From: Lingula anatina
Taxonomy: Eukaryota; Animalia; Brachiopoda
Assembly (NCBI GenBank): GCA_051362555.1
Contig: CM120645.1
Span: 11,470,001 to 11,534,000 of the forward strand
Length of the DNA stretch: 64,000 nucleotides
Reading direction: 5' to 3'
Made by a program: the position numbers and the translations under genes. The notes under the pieces are model-generated. The model was not told where the DNA came from. It worked only from the letters and a program-made list of their open reading frames with translations, and made no database searches. Positions 1-64,000 of the stretch are shown here, in pieces. Each line of letters begins with the position of its first letter. The first letter of the stretch is position 1.

Positions 1-169
1 AATAATATTTCAATAGTCGTTTCTTAGTGTATTAGTTAAATTTCGATAGGGATAATTTTGAACAACATTTCTCTGTGCTACAAATTCTAGTCTTTTGAAA
101 GATCTAACTCAGTGTACTGACCAACGTGTTATCAAGTGCATGAATATGTCTTTTTTCGATCTTATTTAG

Positions 170-3100
170 CTTAAGCGATCAGAAGCAAAACCCAGGTTTG
201 GTGGTCAATGCCATGAAGCTACTGGACAACCGGCACACAGCCACTGGGGAGAAATACATGGACTTTCAAAAATGGAACTCCCAGGATTCTCTTGACCACG
301 TGAGTGACACATCCTCAGAAAGCGGAGCCACGCCCACCGATGACGACGTGAGTATATATCACCGGCAGCATTCACACTAATATTTTAATACGGCGAATAC
401 ATATCGCTTTATTTGACGTCGTAGTCTATTTAGTAATAATGCTTTCAATTCAAAGTTACATAAAGTAATAGCTCTTTTAATTCGAAATTTCGCGATTTTA
501 GTGAAAGTTGAGAGATGAGTTTGATGGCTTAGGCCTACATCTGCTAAAAAGACGTTCGAAAATATCCTCAGTGCGATTAGAAGACAATTGTTGCAATATA
601 TCCTTCGTATGCCTGGATTCATGCGAATTTCGACTTGAAATGCTACGTGATAGTTAAATGTATTTTTACTTTCTTGTGTTATCCATATATTTATTATGTT
701 TTTACAGATACTTTAATATAGATCTATAATTTACATTTTAAATATTAAACGAATCACTATCATATCATAAATATAGATTGAACGATTACAAACTGTGGAC
801 CTAGCTTTTAGTATAGGATGCAGGCGAACCTTCCTTTCACAAGAGTAGAATGGGTCAGCTGTGCAGGTTGTGACCTAGTTGTGTTTGATGTCATGCATCT
901 TATGTACATTATTGCAGTAGTTGTGATGAATGTGTTCTCACCACGGCACTGTTATAAGAAGAAACCAATCTCTTTAGGGCGTATTTCCAGAGCTTTTAGA
1001 TCGATCTATCCCCGCGGGGAGTCTCATTAGAGTACTGTCAGATAATCTGGCTTAAATGTCCGTCCCGCCCATACAAGCTGTAAGGGGGTAATTAACTTTC
1101 GTGCCTGCTCGGCTGACAGCTATTTAGCGTGAACCCCCAGGGAGTTAGGTCGATCTAAATTAGATCGATCTAATCTCTGGGAATGGGGTCTAAACGGGTT
1201 ACTGATCTTGCTGTTACGAGTACATTGTTATATTTTATTTCAAAAGATGCATGTATGCACAGGAAAGTAAAGCTAACCTCCTGACATTTATTCTGCCAAT
1301 CTGATAAACTTATTACTTGACAGGGCTAGAAGGCAGCACTTTATTTTCCTGTATTAAAAAAAAAAAAAAAAAAACTACATGCAGGTTAAATATACCAAGG
1401 AAGGAGATTGGGTTCATCACACGACCTTGCTCTTTGTTTCAGCAAACGCCGGGGTTTGACTATAGACGATATCTTGTCTCGTTATACGAAGACGCCGAGT
1501 TGAACCAACACTGTATTGAGGAGAAAGTGGAGAAAATGAGGCTAGAACGAGACCAGGTGGTGGGCGGGACCACAGGTGTCAAACAGGTAAATTAAAGGTA
1601 TACTGAATGGATTTGAACTTTTCCAAAGTCAAATTTTCTATGGGTACATATCCTGTAAAGCTACTATTCTTTCCTAATTCAGACCTAAAAAAAAACAAAC
1701 TATTAAGCCCCTCTAATTCAAGTATTTGAATTCGATGTACGGAAGACATGGCGCCCATACATTTGGAACTTATTTTTTAAATTAAAAATGGAATAAAACA
1801 TAGACGGGTCGGGCAATGACCCATGAGTAGGAGAAATTTTTTTCCGAAAAAAAAAACATATTGGTGCGTAAATCTCGTATAGAGTACCTTTAATTAAAGT
1901 AAAACAAACGATGGTGGATTTATACTTGTGTTGAAAAAAGGAGTGAATGTTTTTTTCTGTCTCGCTTAGCCAATACCTACAGTAACGCCAAAATATCACT
2001 TCACAGGGCTTCTTTTTTCTTTTTTTTTTTTTTTTACAGATAGGTAGGACAACTTTGATAATAAGTAAGGTCGCAGTAACTGTATTCACATTGTCATCAC
2101 ATTGAAAGGCTGCAGTAAAATTGGTTTGACTTTTAGGATTTTTTCCTTAATTTGAAACATGCAGTTATCAGAATATTTCCATGTTTTTGCCGTACGCGTT
2201 TCATATTTCAGAACAACTGAAATGGTATAACACACGTGAGTTCTTTTAGTGCTCTACTTTTCTGGTTCCACGATTTTACAGGACAAAGCAGTAGCGGATA
2301 AAAAGGGTGAAAACGCGCAGCACAGTACTAATGACGACAAGGGACAAATCAAAAAAGAAACTCACGACAAAATCGAAGAAAAAGACAAAGATAAAAAGAC
2401 GGAAAACAAAACCGATGAAAACCTCCCCAAAGCACAATTGCGACAGAAAAAGAAGAAAAAGAAAAAGCACGAATCCGCGGTAAAGATGACTGAAAAAGAA
2501 ATCATTAAGAAACTGAGTGAGTGGGTTTTAATTCACTAAAACCGTATAGGTTGGTTTGAACCTTTGATAGAGAGAAACTGTTCAGGGGCGGGTCTAGGAT
2601 TATTTGAAGGGGGGGGAGGAGGTCCGCGGATGTGAACCCGACCCTCACCCATTCTTGGTGTGTGGTTCAGGGCCTGCTGAAGGACCCCGAATTTTTTTAG
2701 TATTTTAGAGGTCAAACGGTGCCATGTTGGTACGGCTTAGAACTATGATTCAGCTAGTCAAAATTCTAATTTCAAGAAGGGACCATTGGTGTGGTTATTT
2801 TTTTAGAAATGGAATGGGATCAGGATCCCCTGACCCCCCCCTTCCAATTCCGCCACTGGTGTCCTTTAGACAATAGCTTCATATACCTCAAGTCGAATGT
2901 ACTTAAAGTGTAAATAGATGACAATTTTTGATTTTATTTTTCTGCTTATGTAAGTCTTGATATCAGTCGAATTCACGGATAATATAGACGTTGGAAAGGG
3001 GTTACAGTCTGATGAGTAATGCTAGCACGAGACAATTTTTTTACGCCTATATAATGATGTCAGATATATTTTTTCTCTATTACAGATGAACTTGCAAATA

Positions 3101-3642
3101 TGACGGACGATCCACTGATGCGTTATAATTTGGGAAAGAAACTTGGAGAAGGGTAAGCTTGTTAATAATTTTCTCCTTACAAAACGGAAAATAAAGAAGA
3201 AAATGTTTGAATTTTATTCACAATAAAAAAAAGAAAAAACCAAACCGTTTTGAAGATGATGTTCCATTAAAAGTATAAGTGCCCCCCCCCCCCCCCAAAA
3301 AAAAAAAATGTTAAGGTCTCGTGTATATCTGGAGGATTTTCCAATTTTTCGTACGTATTACCACGACAAATGATATGGTTAGAATCAAATGTTTATTTCC
3401 AGAGCATCAGGAACTGTTTGCCTAGCTACAGACATTACCACGGGGGGCACTGTGGCAATCAAGATGATGGATTTGGAGAAACAGACCAAGAAGGAAATGA
3501 TCATATCGGAAATTCTGGTAACTGATATACTTTAAGCCAGTATTCTGGCTAAGGAATTGGAGGTTAGGCAGGTGCTCTACTTGTTACGTCCTAAGTTTAT
3601 CGTCAGATCAGTGAATCGGGGTTCATTTGGTGCGTCCGTGCA

Positions 3643-3674
<32 letters not shown>

Positions 3675-4875
3675 CTTGCGTGCGCTCTTGCTGTTCTTCT
3701 CTTTTGTCTTAGTGTCTTCTATCTAATACCAGATTTTCGTAAATGTATTATTTTTGGGTTTCAGGTGATGAAAGAACAACATCACCCACACATCGTTAAC
3801 TTTCTAGACTGCTATTTGGTGGAGAAAGAGTTTTGGGTTGTCATGGAAGTCCTGGAAGGTGGCGCCCTCACCGATGTTGTCTACGAGACGGTCATGACGG
3901 AGGGACAAATGGCGGCTGTTACAAAAGCCTGCATCAACGCCCTGGCGTTCTTACATTCCAAAAACATTATACACAGAGATATCAAAAGTGATAACGTATT
4001 ACTGGGACAAGATGGAGAGGTGAAACTTACGGATTTCGGGTTTTGTGCGCAAATTACTCCGGAGAGAATGAAAAGAAACACGCTCGTGGGAACTCCCTAT
4101 TGGATGGCTCCAGAGGTGGTAGCAAGGTAAGTGAGTTCTTTACTTTTAAATTTCGAAGTTTGTTCTATCAGATGATTTTGCTCGTATTTTTTTGTAAATG
4201 TCTTAGTCTTCGTAAGCGTGCAACTTTGTAATTTTTATAGTTAACACTTGAATTGAATTTTTCTTGCTTTCAATTTTTTTAATCATCAAATCTTTATTAA
4301 TTGTAATATATAGTTCTTAAATTACAAGGCGCATTGAGATTTTAAATGAAATGCACCATATAAAAATTTGTTGTTATTATTATTATTATTATTATAAGGC
4401 CTATTATTATTATCACCCGTGATAGGACATATCTTTTAATGTAAGCGCAGCTGGAACTAACAAAATCCAATTATTATTTATCTTTTTGGACGAATGATCT
4501 ATTAGCAACCTAATATATGCAATTTCATCACTAAATTATGTCCCCAGGAATCATTACGGCAAGAAGATTGACATATGGTCTCTGGGCATCATGCTGATAG
4601 AAATGATTGAAGGGGAGCCGCCATATTTGACTGAAGCCCCCTTGAGAGCCCTATATTTGATCGCAACCAATGGAAAACCAGAAATCAAGTCGGCAAACAG
4701 GCTGTCTCCAGAGGCGAGAGATTTCCTGGACAGGTGTTTGGAGGTGGATGTCGAAAAGCGAGCCTCCGCTGCACAGCTTCTAGACCATCCATTTTTGGCC
4801 AAGGCCAAGCCGCTCACGTCGCTGAAACCTTTAATTGAAAAGGCGAAAGTGTGTGCAGCTAACAGGAGCAGTTAG
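170..4875 (+). CDS. PAK: p21-activated kinase (group I PAK/STE20 family), 5' exons outside the window
   Basis: Exons ~170-347, 1443-1586, 2282-2516, 3086-3152, 3403-3517, 3765-4126, 4548-4875 join in frame at GT-AG sites. Autoinhibitory-segment-like [19 protein letters not shown]...KYMDF; kinase motifs [23 protein letters not shown], and the STE20 signature GTPYWMAPE. The first exon has an alternative GTGAGT donor at 300. Confidence 0.93.
976..1191. mobile_element. MITE-like element with imperfect terminal inverted repeats
   Basis: Left end agggcgtatttccagagcttttagatcgatcta pairs with right end tagatcgatctaatctctgggaatggggtct. The same terminus recurs at 36521-36573. Confidence 0.55.
2584..2858. 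mobile_element. short non-autonomous DNA element (CAGGGGCGG...CCGCCACTG termini)
   Basis: Short inverted termini and G/C runs. A truncated copy of the same left end is at ~43557-43636 (caggggcggatccaggattattcgaagggggg). Confidence 0.55.
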
Positions 4876-5746
4876 AGAGAGATGAATTTTTTTTAGTTTG
4901 TTAAACGGAAAGCCAAACTAGTGACGTTTTCTGAAAACATTTATAGAAAGACCTCCGACCGGTATTTGCCACGGCAAAAGCGAACACTTGTAAAATTGGT
5001 GGCAAGAACCAGGCCACTCTCATGGCGAGATATCAACTGTGGGCTGTGCAGTCAAAATCGGCGAAAAATTGTCCATGAAGTTGATAAACAGAGATGGAAT
5101 GAAAGGATTAAATCTGCCTTGATCATTTGACTTTGTTTAATAGTGGATTCCATAACACCAATTCTAAAAGGATTATTTGGTATTCTTACACCGCATAAAT
5201 GCTGCGATCAGCCTGTCTTTGCATCATCACCGATTTAACATCAAGATCCCCTGTAGACAGTCTCTCTAATGATGTAGTATATACCTTGGACAAATCCATT
5301 ATAGTACCTATGTTGGACCAAGCATATGCAAATATATCAGGAAAAATTAATTGAGGCCTGTTGTTAATAAAGTACTTAGTAACTCTCCCACAAACTACAC
5401 CCATTTTTACTAATATATTTGTTTTGTATATTAAATGTGCAATGCGTCTGGGAAATGAACAGTCAAAAATCAGGTTAACGTGACATTGGAATATTCCACT
5501 TCCTAGATCAGACACTACATTTTTCTCACCCATGCCAATGATTTGCATCCATAAACTTAGTTAAATTACTCGTATCTATTATTAAAATCTGCAACTGAAT
5601 CAGTAAAATAACATATATGCCTAAATTTTACTGCACTTAAAAGTTTCACAATTTTAAATGTTGAATCAATAAGTCATTAATATACCATTTATGGTATTGC
5701 ATGGCGATTTATGGAATAAATCTCGGACTGATGTTCATTACTCATA

Positions 5747-8120
5747 TTAGTTTTCACATTTAACTGGCCCCAAGGTGAAGTAGGCTTGTTCACTGGCGTC
5801 TCCCGTATCGCCAAATCTCAGCTCTGTCACCGGAAGTTTAGTGACGTCAGTGATGTAGCCTTCGTCTTGACGCCAAGTATTGTCGTTCATGTTGCAGTTA
5901 CACTTAAGTCCTTAGAAATATAAAATCAAAACCTTAGCATGTTTCCAGAACAGTTGAGGTCATTTGAATGGTAAATACGCATTCATGAATGAAACGGTTA
6001 GAATTATGAATGACATGTATTATAAAGAAATGTAGCTTGGTGCCGCATATCTGACGTCAGACAGAAGACGTGTTCAATGCTTCCTGTGGCTCAAGTCAAA
6101 TTCTTAATAAATAATATTCCGTGCTAACTCACCACCAGCGCATGAATTGGTTCTTTTACAAGCACATCCTCCCAGGTTTGGATCCCCTCCAGGCCAATAC
6201 GTCATCTTTTCGCCGTCACGTGACACCCACCATGAATAGCGGATACCAGTACTGGCATCGTTAATGAGAGCTCCGTGACATTCGTACTTCAAATGCTGTT
6301 TACAGTTAGTCGAGTTGGCCATCAGGGCTGTAAGCTGCCTCATTGTGACGTCATACAGAACACGAACTGCATGATGGAAAAATGAATGGATTTGACGTAT
6401 TGAATCAGTTAAATTGAATTTGTGGAACTAATAAAACTTTTTTCAGGCGTTTTACATTTTTTATGGTCGTTTCTGTGAAAAAGATGTCACGCAATAATTT
6501 AAATGATAATTGACTTACAAAGACTTCAAAAACAGTTGTAAAAGAGACTCGAATGAATTCAGGTTGATGTAAAAACTTTCCTGTAGAAAAAAAAAACTTA
6601 CAAATATGGGATCCATCTTTTTCGTAACCATCCGTCTTAGTTCGGAGCCCTTGGTCGTGGCCGATGGACGCCGTGGGGGGTGATGACGTCATGGTGCACC
6701 ACACATAGAAAGCTGGAACGCCGCCTTTACCGTCCACGTCCAGTAAATAGTGGCCGTCCTGGTCGTGACCATTTCTCTTCCACTCGGAGCAGCTAGAATA
6801 AACTGATAATGCAACATGGGATGAAACAGGTGTTGAGAACCATTACACAATTGCCATGCTGATTTCCATGATCCGTTTGTTTTCCCGCCGTAATAATAAC
6901 TCACTTAGTTTATCGAATCACATGCAACAATAGAAGGCCCTACCTTTAGAAGAGGCATCTACTTTTGACAACAGCTGCGCTCTTTCGTTTTCAATTCTAG
7001 TCACCCATAGAAGAAAATTCCCTTGCTCTTTCTCCAGGGTCTGAAGTCTTGTTAACATGGACACCAATTCAGCTCTTGTGGCATTGTTAGCAGAAACAAC
7101 GGTTTGTAGAAGAGGCTGCAACTCCTGACGGGTCACTGCATCTAAACTGTTCAATGCCGACTGCAACTGCTGGATTACCATGGTGACGTTGTCGTATTTT
7201 ATACTAACCGCCTGGAGAGATATCATAGAACACGGTTTTAACGAGGGATTAAAATGTGAAGACTAGGCTTTTCTTATCGCCGAACTCTGACTGGGTATCG
7301 ATGAGCAAGAATCCCTTTTTCTATGTTACCCTTTATAAAATTTACATACAGTGTATAAACATCAGATTATAAACATACAGTCCGTAGGCAGTATTCCTCA
7401 ATCTAGATCACAGAGTTTCTTAGGTGAAATATGTAGTTTATTCCTAAAAATTGGGAATTTACATCATTTTTGCTACTCTCTACCACTTTTTATCTGCAAC
7501 AACATGGTTTGAGTGTCTTTTGTTCGCAATAGAACAGAAAGAAATCAAAAAGAAATCACCTATGTGATTAAAATGGGAATTTGAGTATGTAGAACACAGA
7601 AATACACGGAATAGTACAATACTTATTTTTGATAGTTCTCTATATTTGTTAACAAACATACAACCAACCATTTTGTAGGCAGACTTAAACTAATTCGGAA
7701 AATACGCTTTCTGACGGTATTCAAAAACCTAGATCTATATAAAAGATTATAGGAAAGATTGGTATGTAAGTTTTTTTAGAAAATATACGTATCCATTTTT
7801 GGTGGCGAGTACCGTTTTTTGCGCACTCGATAGCAATACAAAAGAATGAAAACAATAACAACCTGTGTGAGCAGACTCTGTTCAAGAAGCTTATTTTGAA
7901 GTTCCACCAACTTCCCCAGAGCTGTGTCTCCATCTTTGCCCGTGGTGTCACACGTTCCGCGGTGGCCGAGATTAACGTTGTAAACGCATTGACCGTCTTC
8001 AAAAGAGCATCCTGCTACGGGCTTTATTTGTGGAGAATCTGTACCTGCCTTAGCAGCAATGGTTTCAGAACCAACCGACAAAAAGATAAGCAAACGAACG
8101 GTAACTTTGAGTCGGAACAT
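5747..8120 (-). CDS. secreted coiled-coil protein with CASPR/neurexin IV-type fibrinogen-like domain, copy 1 (~374 aa)
   Basis: Exons 8120-7863, 7211-6944, 6802-6602, 6366-6133, 5910-5747 join in frame (1125 nt). Hydrophobic signal peptide, GQCVYNVNLGHRGTC, heptad-rich exon 2, then YSSCSEWK..GHYLLDVDG..FYVWCTM..IGHD..CKQHLKYEC..WWVSRDG..YWPGG..CAC..CNCNMND..WRQDEGYIT..LPVTELRFGDTG..FTLGPVKC, which is the motif order of the CASPR fibrinogen-like domain. Confidence 0.85.
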
Positions 8121-8892
8121 CGTCACTGCTTTGTCAGTGATCGCGTATGAAACTCGATCTTAAATGATGTGGACTGGTTTGTTTTACCACGACTGGTTAG
8201 GGTTAAGCCTAGATTATTGATCATCCAGCGTCAAGCAATATCAGATAAACCTGTTTAATACGATTTACCAAATCACCTCGACACGCTTCCCTAATATGAC
8301 GTTTTAGTCGGGAGTTATTCTTAGCTGCCGAATATCACTCAGGATGAAGATGCATGATAATCAATGCCTAATACTTGCACTCCCCGTGCAGATTCTTTTT
8401 TAACCAAAGACTTGAAAATCTCACAGTTACTACAAGTGGATATTCAACTAGAGGGCAAACTTGCGTCGCAAAATATATGTAATACGTATTTTTTATCTAC
8501 AATGTAGTCTTGTTGACGACGTTATGTTTCCCTCTCGAAGATAACCATCAGTCTTTTAAGAATACAGGTAAACTATTCTTCCTGACCTTCCTTATCAATC
8601 TTCTTCCCTTTCGTGGATGGTAACGTTTTCCAAAGAGAAATAATGGTCACAAAATTGTATACATAGCATTAAATTAAAAAAATTATGTGAAGTACGACTT
8701 GAAGACTAACATACACAGTTTTGAAAATCAATAACTGCCGTGACAAAAAAAAAAAAAAAAAATGAAAGGAAAGTCCGATCATATATATATATATATATAT
8801 ATATAAGCTACGACGCTTCCGTGATATGCAAGAACACCTAGAGCGTCAGCTGCAGATCTTCAAAGCATGTATTGCGAAAGAGTGGCAGTATA

Positions 8893-8984
8893 ATATACCT
8901 GATATTATACTATATTACCTGTGTATTACCTGATATTATACTATATTACCTGTGTATTACCTGATATTATACTATATTACCTGA
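8893..8984. repeat. ~31 bp tandem repeat, about 3 copies
   Basis: tattacctgatattatactatattacctgtg repeated. Confidence 0.8.
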
Positions 8985-9982
8985 CATACATACCGAGAAA
9001 GTATGTGCATTTCATCGAAAAAACGCCCCTGAACCTTAATTAAGCATATATCACAACGATCACAAAACATCTTTAAGCATGTATTTGATTGGAGGTTACT
9101 GTTACTGATTGTGCCAGTTGTACAAGTTGTCCAACCGCAGTTGGCGGAAGCAAGTATATATAATTATGCATCATAAACTATAGGTTGACCGGTAGAATTG
9201 CGCATTGTGGTAAAAATCAAGCCACTCTCATGACGACTTAAAACCAGAAATGGTGAATGAAGTTGAATAACCGAGTATGAAATGAAGGTTAGAACTGAAT
9301 CTAGTTCTAAAGTATCTTTTATCATTTGATTTTGTTTAACAGTGGGTTCTTTAACGCCAATTCTTAAAGGGCTATTTGTAATTCTGCGACTTCAGTTTAT
9401 TCTTACATAAATGCTGCGATTAATCCGTCTCTTCATAATGACCGATTTAACATCCAGTACACCCTTGGCCAAAGTGTCTAATGATGTGGCATGTAGGCCT
9501 ACCATGGACAAATCGTACATATTTTGGACCAAGCATAAACAATTGAATTAGTTAATAGTTACTTCAGTCATGCTCATGACTAATGAGGTACTTTGCAACT
9601 ATCCAGCAAACTACAGCCAATGTTACTAATGCGAATGTTTTGTATATTATTAAAGGTGCGATGTGATCGAGTGGGAAATAAACAGTGTACGTCAACACAG
9701 GTCTTTGTAACACTGGGATACTCCACAACTTCCTAGATCAGACAATACACTTTTCTCGTGCAATCATTTGCATCAATAGACGAAATTGTAATACTTGTAT
9801 CTATTATCGAAATCTGTAACTGAATCAGTAAAATGTCATATCCGTAAATAACACTGCACGTAGAAGGTTCACAATTTCAAATGATTTAAAATTTTCAATC
9901 AATAAGTCAGTACTGTATCATTAATGGTGTCGCTATGCGATTGATGAAATACATTTCAAACTAATTAACGTTCATTACTTTA

Positions 9983-11332
9983 TTAGTTTTCACATTCAAC
10001 TGGACCCAAGGTAAAGTAGCCTTGTTCACCGGCTCCTCCCGTATCGCCAAATCTCAGCTCTGCCACCGGAAGTTTAGTGACGTCAGTGATGTAGCCCTCG
10101 TCTTGACGCCAAGCATTGTCGTTCATGTCGCAGTTGCACTTAAGTCCTTAGAAATATAAAATCAAAACTTTAACATGTTTCCAGAACAATTGAGAGCAGA
10201 ATGAATGGTTAGAATTATGAATGGCATGTATTATAATGAAATGTAGCTTGGTGCCGAATATCTGACGTCACAAAGAAGACAAAATGCTTCCAGTGGCTTA
10301 CGTCCAATTCTTAATAAATAATTATATCGGGGTAACTCACCACCAGCGCATGTATTGGTTCTTTTACAAGCGCATCCTCCCAGTTTTGGATCCCCTCCAG
10401 ACCAGTACGTCATTTTTTCGCCGTCACGTGACACCCACCATGTATAGGGGACACCAGTACTGGCAATGTTAATGAGAGCTCCATAACATTCGTACTTCAA
10501 ATACTGTTTACAGTTAGTCGAGTTGGCCATCAGGGCTGTAAGCTGCCTCATTGTGACGTCATACAAAACATGAACTGTATTAACGGAAATGAATGGATCT
10601 GACGTATTAAATCAATTAAGTATTGCCAAATTAAATTTGTGGACCAAATTAACCTTTCTGTTCAAGCGTTTTACATATTTAATGGTCGTATGGTGAAAAA
10701 GATGGCACGCGATAATCAAAAAGATAATTGATTGACAAAGACTATATAAACAGATGAAAAAGAAACTCGAACGAGTAATTTTGAAATTCAGGCTGATGGA
10801 AAAAATTTACTATGGAAAAAATACTTACAAATGTGTGATCCTGCTTCTTCGTGACCGTCCGTCTTAGTTCGGAGCCCTTGGTCGTGGCCGATGGACGCCG
10901 TGGGGGGTGATGACGTCATGTTACACCACACGTAGAAAGCTGAAACGCCGCCTTTACCGTCCACGTCCAGTAAATAGTGGCCGTCCTTGTCGTGACCATT
11001 TCTCTTCCACTCGGAGCAGCTAGAATATACTGATAATGCAACATCGGGTGAAGCAATGTTCGAGAACCATTACATTATTGCCATGTTGATGTGCATGATC
11101 TGGATGTTTTCCCGCTATAAATATTGCATTTTATTTTTATATTTTGAATCAACCCGTGTTTATGTAATCTAGCACTCCGCCAACATTTTACTCTATGGGT
11201 GTTTTTGACCGACGTATTGTGAGGATCCTTTCTTACAACCACCCGGCAAAAAATTAAAATGACCCTTTTAAAATTATCCCCATAGCTCGTCTTTGGATAA
11301 GCCGATAATTAAAACTGCTACGACGATTAACA

Positions 11333-11369
<37 letters not shown>

Positions 11370-13231
11370 GTCTCAATTCCTTTGAAACTATTGGTCTACG
11401 TAGATTGCTGCAACTCCGCGGGGACTCTCGTTGAATGCAATCAGTTTATCAAATAAGCACGTCTCCTCTTGTTTCCAAAGTATTCATAGAATCACCAGCT
11501 TTTCTATGTTCTACTTTACGCCAGGAGGGGGCGTGCATATCTCTAAAGCTGATTGGATCCATTTACGCAAACTGATATTCTAAATGGGCATTAAACTCTG
11601 CACACTGAGAAGAATGAAACGGTCCGAAGTTGCAACTTGTAAGTTCAACACAGGTCCGCCTCTAGAAAGCAAAGCTTCCTTATATATGGATCTGATTGGT
11701 AACTAGTCTTGAAACAAATTAGAACTTCTAAGTCAGAGATATATTATCTGAAGGTACTTATACATGCTGAATTCCAATGTGTGAACATTTTCATTTGTGT
11801 ACTGGGACAAGGACCACCTGATTCCAACTTTCAATGATCGAATTAATAATATCTAGATTCTAAAATATTATAGTAAATTTATTTTTCATACATTGAGCCC
11901 TCACTGTATGTACAGTATAAAGAGAGGTTTGGTTCTGATTTCCTTAACTATTTACAGACAAGCACAATTATCGAACTTACAGAAACTCACTTAGTTTATC
12001 GTATCACATGCAACAATATAAGACCCTACCTTTAGAAGAGGCATCAACTTTCGACAGTAACTGCGCTCTTTCGTTTTCAATTCTACTGAGCCAAAGCAAA
12101 ACATTCCCTTGCTCTTTCTCCAGGGTATGAAGTCTCGTTAACATGGACGCCAGTTCCGCTCTTGTGGCATTGTTAGCAGAAACAACGGTTTGTAGAAGAG
12201 GCTGCAACTCCTGACGGGTCACTGCATCTAAACTGTTCAATGCCGACTGCAACTGTTGGATTTTCCTGGTGACGTTGTCGTATTTCATACTAACCGCCTG
12301 TTGAGATACCACAGAACACGGTTTCAACGAGGGATTAAAAGAAGACTAGGCTATTTTTATCGCCGAACTAACTAACAGCATGCAGTTGGACTAGGTGTCG
12401 ATAAGACAGTTTCCTTTTTTTGTATCTTACCCTTTATAAAAATTAGCAGACAGTGTACAAACATACAGTCCGTTGGCATACTTTGAAATTCGGATATATG
12501 TTTTCCCGTGGTATTTTTAAATCTAGATCACAGAGTTCCTTAGATGAAATATGTTATATATTCCTTAAAATGGCGCATTTACGTCATTTGCTACTCTTTA
12601 CCACCTGTTATCTGCAACAATATTGGCTGAGTGCCTATTGTTCGCAATAAAACAGAAAGAAAAGAAACCATCTATGTTCTTGAAATCGAAATTTGAGACT
12701 GTAGGACATTGAAATACATTGAAATAGTACAAAATTTATTTTTTTTTATTATTCTCTACATCTATTAACAAACATACAACCAAACAATTTGTAGGCAGAC
12801 TTAAACTAATTCGGAAAATACGCTTTCTCAAGGTATTCATAAACTTAGATATAAACGATTCTAAGATTCTAATTTTTTATAAATTATACTTGTCCAACTT
12901 TTTGCAGGCCGAGTACCTTTTTTGCACACTCGATAGCAATACAAAAGAAAGATAAAGGAATTACTTGTGTGAGCAGACTCTGTTCAAGAAGCTTATTTTG
13001 AAGTTCCACCAACTTCACTAGGGCTGTGTCTCCATCTTTGCCCGTGGTATCACACGTTCCGCGGTGGCCGAGGTTGACGTTGTAAACGCATTGACCGTCT
13101 TCAAAAGAGCACCCTTCTACGGGCTTAACTTGTGGAGAATCTGCGCCTGCCTTAGCGGCAACACTTTCAGAACCAACCGACAAAAAACAGTACAAGATTA
13201 GCAAACTAACGGTCACTTTAAGTCGGAACAT
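9983..13231 (-). CDS. secreted coiled-coil + CASPR-type fibrinogen-like protein, copy 2
   Basis: Exons 13231-12965, 12297-12030, 11029-10829, 10574-10341, 10146-9983. Same intron phases as copy 1; ends FTLGPVECEN*. Intron 2 is ~0.85 kb longer than in copy 1. Confidence 0.85.
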
Positions 13232-13653
13232 CGTCACTGCTTGGTCGGTGATCGCGTATGAGACTCGATCTTCTGTGGTGTGGACTAAAAAGGATCGTTT
13301 GGTTTCCCACGACTGGTAAGCGATAACCTTAGATCATTGATCATCCAGCGGCAAGCAATATCAGATAACAGTGTTTCATACGATTTTCCAAATCACCACG
13401 ATACGTTTCACTAATATGACGTTTTAATAGGGAGTTATTCTTATCTGTTTTGTTTATCTACAATGTAGTCTTGTTGACGACGTTATGCCTCCATCTAGAA
13501 GATAACCATCAATCTTTTGGGTGAACTATTCTTCCTGACCTTTCTAATCAATCTTCTTCCCTTTCCTGGAAGGTAATGTTTCCGAAGAAAGATAAGGGTC
13601 ACAAAATTGTATATTAAGCAATAAATTTGAAAATCAATAACTGTCGATCGTGA

Positions 13654-13689
<36 letters not shown>

Positions 13690-13710
13690 CTCTCTAATGA
13701 TATAGCGTGT

Positions 13711-14024
13711 ACCATGGACAAATCGTACACATGTTGGACCAAGCATGAAACAGTTGAATTAAGCATTCGATGTACAGGGTGGCTATCTTCTTAACCAGCC
13801 AAGATATACCAACATGTTGCATATCAATCTTTGTCCGTGGTATCACACGTTCCGCGGTGGCCGAGGTTGACTTGGTACACACATTGACCGTCTTTAAAGG
13901 AGCATCCTGCTACGGGCTTTCCTTGGAGAGAATCTACATCTGCTTTTGCGGTAACATTTACAGACCCAACCGACAAAAAGCAATGCAAGTTTAGCAAACA
14001 AACGATAAATTTTAGCTGGAACAT
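13711..14024 (-). pseudogene. collapsed copy of the secreted-protein gene (exon 1 fragment near 3' flank sequence)
   Basis: MFQLKFIV...GQCVYQVNLGHRGTCDTTDKD* stops at 13824. 13711-13762 matches the downstream flank of copy 2 (~9501-9550). Exons 2-5 are absent. Confidence 0.8.
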
Positions 14025-15087
14025 CGTTTCTACTTGGTCAGTGAAGGATGAAGGTTTGTGAATAATTTATATAAATATTGTGATTAAGTTCAGTATTATT
14101 GGTTGTTTTAAATGGTATCTTAATCCTTTCTTTGTGTGCGTTTCATTCACAATAATTCTTCATTCTGCTATCTGAATTTATTATAGACTTAAACGGTGTA
14201 TTTTAAATTGTATCTTGAAGTTCTTTGTGTTTTGTCAGGTACTAACATAATATCCAAACTGATAGTTTGAAAGCAAAGTTGAAAACTATTCATTTTTGTT
14301 ATCTAAGCGTAATGATATGATTGTGAGCATCTCTATTCATTGAAGAAAACACACAGTTATAAATGTAATTGTTAGTGGGAAATAAGCACTTTTTCCTTTT
14401 CCCTCCATATTATTAGCTGCGCACTTTACATTTTTATTCGATCAAACTCTTCAACTGTTACTGGGTTAGCTGATATCCAGAAATACATTCTAAAAATCAC
14501 GTTATTTTTATTATAAAAACCGTGCCTGTATCTGAAATCTGACGCGCTCATTGTGTAAAATAGAAGCTATCTTTTAAAGAGTGACCCTCTTTGGTGTGGA
14601 CTGACCAATGTAAGCTGGTTATCGATTAGCGTAGGTTTTTGGTGACCTACGGTAAATTCAGGTTGTGCCAGATTGAAGGATTGCGGAATGCATCAGCGGT
14701 GTGCCATTTCATTCGTTTATCTTCGTCTGCCTGTTTATACGGAAGCACTACTGAATGCGTTAGTAGTGAAAAGATTTTAGTGTTTTTATTGCGTTCGTAT
14801 TGTGTTCGAGTTACGTTGTCTTCATCCTAAACCCTTAATGTCTCACAAACTTTCACAGTCCCATTCACAGCAAGAAAGAAGGCGGCAAAGAATATCAATT
14901 GTTCGAGATTTGACCAAAAAAGACCGCTTTTATTATATAGCCCCACTATCCTGATCAATTTAACAATAATAGGCCTACCGGTGACAATGTAACGAACTGT
15001 TGCCTGTATTAGGCCTAAATGATACGACCTTCGGGATAAAGTTCCTTTTCATTCCTGCGCTCACCTTGCACAGAGATCAGTCTTACG

Positions 15088-15250
15088 CAGGCCCGAAGCC
15101 AGGGGGGTTCGCGGGGTTCGAAAGAACCACCCTTTTTGCTGGGAAAAGGTCCACTCTGGGTAAAATTTGACCTATTTGAGGATTTTATGGTAAAAGGTCC
15201 ACTTTTTCAGAAAACGAACCCTCCCTCTGAAATTGCTGGTTACGGGCCTG
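15088..15250. mobile_element. MITE with 6-bp target-site duplication
   Basis: Termini caggcccgaagccag / ctggttacgggcctg, flanked by cttacg at 15082-15087 and 15251-15256. Confidence 0.8.
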
Positions 15251-15595
15251 CTTACGAGTGCCACGCTTGTGGAAGTGACGTCTTCCATAGAGAAAAATTG
15301 CTACAAAATTTTAAGTCCAGTTATAGATTTAAAAACTTATTTCATTTGAAATACGACTAGAAGACGTACTTACATACTATTTTATTGCGAAATGCATTTT
15401 AAAGATCAATAACTTTACCAAAAAGTGAAAAGGAAACTCAATCGTGCTGATATTATGCCCGCTTTTCATGTCAAATAAAGCCTGGAATTTGGAATTTAAA
15501 TCTAAAACGGACCCAAATAAAAATCATCTGCCCACATCCCACTCAATTAAACTGCAGCTAACAAGTTTCATGGTTTCAACAAATCACGCACGACC

Positions 15596-15725
15596 TAGCA
15601 CAAAAATTCATGCGCACTCATATTGACGATTCTTATATGTAGGCCTACTGTCTGTTAACACAGACAGTAGGGCCTACATCAGAATCGTCAATGATAGGAG
15701 TGCTAACGCATGAATTTTCGTGCTA
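15596..15725. mobile_element. palindromic hAT-like MITE (130 bp)
   Basis: TAGCAC...GTGCTA termini, near full-length fold-back, and an 8-bp duplication gcacgacc at 15588-15595 and 15726-15733. An 8-bp TSD with TAG ends is typical of hAT. Confidence 0.8.
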
Positions 15726-15802
15726 GCACGACCATGCTACCGTATGGTGTCGCCGTCCGATTCAAACATTACATTTAACGCTTATAATGTTCATTAAGAA
15801 TG

Positions 15803-18225
15803 TTAATTTTCGCACTGGACCGGTCCCAATGTGAAATAGGCGAGTTCATCGTTGCGTCCTGTATCGCCAAATCTCAGCTCTGACACCGGAAGTTTAGTGA
15901 CGTCAGTGATGTAGCCCTCGTCTTGACGCCAAGTATGGTCGTTCATGTCGCAGTTGCACTTGTTCCCTTAGAAACATAAAATAGTAACCTGTGCAAGTTT
16001 TCAAAAACAGAGGAAATAATTTTTATGGCAGTTATCAAATATTTGAATCAAAACACAGTGCGGGTTCTAACGTAGCTCGATGTCAGATACAATGTAGCCT
16101 ATGTGACGACCCGCTAAGCACAATTTAAGTGCAGATTATTGGATTCGTGAAGTATTCAGTACTTCCAATGGTTAATGTAAAATTTTAAATACAGGGTACA
16201 TAACATACCGGGGTAACTCACCGAACTCACCGCCAGCGCATGTATTTGTTCTTTCACAAGCGCATCCTCCCAGTCTGGGATCCCCTCCAGGCCAGTACGT
16301 CATGCTTTCGCCGTCACGTGACACCCACCATGAATTGGAGGGAACACGAAAGCCGTTTGCGCCAATAGAAGCTGAATAACATTCGTACTTCAAATGCTGT
16401 TTACAGTTAGTCGAGTTGGCCATCAGGGCTGTAAGCTGCCTGATGGTGACGTCATACAAAACACGAACTGTGAGATGGAAAAATAAAAGATATATGTCCT
16501 ATTGAAGCAGTTAGGCAACGCCAATTTGAATTTGGACACTTTATAAAATCTCTCTTGTTATGTTTTACTGTTAATGGCCGAACAATCTCCCTAACCCCAA
16601 TCAAAGGTTTTTATACTTAAGAAACTTAATTAGGTGGAATGTGAACAGGTGAATTTGACTATGGGCATTTGAGAAAAGTAGGCTATAGCAAACAATCAAA
16701 AGTCGTTTTAATGAAATATTTAGCTAATATATTCGATCGTGCTTACTGGTGTTTTAATAATTGTAATAAATTATGTTTGATTTGCTCATCAGATAAAAAA
16801 GGAACTTAAACGAGTCATTCAGAAATTCAAGGTGAGAAAAACATACAAACGTGTGATCCTGCTGGTTCATGACCATCCGTCTTAGTTCGGAGACCTTGGT
16901 CGTGGCCGATGGACGCCGTAGGTGGTGATGACGTCATGGTGCACCACACGTAGAAAGCTGGAACGCCGCCTTTACCGTCCACGTCCAGTAAATAGTGGCC
17001 GTCTTGGCGGTGACCATTTCTCTTCCACTCGGAGCAGCTAGAATAAACTGATAATGCAACATGGGATGAAACAATGTTCGAGAACCATGACCCAATTCCG
17101 TGCTGATTAGCATGATCTCAATGCTTTCTGGTCGTCAAAATTATATTTTAATTTTTAAGAATCAAATCACCTTGATGTGTAAAGCGAAGAGTTGACTTTT
17201 ATTTCTTGCAATGAAATGTAATCTAGAACTCCACAATCGTTTCACTTCATGGATATGTTTTGACCGACGCAGGATCTTTGGTATTTGAGCTAATCATTTA
17301 TTAACGAGGGCAATCATCAAAATTACAGATAACTCTCTAGTGTATCACATACAATAAAATATGGCCCTACCCTGAGGAGAAGCATCTACTTTCGACAAGA
17401 GCTGAGCTCTTTCGTTTTCAATTCTAGTTAACCAAAGCAGCAAATTCCCTTGCTCTTTCTCTAGGGTATGAAGTCTTGTTAGCACGGACGCAAGCTCCGC
17501 TCTTGTGGCATTGTTTGCAGAAACAGCGGTTTGTAGAAGGGGTAGCAAAACCCGATGTGTAACTCCGTCTAGACTGTTCAAGACCGACTGCAACTTCTGG
17601 GTTACCATGGTGACGTTGTCGTATTTCATAGAAACCGCCTGGAGAGATACCATAGGGCACTGTTTTAACGAGGGATTAAAGCCTGGGGGGGGGGGGTGCT
17701 CTCCTTAACGCCTTTTTATCAGTAAATTTTAAAATAAATCTTCATATATTTACATGCAAACAAACACACTTAACTTAATTGGGGGGATTCGCTTTCTGGT
17801 ATTATTCTAAAATCTAGAGCACAAAGTAGTTTAAAACTTGACATGTAATGTATTCTAATTGTTTTACTATCTTCAGCTACCTTTATCCCTCACAAAATTG
17901 GTCGAGCTCCCCTTTGTTCAAACGTGATAGCAAAACATCACAACGAAAGAAAAATCACCTGTGTGAGCAGACTCTGTTCAAGAAGCTTATTTTGAAGTTC
18001 CGCCAACTTCACCAGAGCTGTGTCTCCATCTTTGCCAGTGGTGTCACACGTTCCACGGTGGCCGAGATTGACTTGGTACACACATTGCCCGTCATCAAAA
18101 GAGCATCCTGCTACGGACTTTCCTTGGAGAGAACCTACATCTGTCTTAGGGGCAACAGTTTCAGAACCAACCGTCAAAAAGAAGTGCAAGCTTGTAAAAC
18201 TTACAGTAAGTATTAGTCGGAACAT
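15803..18225 (-). CDS. secreted coiled-coil + CASPR-type fibrinogen-like protein, copy 3 (most divergent)
   Basis: Exons 18225-17959, 17638-17371, 17047-16847, 16467-16231, 15966-15803; ends FTLGPVQCEN*. Confidence 0.85.
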
Positions 18226-20115
18226 CGTTACTGCTTGGTCAGTGAAGAGTGGCCCTTCTGTTAGTGTGGACTGACAAACGTCCGACTGGTGATCGATAAG
18301 CGTAGATAATTAAAGACCTATGGACAATCTTTGTAAATATCAGGTTAAAGTAACTTATGATAGAGGATCAGCGCATGCTTATGTCACCCTCGCCCCCTGT
18401 CGATCTCGTTTAAGAAAACCCCTAAAAATGTGTCCATATACAGAATCGGTGACATTATAATAAATCCAATTATTATGATTGTTTTTAGACTGAATCCGCT
18501 TTTTATCGAATAAAGTTTACTAGTAAATGTAAAGAAATTAAAATATGTATCAGATGGTAGTATATAGAGACACGTGTCAAATTACTCATTAGAACTAAAG
18601 TAGAGTTTTCACCTCGATTTTCTTTTTTTTCCTACAGGGTTTTGTATATCTCCGTTTTCAATATTGTTCTTACTCTGCAGTAGTGTGTATATACATCACG
18701 CGTTCTGCGATGACGACATCTTGTGAGTGGAATGGTAGTTCCTGGAATGGAAGTCCGGTGTCCCTAGATGAGTACAGGTTAGGGCTGATTTTCGTATATG
18801 GTGCGAAAATCACCTGTGCAGAATAAAGGGAAACGGACAACAGTTCCTAACGGACTACCATCCCTATCACGCCGGCTTAGTGGAGAAACCCCGTGATTGG
18901 GCAAGGTTTCTGATCAGCAGATGTAGCACTGAATCCGAGGCTAAGAAAGCCTGGTCAAAAATGTGCAGCATTGAATCCGAGGCTACAAGCAAATTTGTAA
19001 GAGTATTTAGTGTTAAACAGTCGCCATACATTAACGTTTGACTACGCCAAACTTCACTATTCATTGTATCACTCAAAGGGACATCAGAAAACACAAAAAT
19101 TACTTTAATCATTTATTATGTACTTAATATATACTTTAAAAGTGGTGGTTCAACACGGCCTATATTACAGCCTGCTAGGGATAATCAATTGGCACAGTGA
19201 CACGCCCCCTGCTTCTTTTTTAATATTTTGAATATAACACTCCAAACTCTATATCGTTCTTTGACAAACCAGGTAATGGCTTCGGGGGTTGCTAGAATAT
19301 TGATCGTATTTTCTTTTTGTTTGCTACATCTCTTCAATTACCAAGCGTACAAGGGAAAATGTTTATTTTATATTTAAATCACTGATTAAATTATTTTAAC
19401 TCGACTCTGACTAACAAGACGTGTTACACCTTCTAAAATGAAATCTACTTTCTCAAATTCCTAAATATTAAATGCTACAAAATGTCATTGGATTTTTACT
19501 TATGTACAGAATTTTATACATATCAAATGAAAAATCTCTTTATGGAACAAATGAGGCTGGATCTCTTTATCTTTCCCTTCTTGTAAAAAAGCATTGATGA
19601 GAGTAGTATTCGTCCTAAATAATATACACTGAGCTTTCTGGTAACTGTCCACTATGTCGTTACATGAGCAAACTGGCTCAAGTGTACCCCACTTCTTTAA
19701 CTTTACCAAAAATGGTACCTAAGCTTTTGTTTGTAATTATAATTAAGTGGGCTGTTATAATGATAATTGTGCTTTCGGGCTCATTCAAAAACATTTCTGC
19801 TTTAAAGACATGTCAAGAGAAAAAAAAATTGGAGAATTTACAAACATTTTACATTTTTCAGCCAAACTATATGAACATTTTTATCAGCAACTGCAGAAAA
19901 TCTTTCACTTTGTCTTAACCCAGTTTTGAACATAAAAAAATAATGCTCCATTTCTCTCCTGATGAAAACTGTCAAAGATGCTTACATTTTGAATGAACGA
20001 ATGACATTTAAACACTTCTCACTTTCATTAAAAATAACTTTTCGATTTCTTTCTGATAATATTTAATTGTCCATGACTGTTATCGCCTAACACACAATGC
20101 CAGTTCTCCTGATGT

Positions 20116-21326
20116 TTATGCAGCCTGAGGTTCTGCCTCTGTGATCTGACCTTGACCTTTGTTGACATCACTTATACATGCCCACTGGCCCTCTAGGGAC
20201 TCTTTCCACAGGCTCACCTGAAATATACATATATACTCAGTACAAGGATGATCTAATAATCAGATAAGTAATGAATACACCATGAGTTTGTGAAGAGTAC
20301 TACTATGTACATGCCTAATAAGTGCACTCTGTGCCCAATATTTTTCTGGAAATTGATGGCTGATATTACAATCTTGCATAGTCCACATGTCAAATTTAAA
20401 TCATTGCTGTGTGCCAAAATATTGAAATATCCTTAAAAGTGTATGTTATATTCAGAATACATGATATATTTAAAACAAGGCAGCAAAGCTGTCAAATGTA
20501 CAGACAAAAAAACAGAAAATAAAGATGCAAAAAAGGTCATTTTGTCAATTTTGATGCAATAATAAATAATGCTTATAATAGCACTGTCAGTCAACACTGA
20601 ATTTTAATCTTGCACAACAGGTAACATGGTCAATAACACGAGCGGACCCAGAGATATTTTCTGACAGTATTACAAAGTATCTATGTTGATCCATCCTCCA
20701 TTTTGATGGTCTTCCAACAGAAAAAAATAGATACCAGTCAATATAAACTTAATAACCTGACTGTCTTCCGGAAGACCCAGAAGATGGTCTCAATCCACCC
20801 CTTCAATAAGATTACAGTTTCAGGACCATGAGAGTTCAAATTCACATTATGAAAGTCTCAATATTTGAAAAATGATGACAGTGCATAAAAAAATATTACA
20901 TAATGTTTAAAGACATAAAAAACAATACAACTGCTTATGTAGAAATACAGAAAATGTGCAGAGCCCCAGGCAGATGAGAGCCTGCCTGGGGCTAAAAGTC
21001 ACAAATGCAAGTGTTTGAGAAAAAATTATAAAGGAAAACAACAAAACTAGAAAAGCACTTTGAGAGTGCAGACCTCTGCCAAGGCAGCAATTGTTGATTA
21101 TTATTGATAATTGATTGATTATTGATCCGGACCACCACCAAAAATTAATCATTGTCCTCTTTGGCCCACTTCCGACAGTTCCTGAAAATTTCTGCAAAAT
21201 CAGTCCATAACTTTTTGTGTTATGTGGATGACAGACAAACAGGGGTGAAAATATAACCTCCTTGGCAGAGCTTGAGGTAAATATAATTCCAATGAAGCTG
21301 CTATTCAAACTTTTAATCTTCCAGTT

Positions 21327-21375
<49 letters not shown>

Positions 21376-24300
21376 AAACTTATTTGCAATATTAAACAAA
21401 ATTTACCTGCATAATTATCACTGCTTCCTTATTATTAATCTAGCAAAGAGCTTTACCTTTGGGAGTTTACAGGGAAATATCAACAAGTGTGCCTTACGTA
21501 ATCTCATTTAATGGCCTATTAAAGCAAATGACTTTATAACTCTGAAATTAATCTAGTGATACCCAAGGGTAATTTAAAGACTGACCCACTCAAAGGTCTT
21601 CAGGCCCATAAGTCACACCTTAAGAAAAGCACAAAACCATAATGCCCAAAATAGGAGACTACCAATCCTGATGCAATAATACATTATGTTTAACTGCACA
21701 GTCAACATCAACTTATGCACAACAGGTAACACAGACGAAAGTAAAAGCATAAGGCTTCAGGCCCATCAGAGTTCAAGTTTATACTTAGAAAGTGCCAGAA
21801 TGAGAAAAATGAAAATTTCACAAAAAATGCATAAATACAATAAACATGATAATCCAATAGAGCTGGTTTTCTCATGAGCTGAAGGCCCATCCTAAAAATC
21901 GTACTTATAAGTTTAAAATTATAATAAGTAGCACAGTTTTCTTTTCATAATGTTTGCAGTAGCAGTGCAAAAAGATTGTCAATTTTGATGTAACATTACA
22001 TAATAAATTAGAGAATAATTATCACCAATTTTTGTTTAGTGACTATAAATAGGATGGACATGTAGAAAATATGATTACCATTTGGCTTCATGTCCATGGG
22101 AGCTCCGAGTCCCACAATGAATATGCCAAAAAAGATAATGAATATAACACTAAAATGTATAACTTCCAGAAAAAGAAGCCAATTAGACTGCTTTTTTAAC
22201 TCAGGCTACATTTTAGTCCTGTGTTTCTTTTTTGAAAGTTTGACAGTCATAAGTAACACGGTTTTTCCATAATGGTCATCAAGGCAGCAGCACCAAAAAT
22301 TGTGTTTTCTTCTATTTTCATGCAACATTACATAATGCTTAACAGCATAATGACCATCGATTTTTAATAATAAAATATAAGTGTCATGGATTTTCACAAA
22401 ATGTGACTAGCACGGGTCTTCAAGCCCGTGGAGGTTCTAAGTCGCACCTTGGAAATGCCAATATGTGAAAAATTAAATTTTCACAAAAAACTGTTTAATT
22501 GCCAGAAAAATTTTAAGGTCTTCAGGATCATGGAACTTCAAAGTCACACCTTGAAAATGCCAATAAGTGAAAAATTAAATTTTCACAAAAAAACTGTTTA
22601 ATTGCCAGAAAAATTTACCAAACAGACTGCATTGCCTACTGGAGCTGTATTTTAGTCCCATGTTTCTTTCCTGTAAGTTTGAGAACAGTAAGTGACATGA
22701 TTTTCCTTAAATGGTCATCATGGGAGCAGTGCCCAAAATAGGGGTTTCTTCAAATTTTCATGCAATATTACATAATGTTTTACAGCATAATGACCATCAA
22801 TTTTTAATTATAAAATATTAGTATCATGGTTATTCAGAAAATGTGACTAGCAAAAGCCTTCAGGCCCATGGAACTTCAAAGTCACATATTGAAAATGCCA
22901 AAATGTAAACAATACAGCACTGTTCTGAAATGGGTTTATTTCCATTTTTAACACTTTTTAAACATAAAACAAAATAAACAGTTTACTGCCATTTTTATAT
23001 GACCAATGAAGAAAATTGATGAGATGGGAAAAGTATCAATAGAACAGTTTTAAATGCCCAACTTCCTCCATTCTGAGATTCTGAACATAGTGGATGAATG
23101 CATCTGACAAACTGCAATGATATGAGTTTATTTCCATTTTTGACACTTTATTACACAATACATGATAACAAGTTTACCATCATTTTTACAAAATCAACTA
23201 ACAATGTTGTAAAGATGCAGGAAATGCCAAACAAACACATTTACGTATCTTATTAGTTCAATAATGAGACTGTTAACATGCCTAAGAATTGAATGTGAGG
23301 AAATGTGAAAAAACAGCATTATCTTTTAAAATAATGGACTGATTATGCTGATTTTCAAACTCAACCTGCGTTTTAGTAAGATTGGCCCCTCCTGTGAGTA
23401 TAATGACAATTGGCCAATCTGTTTTTCTTATATTGTGTTATCAGTGTTGCATATATACTGAAAAAAGTGAAAAAAACAGCATAAATTCCCTATAAGTGAC
23501 CCGATTGTGCTGATTTTCGAACTTGACCTGCGTATTATGAATATTTATCAGTTCTGTAAGTTTCAAGCCAAAGGGTAAAACAGCTCTTCATTTAATGTGT
23601 TATCAGTGTTGCAAAAATGCTGAAAAAAAGTGAAAAAATAGCCTAAATTCACTAAAAATGACCCAATCATGCTGATTTTCGAACTTGACCTGCGTATTAT
23701 GAATATTCATCAGTTCTGTAGGTTTCAAGCCAAAAGGTCAAATGGTTTTCCATTTATGGTGTTATCGGTGCTGCATATATGCTGAAAAAAGAGAAAAAAT
23801 AGCCTAAATTCACTAAAAATGACCCAATCACGCTGATTTTTGAACTTGACCTGCGTATTATGTATATTCATCAGTTCTGTAAGTTTCAAGCCAAAAGGTA
23901 AAATGGTTTTCCACTTATCGTGTTATCGGTGCTGCATATATGCTGAAAAAAAGTGAAAAAACAGCATAAATTCCCTATAAGTGACCCGATCATGCTGATT
24001 TTCGAACTCGACCTGCGTATTATGAATATTCATCAGTACTGTAAGTTTCAAGCCAAAAGGTACAATGGTTTTCCACTTATCCTGTTATCGGTGCTGCATA
24101 TATGTTGAAAAAAGTGGAAAAACAGCATAAATTCCCTAAGAGTGACCCGATCATGCTGATTTTCGAACTTGACCTGCGTATTATGAATATTCATCAGTTC
24201 TGCAAGTTTCAAATCAAAAGGCAAAATGGTTTTCCACTTATCGTGTTATCGGTAAAAGTGCACGGCGACGGCGACGGCGACGACAGCGACGACGGCGACG

Positions 24301-27300
24301 GCGACGACAGACGCAGATGATGGCTATATGTACAGACACATCTGTGTCTGTACATAAAAAGTTATCCAAATATTTGATATACAGAAGCAAAAATTTATGC
24401 ATACTATAAAAAAGTGTAACACCTTGTTGTGCACTATCACCTGTCTTTTCTTATCATATCTTTCTCCACCTCTTTTAACTACCTTATCAATTATCCCATA
24501 CCTATTTCCCCTTTCACCTAGCTTATATATATATGATTGCATGTCTTTTTTTCCCTTTAACCAACCTTATTATCTCCTCCAGACACAGCCAGTATGTTCC
24601 CTGTAATAGACCAGCTCACGTGCCAAATAACGTCGTTAAATTTGTGCAACGTTTTTGATGACCAGGCGCTGCTTGTTCCATCATTTGTCCATATTATCAC
24701 ACGACAGTCCTGGAATAATCATATTTTTGTAAATGAAAAACCATTTCACTTACAGCTTATTCAATGATACTTATATGAGCATATACATTATTGGTCTAAA
24801 CTAAGTAAATAATTTTAAATATTGGGAGAAAATTTAATACACAAGGTCTAGAAATACAAAACCCATACTGGGAAAACGGAGGCTACCTGAGAACAACTGG
24901 CAATAACGCTTTTCGGCAGGCCTATAGATGGCGCCCATGCCACATCTCGCACCCAGTCGCTGTGGCCCTCCAGTTTCTGTTCCTCCACCCACTGGTCATC
25001 TTCCTCTCTGAAACAAATATTAACAGAAGTCAGTTCCCTGGCTTAGTTGACTAGGATTTCCAAGAGAGTGCTATAACACTGCTCCTGATAGGGTGGTATT
25101 TAAGTTCTTAGAGAACCTGACTTATTTATTTTATTATTATTTTTTTTTTTTTTTTGTGTGAAACTGGGGCCAGGGATGAGACTGCCATTAGGTGAAAAAG
25201 TTAGAAAATATGGTCTGGGGTCATAGGAAAAATTAGAAAAAAATAGCGTGGGGCCCAGGGGGCTGCCTAGGCCAATGATCTTTTTGGCCCCCAAAAAGTC
25301 AGAAATCCATCAGTAGTCAAAAAACTTTCATCCCTGCATCACAGACCATGGTGAAAAAGTCTCTCTCCATCTGCCCCTATTTTAAATGCCTTTTATAAAT
25401 AAATACAAGCTTTTCATTTTCTCATCATGTCAGAAGATTTGCAATGTGTGGTGCAGCAAGAAACTAGCACAGGGTAAATGACTAGTCTAAATCAGACTAA
25501 AACCTTTTCAATCCATACAATAAACTCATCAGAACAAACCTATAGAATATTTAGCTAAAATAAATAGTTTCAGAGGCCATTCAAATTTAATAAGTGTGGC
25601 AAATTTCAAAGTTTCGCTACAAATTCACCTTTGACAAGCAAGCCTTCCCTTAGATTAGATGTAGACTAGGTCCAAACTTTGAATCTGTAATTTGCTCATT
25701 GATTTACAGGGAGTCCAACCCAAGCAAGCCCAACCATCCAACCCAAAACTTTTGTAAGCCTACCATCCATCTTTGGAAATATAGGCTGCCTTTTAAAGCT
25801 AATGACCGTCCAAATGACGACTGGACATCTCTTTGCGAAAAGCCTTGTAGACAAGTAAAAAACCAGTGCTCCTAAAAGCCACACTTACAAACGGATAGGC
25901 AACGACTTGACTTACTTCCATATTTTGACCAGATTATCGCAGCCTCCAGACACAAATCTCTTCACTAGCTGTGGTTTCTGTCCCCCAGACTGCTCTATCA
26001 GCGACCCCGGAACAACTGCCGGGGCCCAAGAGACAGCATTACAGCCTATCTGAAATACACAGAATGTTTCTGTTAGGAATGAAATCCACTGCGAAAATTT
26101 GTCTCATTTAACGTTCACTTACAGTTCTCAATCTGACCTAGAACCTAATGTATTTCTCTTTAAAAGAAAAATGTTCTTAATCTGTTCTAGGACATTCTGA
26201 AGGACTTCCTAAAAACAGTTCTTGAACTATTGAATTCATTAAAAATAACATAAGAACTGTAAAACAAAATACAACAAATGTTCTAGAATAGATTGAGCAC
26301 TGTAAGCGCATGTTTTAACTTTTAAAAATGAGACAAATTTTCGCAGGGGAAAACCACCTGTGTGTACATTTACAGTTACGACTTGATCTTTTCAATGGAG
26401 AAAATATTCATATCAATTCAAGCACAATATTAACATGGACATGGATAGAACCATGTGCACAGAGGAAAAAACTGAAAATTTAATCAAATAAACACTTGGA
26501 CTGACTTAAAAAGATACCTCTTGTTTATCAAAATTTAAGATTAAGCATGAATGAGGTAAATTTTATTGTTAAGACAAATAAAATGAGCCAGTTTGAACTT
26601 ACTTTGATTTAATTAAAATTCTCCAGGTAAATAATTTTTTCTTTACTAGTCATAAATAATTCAAAATATTAAGAAACACTTAATACTCTGAAATATCTAA
26701 TAAAACTTGAGATTGTCTTATATGACATTTTTTATTTCTATAACTTACTGTGTGTGCATTTGTTATCTTCTTGCTGTCCCAGACACCATCACCTATAAAT
26801 AATCAAAGGGACCTGCTTATCATCTGTTATTGTAAAATATTCTCTACAGTTAAAATGTAGACATAACTTGGTGTAAAAACTTGCCAACAACCATTACTCT
26901 GCCGATCAAATGACCAGATCCATGCCAAAACTATTTGGTCACTTTTTGTTTTCAGGAATTGGTTAACTTGTCCATATCAAAGGAGCTTAACTGTTTTATC
27001 ATTTTATGCCTGGTGTTATTACTCTGTCTCAAAGTTGTGACCAACAAAACTCTCTACTTCACCAAATTCCAAGAAAATTATGAACTTGTTATTAGAAAGT
27101 CTAAAACTCACTGGTGAAGTGCTATGCCCTACCTGTACTAGAAATAACTGATATACAGCCATCAGAGCTGCCACATGCAAACAGCAAGCCAAACTCATGG
27201 GGTGCCCAGCACACTGAGTTCACTGGAACAAATAGCAATAAATACATAAATTATTACACAAATAAATTCACTGTATTTTTATGGTGAATTAAGTCAAAAG

Positions 27301-27483
27301 TGTTACTACAAGTAACCCTGATTTTACCAGTATAAGTATTCTCTTTTTTTTTTTACTTGGGGTTATACTAGTACTGGACCTCAAAAGGTACAAATATTTA
27401 TTAAAATTTCTACTTCCAAGTCGCTGTGCCTTCTTGAGTTAGACAATGGGAGAAAATTTTCATGTAAGTTTCAACTCCTTCAA

Positions 27484-27523
<40 letters not shown>

Positions 27524-29467
27524 ATGTACTTACAAAAACCTTGAAGAATATTGCCTCTTAAAGTGTCAAACAAAGAGAGAAAAATGTTACCCACAAACAC
27601 AGACCCAGGCCAACACAATTTCATCCTAATCACCACCCTGACAGCACAAACGTCCACTTTACCTGAGGAGTCATGGTTTGTGTACTCATACAGCTTGCCC
27701 CACGTCCCGTTAGTCTCCTTCCATATAATAACCTTCCTGTCGTAGCCACAGGAGGCCAGCAAGTTCCCAAACATTGGGTGTGCCCAGGCTATCTGCCATA
27801 CTGGACCTTCATGTCTGGAATATAATAACATATTACTTATAGGCCTTATTCCCAACTTAAGTTACTGTACTAGCTGGATTGAACTATCTCAGCAGGGATT
27901 CTTGCTAAGAAACAGTCAATGTATTCAGCTAAATTGTTATTTACCCCCAGATTCTCCAGTGGGGGTGTCCAACAGTGCTGATTACATTGACTGTGGCCTA
28001 GCGAGAATCCTCCCTGATACATCGATTCAGCTAGTACAGTAACATTTATTGAGAATACGGCCTACTAGACCATGCAAATTTTGTCTCAGCATTCTCTCAT
28101 GATGGAGCTTGGTATGTTATGACGATTACCATTCAGTGGATAGACCTGTGAAGCCATTTTTGAATCCAAATTTCTATAATGAAGAACTTGAACATCCCAT
28201 TATTTCCAATTGGTTCTCTTACCCTCTGAGATCTGCTATAAGAGTCTGCTGTCCACTCTTCACATCAAATATCTTCACACTTCTATCTGAGGAACACGTG
28301 GCTAACTTTGTTCCATAGTAGTCCATCTGAGCATCATGCTGTAACACACCATGGAAATGTAACCGTTTTCATAGTTTGATCAAGAAAAAACCATCCTGGT
28401 TCAGGTGGGAGATTGGTATTTAAGGTCACGGATGTGTTTTATGATCTTCAAAACATTTAATTGGAACTGCCTTGGAACAATTGTCCAAGAAGGTATTCAA
28501 AAATTTATCTTAAAGCTGTTCAAAATCAGAAAAAAATTTATTTATAATGATTTAAGTAATTTTTTTTTTTACAGTAGTAATTGATATTTACTAGTTTGGA
28601 ATTCATCTAAGAGACAATAAACAAAATAATACAGTAGTACGCTAAAACTATGCACTTTGAATTTAAATAAATTAAGACATGGGAATATAAAGAAGAGTGA
28701 GGCAACATACACATCCAGTTACAGCACATTTTAAAATTCTGAAACTATTTGGAAAAATGAATATCCACCAAATTTTCTTAACTTAAAGTTGTACTGCAGA
28801 TAATATGCATCTAAATTTCAAGAGAAAAATGGTCACATTACTGTATTATTTTTTAAATATATATCACGCAAATTACTTACAATCATATCTTCATGAGCAG
28901 TATCCACTGTATTTATGACGGAAACCTGAAAAATTTAGCAGCTTCTTTGAATTTAAAAGGCATTTTTCCTATGTTCTCATCCCATAAGACACTGGTATCT
29001 TATGCCAGATAATTTAAACTGCTAACATTTCAGATGAGATAGATCAACTCAGCTAGCAGAACAAGTGCTATTCTGAACATAACCATACGAATTATACACG
29101 TGCATGAATGCCATGTTATTTGTAAAAGTACAGTACCATACTGCACGCTCGTCTTCGACAAATGTGACTAGTAAAACGATCTCTTCACACCCAAAATTGA
29201 TACTTCAAATGGGGATTCTTGTACAGTAATTCCCAAACCAACTGTGCCCTTTTCACTCTCTATTTGCGAGGCTGAAAATTTCTGTTTAACCAAACCATTC
29301 TGGCATTATAATTTTTGTATAAAAAAAGTGGCAGTGTTTAATATGACAACAACCAGTCATATTTTTGATCGTGACGGAAAACTGATAAAGTTTATTTTTC
29401 AGTGTCTTATTTTACACTTATTAATTCTGTGGCAAAAGTCGGTGAAAATCGAGGTAAAACTTACCAT
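20116..29467 (-). CDS. SEC13: protein transport protein SEC13 (COPII/nuclear pore/GATOR2 WD40 subunit), 316 aa
   Basis: Exons 29467-29465, 28925-28881, 28338-28223, 27814-27663, 27222-27133, 26792-26749, 26049-25916, 25007-24887, 24709-24566, 20217-20116 (951 nt). Translation [42 protein letters not shown]...[22 protein letters not shown]...[18 protein letters not shown]. Confidence 0.97.
20472..24360 (+). mobile_element. Helentron/HINE-like non-autonomous element with internal satellite array, copy A (SEC13 last intron)
   Basis: Starts aaaacaag with subterminal atgtacagaca (~20496). Contains ~6 tandem 161-162 bp units (~23300-24255), a (GACGGC)n microsatellite, and a 3' hairpin tatgtacagacac-atct-gtgtctgtacata followed by an A-run. 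An inverted homologue is at 32094-35707. Confidence 0.75.
21043..21270 (+). mobile_element. small element nested in HINE copy A
   Basis: aaaactagaaaagcactttgagagtgcagacctctgccaagg ... acagacaaac ... ccttggcagag (subterminal inverted repeat). Absent from copy B. Confidence 0.6.
26087..26348. mobile_element. MITE with CACT terminus (CMC/EnSpm-like) in SEC13 intron
   Basis: cactgcgaaaatttgtctcattt ... aaatgagacaaattttcgcaggg, a ~23 bp inverted repeat. Confidence 0.7.
27840..28064. mobile_element. fold-back MITE (PIF/Harbinger-like) in SEC13 intron
   Basis: taggccttattcccaacttaagttactgtactagctgg ... tcagctagtacagtaacatttattgagaatacggccta, long imperfect inverted arms. Confidence 0.7.
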
Positions 29468-29866
29468 TATGTTTTGTTTCTTCTCCCGAGCCTTGTCAAA
29501 TGGCTGTACGTGGCCGGCTGCCTCGTTTTGAAATCATATTTTGACTAGTTCCGGCCAAGCCGTACACTACGTTTAGTGCCCAATGAATTTTGTGTGAGAG
29601 AATGAAACATTTTTCTCATGTAACTTCTTATCAGTAAAATTAGATAAATGTTCATAATTTTATATCATATAAGTTGATGATCAAACATATTTATAGCTTT
29701 GTTTAATTTTTATGCATACACAGAATAATGGAACCAACCGTAAAAACATCGCGGCGTGTTGGCGAAAGCGAAAGTTGTTACGTTCCTCGCACATTAATTT
29801 TTGTGCTTGTGTTCACAAAGATGCCCTTGGAATTTTTGTCTTGGATATTATGCGTTAGATCATAAG
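29468..29866. promoter_or_regulatory. probable bidirectional promoter SEC13 / HEPN-NACHT gene, with IRF-element match
   Basis: Divergent genes and locally raised CpG content. Candidate non-coding first exon ending at AAG|GTATAT (29866). GAAAGCGAAAGT at 29764-29775 fits the IRF-E consensus GAAASYGAAASY. Confidence 0.5.
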
Positions 29867-30645
29867 GTATATATATGTCATTTGCATTATTTGCTAGAGA
29901 GTTTATTTCACATGTGGCCCTAAAATGGTGACTTAAAGTACTGAATTGATCAAAATTTTCAAAAAGTGACTTCCTTGTTCTCAGATATGTTTAACTAAAA
30001 GTGATTTACCATGTTATGTATACATGTTGTACATTTTTTTTTTACTTTTGAGTTGTCTTCTGTTACACTGGGAAAGTCATTTACTAGCTCTGCATTGTTT
30101 GAAGGTGTGACTAAAGATGTCAGAAAAATTAACTGGATTTTGATAGAAAAAAAAAAGGTACTGATAATTTTATCTAATATACTTTATTTATTGAAATAAC
30201 CGCATTCAGTGTACTAATGTAGCTTTTACACATACAAAGCCCATTCTCCGCATGCTCGTACGTATGTTAAATCTAAAGGCAACCTAACTATAACAATGTT
30301 TATTACTGTATACTTAGTAAACTTATGCATCTTGGAAGACTAGTATTCATATAGTGAAAATCGTTTTACGTGGTTTTCAAAAGGTCCACAGACCTGCATT
30401 CATGACCTCTTTCTGGGCCTTTTATTTATTTATTTTTTTTTTTTCAGTAAAGCACCATCTCATGTTAAATTTCTAACTTTTATCTGATTTTTCAACTATT
30501 TCATATGGGAGGGCGCTTGTGGATGGTATTTAGTGCTTGTGGACGGTTGTGGTCGGTAATTAGGTACACTGTTGTTTGAAGTCAGTACTGTACTGTAGAT
30601 GTGTTCATGCAAATGCAGATTTTATGTTTATAATTTAGGTGAAGG

Positions 30646-33600
30646 ATGAAGTATTATGCGAAGATAAGTTGTCTCCTCATTAATCATGGGGCAGAGGCAC
30701 AGAGAAATTACTTCAAAACTCACATCCTTGAACCTGCTGGAAAGACTTTAGGAGAGCTGTTTGCCGCCAATAGAACACTGCTGGATGATCTTTATTATGG
30801 GTCACATAGACGTCCGGGGTTTCTATACCAAAGTCAGTATGAGAAGATATTCCCTCAAAGCAACCAAGATCCAGAGTTAAAGGAGTTTGATATCACACTT
30901 CTGTTCCTTCTCACACGTCAACTGCATCCGCAAGGTCCAAACATCCCTGCTCCAAATAACAAGGCTTGGGATTACCCAAACAATCAATGGCATTCACAAC
31001 ATAATGTTCCAAGAAAAACTAAGGCAATAATTCTGATAAAGCATGAGCGCAATGAGCTTGCTCACAGGAAAACTACAGACATGGAAGAATCTGACTTTGA
31101 ATGTTTGTGGAATAGACTATCTAGTGCCATAGTGGAGGTAGGAGGGATGTCTCAAGAAGAAGTCACAGAATTACATGATAAAACTATTGAACCAGAGAGA
31201 GAGGCACGTTATTGTATGTCTTTCCTGAAGGAGTATCTAGAGGAGATAAATATAATGGAAATGATGGAAAGCGAATTTACTAGCCTGAAAGCAGATGTAG
31301 CAGACAAAGTGGAAATTTTGAAGAAAGGGATCTCTGAAATGATGCAGTACTTGGAAGAAGTTTTACATGCTCAGAGTCCAACGTTTATCCAAAATATCAG
31401 GCAACAGCAGTCAGTGACCATACACAACCACTATTTTGAGAATGTTCCTTCAAGCAGTGAAACCCAGCCCAGTGATGCATCTTCTGTTGCAATAAGCTCA
31501 GAGAATACTGGTGTAGGTAAGTGTGCCTTTCAAAGATGAACATTTATTTTCCTGATCAGTTATTCTGCAGATCATCTGACTGTGTTCTGAATCAGAATGC
31601 ATTCTAAAATGCATACAATGTGTAGATAAGCATAGAGTACAATGTATAAATTATAATGCTTTATAATTTTCTGTTTCAGATTAGATAACAATAATATTAT
31701 TTTCTTCTTGATTTCAGATTCAGATCATCACAGGTGGACTAAAGAACTGAGTATTTATTACATTCAGCATTGTCAGTATTTGAAGTGGCCAATCTTCCAG
31801 AAGCTTGTTATCCATGAAATTTTTACTGAGATTGACATGTCAGATAAGTATGGGTAAATATAACAAGCTGTCCCTCATAACAGTATATTACACCATGTTA
31901 AAACAAGTTTGATTTCTTTCCAAACTGTGTCTAAGATATTACAACAGGAAAATAAGACATAGCAGCTGACATAGTATGATGCATGATTATAGCTGGTAAT
32001 TAATTAAGTTTACATTGAGACATCATCATTTCAGTACAAATTTATCATTAACCATATACATTGCAGAGATAACACTGCTTTTAGGTCCCTCCCATTTTTA
32101 TGTACAGACACAGATGTGTCTGTACATATAGCCATCATCTGCGTCTGTCGTCGCCGTCGGCGCCGTCGTCGGCGCCGTGCACTTTTACCGATAACACGAT
32201 AAGTGGAATACTGTTTTTTCTTTTGGCTTGAAACTTACAGAACTGATGAAAATCAGCATGATCGGGTCACTTTTAGGGAATTTATGCTGTTTTTTCACTT
32301 TTTTCAGCATATATGCAGCCCCGATAACACGATAAGTGGAAAACCATTTTAGCTTTTGGCTTGAAACTTACAGAACTGATGAATATTCATAATACGCAGG
32401 TTAAGTTCGAAAATCAGTGTGATTGGGTCATTTTTAGTGAATTTAGGCTGTTTTTTAATTTTTTTCAGCATATATGCAGCACCGATAACACAATAAATGG
32501 AAAACCATTAAACCTTTTGGCTTGAAATTTACAGAACTGATGAATATTCAAAATAGGCAGGTCAAGTTCGAAAATCAGCATGATCGAGCCACTTTTATGG
32601 AAGTTAAGCTGTTTTTTCACTTTTTTCAGCATTTTTGCAACACCGATAACATGATAAATGAAAAACTGTTTTACCCTTTGGCTTGAAACTTACAGAACTG
32701 ATAAATATTCATAATACACAAGTCGAGTTCGAAAATCTGCAGGATCGGGCCACTTTTATGGAAGTTAAGCTGTTTTTCCCCTTTTTTTTCAGCATACATG
32801 CAACACTGATAACACAATATAGGAAAAACAGATAGGCCAATTGTCATTATACTCACAGGAGTGGTCAATCTTACTAAAATGCAGGTTTAGTCCGAAAATC
32901 GGCATAATCGGTCCGTTATTTTAGAAGTTATGCTGTTTTTTCACATTTCCTCAGATTCAATTCTTAGGCATGTTAACAGTGTCATTATTGAACTAATAAG
33001 ATACGTAAGTGTGTTTGTTTGGCATTTCCTGCATCTTTACAACATTGTTAGTTGATTTTGTAAAAATGATGGTAAACTTGTTATCGTGTATTGTGTAATA
33101 AAGTGTCAAAAATGAAAATAAACACATATCATTGCAGTTTGTCAGATTCAATCATCCACTATGTTCAGAAACTCATAATGGAGGAAATTGGACATATAAC
33201 ACTGTTCTATTGATAATTTTCCCATCACATCAATTTTCTTAGTTTGTCATATAAAAATGGCAGTAAACTGTTTATTTTGTTTTATGTTAAAAATGGAAAT
33301 AAACCCATATCAGAACAGTGCTGTCTTGTTTACATTTTGTAATTTTCAAGGTGTGACTTTGAAGTTCCATGGGCCTGTAGACCTTTGCTTGTCACGTTTT
33401 CTGAATGTCCATGTTACTAATATTTTATTATGAAAATTTGATGGTCATTATGCTGTTAAACATTATGTAATGTTGCATCAAAATTTAAAGAAACCCCTAT
33501 TTATGGCACTGCTTCCATGAAGACCATTTTAGGAAAATCATGTCACTTACTGTTCTCAAACTTACAGGAAAGAAACATGGGACTAAAATACAGCTTCAGT

Positions 33601-36600
33601 AGGCAATGCAGTCTGTTTGGTAAATTTTTCTGGCAATTAAACAATTTTTTTTGTGAAAATTTAATTTTTCACTTATTGGCATTTTCAAGGTGTGACTTAG
33701 AACCTCCACAGGCTTGAAGACCCATGCTAGTCACATTTTCTGAAAATCCATGATACTTGTATTTTATTATTAAAAATTGATGGTCATCATGCTGTTAAGC
33801 ATTATGTAATGTTGCATCAAAATAGAAGAAAACACAATTTTTGGTGCTGCTGCCATGATGACCATTATGGGAAAACCTTGTTACTTATGACTGTCAAACT
33901 TTCAAAAAAGAAACACAGGACTAAAATGCAGCCTAAGTTGGAAAAGCAGTCTGTTTAGCTTCTTTTTCTGGAAGTTATACATTTTAGTGAAATAATTATT
34001 ATTATGTCTTTGGCATACTCATTGTGGGACTCGTGGCTCCCATTGACATGAAGCTGAATGGTAATCAACTTTTCTACATGTCCATGCTATTTATAGTCAA
34101 TATTTAAAAATTGGTAATAATTATTCTGTAATTTTTTATGAAATGTTACATCAAAATTGACTAAAATCTTTTTGCACTGCTACTGCAAACAATATGAATA
34201 GAAAACTTATTATTATTTTTAACTTACAAGTATGATTTTTAGGATTGGAATGAACTTCAAATAAGAGAGCCAGCTCAATTGTGTTATCATTTTTATTAAA
34301 TTCATGAATTTTTTGTGAAATTTTCATTTTTCTCATTCTGTCACTTTCTAAATGTAATCTTGAACTCTGATGGGCCTGGAGCCTTATGCTTTTACTTTCA
34401 TCAGTGTTACCTGTTGTGCATAATTAAAATTTGATGTTGACTGTACAGTTAAACATATTGTGTTGTTGCATCAGAGTTGGCAGTCTCCTGTTTTATTTTG
34501 TGCATTATTTTTTTCTGCTTTTCTTTTAGTGTGACTTATGGGCCTGAAGACCTTGGATAGACAAATTTGTGTGGTCAGTCTGTAAATTCCCTTTGGGTAT
34601 TCACTAGGCTAATTTCAGTGCTATAAACTCATTTGCCTAATTAATCAATTAAATTAGGCCATTAAATGAAATTTCATAAAGCACCCTTGTTGATATTTCC
34701 CTGTAAACTCCCAAAGGTTAAGCTCTCTGCCAGATAACATATCGTCCATAATAAGGAAGCAATAGCAGCTTCATTGGAATTATATTTTTTTTTTTCTTTT
34801 TAATTTTTTCTCCAACACTGGCATTTTTAAGATGTGATTTTTAACTCCCATCCACAGGGCCGTAGCCTCCGGGGGGGCAAGGGGGCAGCTGCCCCCCCCC
34901 CCCCCCCCTGGGATTTGAGGTGCAAAAAAAAAAAAATAATAATAATAATAATAATAATAATCAAAAAGGTAAAAAAATAATTGCAAAGTTGATGTAAATT
35001 CTTTGAGAAAATGCACTCATGGCCACTAGACAATCATTCAACAATCTGTTTACAAAGGTGTACTGTTTTTAGCAAACTCAGTTCATGCCAATGCACCAGA
35101 ATGCAGTATTATACATACAGTTTTTAAAAATTTTCCACACCCTGGGAGGGGGACAATCCCTCCCACACCCTACCCCCTCGGGGGGCTTCGCCCCCTCGTG
35201 TCCGCTTACTGCCCCCCCTGGCATTTTGCTCAGGCTACGCCCTGATCCACCTGAGGCTCTGCACATTTTCAGTATTTCCACATAAGCAGTTGTATTGGTA
35301 TTTATGTCTTTAAACACGCTGCAATATTATTTCATGCACTGTCATCTTTTTTCATATATTGGGACTTTCATCATGTGAGTAATCTTATTGAAGGGGTGGA
35401 TTGAGACCATCTTCTGGGTCTCCTGGAAGACAGTCAGATTTTAAAGTTTATATTAACCGGTTTCTGTTGGAAGACCATCAAAATGGAGGATGGATCAACA
35501 AGGATACTTTGGAATACTGTCAGAAAATATCTCTGGATCTGCATCTGTTAGTGACCATGTTACCTGTTGTGCATGATTATAGATTAGCGTTGCCTGACTG
35601 TGCTATAATAAGCATACATTATTGCATCAAAATTGACAAAATGACCTATTTTGCATCTTTTTTTTCTGTTTTTTGTCTGTACATTTGACAGCTCTGCTAC
35701 CTTGTTTAATCATTGTTTTCACTTCATTCAGACTAACACATTGATTTCATTTGGTAGATCATTCAAAATTTTTAGCCCTGAGTTGGATATATTCAACAAT
35801 ATTTTGTTTTTTTCCATATGTCACAGTGCTAAACCTGGGATGTTTAGAACATCATTCCCTCTTAGACCATAGATTGATTCTCTTCTCTGAAAGAGTTCTG
35901 ATACTGCAGGAGGTGCAAGGCCATTTACAACTTTATTTATTTCTGTATCCTTAGCCTACTGATGTGAAGAGTACTTAATCCTGCCAAATTCAGTAGATCG
36001 TGGTAAGAACTAGCATAGTCGGTATACACAAAACAAAGGCCCCTTTCTTGGATCTTTTTTAGTTTTTTTTTTTTTATATTGGCTTCCCTGCAAAAATGCC
36101 ACACGAGTGCTCAGTGGGTAGTAATTAAAATTTGACAGAGCAAAATGTCTGAAAATGCAAAGTTTACATGGAACATTCAGATATGATGAGAGTCTTCTTA
36201 GTACATTTAACTGGCAGACACTTTTCTTGCAAAGTTCAAATATATGCTTATCAAATGTGAGCTGTGAGTCAAAATATACTCCTAATAGCTTGACACTTGA
36301 CTCTGACCTTATGCATTTGCCATCAAAGATAAATTCATCAGATACTTCTTCCTGCTTTTTTCGTATGACAATGATTTGAAACTTTTCTGGATTTGCTTCC
36401 ATTTCATTTGATGTAAAACAAGTCTATTGCATTTTCTGAGTCTGCTTGAAGATCCTGTTTTAGGGTATCCAGATCAGAGCTAGATGTAGCTATTGTGTTG
36501 CCATCCGCATATGATAATGATAGACCCCATTCCCAGAAATTAGATGGATCCAACTAGATTGACCTACTCCCTGTCCCACTGCCAGATATTTGACCATGTG

Positions 36601-38031
36601 GTTGATTTGCCAGCTCCTCCAACAAGAATTCTAATAGAAGGTCAGAGCGGTAGTGGAAAGACTGTACTTGCCTCCGAGATTGCCTTGGACTGGGCTTACT
36701 ACATGAGAGACCGGAAGTATAACTATCACACTGATGGCAGTAGGGAGCTTGAGATCAAGAACTATGTGGAGAAATTTCATTATGTTTTTTTGTTGCAGAA
36801 CATAGATGTAGAAAAGTCAATAGAGGAACATATCTTTGAATTAAACCATTTATTCTCAAAACCCATTGAAAAGCAAGAAATTCAGTCCATTATGCGTATG
36901 ATAGAAAGATGCCAGGAAGATGTCCTTTTCATTGTTGATGCTGATGAAAATTTGTTGCATAAACATAGTGGTGGTGTATATATGTATATATTTTGAAATT
37001 TGCTTTGATTTCTATGTGATTAGCATTTACATGTACATGAGTACTGTAATAAATAGATTTTTTTTCTGTAATTTACAAAATTCAAAGTCATTCCCCATAA
37101 ACAGCAAGGTTATTTGTGAGGGCCATTTTCTTAGTACCAGTACCATCCAGCCCTTGAAAATACATAAAATAACCCTTAAAAATAAATCCACTGGAAGCTG
37201 GGCACTGAGAGCTCTCATCTATAGATAACACAGTCCTTAAAACTACTTTATCAACAGAAATTCCCAGGCTCTGTATTGTGTCTGATAGCTAGGTTCTTAC
37301 TGCATGATAGTCAGAATTTTTTATGAGTTTTAAAATTATTTCCTTACCCAGTGTTATTTTGCATAACCTAATTTTGTAGTATTTGTTTGTTTATTGTCCC
37401 TGCACTTATGTGACAAAAGTTGAGGAACCTGTTTTCTAGCCCATCCATGGTTCTCCTGAAGATATTTTTGAATGTAGAAAGTCACTGTTCCTTAGGGACT
37501 GTGCACCATTTTTTAAATTATTATACCAATTGTCCACCAAGGAATTATAATGAAGTGAAAGACAACACTGTAAGGCCCCATTCGGAATGGAGTTCTTACG
37601 GATCCACCAACTAAATGTGGCTGACCACGGTTCAAAAGCGATGGGGCTAATTCTTGAATGATGGTCTCCCTGACTCAATCCACACGCGCCTTTAAATGGG
37701 TTAAATCTCTGCTCTGAGGTTTATTTGCTAGGCCCCTGCAGCAATGGTGCCTGTGGAGGCCGGGAGACCATCGGGAAGCAGAGGCATCTCTTCTGAACTA
37801 CATCTGAATGGGGTCTAAGTTTTGAAGTAGTAACTAGATCTATATATATCTAGATCTTCATCTGCCTCCTTGATGTCTTTTCAAAACATCATTTCTGCCA
37901 TGCACACCCTTATACGTACCCCTTTGCTATGGGCATATTTTTTTAGATTTTAGAATTTTTTCATGTCCAGAATAAGATTGGGGTCATCACCAAATTTTGG
38001 AGATCAAGTCCAGATACCAGTGCAACGATTT

Positions 38032-38067
<36 letters not shown>

Positions 38068-40282
38068 AGAATGATACATTCAGTATTGTGAGCCAGAAAA
38101 TGCAAACACACACACACATGTACACACATATACAGATCAACACACTCTGAAATCTGTGAAGGGGGATTTCAAAGTGATAGCAGTCATTTCTATAACTTTG
38201 TGTTTTAGGGATCACATGTCCCACCGCCAGATATTTGACCATGTGGTTGATTTGCCAGCTCCTCCAACAAGAATTCTAATAGAAGGTCAGAGCGGTAGTG
38301 GAAAGACTGTACTTGCCTCCAAGATTGCCTTGGACTGGGCTTACTACATGAGAGACCGGAAGTATAACTATCACACTGATGGCAGTAGGGAGCTTGAGAC
38401 CAAGAACTATGTGGAGAAATTTCAGTATGTTTTTTTGTTGCAGAACATAGATGTAGAAAAGTCAATAGAGGAACATATCTTTGAATTAAACCATTTATTC
38501 TCAAAACCCATTGAAAAGCAAAAAATTCAGTCCATTATGCGTATGATAGAAAGATGCCAGGAAGATGTCCTTTTCATTGTTGATGCTGATGAAAATTTGT
38601 TGCATAAACATAGTGGTGGTGAAATTTTGGAATTGATAAGAGGTGAGCGATACTGTAGATCTACAGTTGTTATTACGTCTAGACCCCTGCAGTATAGGCA
38701 TCTGCGTGACTTTTGTGACTTTCATGTTTGTTACAACAATGGCTTTGACCCCATCAAAGGTAAATCAGTACAGTTTGTAAAAAACTATGCTCGAAGCACC
38801 AAAGTCAGTGAGCAAGTATTTGAAGACTTGATTGAGAAAATAGAGAAAAACACTGTTGTGGCAGACTTAGCAAAGTGCCCCTTGTTTTGTTTACTGTTGT
38901 GCATGTCTTACCATAGTGCTCATCAGAAAGTGACTAGAGAAATGGGCAGAAAAGAAAGAAGATTACTACCGGTAGTATCTCAGGTACAAGGTTTGGCAAA
39001 TTTGTTTTCTAATCTCGTAGATGATATGATGGTTAGGGTTTTGGAACCAAGAGACCAAATTGCCCCCACATTGAATATATTGTGCAAGTATTCTTGGGAT
39101 GCACTGGTGAAAGGTACAGAATATTTAGCTGAGGATGAGGATAGTATGTTAGATTTTGTATTAAGAAAGGGTCTCTTGCAGGAATGTGACATTGGCACAG
39201 TGCGAGAACAGAAGAAAGTTATTTCATTTCCTCACCAAAGTATAAAGCTTTTCCTTGCAGCCAAATACATGACTGATGTTGCCTTTGAGGAGTGTTTTCT
39301 CCATTTTCCAAATCTTCTCAGAAGTAGAAATTCTGTTGCATTGGACCCAAATATATCTGTCTCATTATGGCAGTTAGATATTTTTTTGATCACTTTGTCT
39401 GGACTTTTGGCTACCAGAGGGGACTTCATTAGACTAAAAGAATTTTTCCTCTGTGTCCAGCAATCCATCATTGAGACTTTACCTGTAGGGTCAGATGGAC
39501 AACATCCTCTTGGAATTTCATCTTGGAGTTTAAATGATCCTTCCATTGTGCTAATTCTTCATTGTTTATATGAAGCCTGTGTCTCCACCTTGAATGATGC
39601 TGGAGAAGTAGCAGAAAGCATGTCAGAGATTATGAAAGTTATGGCATATGACCATATGAGTGATATTACTGCTGAATCTAAGTCACCCTTGGACCCACAG
39701 CCATCCTGGGACCCACAGACATCAAGGACCCCACGGTCTTGTTTTTGGGTCCTTGCTAGGCTGTTAAAGTATAAACCTGAAAGACTATACAAGGTTGACA
39801 TAGACACAAGCCTGATTGATTCAAAGCAGGTAAAAAGTGACCTTGCTGAAGGTATCAGCAAATGCAAAGATTTGATGGTATTCCTTACATGGGAAACTGT
39901 TGAAGATCTTCAATTGTTTCTGAGTCATATTTGCAAAAAAGAAAGTGACATTACATATCTTTCATGCAATGGGATTAGGAATAAGCAAACAGGGATCAAT
40001 GTCGAGTCATTTAAGAACATGCATCTGCCCAGACATTTTTCATTTAGGTATTGCAATAATACACAATTAAATGACACCATACTATCCATATTCAATTCAT
40101 CGACAGATTCCTATAGAATTGATATGGAAGATTGCAGCATCAGCAAAAAAGCTTGCAACCAGTTTGGGAAATCCTCTGTATCACATAATTCAAAGTCCTG
40201 GGATTTATTTGTTAAAGTGGAGGAAGAAGAGGGATATTCTTTAAGAGGCATTGTGAGGCATTGTTTCTCCGACTTTTTTTAA
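30646..40282 (+). CDS. NLR-like protein: DZIP3-type HEPN domain + helical linker + NACHT NTPase + short degenerate repeat tail (~1026 aa)
   Basis: Exons 30646-31516, 31718-31853, 38209-40282 join in frame (phases 1 and 2; 3081 nt), with an in-frame TGA just before the ATG. HEPN motifs YAKISCLL, FDITLLFLL, RNELAH, DFECLWNRLSSAIVEVG. NACHT motifs: Walker A GQSGSGKT, Walker B LFIVDADE, sensor VVITSRP, LAKCPLF, winged helix SFPHQSIKLFLAA, HD2 LHCLYEA. Confidence 0.85.
32094..35707 (-). mobile_element. Helentron/HINE-like element, copy B (intron of HEPN-NACHT gene)
   Basis: Reverse complement of 20472-24360: hairpin at 32099-32128, (GCCGTC)n, ~161 bp units at ~32180-32950 (one internally deleted), and the terminus tgtctgtacatttgacagc...cttgttt at ~35674-35707. 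Confidence 0.75.
34855..35243. mobile_element. MITE-like insertion nested in HINE copy B
   Basis: Termini cagggccgtagcct / aggctacgccctg, flanked by atcca on both sides. Absent from copy A. Confidence 0.6.
35940..36515 (-). mobile_element. degenerate non-LTR retrotransposon (CR1/L2-like) reverse transcriptase fragment
   Basis: Minus-strand YADGNTI (decayed YADD), then MEANPEKFQII, VKLLGVYFDSQLTFDKHI, LNVLRRL, SNFNY; frameshifted. Confidence 0.85.
36571..36976 (+). pseudogene. intronic duplicate of the first ~400 bp of the NACHT exon
   Basis: Near-identical to ~38217-38621 (GQSGSGKT...LFIVDADENLLHKHSGG) with only a few substitutions. Lacks the native splice acceptor and ends in a stop at 36996. 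Confidence 0.9.
37573..37817. mobile_element. small MITE, related termini to the 976-1191 element
   Basis: aggccccattcggaatggagttc ... gaactacatctgaatggggtct imperfect inverted termini, flanked by TAA-like triplets. Confidence 0.55.
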
Positions 40283-43200
40283 ATAAACATGTAGGATAGA
40301 AAACCATGAGGATAATTACTGTATTTGACTTATGCTACTAGTAAAATAAATAGTAACTCTGAGGCCATGTACATGGATTTTCCTGTCAGTGGGTTTTGAA
40401 AAAGTTGGTTTTGTAAAGAGATTGAGAACCATGTATTTTGGAATTTTTTTTTTTTACTTGTACAGCATCAGTGTATGTGTGTGTAATTGTGTTATAAATA
40501 TTGTATATATACGTGTTTTATCAAAAATAATACAGAGGTTGGAATCATCAACACATATCACAGTTTGTATATTATTAATTCCTTGATCTCAGTGTAATTG
40601 TACAGTGAATTATGGCCTTTGATTGATCATTCTTTGTGTGTGTGAAAGACTGAATGAAAGAACAGTGCTCATATCCACAAACACTGGGCATATAACAATA
40701 TTTAAATGAATACTGATGTATGAGATAACAATGCCAATACATGGCTAGTAGACAAACTTTTAACATTGTACATCAGTCACTGAACTCTCTCATTTATTTT
40801 AGGAGAGTTTAATTTATTCATATTGATGAACATGTACATGTATTTGTATATTATGTATTCATGGAAGGACAGCAACTCGCCTGTAAAGACTCAAAACAGG
40901 TTTTCTATGTGAATGATAATCTGCTAATGTCACTTCCCGACCCAATGTTTTCTTGTATGTGAAAGCAGCTGGGATTTACAGGATTTCTTTCATTTTTTAG
41001 AGATTTTTTACTGAAATTATACAAATGTGATATGATACATTAGAAAGAATATATTTCTTTATCTGTAAATATGCCATGTACTTAAGATCAATATCAGAAA
41101 ATTAATGTATTTATTGAAGGATAGCATACACAAGTAATGGTATATTTAGTTCCTCTGTATAGTTAGTGTACATATGTATATATTGTATCAATAGTAATGG
41201 GTTCTAAGTGGAAAATCTGTCAGTGAAAAGGAAGTTTTTTAAATTTGGTTATGGGCTCTGTGATATAGTAAGTATATTTATTACTCATGTACCAAACAAC
41301 AAGTGGATCTTAATTGGGATGTACTGAACAATATTTATTCTGTACATCACTGTTCAGTACTCAGTTTATTAATAAGTGATGGCTTAATTGCTTTAAAAGT
41401 GATCTTATTTTTTATATTGATATTGTGTTAACCATGCAATTCATAGCTTATAGCTATGGAGGGGTGATATTAATTTTAAATGTAGCTTAAAGCATATACT
41501 CCTATTTATGTCATATGAGCATCAAATATCAAATATTGTCTTAAAGACTTTGTAAATAACATTATGAAAAAAATGTCTGAGAAGTTGTACATTGTGCACT
41601 GCAGCATTTTTCAAACTCTGTGCAACTTACAGATCACAGAAAATGACAACTTTTTTAGTTAAAGTGATCAATCCAGGCACTGAGGAGCATGGATTAAAAT
41701 TTCAGTTCTATCATATTATATACTTATGAGCATTATATGTTTGGAAATTTTAAGTGGGCATTTTCAAATTTGTTGATTTTATTAGGAAGAAAAATTATCT
41801 GTGACATTGAACATAATGTGTCAAAAAAAAAGGGGGTGACTAGATAAAACTTCACAAGAAAAAAAATCATACTTACCAGATTTTCCTGGGCTAAACAGTA
41901 TAATCTGTAACATCTGGGGAAATTAAGAAGTCCTGAAATCAACTCTTATGAAATGGGTTCCATTTCTTTACATCTTTGATCATGGACTTCCAATTTGCAT
42001 ACAAACCAAATGTGTCAAGAAGGTGGACAAATTAATAGGTTCATCAGTCTAGACTAAGATTATTTGTAGTGACATTATTTCTTGGCATTTATCTGTTTGA
42101 AAATTTGAAAAGAATTGTCTTTAGATGAAACCAGCAGGTGTTTAAGTTGGGCACTATCTTTTGTACAGTACATTTATTTTTCATATTAAGTGCCATACTA
42201 TTCATTACCAATTAAAGTTATCAATATAAAATGTGTGAAGAAGGGAATATCATACTGCATGAGGTTTTGCTGTACAAAATGTGAATCATGTCACTCATAT
42301 TTGGTACAGTTAAAGTATAAAATGGAAATGATAGTTATTTACAGTAATATTTTCATCATTAAAAAAAGAACTTTTTTGTCTACCCGGTGTTCAAGTTTTG
42401 CAAGTTAGGCTACTTACATGTATGAAGTGACCTACATGTATCAATGTATGGGGCCAATGATAAGTTATGGTAAATACTTCAGTATTTGTGCTTTTAATAT
42501 TATACATGCATTTGCAAATATAAATTAACAATTTTTGGTCAATTCCCTTAGAATATCTGTGATGGAAATGCTGTTAAAACTCATATTTAACAAATTTTCC
42601 TTGGATAAGCAGCATTTTCCTCCTACTTACCAACCTTAAGCATGTTTTTTTTTTTTTTTAAGATGGCAGACTAATGAGGTTTAATAGGAGACAATGAATA
42701 TGCTTATTATTATTATTATTTTATTTATTTATCAATTTTTGCAATATTGATTAAGGTAATTTATCTGCCAATTTAAATTCAAAAGTTATATTTGTCCTGA
42801 AAAAGTTCAACAGGAAGCCATTCATCCTCTTAGAATGCATTCAAAACCCTGGCTTAAATCACTTTAACAACTTCAGATAAGTTGAAAGATTTGCTTTTTG
42901 GAATTGTTACATAATCCTGAACTTCTGTTTGCATAATCAAAAGACCCATCATGAATTATTTTTTATACAATTTAAAGTTTTGGTGTCTTTAGACATTTTG
43001 TTTTGGGATATTAAAAAGCAATATGTTCTTGTAGAGTTCATTTTTATTCTACAGCATATTTACTATTTTGTAAGAACTGCATCTAGAGATTAAGTAAAGT
43101 GAATAATATACAATTTTAAAATTTACTATGATATTTTTAACAGACATGTAAAACATTTGATGAAATAAAAACAATTGGAAATTTGATATGATTTTTGATC

Positions 43201-43750
43201 AATTATTATTACCAACATTATCTTTTTGGGGTACTCTCAGAGGCTAGGGACCCAGTCTGTCTGTTCTTGTCGATCAAAGATAACAGTAATCTGGCTATAT
43301 ATTTTTTAGGCCAAAGCCTAGCACTGGACACGGGCATGCTTGCATGCATTTTAGTCCCAACTTGTGCTGCCGTTGCCGCTGGCTCTTTTTTGAAACCATC
43401 CAACAATCGTGGTCATTTTCAAGCCTGACAGCAAGCAGTCGATCAGTTACTGGACCTAACATGCATGTTCATCAGATTGACCGGACTGACCATTTTACGT
43501 ATTATCTTTTGTCCATCAGTCACTGAAAAACTCTTGTATTTACTATAGCGTGTACACAGGGGCGGATCCAGGATTATTCGAAGGGGGGTCCGCGGGTGCG
43601 ATGCCTCCCCCCCCTTCCCCCCCCTCCCTCCCCCCAAGACATTGTATACAGATAATTTAGGTACTGAAATAACACAGCCTATTGAAAAGAATTACCTTAT
43701 CTGAGAGGATAACTATCTGAGAGGAAAACTTAACTGCATGCTTTCAATAA

Positions 43751-43984
43751 GACCGCATTCAGATTCACAATTACATCTTGCTTGCTGGTTTGGTTCAACT
43801 CCGGGAGGATTCTTTCTAAAGTACCACCAGTGATTGCTTGTCTAACACGTCTCCTCAAGGAGCTAGGGGTAATAATTATCCTGTACTGATAAGGCTGAAT
43901 ACACTGATTTCACTCTATTGAGAATCCCTGCCCTGCAGAGTTGGACCGACCCAGCAAATTCGATGTGTTTATCTGAATGCACCC
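43751..43984. mobile_element. MITE-like element downstream of NXPE-like copy 1
   Basis: gcattcagattcaca ... tgtgtttatctgaatgc inverted termini. Confidence 0.5.
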
Positions 43985-44100
43985 TACGAGAGTGAGCCTC
44001 GTCGTTACATTTGACACCCAAAAGAACTTATTTTTCATTTATAGCAAAGAGCTATCGATGACACATATAATACACGGAAATAGAGGGTTACCAAGGTATT

Positions 44101-45615
44101 CTACAAATCGCACACAATTCTGAAGAAAAGATGGGCCAGTGTCATTCCAGCATGACCTTCATATTTTCTTGGGTCATTATTTTTTGGACATAGAAAATGT
44201 GCTTCATCACATGGGGTCCATTTCATTGGGTTAAGAATATTGAAACCGTCTATTATTTCTACACCGTATTTTACCAGCTTCTCTGCGATGATTTCATTGA
44301 TCGCTGCAACCATGTAATCATTCCCGTCCATCTGGCCCAAAACCCTCGGCAGAATATTTATGTATATAAGGCGGATGTTTGCTATATTAGGGTTTTCCCT
44401 AACATGGCGTAGGAAGTCCACAAAATGGGGAAGAGAATGTTTTACAAGATTGTAGGCACTCTGGTTTGTAAGCACTAATTCGTGTATCCCAAACCCCATT
44501 AAAACTACATCATCTCTGGTGGCGGGCTTTTTGTCAAATCGCGAGAAAAGTGATCGGATTGCTTTTTCGCAGTGGGAAGCATGGGGGGTCCACTTAAATA
44601 CAACTTTGCTTAGCCCTATAATTTTCTTTCGATTCTCTCTGGGGTTCATGTCATTTACACTAGTGGTAACATGGACTGTATCAAGTGAAATATGCCTATA
44701 ATGCGACAATAGCTGATTCAAGTAAATACTAAGATATCTAAGGTGTGAATCTCCAAAGATTCTAAAAGTGGTTTTTCTACTGTAACATTTCCAAAGGTCT
44801 GCCTCACTTATGAACTCAAAAATGCATTTGGTTTTAGTTCCCCATTTCCACCGTCCTCGAATATTCCACCAGCGTCCACTGAGGTATTCCGCAATGTTGG
44901 TTACATAACAGTATCTTTTTGTCTTCTCTTTCTGCGATCCCCATTTCCCGACGGAACCATAATTAAAAGAGTGTATAATTCTGTGAATTCTGTTTGGATG
45001 ATGGCGTCTTTCGTTGTCGTGGTGTCTGAACGCTTCAAAGTCCGTGTAGTCTAAGTATATTGTACCCTGTATAGTAGACTGAACATCACAATAAGCGACG
45101 TAGGTTCCATTAAAGAAATCTCTCACCGGACACACCATGTATTCATTTCCTTTTACCTCAATTCGGAAATTACTTCCCCCGGATGACAGCACAGTCTTAT
45201 TTGCCGACACCTTTTTTCTTTCTTCTATATAAATATACAGTATATGGTTGTTCGACATTGTCACGTTGAAACTGTACTTGTATGCCGCATTGTTGTCGAT
45301 ATGGCAATGTTCCCCTTTGCCGTCAGATTGAGGGTCGCAACTCGACCAGGCACGTTCTAGCTGTACTTTTTCAGAAATACCATTCCTCACCCTGTCACGT
45401 CCATCCACTGGATCATTCTGTCGATGTTCTTGGACCGCCTCATGTTTGAATTGCCCATCAAATATTATTGTTTTCTTAAAAGGTGGAGCTTTTTTTAATA
45501 AACGATGCAAGGTAATGTCTCTATTGTGAAAGTTCAGCATGATGAAGACGGTATATACCGCAATGCACACGACTGCTATAGCATAAACTGCCTGATCTGA
45601 GCTCCTCTTTCTCAT
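44101..45615 (-). CDS. NXPE-like / PC-esterase (SGNH-fold) type II membrane protein, copy 1, single-exon ORF (504 aa)
   Basis: Short basic N-terminus plus TM helix; GGSNFRI...VRDFFNGTY Ig-like motifs of the NXPE family; catalytic IFGDSHLR (GDS) and C-terminal DEAH (DxxH). Confidence 0.8.
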   Translation of the reverse strand: MRKRSSDQAVYAIAVVCIAVYTVFIMLNFHNRDITLHRLLKKAPPFKKTIIFDGQFKHEAVQEHRQNDPVDGRDRVRNGISEKVQLERAWSSCDPQSDGKGEHCHIDNNAAYKYSFNVTMSNNHILYIYIEERKKVSANKTVLSSGGSNFRIEVKGNEYMVCPVRDFFNGTYVAYCDVQSTIQGTIYLDYTDFEAFRHHDNERRHHPNRIHRIIHSFNYGSVGKWGSQKEKTKRYCYVTNIAEYLSGRWWNIRGRWKWGTKTKCIFEFISEADLWKCYSRKTTFRIFGDSHLRYLSIYLNQLLSHYRHISLDTVHVTTSVNDMNPRENRKKIIGLSKVVFKWTPHASHCEKAIRSLFSRFDKKPATRDDVVLMGFGIHELVLTNQSAYNLVKHSLPHFVDFLRHVRENPNIANIRLIYINILPRVLGQMDGNDYMVAAINEIIAEKLVKYGVEIIDGFNILNPMKWTPCDEAHFLCPKNNDPRKYEGHAGMTLAHLFFRIVCDL

Positions 45616-45939
45616 TTTTGAAAAGAATAATTCAACTGAAAGATTAAAAAAGTATCCTTTTTTCCAAGTTTTCCGTCTGCTACTTTTTTTCTGCGATGAC
45701 GATTATTACAGAATGCTCTTCTTATTTGGTAACTTTAGCAAGTTACCGCCAACTTATTAAATGCCACGTTTCTGACTATATAATAACTGGAATTGCAGAG
45801 GTGGGAAGATAGTTTTTAAGCAATAAACATGCAGCATCCGATTGTAATAAAATTTTTTAGCCCGAAGGGATATGATTCGGGGATATTCTACGTAAAGGCG
45901 TAATGCATCATATTATTTTTATAGCTTAACATCACACTA

Positions 45940-46383
45940 TTACCTTTTTCGAATTTTCGTCTTTTTTGCCGATACCCGTTTCATTCTTCTATATATAAAT
46001 ATACAGTATATGGTTGTTCGACATTGCCACGTTGAAACTGTACTTGCACATGTATGTCGCATTGTTGTCGGTACAGCAATGTTTACATCTAATATCAGTT
46101 TTAGGGTTGTAACTCGACCAGGCACGCTCTAGCTGTTCCTTTTCAGGAATACCCCTGTCACGTTCATCCACTACATTATTCTGTCATGTCCTTGGACCGC
46201 TTCATGTTTGAATTGCCCATCAAATATCATTGTTTTCTTAAAATGTGGAGCTTTTTTTAAAATAAATGACTGAAGGTAATGCCTCTATTGTTCAGCAAAA
46301 TCAAAAAGAGTATATACTGCAATGTGTACCACTGCAAGTACAATGACATAAACTGCTACATGAGATGGACTCCCCTCTCTCAT
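45940..46383 (-). pseudogene. 5' fragment pseudogene of NXPE-like gene
   Basis: Homologous to the first ~140 codons of the flanking genes (EQLERAWSS...KYSFNVAMSNNHILYIYI), with indels and truncation. Confidence 0.85.
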
Positions 46384-48375
46384 TTTTGAAAAGAATAATG
46401 CAATTGAAAGTTCAGACTCGAGTATCGTTTTCTTCCACGTTTTCCTGTCTACTCCTTTTTTTCTGCGATGACAATTATTACAAAATGTTCTTCAAATTTG
46501 GTTGCGTCAGGAGATTACCGTCAAGTTATTAGATGTCACGTATCTGACGATTAACTAGTTTTGCAGACGTAGATTGGAGAAAAGTAGATAACTTTCCATG
46601 CAGTATGCTTAAGCAACTCCTATGTGAATATGGAGAAATGTGTTATAAAATTGACTATGTATGCCGTGTCATATAATAAATAGTGTTTGGCTCGCGGGAA
46701 GGTATGATGTGCGGATTATGAAGCCTCAAGGAATTATATCCCCTGTATAGCTAGACATCACACTATTGCCAGTTTATGTTAAAATGGAGCGATAGAAATG
46801 CAGTGCAAACTGCATGCGTCTATGTTTTCCATTTCTGATTTCTGTCTTTGCCCTTATAGTCGCGTTCGACAAATCTGTCAACCCTACAACTTCCAGGCCA
46901 TATTTTTTTCAGTTTTCTGAGAGGCTTGATTTGGTTATAAAGGATCGTTGTTTTTTTTTTTATTATTATTAAATTTGCTGAATTTTCAGCGACATTCAAC
47001 CTACAAGGTGAAACCATATTTTTACTTTCATGTTTACTGTGACTTCGTTTGATCAGGTGATTTGCACAAAACTTTTTTTTTTTTATTCATTATTATTATT
47101 ATTATTATTTTATTATTTTTTGTGAAATTTTATTCACTGCTTTCCCGTTTGTATATTTACCAGCTTTCCAATCTAGTTTTAATTTTACAACATGATGTAT
47201 TAACATAACATTCTTCTCTAGGTATTCCGTGTATTTTTTGCTTCTGCGATGACATGAAAATTTTTTTAAAAAAGGTTTTTTTTTAATTTGATTTTGTCGG
47301 CAGATTAACTTAAGTTTCTCTAAATGCCACGTTGCTGACTATTAACTAGTACTGCAAAGGTGAGAAGAATTTTTTTCAAGCAATATACACACACCTCATA
47401 GAAATTGACTGTATGCAGCATCCTATTGTAAACAAATTATTTGGTCCTAAGGACCATGTTTCTGGGAAGTACCTCATGAAGCCGCAATGCATTATGTCCT
47501 TTTTTATAGCTCAACATCACACAAGTACCTTGTTCCAATTTTTATGTACTAATTTGTAATCGAAAAAGGCTTCACTTGATCAGATTATGCTTCCAAAAAC
47601 GCGCGCGCGTTTGTATTTTGGTAAAGTTCGCCCTACAAATGTCAATATAAGGTATTTCTTTTTTGCTTCAATAATTATAACTCCCAGCTTAGCTGTTCAG
47701 TTTTTATTTTACGGGATAATTGATGAATGCCTTTTTTTCCAACTTTTCCTGTCTCCCTGTTGCTTTTTCTACGTAATGTTTCCAACGTTTGACTACGTCA
47801 GGAAAAAAGCTTGTAAAATGTCTCATTCTTGACGTCATGTACTTTTGCGGACTTTAGCGTAATTTTCTATGCAATAAACTCAGACAACTGAAAAGTGAAT
47901 AAAATAAAATTGGGCTTAGGTGCCGCACGATAATAAATAAATTTTGCACTCTTGCAAATGTCCCATGAAGTGGTAAATGTTGCGAACACGCATCAAGATT
48001 CTTAATGTTTGAAACAATAAAGTTGTAATGCTAAGTAATATACTATGGAATATCTAAACAAACATTCTTTTCTAATGTCTGCTTTTCTAAGTGTTCTTAA
48101 CTTCTTTGAGCAGTATATTTTCACAATGTACACACGCTATCCTCTTCTTTTCAATAAATATAAGTATAGTTTTATTCCATGCAAGAGTGAAACCATCTTA
48201 GCATTTTACGCAGATCACACTTTTTCTTGTCAGCTGACAACATTAAAATTACTATAGGCTAAGTACATATTTATTATGAAAGATAGTCAGCCTTGCCGTC
48301 AGAATTGACACCAAAAAGGACATATTTAAATCTTTATCAAAGAGCTATTGACAACACATTGTATGGTCATGTATT

Positions 48376-49926
48376 TTACATATCACACATGATTCTGAAC
48401 AAAAGATGGGCCAGTATCATTCCAGGATGGCCTTTATATTTGCTTGGGTCATTATGCACTGGACATAGATAATGCGATTTGTCACAATCATTCCACTTCA
48501 TTGGGTTTAGAATATAAAATCCATCTATTATACCGTATTTTAACATCTTTGCTCTGATGATTTCATTGACCGCCGCAACCACGTAATCATTCCCATCCCT
48601 TTCACCCAAAATTCTCGGCAAAATATTTAGATATATTAGACGGATGTTTGCAGTTTTAGGATCTTCCCGCACACTGTCTAGGAAGTCCCCAAAATGACCA
48701 ATAGCATATTTTATAAAACTGTAGGCATTTGGATTATAATGCACTAATTCATGTATCCCAAACCCCATTAAAACCACATCATTTCTAGTAGCCTGCTTGC
48801 TTTGAAATCTAGAAGAAAGTGAACTAATTGCTTTTTCGCAATCTGAAGCAAGGGGAGCCCATTTGTATATAATATTGCTTAGACCTATAATTTCCTTTCG
48901 GTTTTGAACGGTGTGAGTGGAATTTAAAACAGGGGAAACATGAAGGTGAGCGGAATTTACAACAGGGGAAATGTGAAATGCATACGGTGAAATATGCCTA
49001 TATTGCGACAATAGCTGATTCAAGTAATTACTGAGATATCTAAGGTGTGAATCTCCAAAAATTCTAAAAGTGGTTTTCCTCTTGTAGCATTTCCAAAGGT
49101 CTGCCTCACTCATGAACTCGAAAATGCATTTGCTTTTAGTTCCCCATTTCCACCCTCCTTGAAGTTTCCACCAGCGTCCATTAACGTAATTCTTGATGTT
49201 TGCCTTAGAACAGTTTCTGGTTTCTGATCTTATCTTCTGTTTCACCGATTTTTCGGGGTAATCATAGTGAAACCCATATATCCTTTTGTGGATTCTACAG
49301 GGAAAAGTTTTTAATCGTTTTCTTTTAGTATCATGGTGCCTGAACGCTTCAAAGTCCGTGTAGTCTAAGTATATTGTACCTTGTATACTAGAATGAACAT
49401 CACAATAAGCGACGTAGGTTCCATTAAAGAAATCTCTCACCGGACACACCATGGATTCATTACCTGTTACCTCAATTCGAAAATTACTTCCCCCGGATGA
49501 CAACACGGTCATTTTTTCCGACACCCGTTTTCTTTCTTCTATGTAAATGTACAGTATATGGTTGTGAGACATTGTCACATTGAAATTGTACTTGTATCTA
49601 GTATTGTTGTTGGCATGGCAGAAATCACTTTTGAAATCAGTCTGCGGGTTGAAATTCGACCAAGCACGTTCTAGCTGTTCCAGTTCAGCAATGCCATTTC
49701 TTACCCAGTCGTGTTCATCCGCAAGATCATCCATCTGATGTACTTGGGCCACTTCATGTTTAAATTGCCCATCAAATATCATTGTTTTCTTATTTTTTTT
49801 CAATAAATGATGGAAGGTAGTGCCTCTACTATAAGAATTCAGCATAATGAAAATAGTATAAACCGCAATGCACACGACTGCAAGTACCATAGCAGAAACT
49901 GCCTGAGTTGAACTCCTCTTTCTCAT
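48376..49926 (-). CDS. NXPE-like / PC-esterase type II membrane protein, copy 2, single-exon ORF (516 aa)
   Basis: Paralogue of 44101-45615 with TM, GGSNFRI, DFFNGTY, GDSH and DKSH motifs. Confidence 0.8.
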   Translation of the reverse strand: MRKRSSTQAVSAMVLAVVCIAVYTIFIMLNSYSRGTTFHHLLKKNKKTMIFDGQFKHEVAQVHQMDDLADEHDWVRNGIAELEQLERAWSNFNPQTDFKSDFCHANNNTRYKYNFNVTMSHNHILYIYIEERKRVSEKMTVLSSGGSNFRIEVTGNESMVCPVRDFFNGTYVAYCDVHSSIQGTIYLDYTDFEAFRHHDTKRKRLKTFPCRIHKRIYGFHYDYPEKSVKQKIRSETRNCSKANIKNYVNGRWWKLQGGWKWGTKSKCIFEFMSEADLWKCYKRKTTFRIFGDSHLRYLSNYLNQLLSQYRHISPYAFHISPVVNSAHLHVSPVLNSTHTVQNRKEIIGLSNIIYKWAPLASDCEKAISSLSSRFQSKQATRNDVVLMGFGIHELVHYNPNAYSFIKYAIGHFGDFLDSVREDPKTANIRLIYLNILPRILGERDGNDYVVAAVNEIIRAKMLKYGIIDGFYILNPMKWNDCDKSHYLCPVHNDPSKYKGHPGMILAHLLFRIMCDM

Positions 49927-50835
49927 TTTTGAAAATAATAATGCAATTGAAAGTTCAGACTCGAGTTACCTTTTCTTCCAAGTTTTCCTGTCTACTACTT
50001 TTTTTTTCTGCGATGACAATTATTACAAAATGTTCTTCAAATTTGGTTGCGTCAGGAGATTACTGTCAAGTTATTAGATGTCACGTGTCTGACGATTAAC
50101 TAGTTTTGCAGACGTTGATTGAAGAAAAGATAACTTTCCATGCAATATGCTCACGCAACTCCTATGTGAATATGGAGAAATGTGTTATAAAATTGACTAT
50201 GTATGCCGTGTCATATTAAATAGTGTTTGGCTCGCGGGAATGTATGGTGCGCGGATCCTGAAGCCTCAAGGTATTATATCCCCTTTATAGCTAAACATAA
50301 CACTATTGCCGGTTCATGTTTAAATGAGATATGGGAATGGCTTTTAATATTCAAACATATATACATTTCCGTCTATACATTTCCCTTCCTCTTCTGATCA
50401 CCATTTTTGTGCATACAGTCGCGTTCGACAGATGTCGTTCAACACATGTCTACCCTGCAGGCCCTATTTTGATTTTATTTGCGATTGTTCGAGTGGCTTT
50501 CCTTGGTTAAAAAGGATAATTGTTTTTATGAAAGTTGCCGAATTTTCGGCGACATTCAACCTACAAGTTTCAAACCATATTTTTGCTTTCATATTTACAG
50601 AGTGACTACGTTTGATTAGATTATATTCTCAAAAAACCTTTTTGTTAAATATTTTTCGGAGCTGTCCCGTTTGAATATAAGCCAGCTTTACAATCTAGTT
50701 TTTATTTTACAACTTGATATATTATCAAACCTTTTCCTCTTGGTATTCCTCTTATTATTATTATTAATATTATTATTTGCTTCTGCAGTTAAATCTATTA
50801 CAAAAAGTTTTTCTTTGGTTTCGTCAGGAGATTTA

Positions 50836-51345
50836 GGCTTCATTCACATGGAAAGTCTATTTTCTAAATTCTATTTTCTATTCGCAGTATGTTTAGTGAT
50901 CACGGTCTGTGCCCTGAATATCCCGCGGCGTAATTACTGGCAGCGCGAGCCAGTTACTTATACAAAGCTGTAATTAACTCTCGGCTGTGCTCGGAGGAGA
51001 TTCTGATACCTTTACGCATGCGCAGTAGGAATTTAGCAAGTTAATGGCGACCGCGATTGCTTTGAAAAATGTGTTTGTCGATTTTGTGCAGATTTCGCGT
51101 CTGTATGTTTGAATCGTCACACCTAAACCGATGAACTCCACAGCTTAGAGATACTACTGCGCATGCGTCAAGGTATCAGAATCTCCTCCGAGCACAGCCG
51201 AGAATTAATTACAGCTTTGTATAGTAACTGGCTCGCGCTGCCAGTAATCACGCCACGGGATATTCAGGGCACAGACCGTGATCACAAAACATACCGCGAA
51301 TAGAAAATAGAATTTAGAAAATAGACTTTCCATGTGAATGAAGCC
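50836..51345. mobile_element. 510 bp fold-back PIF/Harbinger-like MITE
   Basis: ggcttcattcacatggaaagtctattttc... with ~190 bp near-perfect inverted arms; flanked by TTA and TAA. Confidence 0.88.
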
Positions 51346-51503
51346 TAAGTTATTAAATGCCATGTTGCTGACTATTAACTAGTATTGCAGAGGTTAGAGG
51401 ATTTTTTTTTCAAGCAACAGAATCACACAGTCATAAAAACTGCTGTAAGCAAATTATTTTGCTCGAGGGACTATGTTTGGCAGATGTACTCCATGAAGCC
51501 TTA

Positions 51504-51925
51504 GGCCTCATTCACATGGAAAGGTAAAGGTATCAGAATCTCCTCCGAGCACAGCTGAGAGTTAATTACAGCTTTGTATAAGTAACTGGCTCACGCTGCC
51601 AGTAATTACACCGCGGGATATTCATAAACATACAGCCGCGGGATATTCATAAACATACAGACGCGAAATATGCACAAAATCGACAAACACATATTTCAAA
51701 GCAATCGCGGTCGCCATGAACTTGCTGAATTCCTACTGCGCATAAGTAAAGGTATCAGAATCTCCTCCGAGCACAGCCGAGAGTTAATTACAGCTTTGTA
51801 TACGTATCTGGCTCGCGCTGCCAGTAATTACGCCGCGGGATATTCAGGGCACAGACCGTGATCACTAAACATACCGCGAATAGAAAATAGAATTTAGAAA
51901 ATAGACTTTCCATGTGAATGAAGCC
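51504..51925. mobile_element. second, internally rearranged copy of the same Harbinger-like MITE
   Basis: Same termini and a perfect TTA duplication (51501-51503, 51926-51928). The interior is a deleted/duplicated version of the first copy. Confidence 0.85.
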
Positions 51926-52524
51926 TTAAGTTATTATATCCTCTTTGTGGCTAGGCATGACAGCAAATTATATTTTGGAATTTAACATTGTTCATTTGGA
52001 AAATATTTTGGTGTTGGAAAATCTAATACTTGTCCTCCAAGAGAAATATAAAATGTCTTTCAGTGTTTCTCTGTGGTCTTGTGTAAACCACCACATGCAT
52101 TTAGGAAAGCTTAAAAAGAAAACAATGCAGTTAATAAAACAAACACAGTGTTTAATACTAATCATGTAGAGTGCTTAGCAACATTCATTACTGTAGCTCA
52201 CATAGTACTTCATACTGTGCACCAAACAGGTTCTCCTGAGGTAACCATTACGTGCAAACAGGGTGAAAAATAATCCTTGCTATAAAATGAAAGCTAGAGA
52301 TTACAGTTTTCTGCATCCTCAAACAAACATACTGCTCTTAAGAAATAGATCTCAGGTTTTATGGCCATGTTGAAAACTGTTCTGTTAACCTTTATGGTTT
52401 CTGAAGGTAGGAAGCGTCCGCTCTTCCATGATTCCCTTCACACCAGAATCTGAGAGTTCTGCTGCTAACTTACACATTAAAAAAAAAAAAAATTGTATGA
52501 ACCCAGTTTGTGGACTTTTATTTG

Positions 52525-54586
52525 TTAAATAGGCCATTTCCACTGATCCTTCGGAGCATCTCCTAGGAGTGGTTCCCATGGTTGCCATATTAACATACGC
52601 CTGGCAAGTGATAGTTCATTTTTTGCCTAAAGAACAAAAGAAAAAAAATGGACAAAATAAAACTGATATGTACATGAAACACTGTTACAAATTTTGTACA
52701 GAGGTTCAGAGTTTGAAAATGTGCTTTGTTTAATTACTTAAAACTGCGTCATAACTGCACTCTGACATAAGAATCAAAGAACACTCTCTGATCAAATTTT
52801 TTTCAATGTCTTACTATTTTGTCAAAGTCTAGATTTTTTCCTCAGAAACACATAATGAAATACAACGCATAAACCTTTTTGTTTTCAGTCCTAAATGTGT
52901 GCCTTTGCTATAATCAAGAGTGGGTTTTTATCAATTTATATTCCAGGACAGAAGACATAACACATTAGCTTGCTTATCAAATTCTACCAGATGCTTAAGA
53001 CAATCTACTTGACTAAAAGTAAACTTATCTAAAATATCTGGATAACATTTTTCTCCATTAAATACGATCATGAACTTGTGTAAAATTAATTAAGGACTGC
53101 AAATAAATACAAATAAAATGCATGATTGCTGCCTAAAAGCCCATTCTTACCTGTACAATAATTTCTTCTATTTGACCACAATTAATTTTCTTTTCTATCT
53201 GAATGATGTCTTCAGTCTGAAATAAAATGAAGATAAATATTGTCCTATTGGAACCTCAGCAATCTACTGTTCCCTACATAAGACAGAAAGCAAGTGTATA
53301 ACAACACCCAAACTTATGTCAGCATAATTATCATGGCTAACCATAACTTTTAAATTATAAGGTTACTACTACAGTAACTACTTCTAGTTGATTACTATAA
53401 TAAATTACCACTAAAAATAATAATAATAATAACTAAGTTCTTTAAAATGTCCTCCCCAACCTCGCTTTTACTACCACATTAGAATTATTTCTAAATTCAT
53501 TTATATTATGCATATTATGTTACGAAATAAAAGTTTGTTGAGCTCCAGGTGCAAGATATATTGAGCTAGCTGTTATGATGCAAACCAGGAGCGGATTTAG
53601 GCCGTCTTCTGGGTCTTCCGGAAGACGGTCAGATTTTCAAGTTTACATTGATGGGTACATCTGTTGGATTAGGAAGTTTAAATCTTATACCAACTTAAAC
53701 ACAGATGACACCAAGAAGATCAGAGCCAGTAAATGACTGAAAAACCTCACATATACTTACAGATTTAACTATATCTACCCTATGTTTTAAAATTTTTTCT
53801 GTGTTTTTTCTATATGCGGCACTGGCTGGCATTTTTTCCAGTGATTCAAAGGTCAAACCATAGAGATGCAACAACATCTGCAAAATAAAGTAATAATCAT
53901 AAAAATTATATGCAACTCAGTTAATATGCTTAAATTTACATCTGTATAAGAACAGCATAAAGGCTAGAAGTATTGATAATGGTACTTGAAAATAGATAAA
54001 TATCTGTACTTTCCTCAGTACTAGTAAGTCATATCAATGACCTGTCAAGGGCACTGAATTACTGCAGCCTGATTACTATTGTTAAAAATATTGATTTGAT
54101 CAAACTGTTTTTAAGTTTGACAGCAGCAAATAAATTATAATAATCATAATGTATTGTGTACAATTAATGTACTAAAACCATTGTGACATGACTTTATTTC
54201 AAGATTTGGTAAATCAAATTACTAGTACATCAACTACTGTAAGGACATACAAATCGATACATACCTTTCTTGGGTTTTGTGATACAGGTAGACCTGTAAG
54301 GCCAGTTGACTGAAATATAGTATAAAAACAGAATATTAAATTGTTTCCATAGTCAAAGTAGAACTTTTATCACAAAGGCATGAACAAAATACCGTGGCAC
54401 AGCATTATTATGGGCAAAATTGTTTTTAAAAATTCACTATAATTAACTAGCATCTCACTTTATTATGACATATTATTACATTAAGTTAATCAAAATTGTT
54501 TTCAATGTTAAATCGTTCTCTAAAATTGTTGTCAAGTGGTTTGTAAGACATTAAATACTTACGGCTTTCAAAATTCTAGCAGCCAT
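52525..54586 (-). CDS. NDUFA5: NADH dehydrogenase (ubiquinone) 1 alpha subcomplex subunit 5, 117 aa
   Basis: Exons 54586-54563, 54309-54265, 53877-53761, 53216-53151, 52626-52525. STGLTGLPV...[12 protein letters not shown]...[34 protein letters not shown]...QWKWPI*. Confidence 0.95.
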
Positions 54587-55116
54587 TTTGGCCTTCTCCC
54601 TTGAAGTGAATGTATTGGCTGTAGCTTGCAGCAGTATCCTATCAGGCTACAAGCTGACCGTAATATGTCATCTCAAGCCAAACATTAAATGTCATCTCAG
54701 GCCACAGAGTTTACACCGAACTTTCCTGTCATTAGGAATCTACACACACTAAATTTTATATCAGTAACTTCAATATCTTGTTTCGATTAATGTAATACCG
54801 GGAAGTATAATGAAAACCAGTATTTTGGGCAGATCATTCACAATCATATGTAATCTTCACAGTTTCTTAAAGATGGCGATGTGCCAAGACAAGATAGACC
54901 AAAACGAGAAATTCATACTTAAACTTTTCATTTCCCATTTCATCGATTGTAATTTGTTATGATATAGAGGGATTTATAGATTAAAATGTCTAACTATATT
55001 CAGACATAGATAAAATACAGGAAGTCCACGTTAAGTTTTTTTGGTTACAGCGACACCTGTTGACCAGATAAATTTATTGGTGGGAAAACATTGTTGGACG
55101 AAAATTGATCTTGGAA
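54587..55116. promoter_or_regulatory. probable bidirectional promoter NDUFA5 / ZZ-EF-hand gene
   Basis: Divergent genes. YY1-like AAGATGGCG (~54870) and ETS-like CCGGGAAGT (~54798). Candidate non-coding exon donor GAA|GTAAGT at ~55116. Confidence 0.45.
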
Positions 55117-55280
55117 GTAAGTTTCTCAATTGCCATCTTTTCTGCTTTGTTGTTCTCGTGATTAACTCACTAGTCATACTTTTAAACTTAGTGAGGGTAT
55201 GTTTTCATTAAGTACAAGAGATAATTCATTAATACACACACACATTTAAACACATTTTGTCCACTGTCTATATTCCAGCC

Positions 55281-56268
55281 ATGCCAGGTGGACTTGGTTC
55301 TCAGCAGTTTCAAAGCATGGCTGCAGGGGCCCTAGCAGGGGCTGCCTCTGTCTTTCTCACCTACCAGGCATATTGTTACTATAGACGCACGCATATACAT
55401 AGTCAACAGAGAGGGAATCCACGTACAGAGCCGCTGGACACGGAAATGGATATTGTGGGACAAAATACTAGTGAGATGTTTTTGAAATGAAAATGATGAA
55501 TGTATGATGAAATAAAATGTGGGATAATAAAGTCAGGTTCATGTCAAACTTTGAAAGTATCAGCAGTAAGTAGATTAACAGTTTAACTGGTATGTGCCCA
55601 GTCTGTTACTGTCATAGGGAAATAAATGCCAAGCACAAAGACCTTTCTGACATTTTAAAATTCAAACTACAGTGGGGCCTTTAAACATTGTTCACAATAT
55701 TTGTTATAAGATTACTATTGCTCTTTTGTATTGAATAAAAAAAACGTGAATGTAATAACTAAGTTAAATAAAAATTTCAGATCTTTCTGAGAGCATGATG
55801 GAATCTCCACAGGCTTCAAGAACACTGCATATACTTAACTCGCCTCCCAGACATGCAGATGGATTGATGCCAGTTCTCCCAGAATCTCAGAAAGGAGAGG
55901 CGCAGGCGTTGCTTCACCTTCTGTATCACATAGCAGAAGATCAGGGGAGACTTGGTATGACACAGGTTTTATTATGTGCTTTTGAAAGACATTATTATAA
56001 GTTTTTGAAACAAGAGTAGAGAAATTTTAACAATGTAAGTTCTTCCAACATTTAGTGGAAGCTTATTAACTCTGATTTTTTAGCTGTTGTTGGAAGAACC
56101 TTTCATCATAAGCTTTGTATAAGTATAAAATTGAAAGTATTTTGTCTTGCATCCAGATGGCTATGTTCACAGGGGGATCACGTGTAACCTCTGTGGCCAG
56201 AGTCCTGTGTGTGGAACCAGGTTCAAGGTGAGTGAGTTGTCTAGAAGCATCGTATACACACACACATG

Positions 56269-56310
<42 letters not shown>

Positions 56311-59300
56311 ATCGCGTGTGGATGACACCGTAGGGCCTGATTATGACTGATAAAAATTGTCAAAAATAAAGAGCAGGTAACATTATGAATTCTTGTAAGC
56401 GTAACTTCTTTTATTTCAATTTATTCATACGCGAGTCATGTGGTGCATCGTATAATCAAATTAGTGCTCATAAGTCATCACAATATTATAACCAAGTAGT
56501 TGAACACTACAATTAGCTACACAGGTTCCAGGTGCTTGTATTATTCAGTAGCTACACTATGTAGGAAAGTGATAACTTTCTGTTCCCAATAGAAAAAAAT
56601 ACTTAGTACATTTTGTACACGAACTATAATTAAAAAGTAAGAAAAATATGTTTACATGTTGAGGACCAGAATAGTTTTATAGTTTTACATGATTTGTGCA
56701 ATTGTGTTTCATTGTTTACTTTGGAATTCTTTTTAAATGCAATTGTTTTTTCATCTGGATTGATATAAATGTTGTGTTTCAGTGTGCCAACTGTATCGAC
56801 TATGACGTCTGTGAGAGATGTGAACCCAAAGATTTACACAACAAAACCCATTTATTCATCAAGATCCGCATCCCTCTACCACCTCTTGCCAACCCTAGGA
56901 TGCCTTTGTTTAAACCCCTCTATCCAGGTATATATGTTCAATTTCAATTTCAATTTATTTCTGTACTGGTACATAAATAATCATGACCTTGTAGAATAAA
57001 ATATAATAAAAATAATAATAATAATAATATTGGTGCATTATCATTCTCTTATTGGTAATTGGATTACCTGTTTGTGAATGAAGAAGTATATATCTTTATA
57101 TATATTGACAATAGTGCTGACATCTGCTGGCCAAATAGATATTTTGATACTTGAAACTGTGCTGCCATCTGGTAGTCAATTAATGATATTTTATTGCTCA
57201 GCACTGCTGCCTGCTTAATGTTTGGTTTGAATGCATGTATGTCTTCAGAGCTGGCCAGTTTCAATACTTGGGTCACATAACATCATAAAATAACTGAAAA
57301 CAAACTCTTAATGTTTTACCGCTCTTTTTCCAGGAAAGGAATATAATGTTGTGAAACTTAACAAAGAAGAAATATCCATTTTTAAAAAAGAGACTTTATG
57401 TAAGTACTGGTATCTTTCCCTTGGCACAGCTCATGATAAAGGTGACAATATTTAAAAAAGCTGACAGCAGTTAATGTTAATGGTCTATTTCAACATTTGC
57501 TTGATGCTTAGGTTTTCATTTGGATAATTATTGATAACATGATATTAAATGGATTCTTTTTACTTATTTTTGATTTTTTCTTTCATTTAATGCCCTCTGT
57601 TCTAGATTTAGGCTTTTAACATAGAAGTGCATTTTCTCTCTTCTGCTGTGTGTGATTGTGTACCCTCTGCAAACTTAAAAAATAATCTTTTCTTTGATGT
57701 AAATCTTCAGTTGACCAACATGAGCTGGAGTCCCTGTACGACCAGTATAAGTCCCTGTGTACAACAGAGAGGGGGATAACAAGGGATGTCTTCGACCAGT
57801 GCCTCGGTCCACTTGCGTCCACTAAAAACCTGGTAATGGACAGGATGTTTAAGGTAAGGTCATGGCGTACTCGTCAGCAGGCAAAGTCTTATCATAGGAA
57901 AAGGGATTTTGTCGTCCAATATCAATATCAAAGACATAAAAAAAGAAAAAAAAAACAATATAACCTTATTTATCTTATATATATCTATCTGTCTCTCAGT
58001 CTGTCTACTTGTCTTTTTTCCAGCTGATTTTTTGTAAAATCCAAAATTAACATAATTTTAAAATGAATTGATTATGAGTTATCCATTTAATTTAATTTAT
58101 TTATTGTAGTTTTTCTCTTACTCGACTAATTTCAGTTTTATGATCGTAATGATGACAAGTACATAGACTTTCATGAGATGGTCACTGGGATGTCCATACT
58201 GGTTAAGGGAACCAAGATGGACAAGCTGCCTTGTAAGTGAATGGAGAAAGTGATAATTATTTCACATCACATTCTTATTTTAATTTTTTTTTTTTTCGCA
58301 TTTAACACCCCTGGTATTATACTCTGTACTCTGTAAAAGGTAGAGACTAAATTTGCTAAATAAAGATAAATTTGTGGGATTGGTAGCCTATTTATGTAAG
58401 ATTTATGTAATGAAAAATGAATTAATTGAGTAAAAGGTGAAATATTACTTGGATGCTAATTTTTAGAGATCTTATTTATTTATTTATTGATTGATTGATT
58501 GATTGTAAATGTTTATGTTTAGATGCCTTTGAAGGCTATGACTTGGAAAACAAAGGGTCCATCAGCAAGGAAAACCTTAGGAGAATGTTCAAGGTTTGGC
58601 TAATAAAATAGTTTTTCCTTTACTTGGGAACATAATTATTCATATCACATCATATTTAAGCAATAACAATTTCTTTTCATTCAATTCTAAATTAAATATT
58701 ATATTATTTTTTGATCAAAAAGAATGAAAACGTGCTATATCTACACATTTAAGACTAATTCAGTGGAAAAATATAAACTTGACAAAATAGAAAAATGATA
58801 GCTGAAGTGAGTTTCAAATTGGCTAGAATAACAGTCATTTAAAGGCCACTTTTCCAATGTGTGATATATTAATCTGTATCAACAAGTTATGTTCAGACAC
58901 CTTGTCGCAACACCGATAAGAATACCATGCAATAGGAAAAGGGCCTAACATAGATTTAAGTGAAAAATTAGGATCGTTATCTATTGTTCATTTAAGACTA
59001 TAATAATATGATAATGTTAGCATTATTCGAACATATTCTTCAGGCTTATTTCAACATAACCATAGAACTAGTGCGAGATGTAGTCAAGGCCTGTGAGGAG
59101 GAGATGGTACGTAGAATATATCACTTGAGTCTGAATGCCATATATATTAAGACATCTTTTAAAAAATTGATAACATGATTATCAACCTTAGAATTTGTGG
59201 TGAACTGGATATAGTTATGTTCACGTTTTGGATTATTTAAAAGTCATGGTAAGAAAAAGAAAGTGAAGACAGCATGGTGATATCTGATTTATAATAAGTA

Positions 59301-60397
59301 TTTATGTTTTTACTCCTCACCAGTAGATCTGAAATACCATAATGAAATAGCAGACTTGAACACAATTCAGCAAAGAAAAGTTCAACCAAATAAAACAAAT
59401 ATAACATATTATTTCACACTCTAGATGGCAAACTTCGATGACAGTTCTGGCAAGCCAGTGTCAGCTCTGTTCAGTGCCCCTATTCCAATCGAGAGCACAA
59501 ACAACAACATCCCTAGTAAACAACCATTTCCCGGGAACCCAGGAGGAAGGTGGGTATTGGCCTGAAGTAATGTTTTTATCTATATAAAATGACAAATAAT
59601 ATCAAAGCAGCCATTGCAACTCGGGCAAGCAATGCATAGCATATACTGTGGGTGTAAAAAGTGTTGGGAATATTAAAGTAAAATGCATGTCTTTATGTAG
59701 GTTATTTTAAAGTCCCTCTACAAATTTCATTCTAAAATGTCAGTAAAAACTCTTGAATGAGATTTCAAGGTTGCAACTTGCCACAGAATAAGACATTTTG
59801 TGTGCCATTGTCAATGGCAGTGAAATAAATTGATTTTAATAAATGATTCATTTGCCATGTGTTGTCATTGAAGATGGTTTATCTATGAAATGTCTTCTAA
59901 TTTCAAACCAATTGCCAGATGACAGTGAGTAAAAATGTTGGTTTGTTGTTTATTTGAACATCTTTGTCTTATCTAGGGAGACAATGTGGCCAGTGATGGA
60001 AGCAATGTCCCAGGATGCAATAGAAGAAATGGTGGACAACATCTTTAAGATGGCAAAGCTTCTAGATGGACACAGGTAATTTTATAGCAGTAATCCTCTC
60101 TCTTTAAAATGAATGATTATTCAATAAAGAATGATTTTTTTTCTTTTTTAAGGTAGTTTCACCTATTTTATTCTGATTTGCAATTTGCAACCTTTTCTGA
60201 AATCAAAATTTTGCCCCTGGCATTAAAAACATTTCATTGCATGATCAAATCTTAACATTTGTGGATTAAGGGAAAAAAAGAAATTGGCTATATTGTTTCT
60301 TCTTTATTTCAGGATGCCATTTAGCAAATTTAAAGAGATAACTCTTCAGGACGGCTCCTTGTGTGCCTGGTTTGATGCTCTTGGAACTGTCTTCTGA
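55281..60397 (+). CDS. N-terminally anchored ZZ-type zinc finger + NCS-like EF-hand protein (~442 aa)
   Basis: Exons 55281-55470, 55781-55954, 56157-56227, 56783-56927, 57334-57399, 57711-57853, 58136-58232, 58523-58593, 59044-59106, 59425-59549, 59977-60075, 60313-60397 join in frame (1329 nt). TM-like AAGALAGAASVFLTYQAYCYY; ZZ finger HRGITCNLC..RFKCANCIDYDVCERC..HNKTH; EF loops DRNDDKYIDFHE and DLENKGSISKEN. Confidence 0.9.
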
Positions 60398-60685
60398 TGA
60401 CCACACGATGACCAATCACTGACCATAGGACACTTGGTGACCAGTCACTAACCATAGGACATTTGATGACCAGTCACTAATCATTGAACACTTGGTGACC
60501 AGTCACTGACCATAGGACACTTGGTGACCAGTCACTGACCATAAGCACTTGGTGACCAGTCACTGACCATAGGACACTTGGTGACCATTCACTGACCATA
60601 GGACACTTGTTGACCAGTCACACTGACCATAGGACACTTGGTGACCATTCACTGACCATAGGACACTTGATGACCAGGCACTGAA
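60398..60685. repeat. 29 bp minisatellite, ~9-10 copies, immediately after the stop codon
   Basis: Unit gaccagtcactgaccataggacacttggt with small variants and no spacers. Confidence 0.9.
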
Positions 60686-62484
60686 CAGGCGGAATCAAGT
60701 GAGACATTGTAAAAGCTAATTGTACTTTAACATCTATTTCTTGGTAAATATAGGATTATGATCTCAGTTTTCTTGGCCTGGTTGGCAGGAACATAAAAAG
60801 TTGTTATTACTAGATAAATGAGTTTGTAGGACAAGGAATCTCAAAAACATACTTCCTTTAATATCTTCTATTTGTATCTAAATTAAAAAATTTTTGACTA
60901 TGTCAGACATTCATTTTTGCTTTAATGTCAGTCTGTAGGAAATTTCATTTCCTGCAAAAAGAAGAAAATGGTATCCGCAGACTGTTATAAATATACAGTT
61001 AATGGGCTTTGCCGACTTTACTGAATACACTGTTAATGCACTTCCCCAACATCAGAAGCCCTGTATTGAATATTAAATGAACTTAGTATTGTTCTGTGAG
61101 GAGTCCTGTGGTAGTAAAGGAAATGAATGGATGCATTTCTACAGATACATTGGTTACTTAATTACTTCCTTTGATTATCATTATTTGTAATCTTTGGGTC
61201 ACTCTTTTCCAAAAAGAAAAAAGAAGCACTACACATTTTTGTAGCAGCAGAATCACTGATGAGATTGAAATGTTGAGTCTAGTTTCAGAGCCCCCCCCCC
61301 CCCTCATTTACTGAATTTAAAAAGAATGATAAAAATTGTTAATATTCAAACATCAAAAATACGAAATTGAACTACTTTTCAGGTCTCCCTTTTATTTTAA
61401 CAATAGATTGTTAGATTAAAATGGCACAAATTACAATTTTAACCAGAAAAGATTGTAATTCCCATTGGATATTGTGGTGTGGTAATTACAGGGGGTCTGT
61501 AGTGATAGGCTTTTTGAACACCACATGAGATTTTCCCCCACAGGATGAGGACCCTGTTGTTCATCACAATCAATACTAACTGCCACAGTCTTGTGCAAAG
61601 ACCAGATTTTTCAACATAGCTTTACATGGTTGGTAATTGGATTTCTGATTTTGGCCTTTCTGAAAAAAAGTTGGATAAAAAAGAGGGCATGCATGGAAAG
61701 GAATATATATTTTTAATATTTATTATTTAAGATTTTTTTCTCATTTAAATCCATGAAATATTGAAGAAATTCCGAAGCATACAATAATGTTATCTTCTGA
61801 CTTAAGCCTATAATTTTGCCACCCGTCTTTTGAGCAGTGGTCACACCCACCACCATATATTTTTATCATTGTTCTAGTTCTTAAAATAACAAGGGCCTCA
61901 CACTTGCTGTGATACACTTAAGCAACATGAAATTTGCAATAAAAACATATTGATCAGACTAGGACCAGTTAAAAGGGAAATGATAATCAACAGTCAGTGA
62001 ACTTAGCTTTGACTATTTTTGACAAAGAGAATAATTTAAAATCCATACATCACGTTTATACTGCTAAATATGTCATGCCAACAGATAATTTTTGGGTGCC
62101 TTCAACTATGCCAAGTTCCAGGAAATATTAAGTGGGAATCCCATTGGGTGAGAAAATTGAACAGTTCGGTCATTTGATAATAATTACAGTCAGTGTGTGC
62201 AGTAATCCAGTGAATTGATATATACCGTTGTCCAAAGGTCTGTTGTCGGAATGTGTACTGACATGGCAATACCAACTGTAGAAAGTAATAGTAACAAAAA
62301 TAAAAAAAATTCTTTGGAGCATTCAAGTATCCTGCTGATATCAGATTATCAAAAGAGTTATTATATTTGTTATTTATTTGTTTGTTTGTTTATGTAACAT
62401 TGTGTACAGTTCTGTACATGTTAGATGAATTCACTCTGTTTTTGTAGTTAGCTGTCAGTAAGTATTCAGACATAAGTTTAAAAT

Positions 62485-62683
62485 GTGTGATGTCATATCT
62501 TGTGATTTTGATGTCACAATATTGCCAGTGCCTACAGTGTGATGTCACATCTTGTTTCTGTGATGTCACAATATTGCCAGTGCCTACAGTGTGATGTCAC
62601 ATCTTGTTTCTGTGATGTCACAATATTGCCAGTGCCTACAGTGTGATGTCACATCTTGTTTCTGTGATGTCACAATATTGCCA
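62485..62683. repeat. 52 bp tandem repeat, ~4 copies
   Basis: gtgtgatgtcacatcttgtttctgtgatgtcacaatattgccagtgcctaca, with units starting at 62537, 62589 and 62641. Confidence 0.9.
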
Positions 62684-63045
62684 ATGTCTGTTGAGAGACA
62701 TCATTTTTACTAGCCCTTCTAATGTGTTGTGTCAAAGACATTGACAGTTTTGTAAATATGTCACATGCTTGTGTTTTTTGTACAGGCATTGTATTGTCTG
62801 TATGATTTGTAAGTAGTTCATATGTTGTACATAGACCTCTCAAAGGCTGTGTGAAGGGGGAAAATGCACCTTGTGATATTTGAATTTAAACTATATTTTG
62901 ATATTGATTTAAAATGTGTAATTTATTTTGACATGTGAATAATATCAAGGAATTTTCAAACAGTGTTCTGTGTTAATTTCATTATCCTTGGCACAATCAG
63001 TGCTTCAATTTTTAAAACAAGAATGGAGACAACCACAGAATGGTG

Positions 63046-63096
<51 letters not shown>

Positions 63097-64000
63097 TACA
63101 TTAAAGAAGGGGGGGGTTAGGATTTGGGGGGAAAAAGCAAGGAAATATTTAGAAAAGTAGTTTCACAAGGCCATACACCACAGCTTAATTGATGTCTGAA
63201 GGGTCTAGAATGATCCTAGTAATCTGCAGAAATGTGATACTAATGCTGAATGTGTGTTGGGATATTCAATTTAAAGTTTTGTAATTGTGTTAGGTCTACC
63301 CTGAGATGGGTTAAAAGTGACAGCAATGTGTCATTGGCACTCCATAACTGCAGTCTGATTGATGAGAGGCATACAAGTTATGGTTGAAAAACTCTTGTTA
63401 TGTCACTCATAGGGTTCCTTGGCTGGAAATGTTTTAAGACATATATATTTATTCCTCTTCAAAATAAGTGGAAAATTAAGTGAAAAGATACATTTTTCAC
63501 TATGTTGACAATTACGTCATGAACATAGTGGCGATAGGGAGTCACCCAAATGACCTGTTATGAGTACGTCGATCGCAAACCGCGTGTAGGTACGAATAGA
63601 GCACAGTTGGAAATGATGTAATTATTAAAGGTGTTAAAAGAAACAGGCTGTGGATATTTATCAGTCTTTGTTGTCCAAGCTCATGTTCTGCTCTGCTTGC
63701 TCATCTAAGACTTTTAACATTGACGAAATCTCTCATTTGCTTTCACCCACAAACCACCAGGTGAATGGAGAAAAAAATGAACAAAGTCAAAGTCACCAAA
63801 AAGATCAATTGCTCTGTTGCTAGAAATATGGTGCTATTATTATCCCAGAAACAAATACATAAAAGCATATATTTATGTCACACAGTGTTAAAGCAATTCA
63901 AGGAGAACAGCATTTTTCCCTCCCCCCCCCCCACCTTTTTTTTGCATTAAAAGACTCCAATTACCCCACATCCAGAGTAGATCATGTTAGAGATATGCTT

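Follow-up and report, generated by a model that had tools for sequence, protein, structure and literature searches.

The 64,000-nucleotide stretch of Lingula anatina DNA analysed here (the window) contains a real three-exon animal gene joining a HEPN domain to an NLR-type switch; all parts of this gene lie on the forward (+) strand. Coding exon 1 (30646..31516, 871 nt) starts at the ATG, encodes the HEPN domain followed by a helical stretch and then a Ser-rich linker, and closes with a phase-1 donor. Close upstream of it there is an AG acceptor, an in-frame TGA is found two codons 5' of the ATG, and the start position is common to the Lingula paralogues P0001, P0018, P0019 and P0020. Intron 1 (31517..31717), a GT-AG intron in phase 1, separates this effector exon from the NACHT module. 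Exon 2 (31718..31853, 136 nt) encodes the segment directly before the NACHT core; an alternative acceptor at 31724, which likewise preserves the frame (1024 aa product), was indistinguishable from that at 31718. Intron 2 (31854..38208) measures 6.4 kb and holds a repeat element together with a partial duplicate of exon 3. Exon 3 (38209..40282, 2074 nt) encodes the NACHT NBD, HD1, winged helix (WHD), HD2 and a short LRR and ends in TAA, with AATAAA at 40282 and 40345. With GT donors and AG acceptors throughout, the spliced ORF comprises 3081 nt, or 1026 aa, and its sole stop is terminal.

Direct joining of exon 1 to exon 3 is out of frame. The interval contains 1477 AG..GT mini-exons of 100-180 nt, of which 62 would likewise leave the reading frame open; an open frame is therefore weak evidence for exon 2, and it is homology to P0001 that singles out the true mini-exon. 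P0001 is the uncharacterised L. anatina protein LOC106172040 (XP_013408071.1; 1016 aa), and in a tblastn search its residues 1-281, 286-325 and 326-1004 fell, in order, on exactly the three exons at identities of 74%, 70% and 74% (E 1e-11 for exon 2). Frame, P0001 tiling and RNA reads thus agree with the earlier sequence-only reading, which had two ORFs splicing in frame through a 136-nt exon into a protein of about 1026 aa. A further LRR exon downstream was excluded by homology alone, as no match better than E 1.2 was returned when the P0017 tail was searched in the window by tblastn.

Reads from four RNA runs were aligned to 30300-32090, the region of exons 1 and 2, yielding 3, 0, 27 and 31 aligned reads. 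Just 1 of the 61 was at least 99% alike to the locus, and so their source is a paralogue, a different allele or a sister species. Three reads of run X7 exit exon 2 at 31851 and continue into the start of exon 3 (26/28 letters match), and their translation agrees with P0001. These reads document transcription of a close relative across junction 2. The proposed junction 31853>38209 was thereby recovered in that relative, while 31516>31718 gave no joint at the 3-read threshold in the four runs, in which the intron 1 bins 31560-31679 were also free of reads. In five reads of a relative, the first half of HEPN runs directly into Walker A, out of frame.

The HEPN domain is of the DZIP3/hRUL138-like type and covers aa 33-189 (30742..31212), matching Pfam PF18738 with an E of 7.8e-29 (100.8 bits against a cutoff of 27) over profile positions 2-144 of 144. 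Its R-N-x3-H motif RNELAH (aa 135-140, 31048..31065) is, from homologue conservation, a putative RNase site. Among 150 homologues, mostly 28-40% identical to the query and picked by similarity to it, which inflates conservation, R135 was found in 149, N136 in 144, H140 in 142 and D82 in 148. Both R and H were present in 142 (spacing x4 in 53 and x5 in 89), a count that scores P0018 as lacking the motif that it does have. Such conservation is the pattern that would be expected of catalytic residues. The HEPN model is all-helical with a pLDDT of 95. When it was compared with 48,161 solved chains, the HEPN RNases AbiF (8vz6, Z 6.4) and Csm6 (4rgp, Z 6.3; 6tug, Z 5.7) took ranks 1-3, with rmsd values of 4.2-10.4 and Z below 8, a range that can reflect a common helical arrangement. 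Foldseek of the model against the PDB returned nothing at E 1e-3, and neither phmmer of HEPN nor the A3 profile recovered a solved HEPN by sequence; the A3 profile matches had arisen from trailing NTPase columns. Against the PADLOC models, exon 1 was without a match and exon 3 gave a P-loop match only. The literature searched yielded no bench test of RNase activity for any DZIP3-like HEPN. Judged by its conserved residues, the HEPN head is likely an RNA-cutting enzyme.

The NACHT module matched its Pfam profile at 45.8 bits against a cutoff of 26.7 (E 7.7e-12). Walker A, GQSGSGKT (aa 362-369, 38285..38308), is intact by sequence and alignment. In Walker B, VLFIV-DADEN (38567..38596), the first Asp is kept and the extended part is unlike DGhDE in the alignment; the string reads DADEN here, DVDEN in P0001 and DIGET in P0017, while 17 of 17 alignment rows outside this clade have DG[YLWA]DE. 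L. anatina LOC106175254 is one example of a DGhDE paralogue. A NACHT Walker B has been defined as an Asp, then a small residue, then a further acidic residue (PMC7583971), and VLFIV-D-A-D-E-N has this order of residues. The canonical extended Walker B of NOD1/NOD2-type NLRs is a DGhDE string (PMC11430502), and the protein, with DADEN in its place, was not assigned to that subtype. Sensor 1 (ITSRP), the PL motif of HD1 (KCPLF) and the winged-helix His (FPHQS) are kept and align with other NACHT rows. The best PDB sequence matches of the NLR body were NLRC4 and NLRP3, and all 36 of the Foldseek matches listed for the exon 3 body were NLR or NLRP-containing structures, the model searched having a mean pLDDT of 50 and being built from a 3-sequence alignment. 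The altered extended Walker B suggests that hydrolysis may be slower and the switch poorly resettable; a specific NOD2 Walker B mutation was sought as an analogy, which was dropped when nothing was found in the literature searched.

Both modules had been named from sequence, as a DZIP3/hRUL138-like HEPN with an intact RNELAH, in which RxxxxH should be conserved among homologues, and as the NACHT of an animal NLR with an intact Walker A; the profile matches, homologue counts, alignment motifs and Foldseek results bear this out. The non-canonical extended Walker B, the C-terminal LRR and a 405-bp copy from exon 3 had been missed.

About five to six RNase-inhibitor-like LRRs are predicted at exon-3 residues ~507-670 (39728..40219), modelled as beta-alpha repeats with pLDDT 54-81. 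Against ribonuclease inhibitor (1a4y), the predicted LRR gave a VIA Z of 11.8 and an rmsd of 3.1 over 156 aligned residues. Pfam LRR had no match in the tail, and its Atlas look-alikes were LRR clusters at 0.79-0.83, to be taken as leads only. The predicted LRR tail completes a tripartite HEPN-NACHT-LRR layout.

The 405-bp copy lies within intron 2 at 36572..36976 and reproduces 38217-38621 (Walker A to Walker B) at 98.8% identity by blastn, with 5 substitutions. It is without a good acceptor, the pyrimidine fraction being 0.37 where the acceptors of exons 2 and 3 reach 0.74-0.79, and its use as an alternative last exon (~480 aa product) was rejected for that reason. The copy is likely a dead fragment. 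No second NLR was found in the 64-kb window by tblastn. For the neighbouring gene at 44101-45702 the match was an L. anatina protein with 43% identity, encoded on a different contig.

Comparison with relatives places the protein in a known family. P0001, at 74-76% identity, shares the three segments (HEPN_DZIP3, NACHT and a short tail), the R-N-x3-H motif and the non-canonical Walker B type; about a quarter of residues differ, mostly in the linker, HD2, the LRR and the last 35 aa. By domain, identity to P0001 is 84-88% in HEPN, NBD and WHD and 64-65% in HD2 and LRR, as is expected of a conserved engine and a variable sensor. The LRR/HD2 end is the fastest-changing folded part. In the HEPN tree a Lingula-only clade has support of 100/99. 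The nearest NACHT (clade 100/100) is that of P0167/P0017, a Logan protein of CARD-like, NACHT and LRR order which also has a non-canonical Walker B and can be aligned through the first LRRs, but which has a CARD-like head without HEPN similarity and an LRR and tail longer by ~300 residues. Since a CARD-like domain stands at its N-terminus, the N-terminal slot is an effector slot. This difference in heads points to an effector swap, in which HEPN and CARD-like heads may have been exchanged on one NACHT lineage.

Invertebrate NLRs in which a DZIP3/hRUL138-like HEPN precedes NACHT are known from bivalves, cnidarians, Aplysia and amphioxus, with LRR, TPR or WD40 tails (PMC3710099, PMC8260672, PMC8662601, PMC9646362, PMC10236652, PMC9334734, PMC13012124). 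The sequence-only reading had described this domain pair as noted in invertebrate genomes, and it is indeed published (PMC3710099, PMC8260672, PMC8662601, PMC9646362). Pearl oyster has more than 50 HEPN-NACHT genes (PMC9646362) and anthozoans have 17 to 83 per species (PMC8260672); tunicates and vertebrates are reported to lack such fusions (PMC13012124). In Nematostella, an animal amenable to genetics, LOC116620204 has the order HEPN-NACHT-LRR. The locus shares with this family the domain order, the Rx4H with Asn after Arg and lineage-specific expansion, and differs in having DADEN rather than DGhDE, a shorter LRR and a NACHT whose divergent clade includes a CARD-headed protein. It is therefore a new member of a published family of corals, oysters and amphioxus, whose architecture and RNase hypothesis are already known; new at the locus are the non-canonical extended Walker B, the short LRR and the CARD-headed nearest NACHT relative. 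Vertebrate NLRC4, NLRP3 and NOD2 have the same NBD-HD1-WHD-HD2-LRR body but signal through CARD or PYD adaptors, where this protein has a putative enzyme. The HEPN RNases AbiF, Csm6, RnlA/LsoA, Las1 and RNase L have the R-phi-x3-H motif in common with it, with a weak fold match and no sequence match to solved HEPN structures or PADLOC models. Bacterial NACHT proteins with HEPN effectors likewise carry a nuclease effector on a STAND switch (10.1101/2022.07.19.500537).

We propose, at about even confidence, that ligand-triggered oligomerisation pairs HEPN domains, which then cut RNA, and that the protein is likely a cytosolic immune receptor. Until its LRR/HD2 end encounters a signal of pathogen or damage, the protein would be held shut by the NACHT module; nucleotide exchange would then drive oligomerisation. 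The helical and Ser-rich linker would allow a pair of HEPN domains to come together in a single composite site, like that of other HEPN RNases, and cleavage of host or viral RNA would lead to a translation stop or cell death without a death-fold adaptor. The Las1 active site is made of two juxtaposed motifs (10.1101/760058), and homodimerisation is typical of HEPN proteins (PMC12165695). A connection, by way of NACHT modules, between HEPN domains and RNase L-like or antiviral cleavage of RNA was proposed in 2013 (PMC3710099) and has been repeated for invertebrate HEPN-NLRs (PMC8662601, PMC9646362). A more specific version, an animal RNase resistosome in which an NLR ring has direct RNA destruction as its output, with CARD/HEPN exon swap at the phase-1 intron and a hydrolysis-remodelled, one-way executor, is fairly unlikely.

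Roquin, the HEPN-like part of which is non-catalytic, stood at rank 4 of the HEPN fold search. The HEPN could accordingly bind or sense RNA, or scaffold partners, without cutting, making the protein an RNA-responsive NLR or adaptor; published accounts leave both sensor and RNase roles open (PMC8662601) or term the domain RNA-binding (PMC10236652). We consider this unlikely, given that R, N and H hardly vary among the 150 divergent homologues, that Rx4-6H is kept in 194 of 202 pearl-oyster HEPN domains (PMC9646362, section 3.4) and that in the nearest NACHT relative the same slot is filled by a CARD-like domain.

NLRs include sensor-helper pairs, NAIP-NLRC4 being one, and entries of this type are present among the Foldseek matches. 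The protein might likewise be an executor or helper, its LRR reduced and its NACHT poor in hydrolysis, which is nucleated by a separate sensor NLR and supplies the RNase. The short, degenerate LRR, the Walker B change, which is specific to the clade and falls on a long branch, and the sister protein with a CARD-like head would suit such a role; the concentration of differences from P0001 in HD2 and LRR fits a sensor better, and with no second NLR in the window we regard a helper as quite unlikely.

The odd Walker B and short LRR could instead mark a paralogue that is decaying within a birth-and-death family, its switch dead and its sensor truncated, as could the recent partial duplication in intron 2, the low read depth and the five out-of-frame HEPN-Walker A reads of a relative. 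Yet the 2074-nt exon and the two others are open, the catalytic motif is intact and the identity profile against P0001 resembles purifying selection. P0001, moreover, has the same Walker B type and similar length at ~75% identity and P0017/P0167 is also non-canonical, so that the Walker B change is old and tolerated; decay is accordingly rather improbable, and we place it after the helper role. That the two ORFs are separate genes and their fusion an artefact of reading, as the repeat-bearing 6.4-kb intron, the absence of junction 1 from the reads and the commonness of compatible frames might suggest, is highly improbable when a single annotated protein tiles all three exons, reads cross junction 2 and 32 of 41 homologues scanned have a STAND domain on the same chain.

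Whether HEPN-NLRs cleave RNA has been a question in print since 2013, and this locus offers no easier test of it than do the family members of Nematostella or oyster. What it adds is a HEPN that is compact, modelled with confidence and encoded by a single exon and, secondly, evidence of HEPN/CARD-like head exchange on one NACHT lineage whose Walker B is altered. Should HEPN-NLRs cleave RNA once activated, many invertebrates would possess an adaptor-free, enzyme-armed NLR branch, resembling bacterial STAND-nuclease systems in logic, and if the resistosome reading is true, brachiopods would have sister switches, some with a death-fold output and others with a nuclease output.

The window (31-40% GC) is animal DNA rich in introns, and the HEPN-NACHT gene lies on its forward strand in three exons, at 30646-31516 (ending at a GT donor), 31718-31853 (AG acceptor and GT donor) and 38209-40282 (AG acceptor). 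Spliced together, these encode 1026 aa with a single stop, placing RNELAH at aa 135-140 and the beginning of Walker A at aa 362. A direct join of exon 1 to exon 3 is out of frame. The open frame alone is little proof of the gene model, because 62 of 1477 candidate mini-exons between exons 1 and 3 also keep it open. The top match of the spliced protein was P0001 (L. anatina LOC106172040, 1016 aa), whose residues 1-281, 286-325 and 326-1004 map in order to exons 1, 2 and 3; homology therefore settles the gene model. The sequence-only reading, in which two ORFs splice through a 136-nt exon into a protein of about 1026 aa, thus holds, and the gene is genuine and was read correctly. Within intron 2, positions 36572-36976 carry a 405-bp copy of the start of exon 3 (98.8% alike), a recent duplicate with 5 changes, one of which replaces the amino acid five positions past Walker A; the copy could mislead assembly and read mapping.

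Four raw-read RNA runs were aligned to 30300-32090, the region of exons 1 and 2, and gave 3, 0, 27 and 31 reads. A single read of these 61 was at least 99% alike; the aligned reads derive from a relative of the window allele. Reads of runs X7 and X9 span exons 1 and 2, with the intronic bins 31560-31679 and 31860-32090 empty, and one read of run X1 lies inside intron 2. Three X7 reads exit exon 2 at 31851 into the opening letters of exon 3 (26/28 alike) and their translation agrees with P0001, so that the junction 31853>38209 is supported at its proposed place by reads of a relative. For the junction 31516>31718, no joint was called in the four runs aligned to this region, and acceptors at 31718 and 31724 are both possible for exon 2. 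Five X9 reads of a relative exit the HEPN exon at 30921, next to a short shared sequence, straight into Walker A sequence and out of frame; they likely represent a deleted paralogue or an allele without the RNase motif. Reads stack up over a short 5' segment at 30480-30650, where loose ends occur at 30515-30517, 30552-30558 and 30643-30646; this suggests upstream untranslated exons differing among paralogues.

Pfam HEPN_DZIP3 matched aa 33-189 (E 7.8e-29), in agreement with the proposed DZIP3/hRUL138-like HEPN domain with an intact R-x4-H. A phmmer search with this domain returned 169 relatives at E 1e-3. Among the 150 matches listed of these, R135 was kept in 149, N136 in 144, H140 in 142 and D82 in 148, figures somewhat inflated by the selection of homologues by similarity. 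The R and H of the motif are conserved, being kept jointly in 142 of the 150 matches listed, with a spacing of x4 in 53 and x5 in 89; the L. anatina paralogue P0018 counts among the 8 misses only because its compared segment was clipped. The predicted HEPN model (104-row alignment) was wholly helical with a pLDDT of 95. Foldseek with this model gave no match; in a wide VIA search against 48,161 solved chains, AbiF and two Csm6 structures ranked first and RnlA and LsoA lower, all with Z <8, ranks that are consistent with a HEPN fold and fall short of proof. A tree built from 26 HEPN domains placed that of the window with six L. anatina proteins (support 100/99). In P0021 (L. anatina LOC106156274), a HEPN from this Lingula clade is linked by a hydrophobic stretch to a peptidoglycan-recognition amidase (Pfam Amidase_2); the protein is an unusual receptor or else the product of a gene-model fusion.

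The NACHT module with an intact Walker A was likewise recovered (Pfam NACHT E 7.7e-12), and alignment showed it to retain Walker A and sensor 1 as well as the PL motif and the winged-helix His. The closest PDB sequence matches of the body were NLRC4 and NLRP3. The exon-3 model, from a 3-sequence alignment, was poor overall (pLDDT 50), and all 36 rows listed by Foldseek were NLR or NLRP-containing structures. Prediction was best for model residues ~507-670, which form a beta-alpha repeat resembling ribonuclease inhibitor (Z 11.8, rmsd 3.1, 156 aligned); the protein is accordingly predicted to be a HEPN-NACHT-LRR with some five to six repeats. An 18-bp tandem duplication at 39687-39731 produces a Pro-rich insert of ~9 residues between HD2 and LRR, absent from P0001. 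Identity to P0001 was 84% in HEPN, 86-88% in NBD-HD1-WHD and 64-65% in HD2 + LRR. The extended Walker B reads DADEN in the window, DVDEN in P0001 and DIGET in P0017 (an unnamed Logan protein), and DG[YLWA]DE in 17/17 other rows, P0109 being excluded for want of a Walker A match. According to PMC11430502, the acids of DGhDE prime water for hydrolysis; slower hydrolysis may therefore fairly be expected of the window protein, though acids persist at +2 and +3.

A search with exon 3 matched P0001 and P0017 only. P0167, the full form of P0017, has a CARD-like domain at its N-terminus (Pfam CARD E 0.006, under cutoff; E 9e-6 pairwise with the CARD of P0035) that does not resemble exon 1 (best E 0.71), and it carries about 300 extra residues of LRR and tail relative to the window protein. 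In a NACHT tree of 16 rows, from which four long, broken or duplicate rows were left out and in which some branches are long, the window, P0001 and P0017 formed one clade (support 100/100). A topology uniting the HEPN-bearing Lingula NACHTs without P0017 was rejected (p-AU 0.0002, with groups defined after tree inspection). HEPN and CARD-like heads thus appear to have been swapped at least once on this lineage. HEPN lies on a single exon with a phase 1 intron downstream, which fits exon shuffling.

Elsewhere in the window, a ~2.7-kb repeat element, probably a non-autonomous transposon, occurs in two copies of opposite orientation (32095-34761 and 21422-24360, 82-89% alike) and holds a 161-162-bp tandem array. 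A tandem pair of long open frames on the reverse strand (44101-45702 and 48376-49965) encodes proteins of ~500 aa that carry a hydrophobic anchor at the N-terminus and are presumably NXPE-like; only the 44101-45702 copy has a weak GDSL/SGNH-like Pfam match (E 0.03), and its product is closest to L. anatina LOC106176723 (43%). A Ser/Thr protein kinase exon at 3615-4130 (Pfam Pkinase E 4e-36) is one which we take to resemble PAK/STE20.

Starting from the gene structure, domains and motifs found here, we infer as the likeliest a mechanism that we regard as about evenly balanced between right and wrong. The NLR would be closed at rest; HD2/LRR would sense a trigger, leading to nucleotide exchange and then oligomerisation, which would bring the HEPN domains together in pairs to form a composite RNase site able to cut host or viral RNA. 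Set beside the conserved R and H, a HEPN head that binds RNA non-catalytically is unlikely. It is likewise unlikely that the protein is a helper nucleated by another NLR, or that the gene, its three exons open to a single stop, is a decaying copy. That the two ORFs are separate genes is scarcely credible beside P0001, which spans both.

The occurrence of the HEPN-NACHT pair in invertebrate genomes is borne out by the sources cited here, with 17-83 HEPN fusions per anthozoan (PMC8260672), more than 50 HEPN-NLRs in the pearl oyster with Rx4-6H in 194/202 (PMC9646362), and HEPN-NLRs named in nine invertebrate taxa, where molecular tests are urged (PMC8662601). DZIP3-like HEPN fused to NACHT and LRR has been catalogued, and RNase L-like or antiviral cleavage proposed for HEPN-NACHT proteins (PMC3710099). 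Tables S18-S19 of PMC9646362 have Lingula counts, which may include this family; further family papers are PMC10236652, PMC9334734 and PMC13012124. HEPN is among the predicted effectors of bacterial NACHT proteins (10.1101/2022.07.19.500537, preprint), and in the accessible part of PMC13581612 it appears solely on a non-STAND protein; background on mechanism is given in PMC12165695, PMC7583971 and 10.1101/760058. The literature searched, with subscription journals mostly outside its coverage, yielded no biochemical assay of any animal HEPN-NLR. In our domain scan of 41 of the 150 listed HEPN matches, mostly >700 aa, NACHT, NPHP3_N or NB-ARC was present in at least 32 and missing from 8, and the tails were LRR, WD40 or TPR. 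The window gene joins a described, widely expanded family, and the locus has three modest novelties: its extended Walker B, a short LRR and the exchange between HEPN and CARD-like heads.
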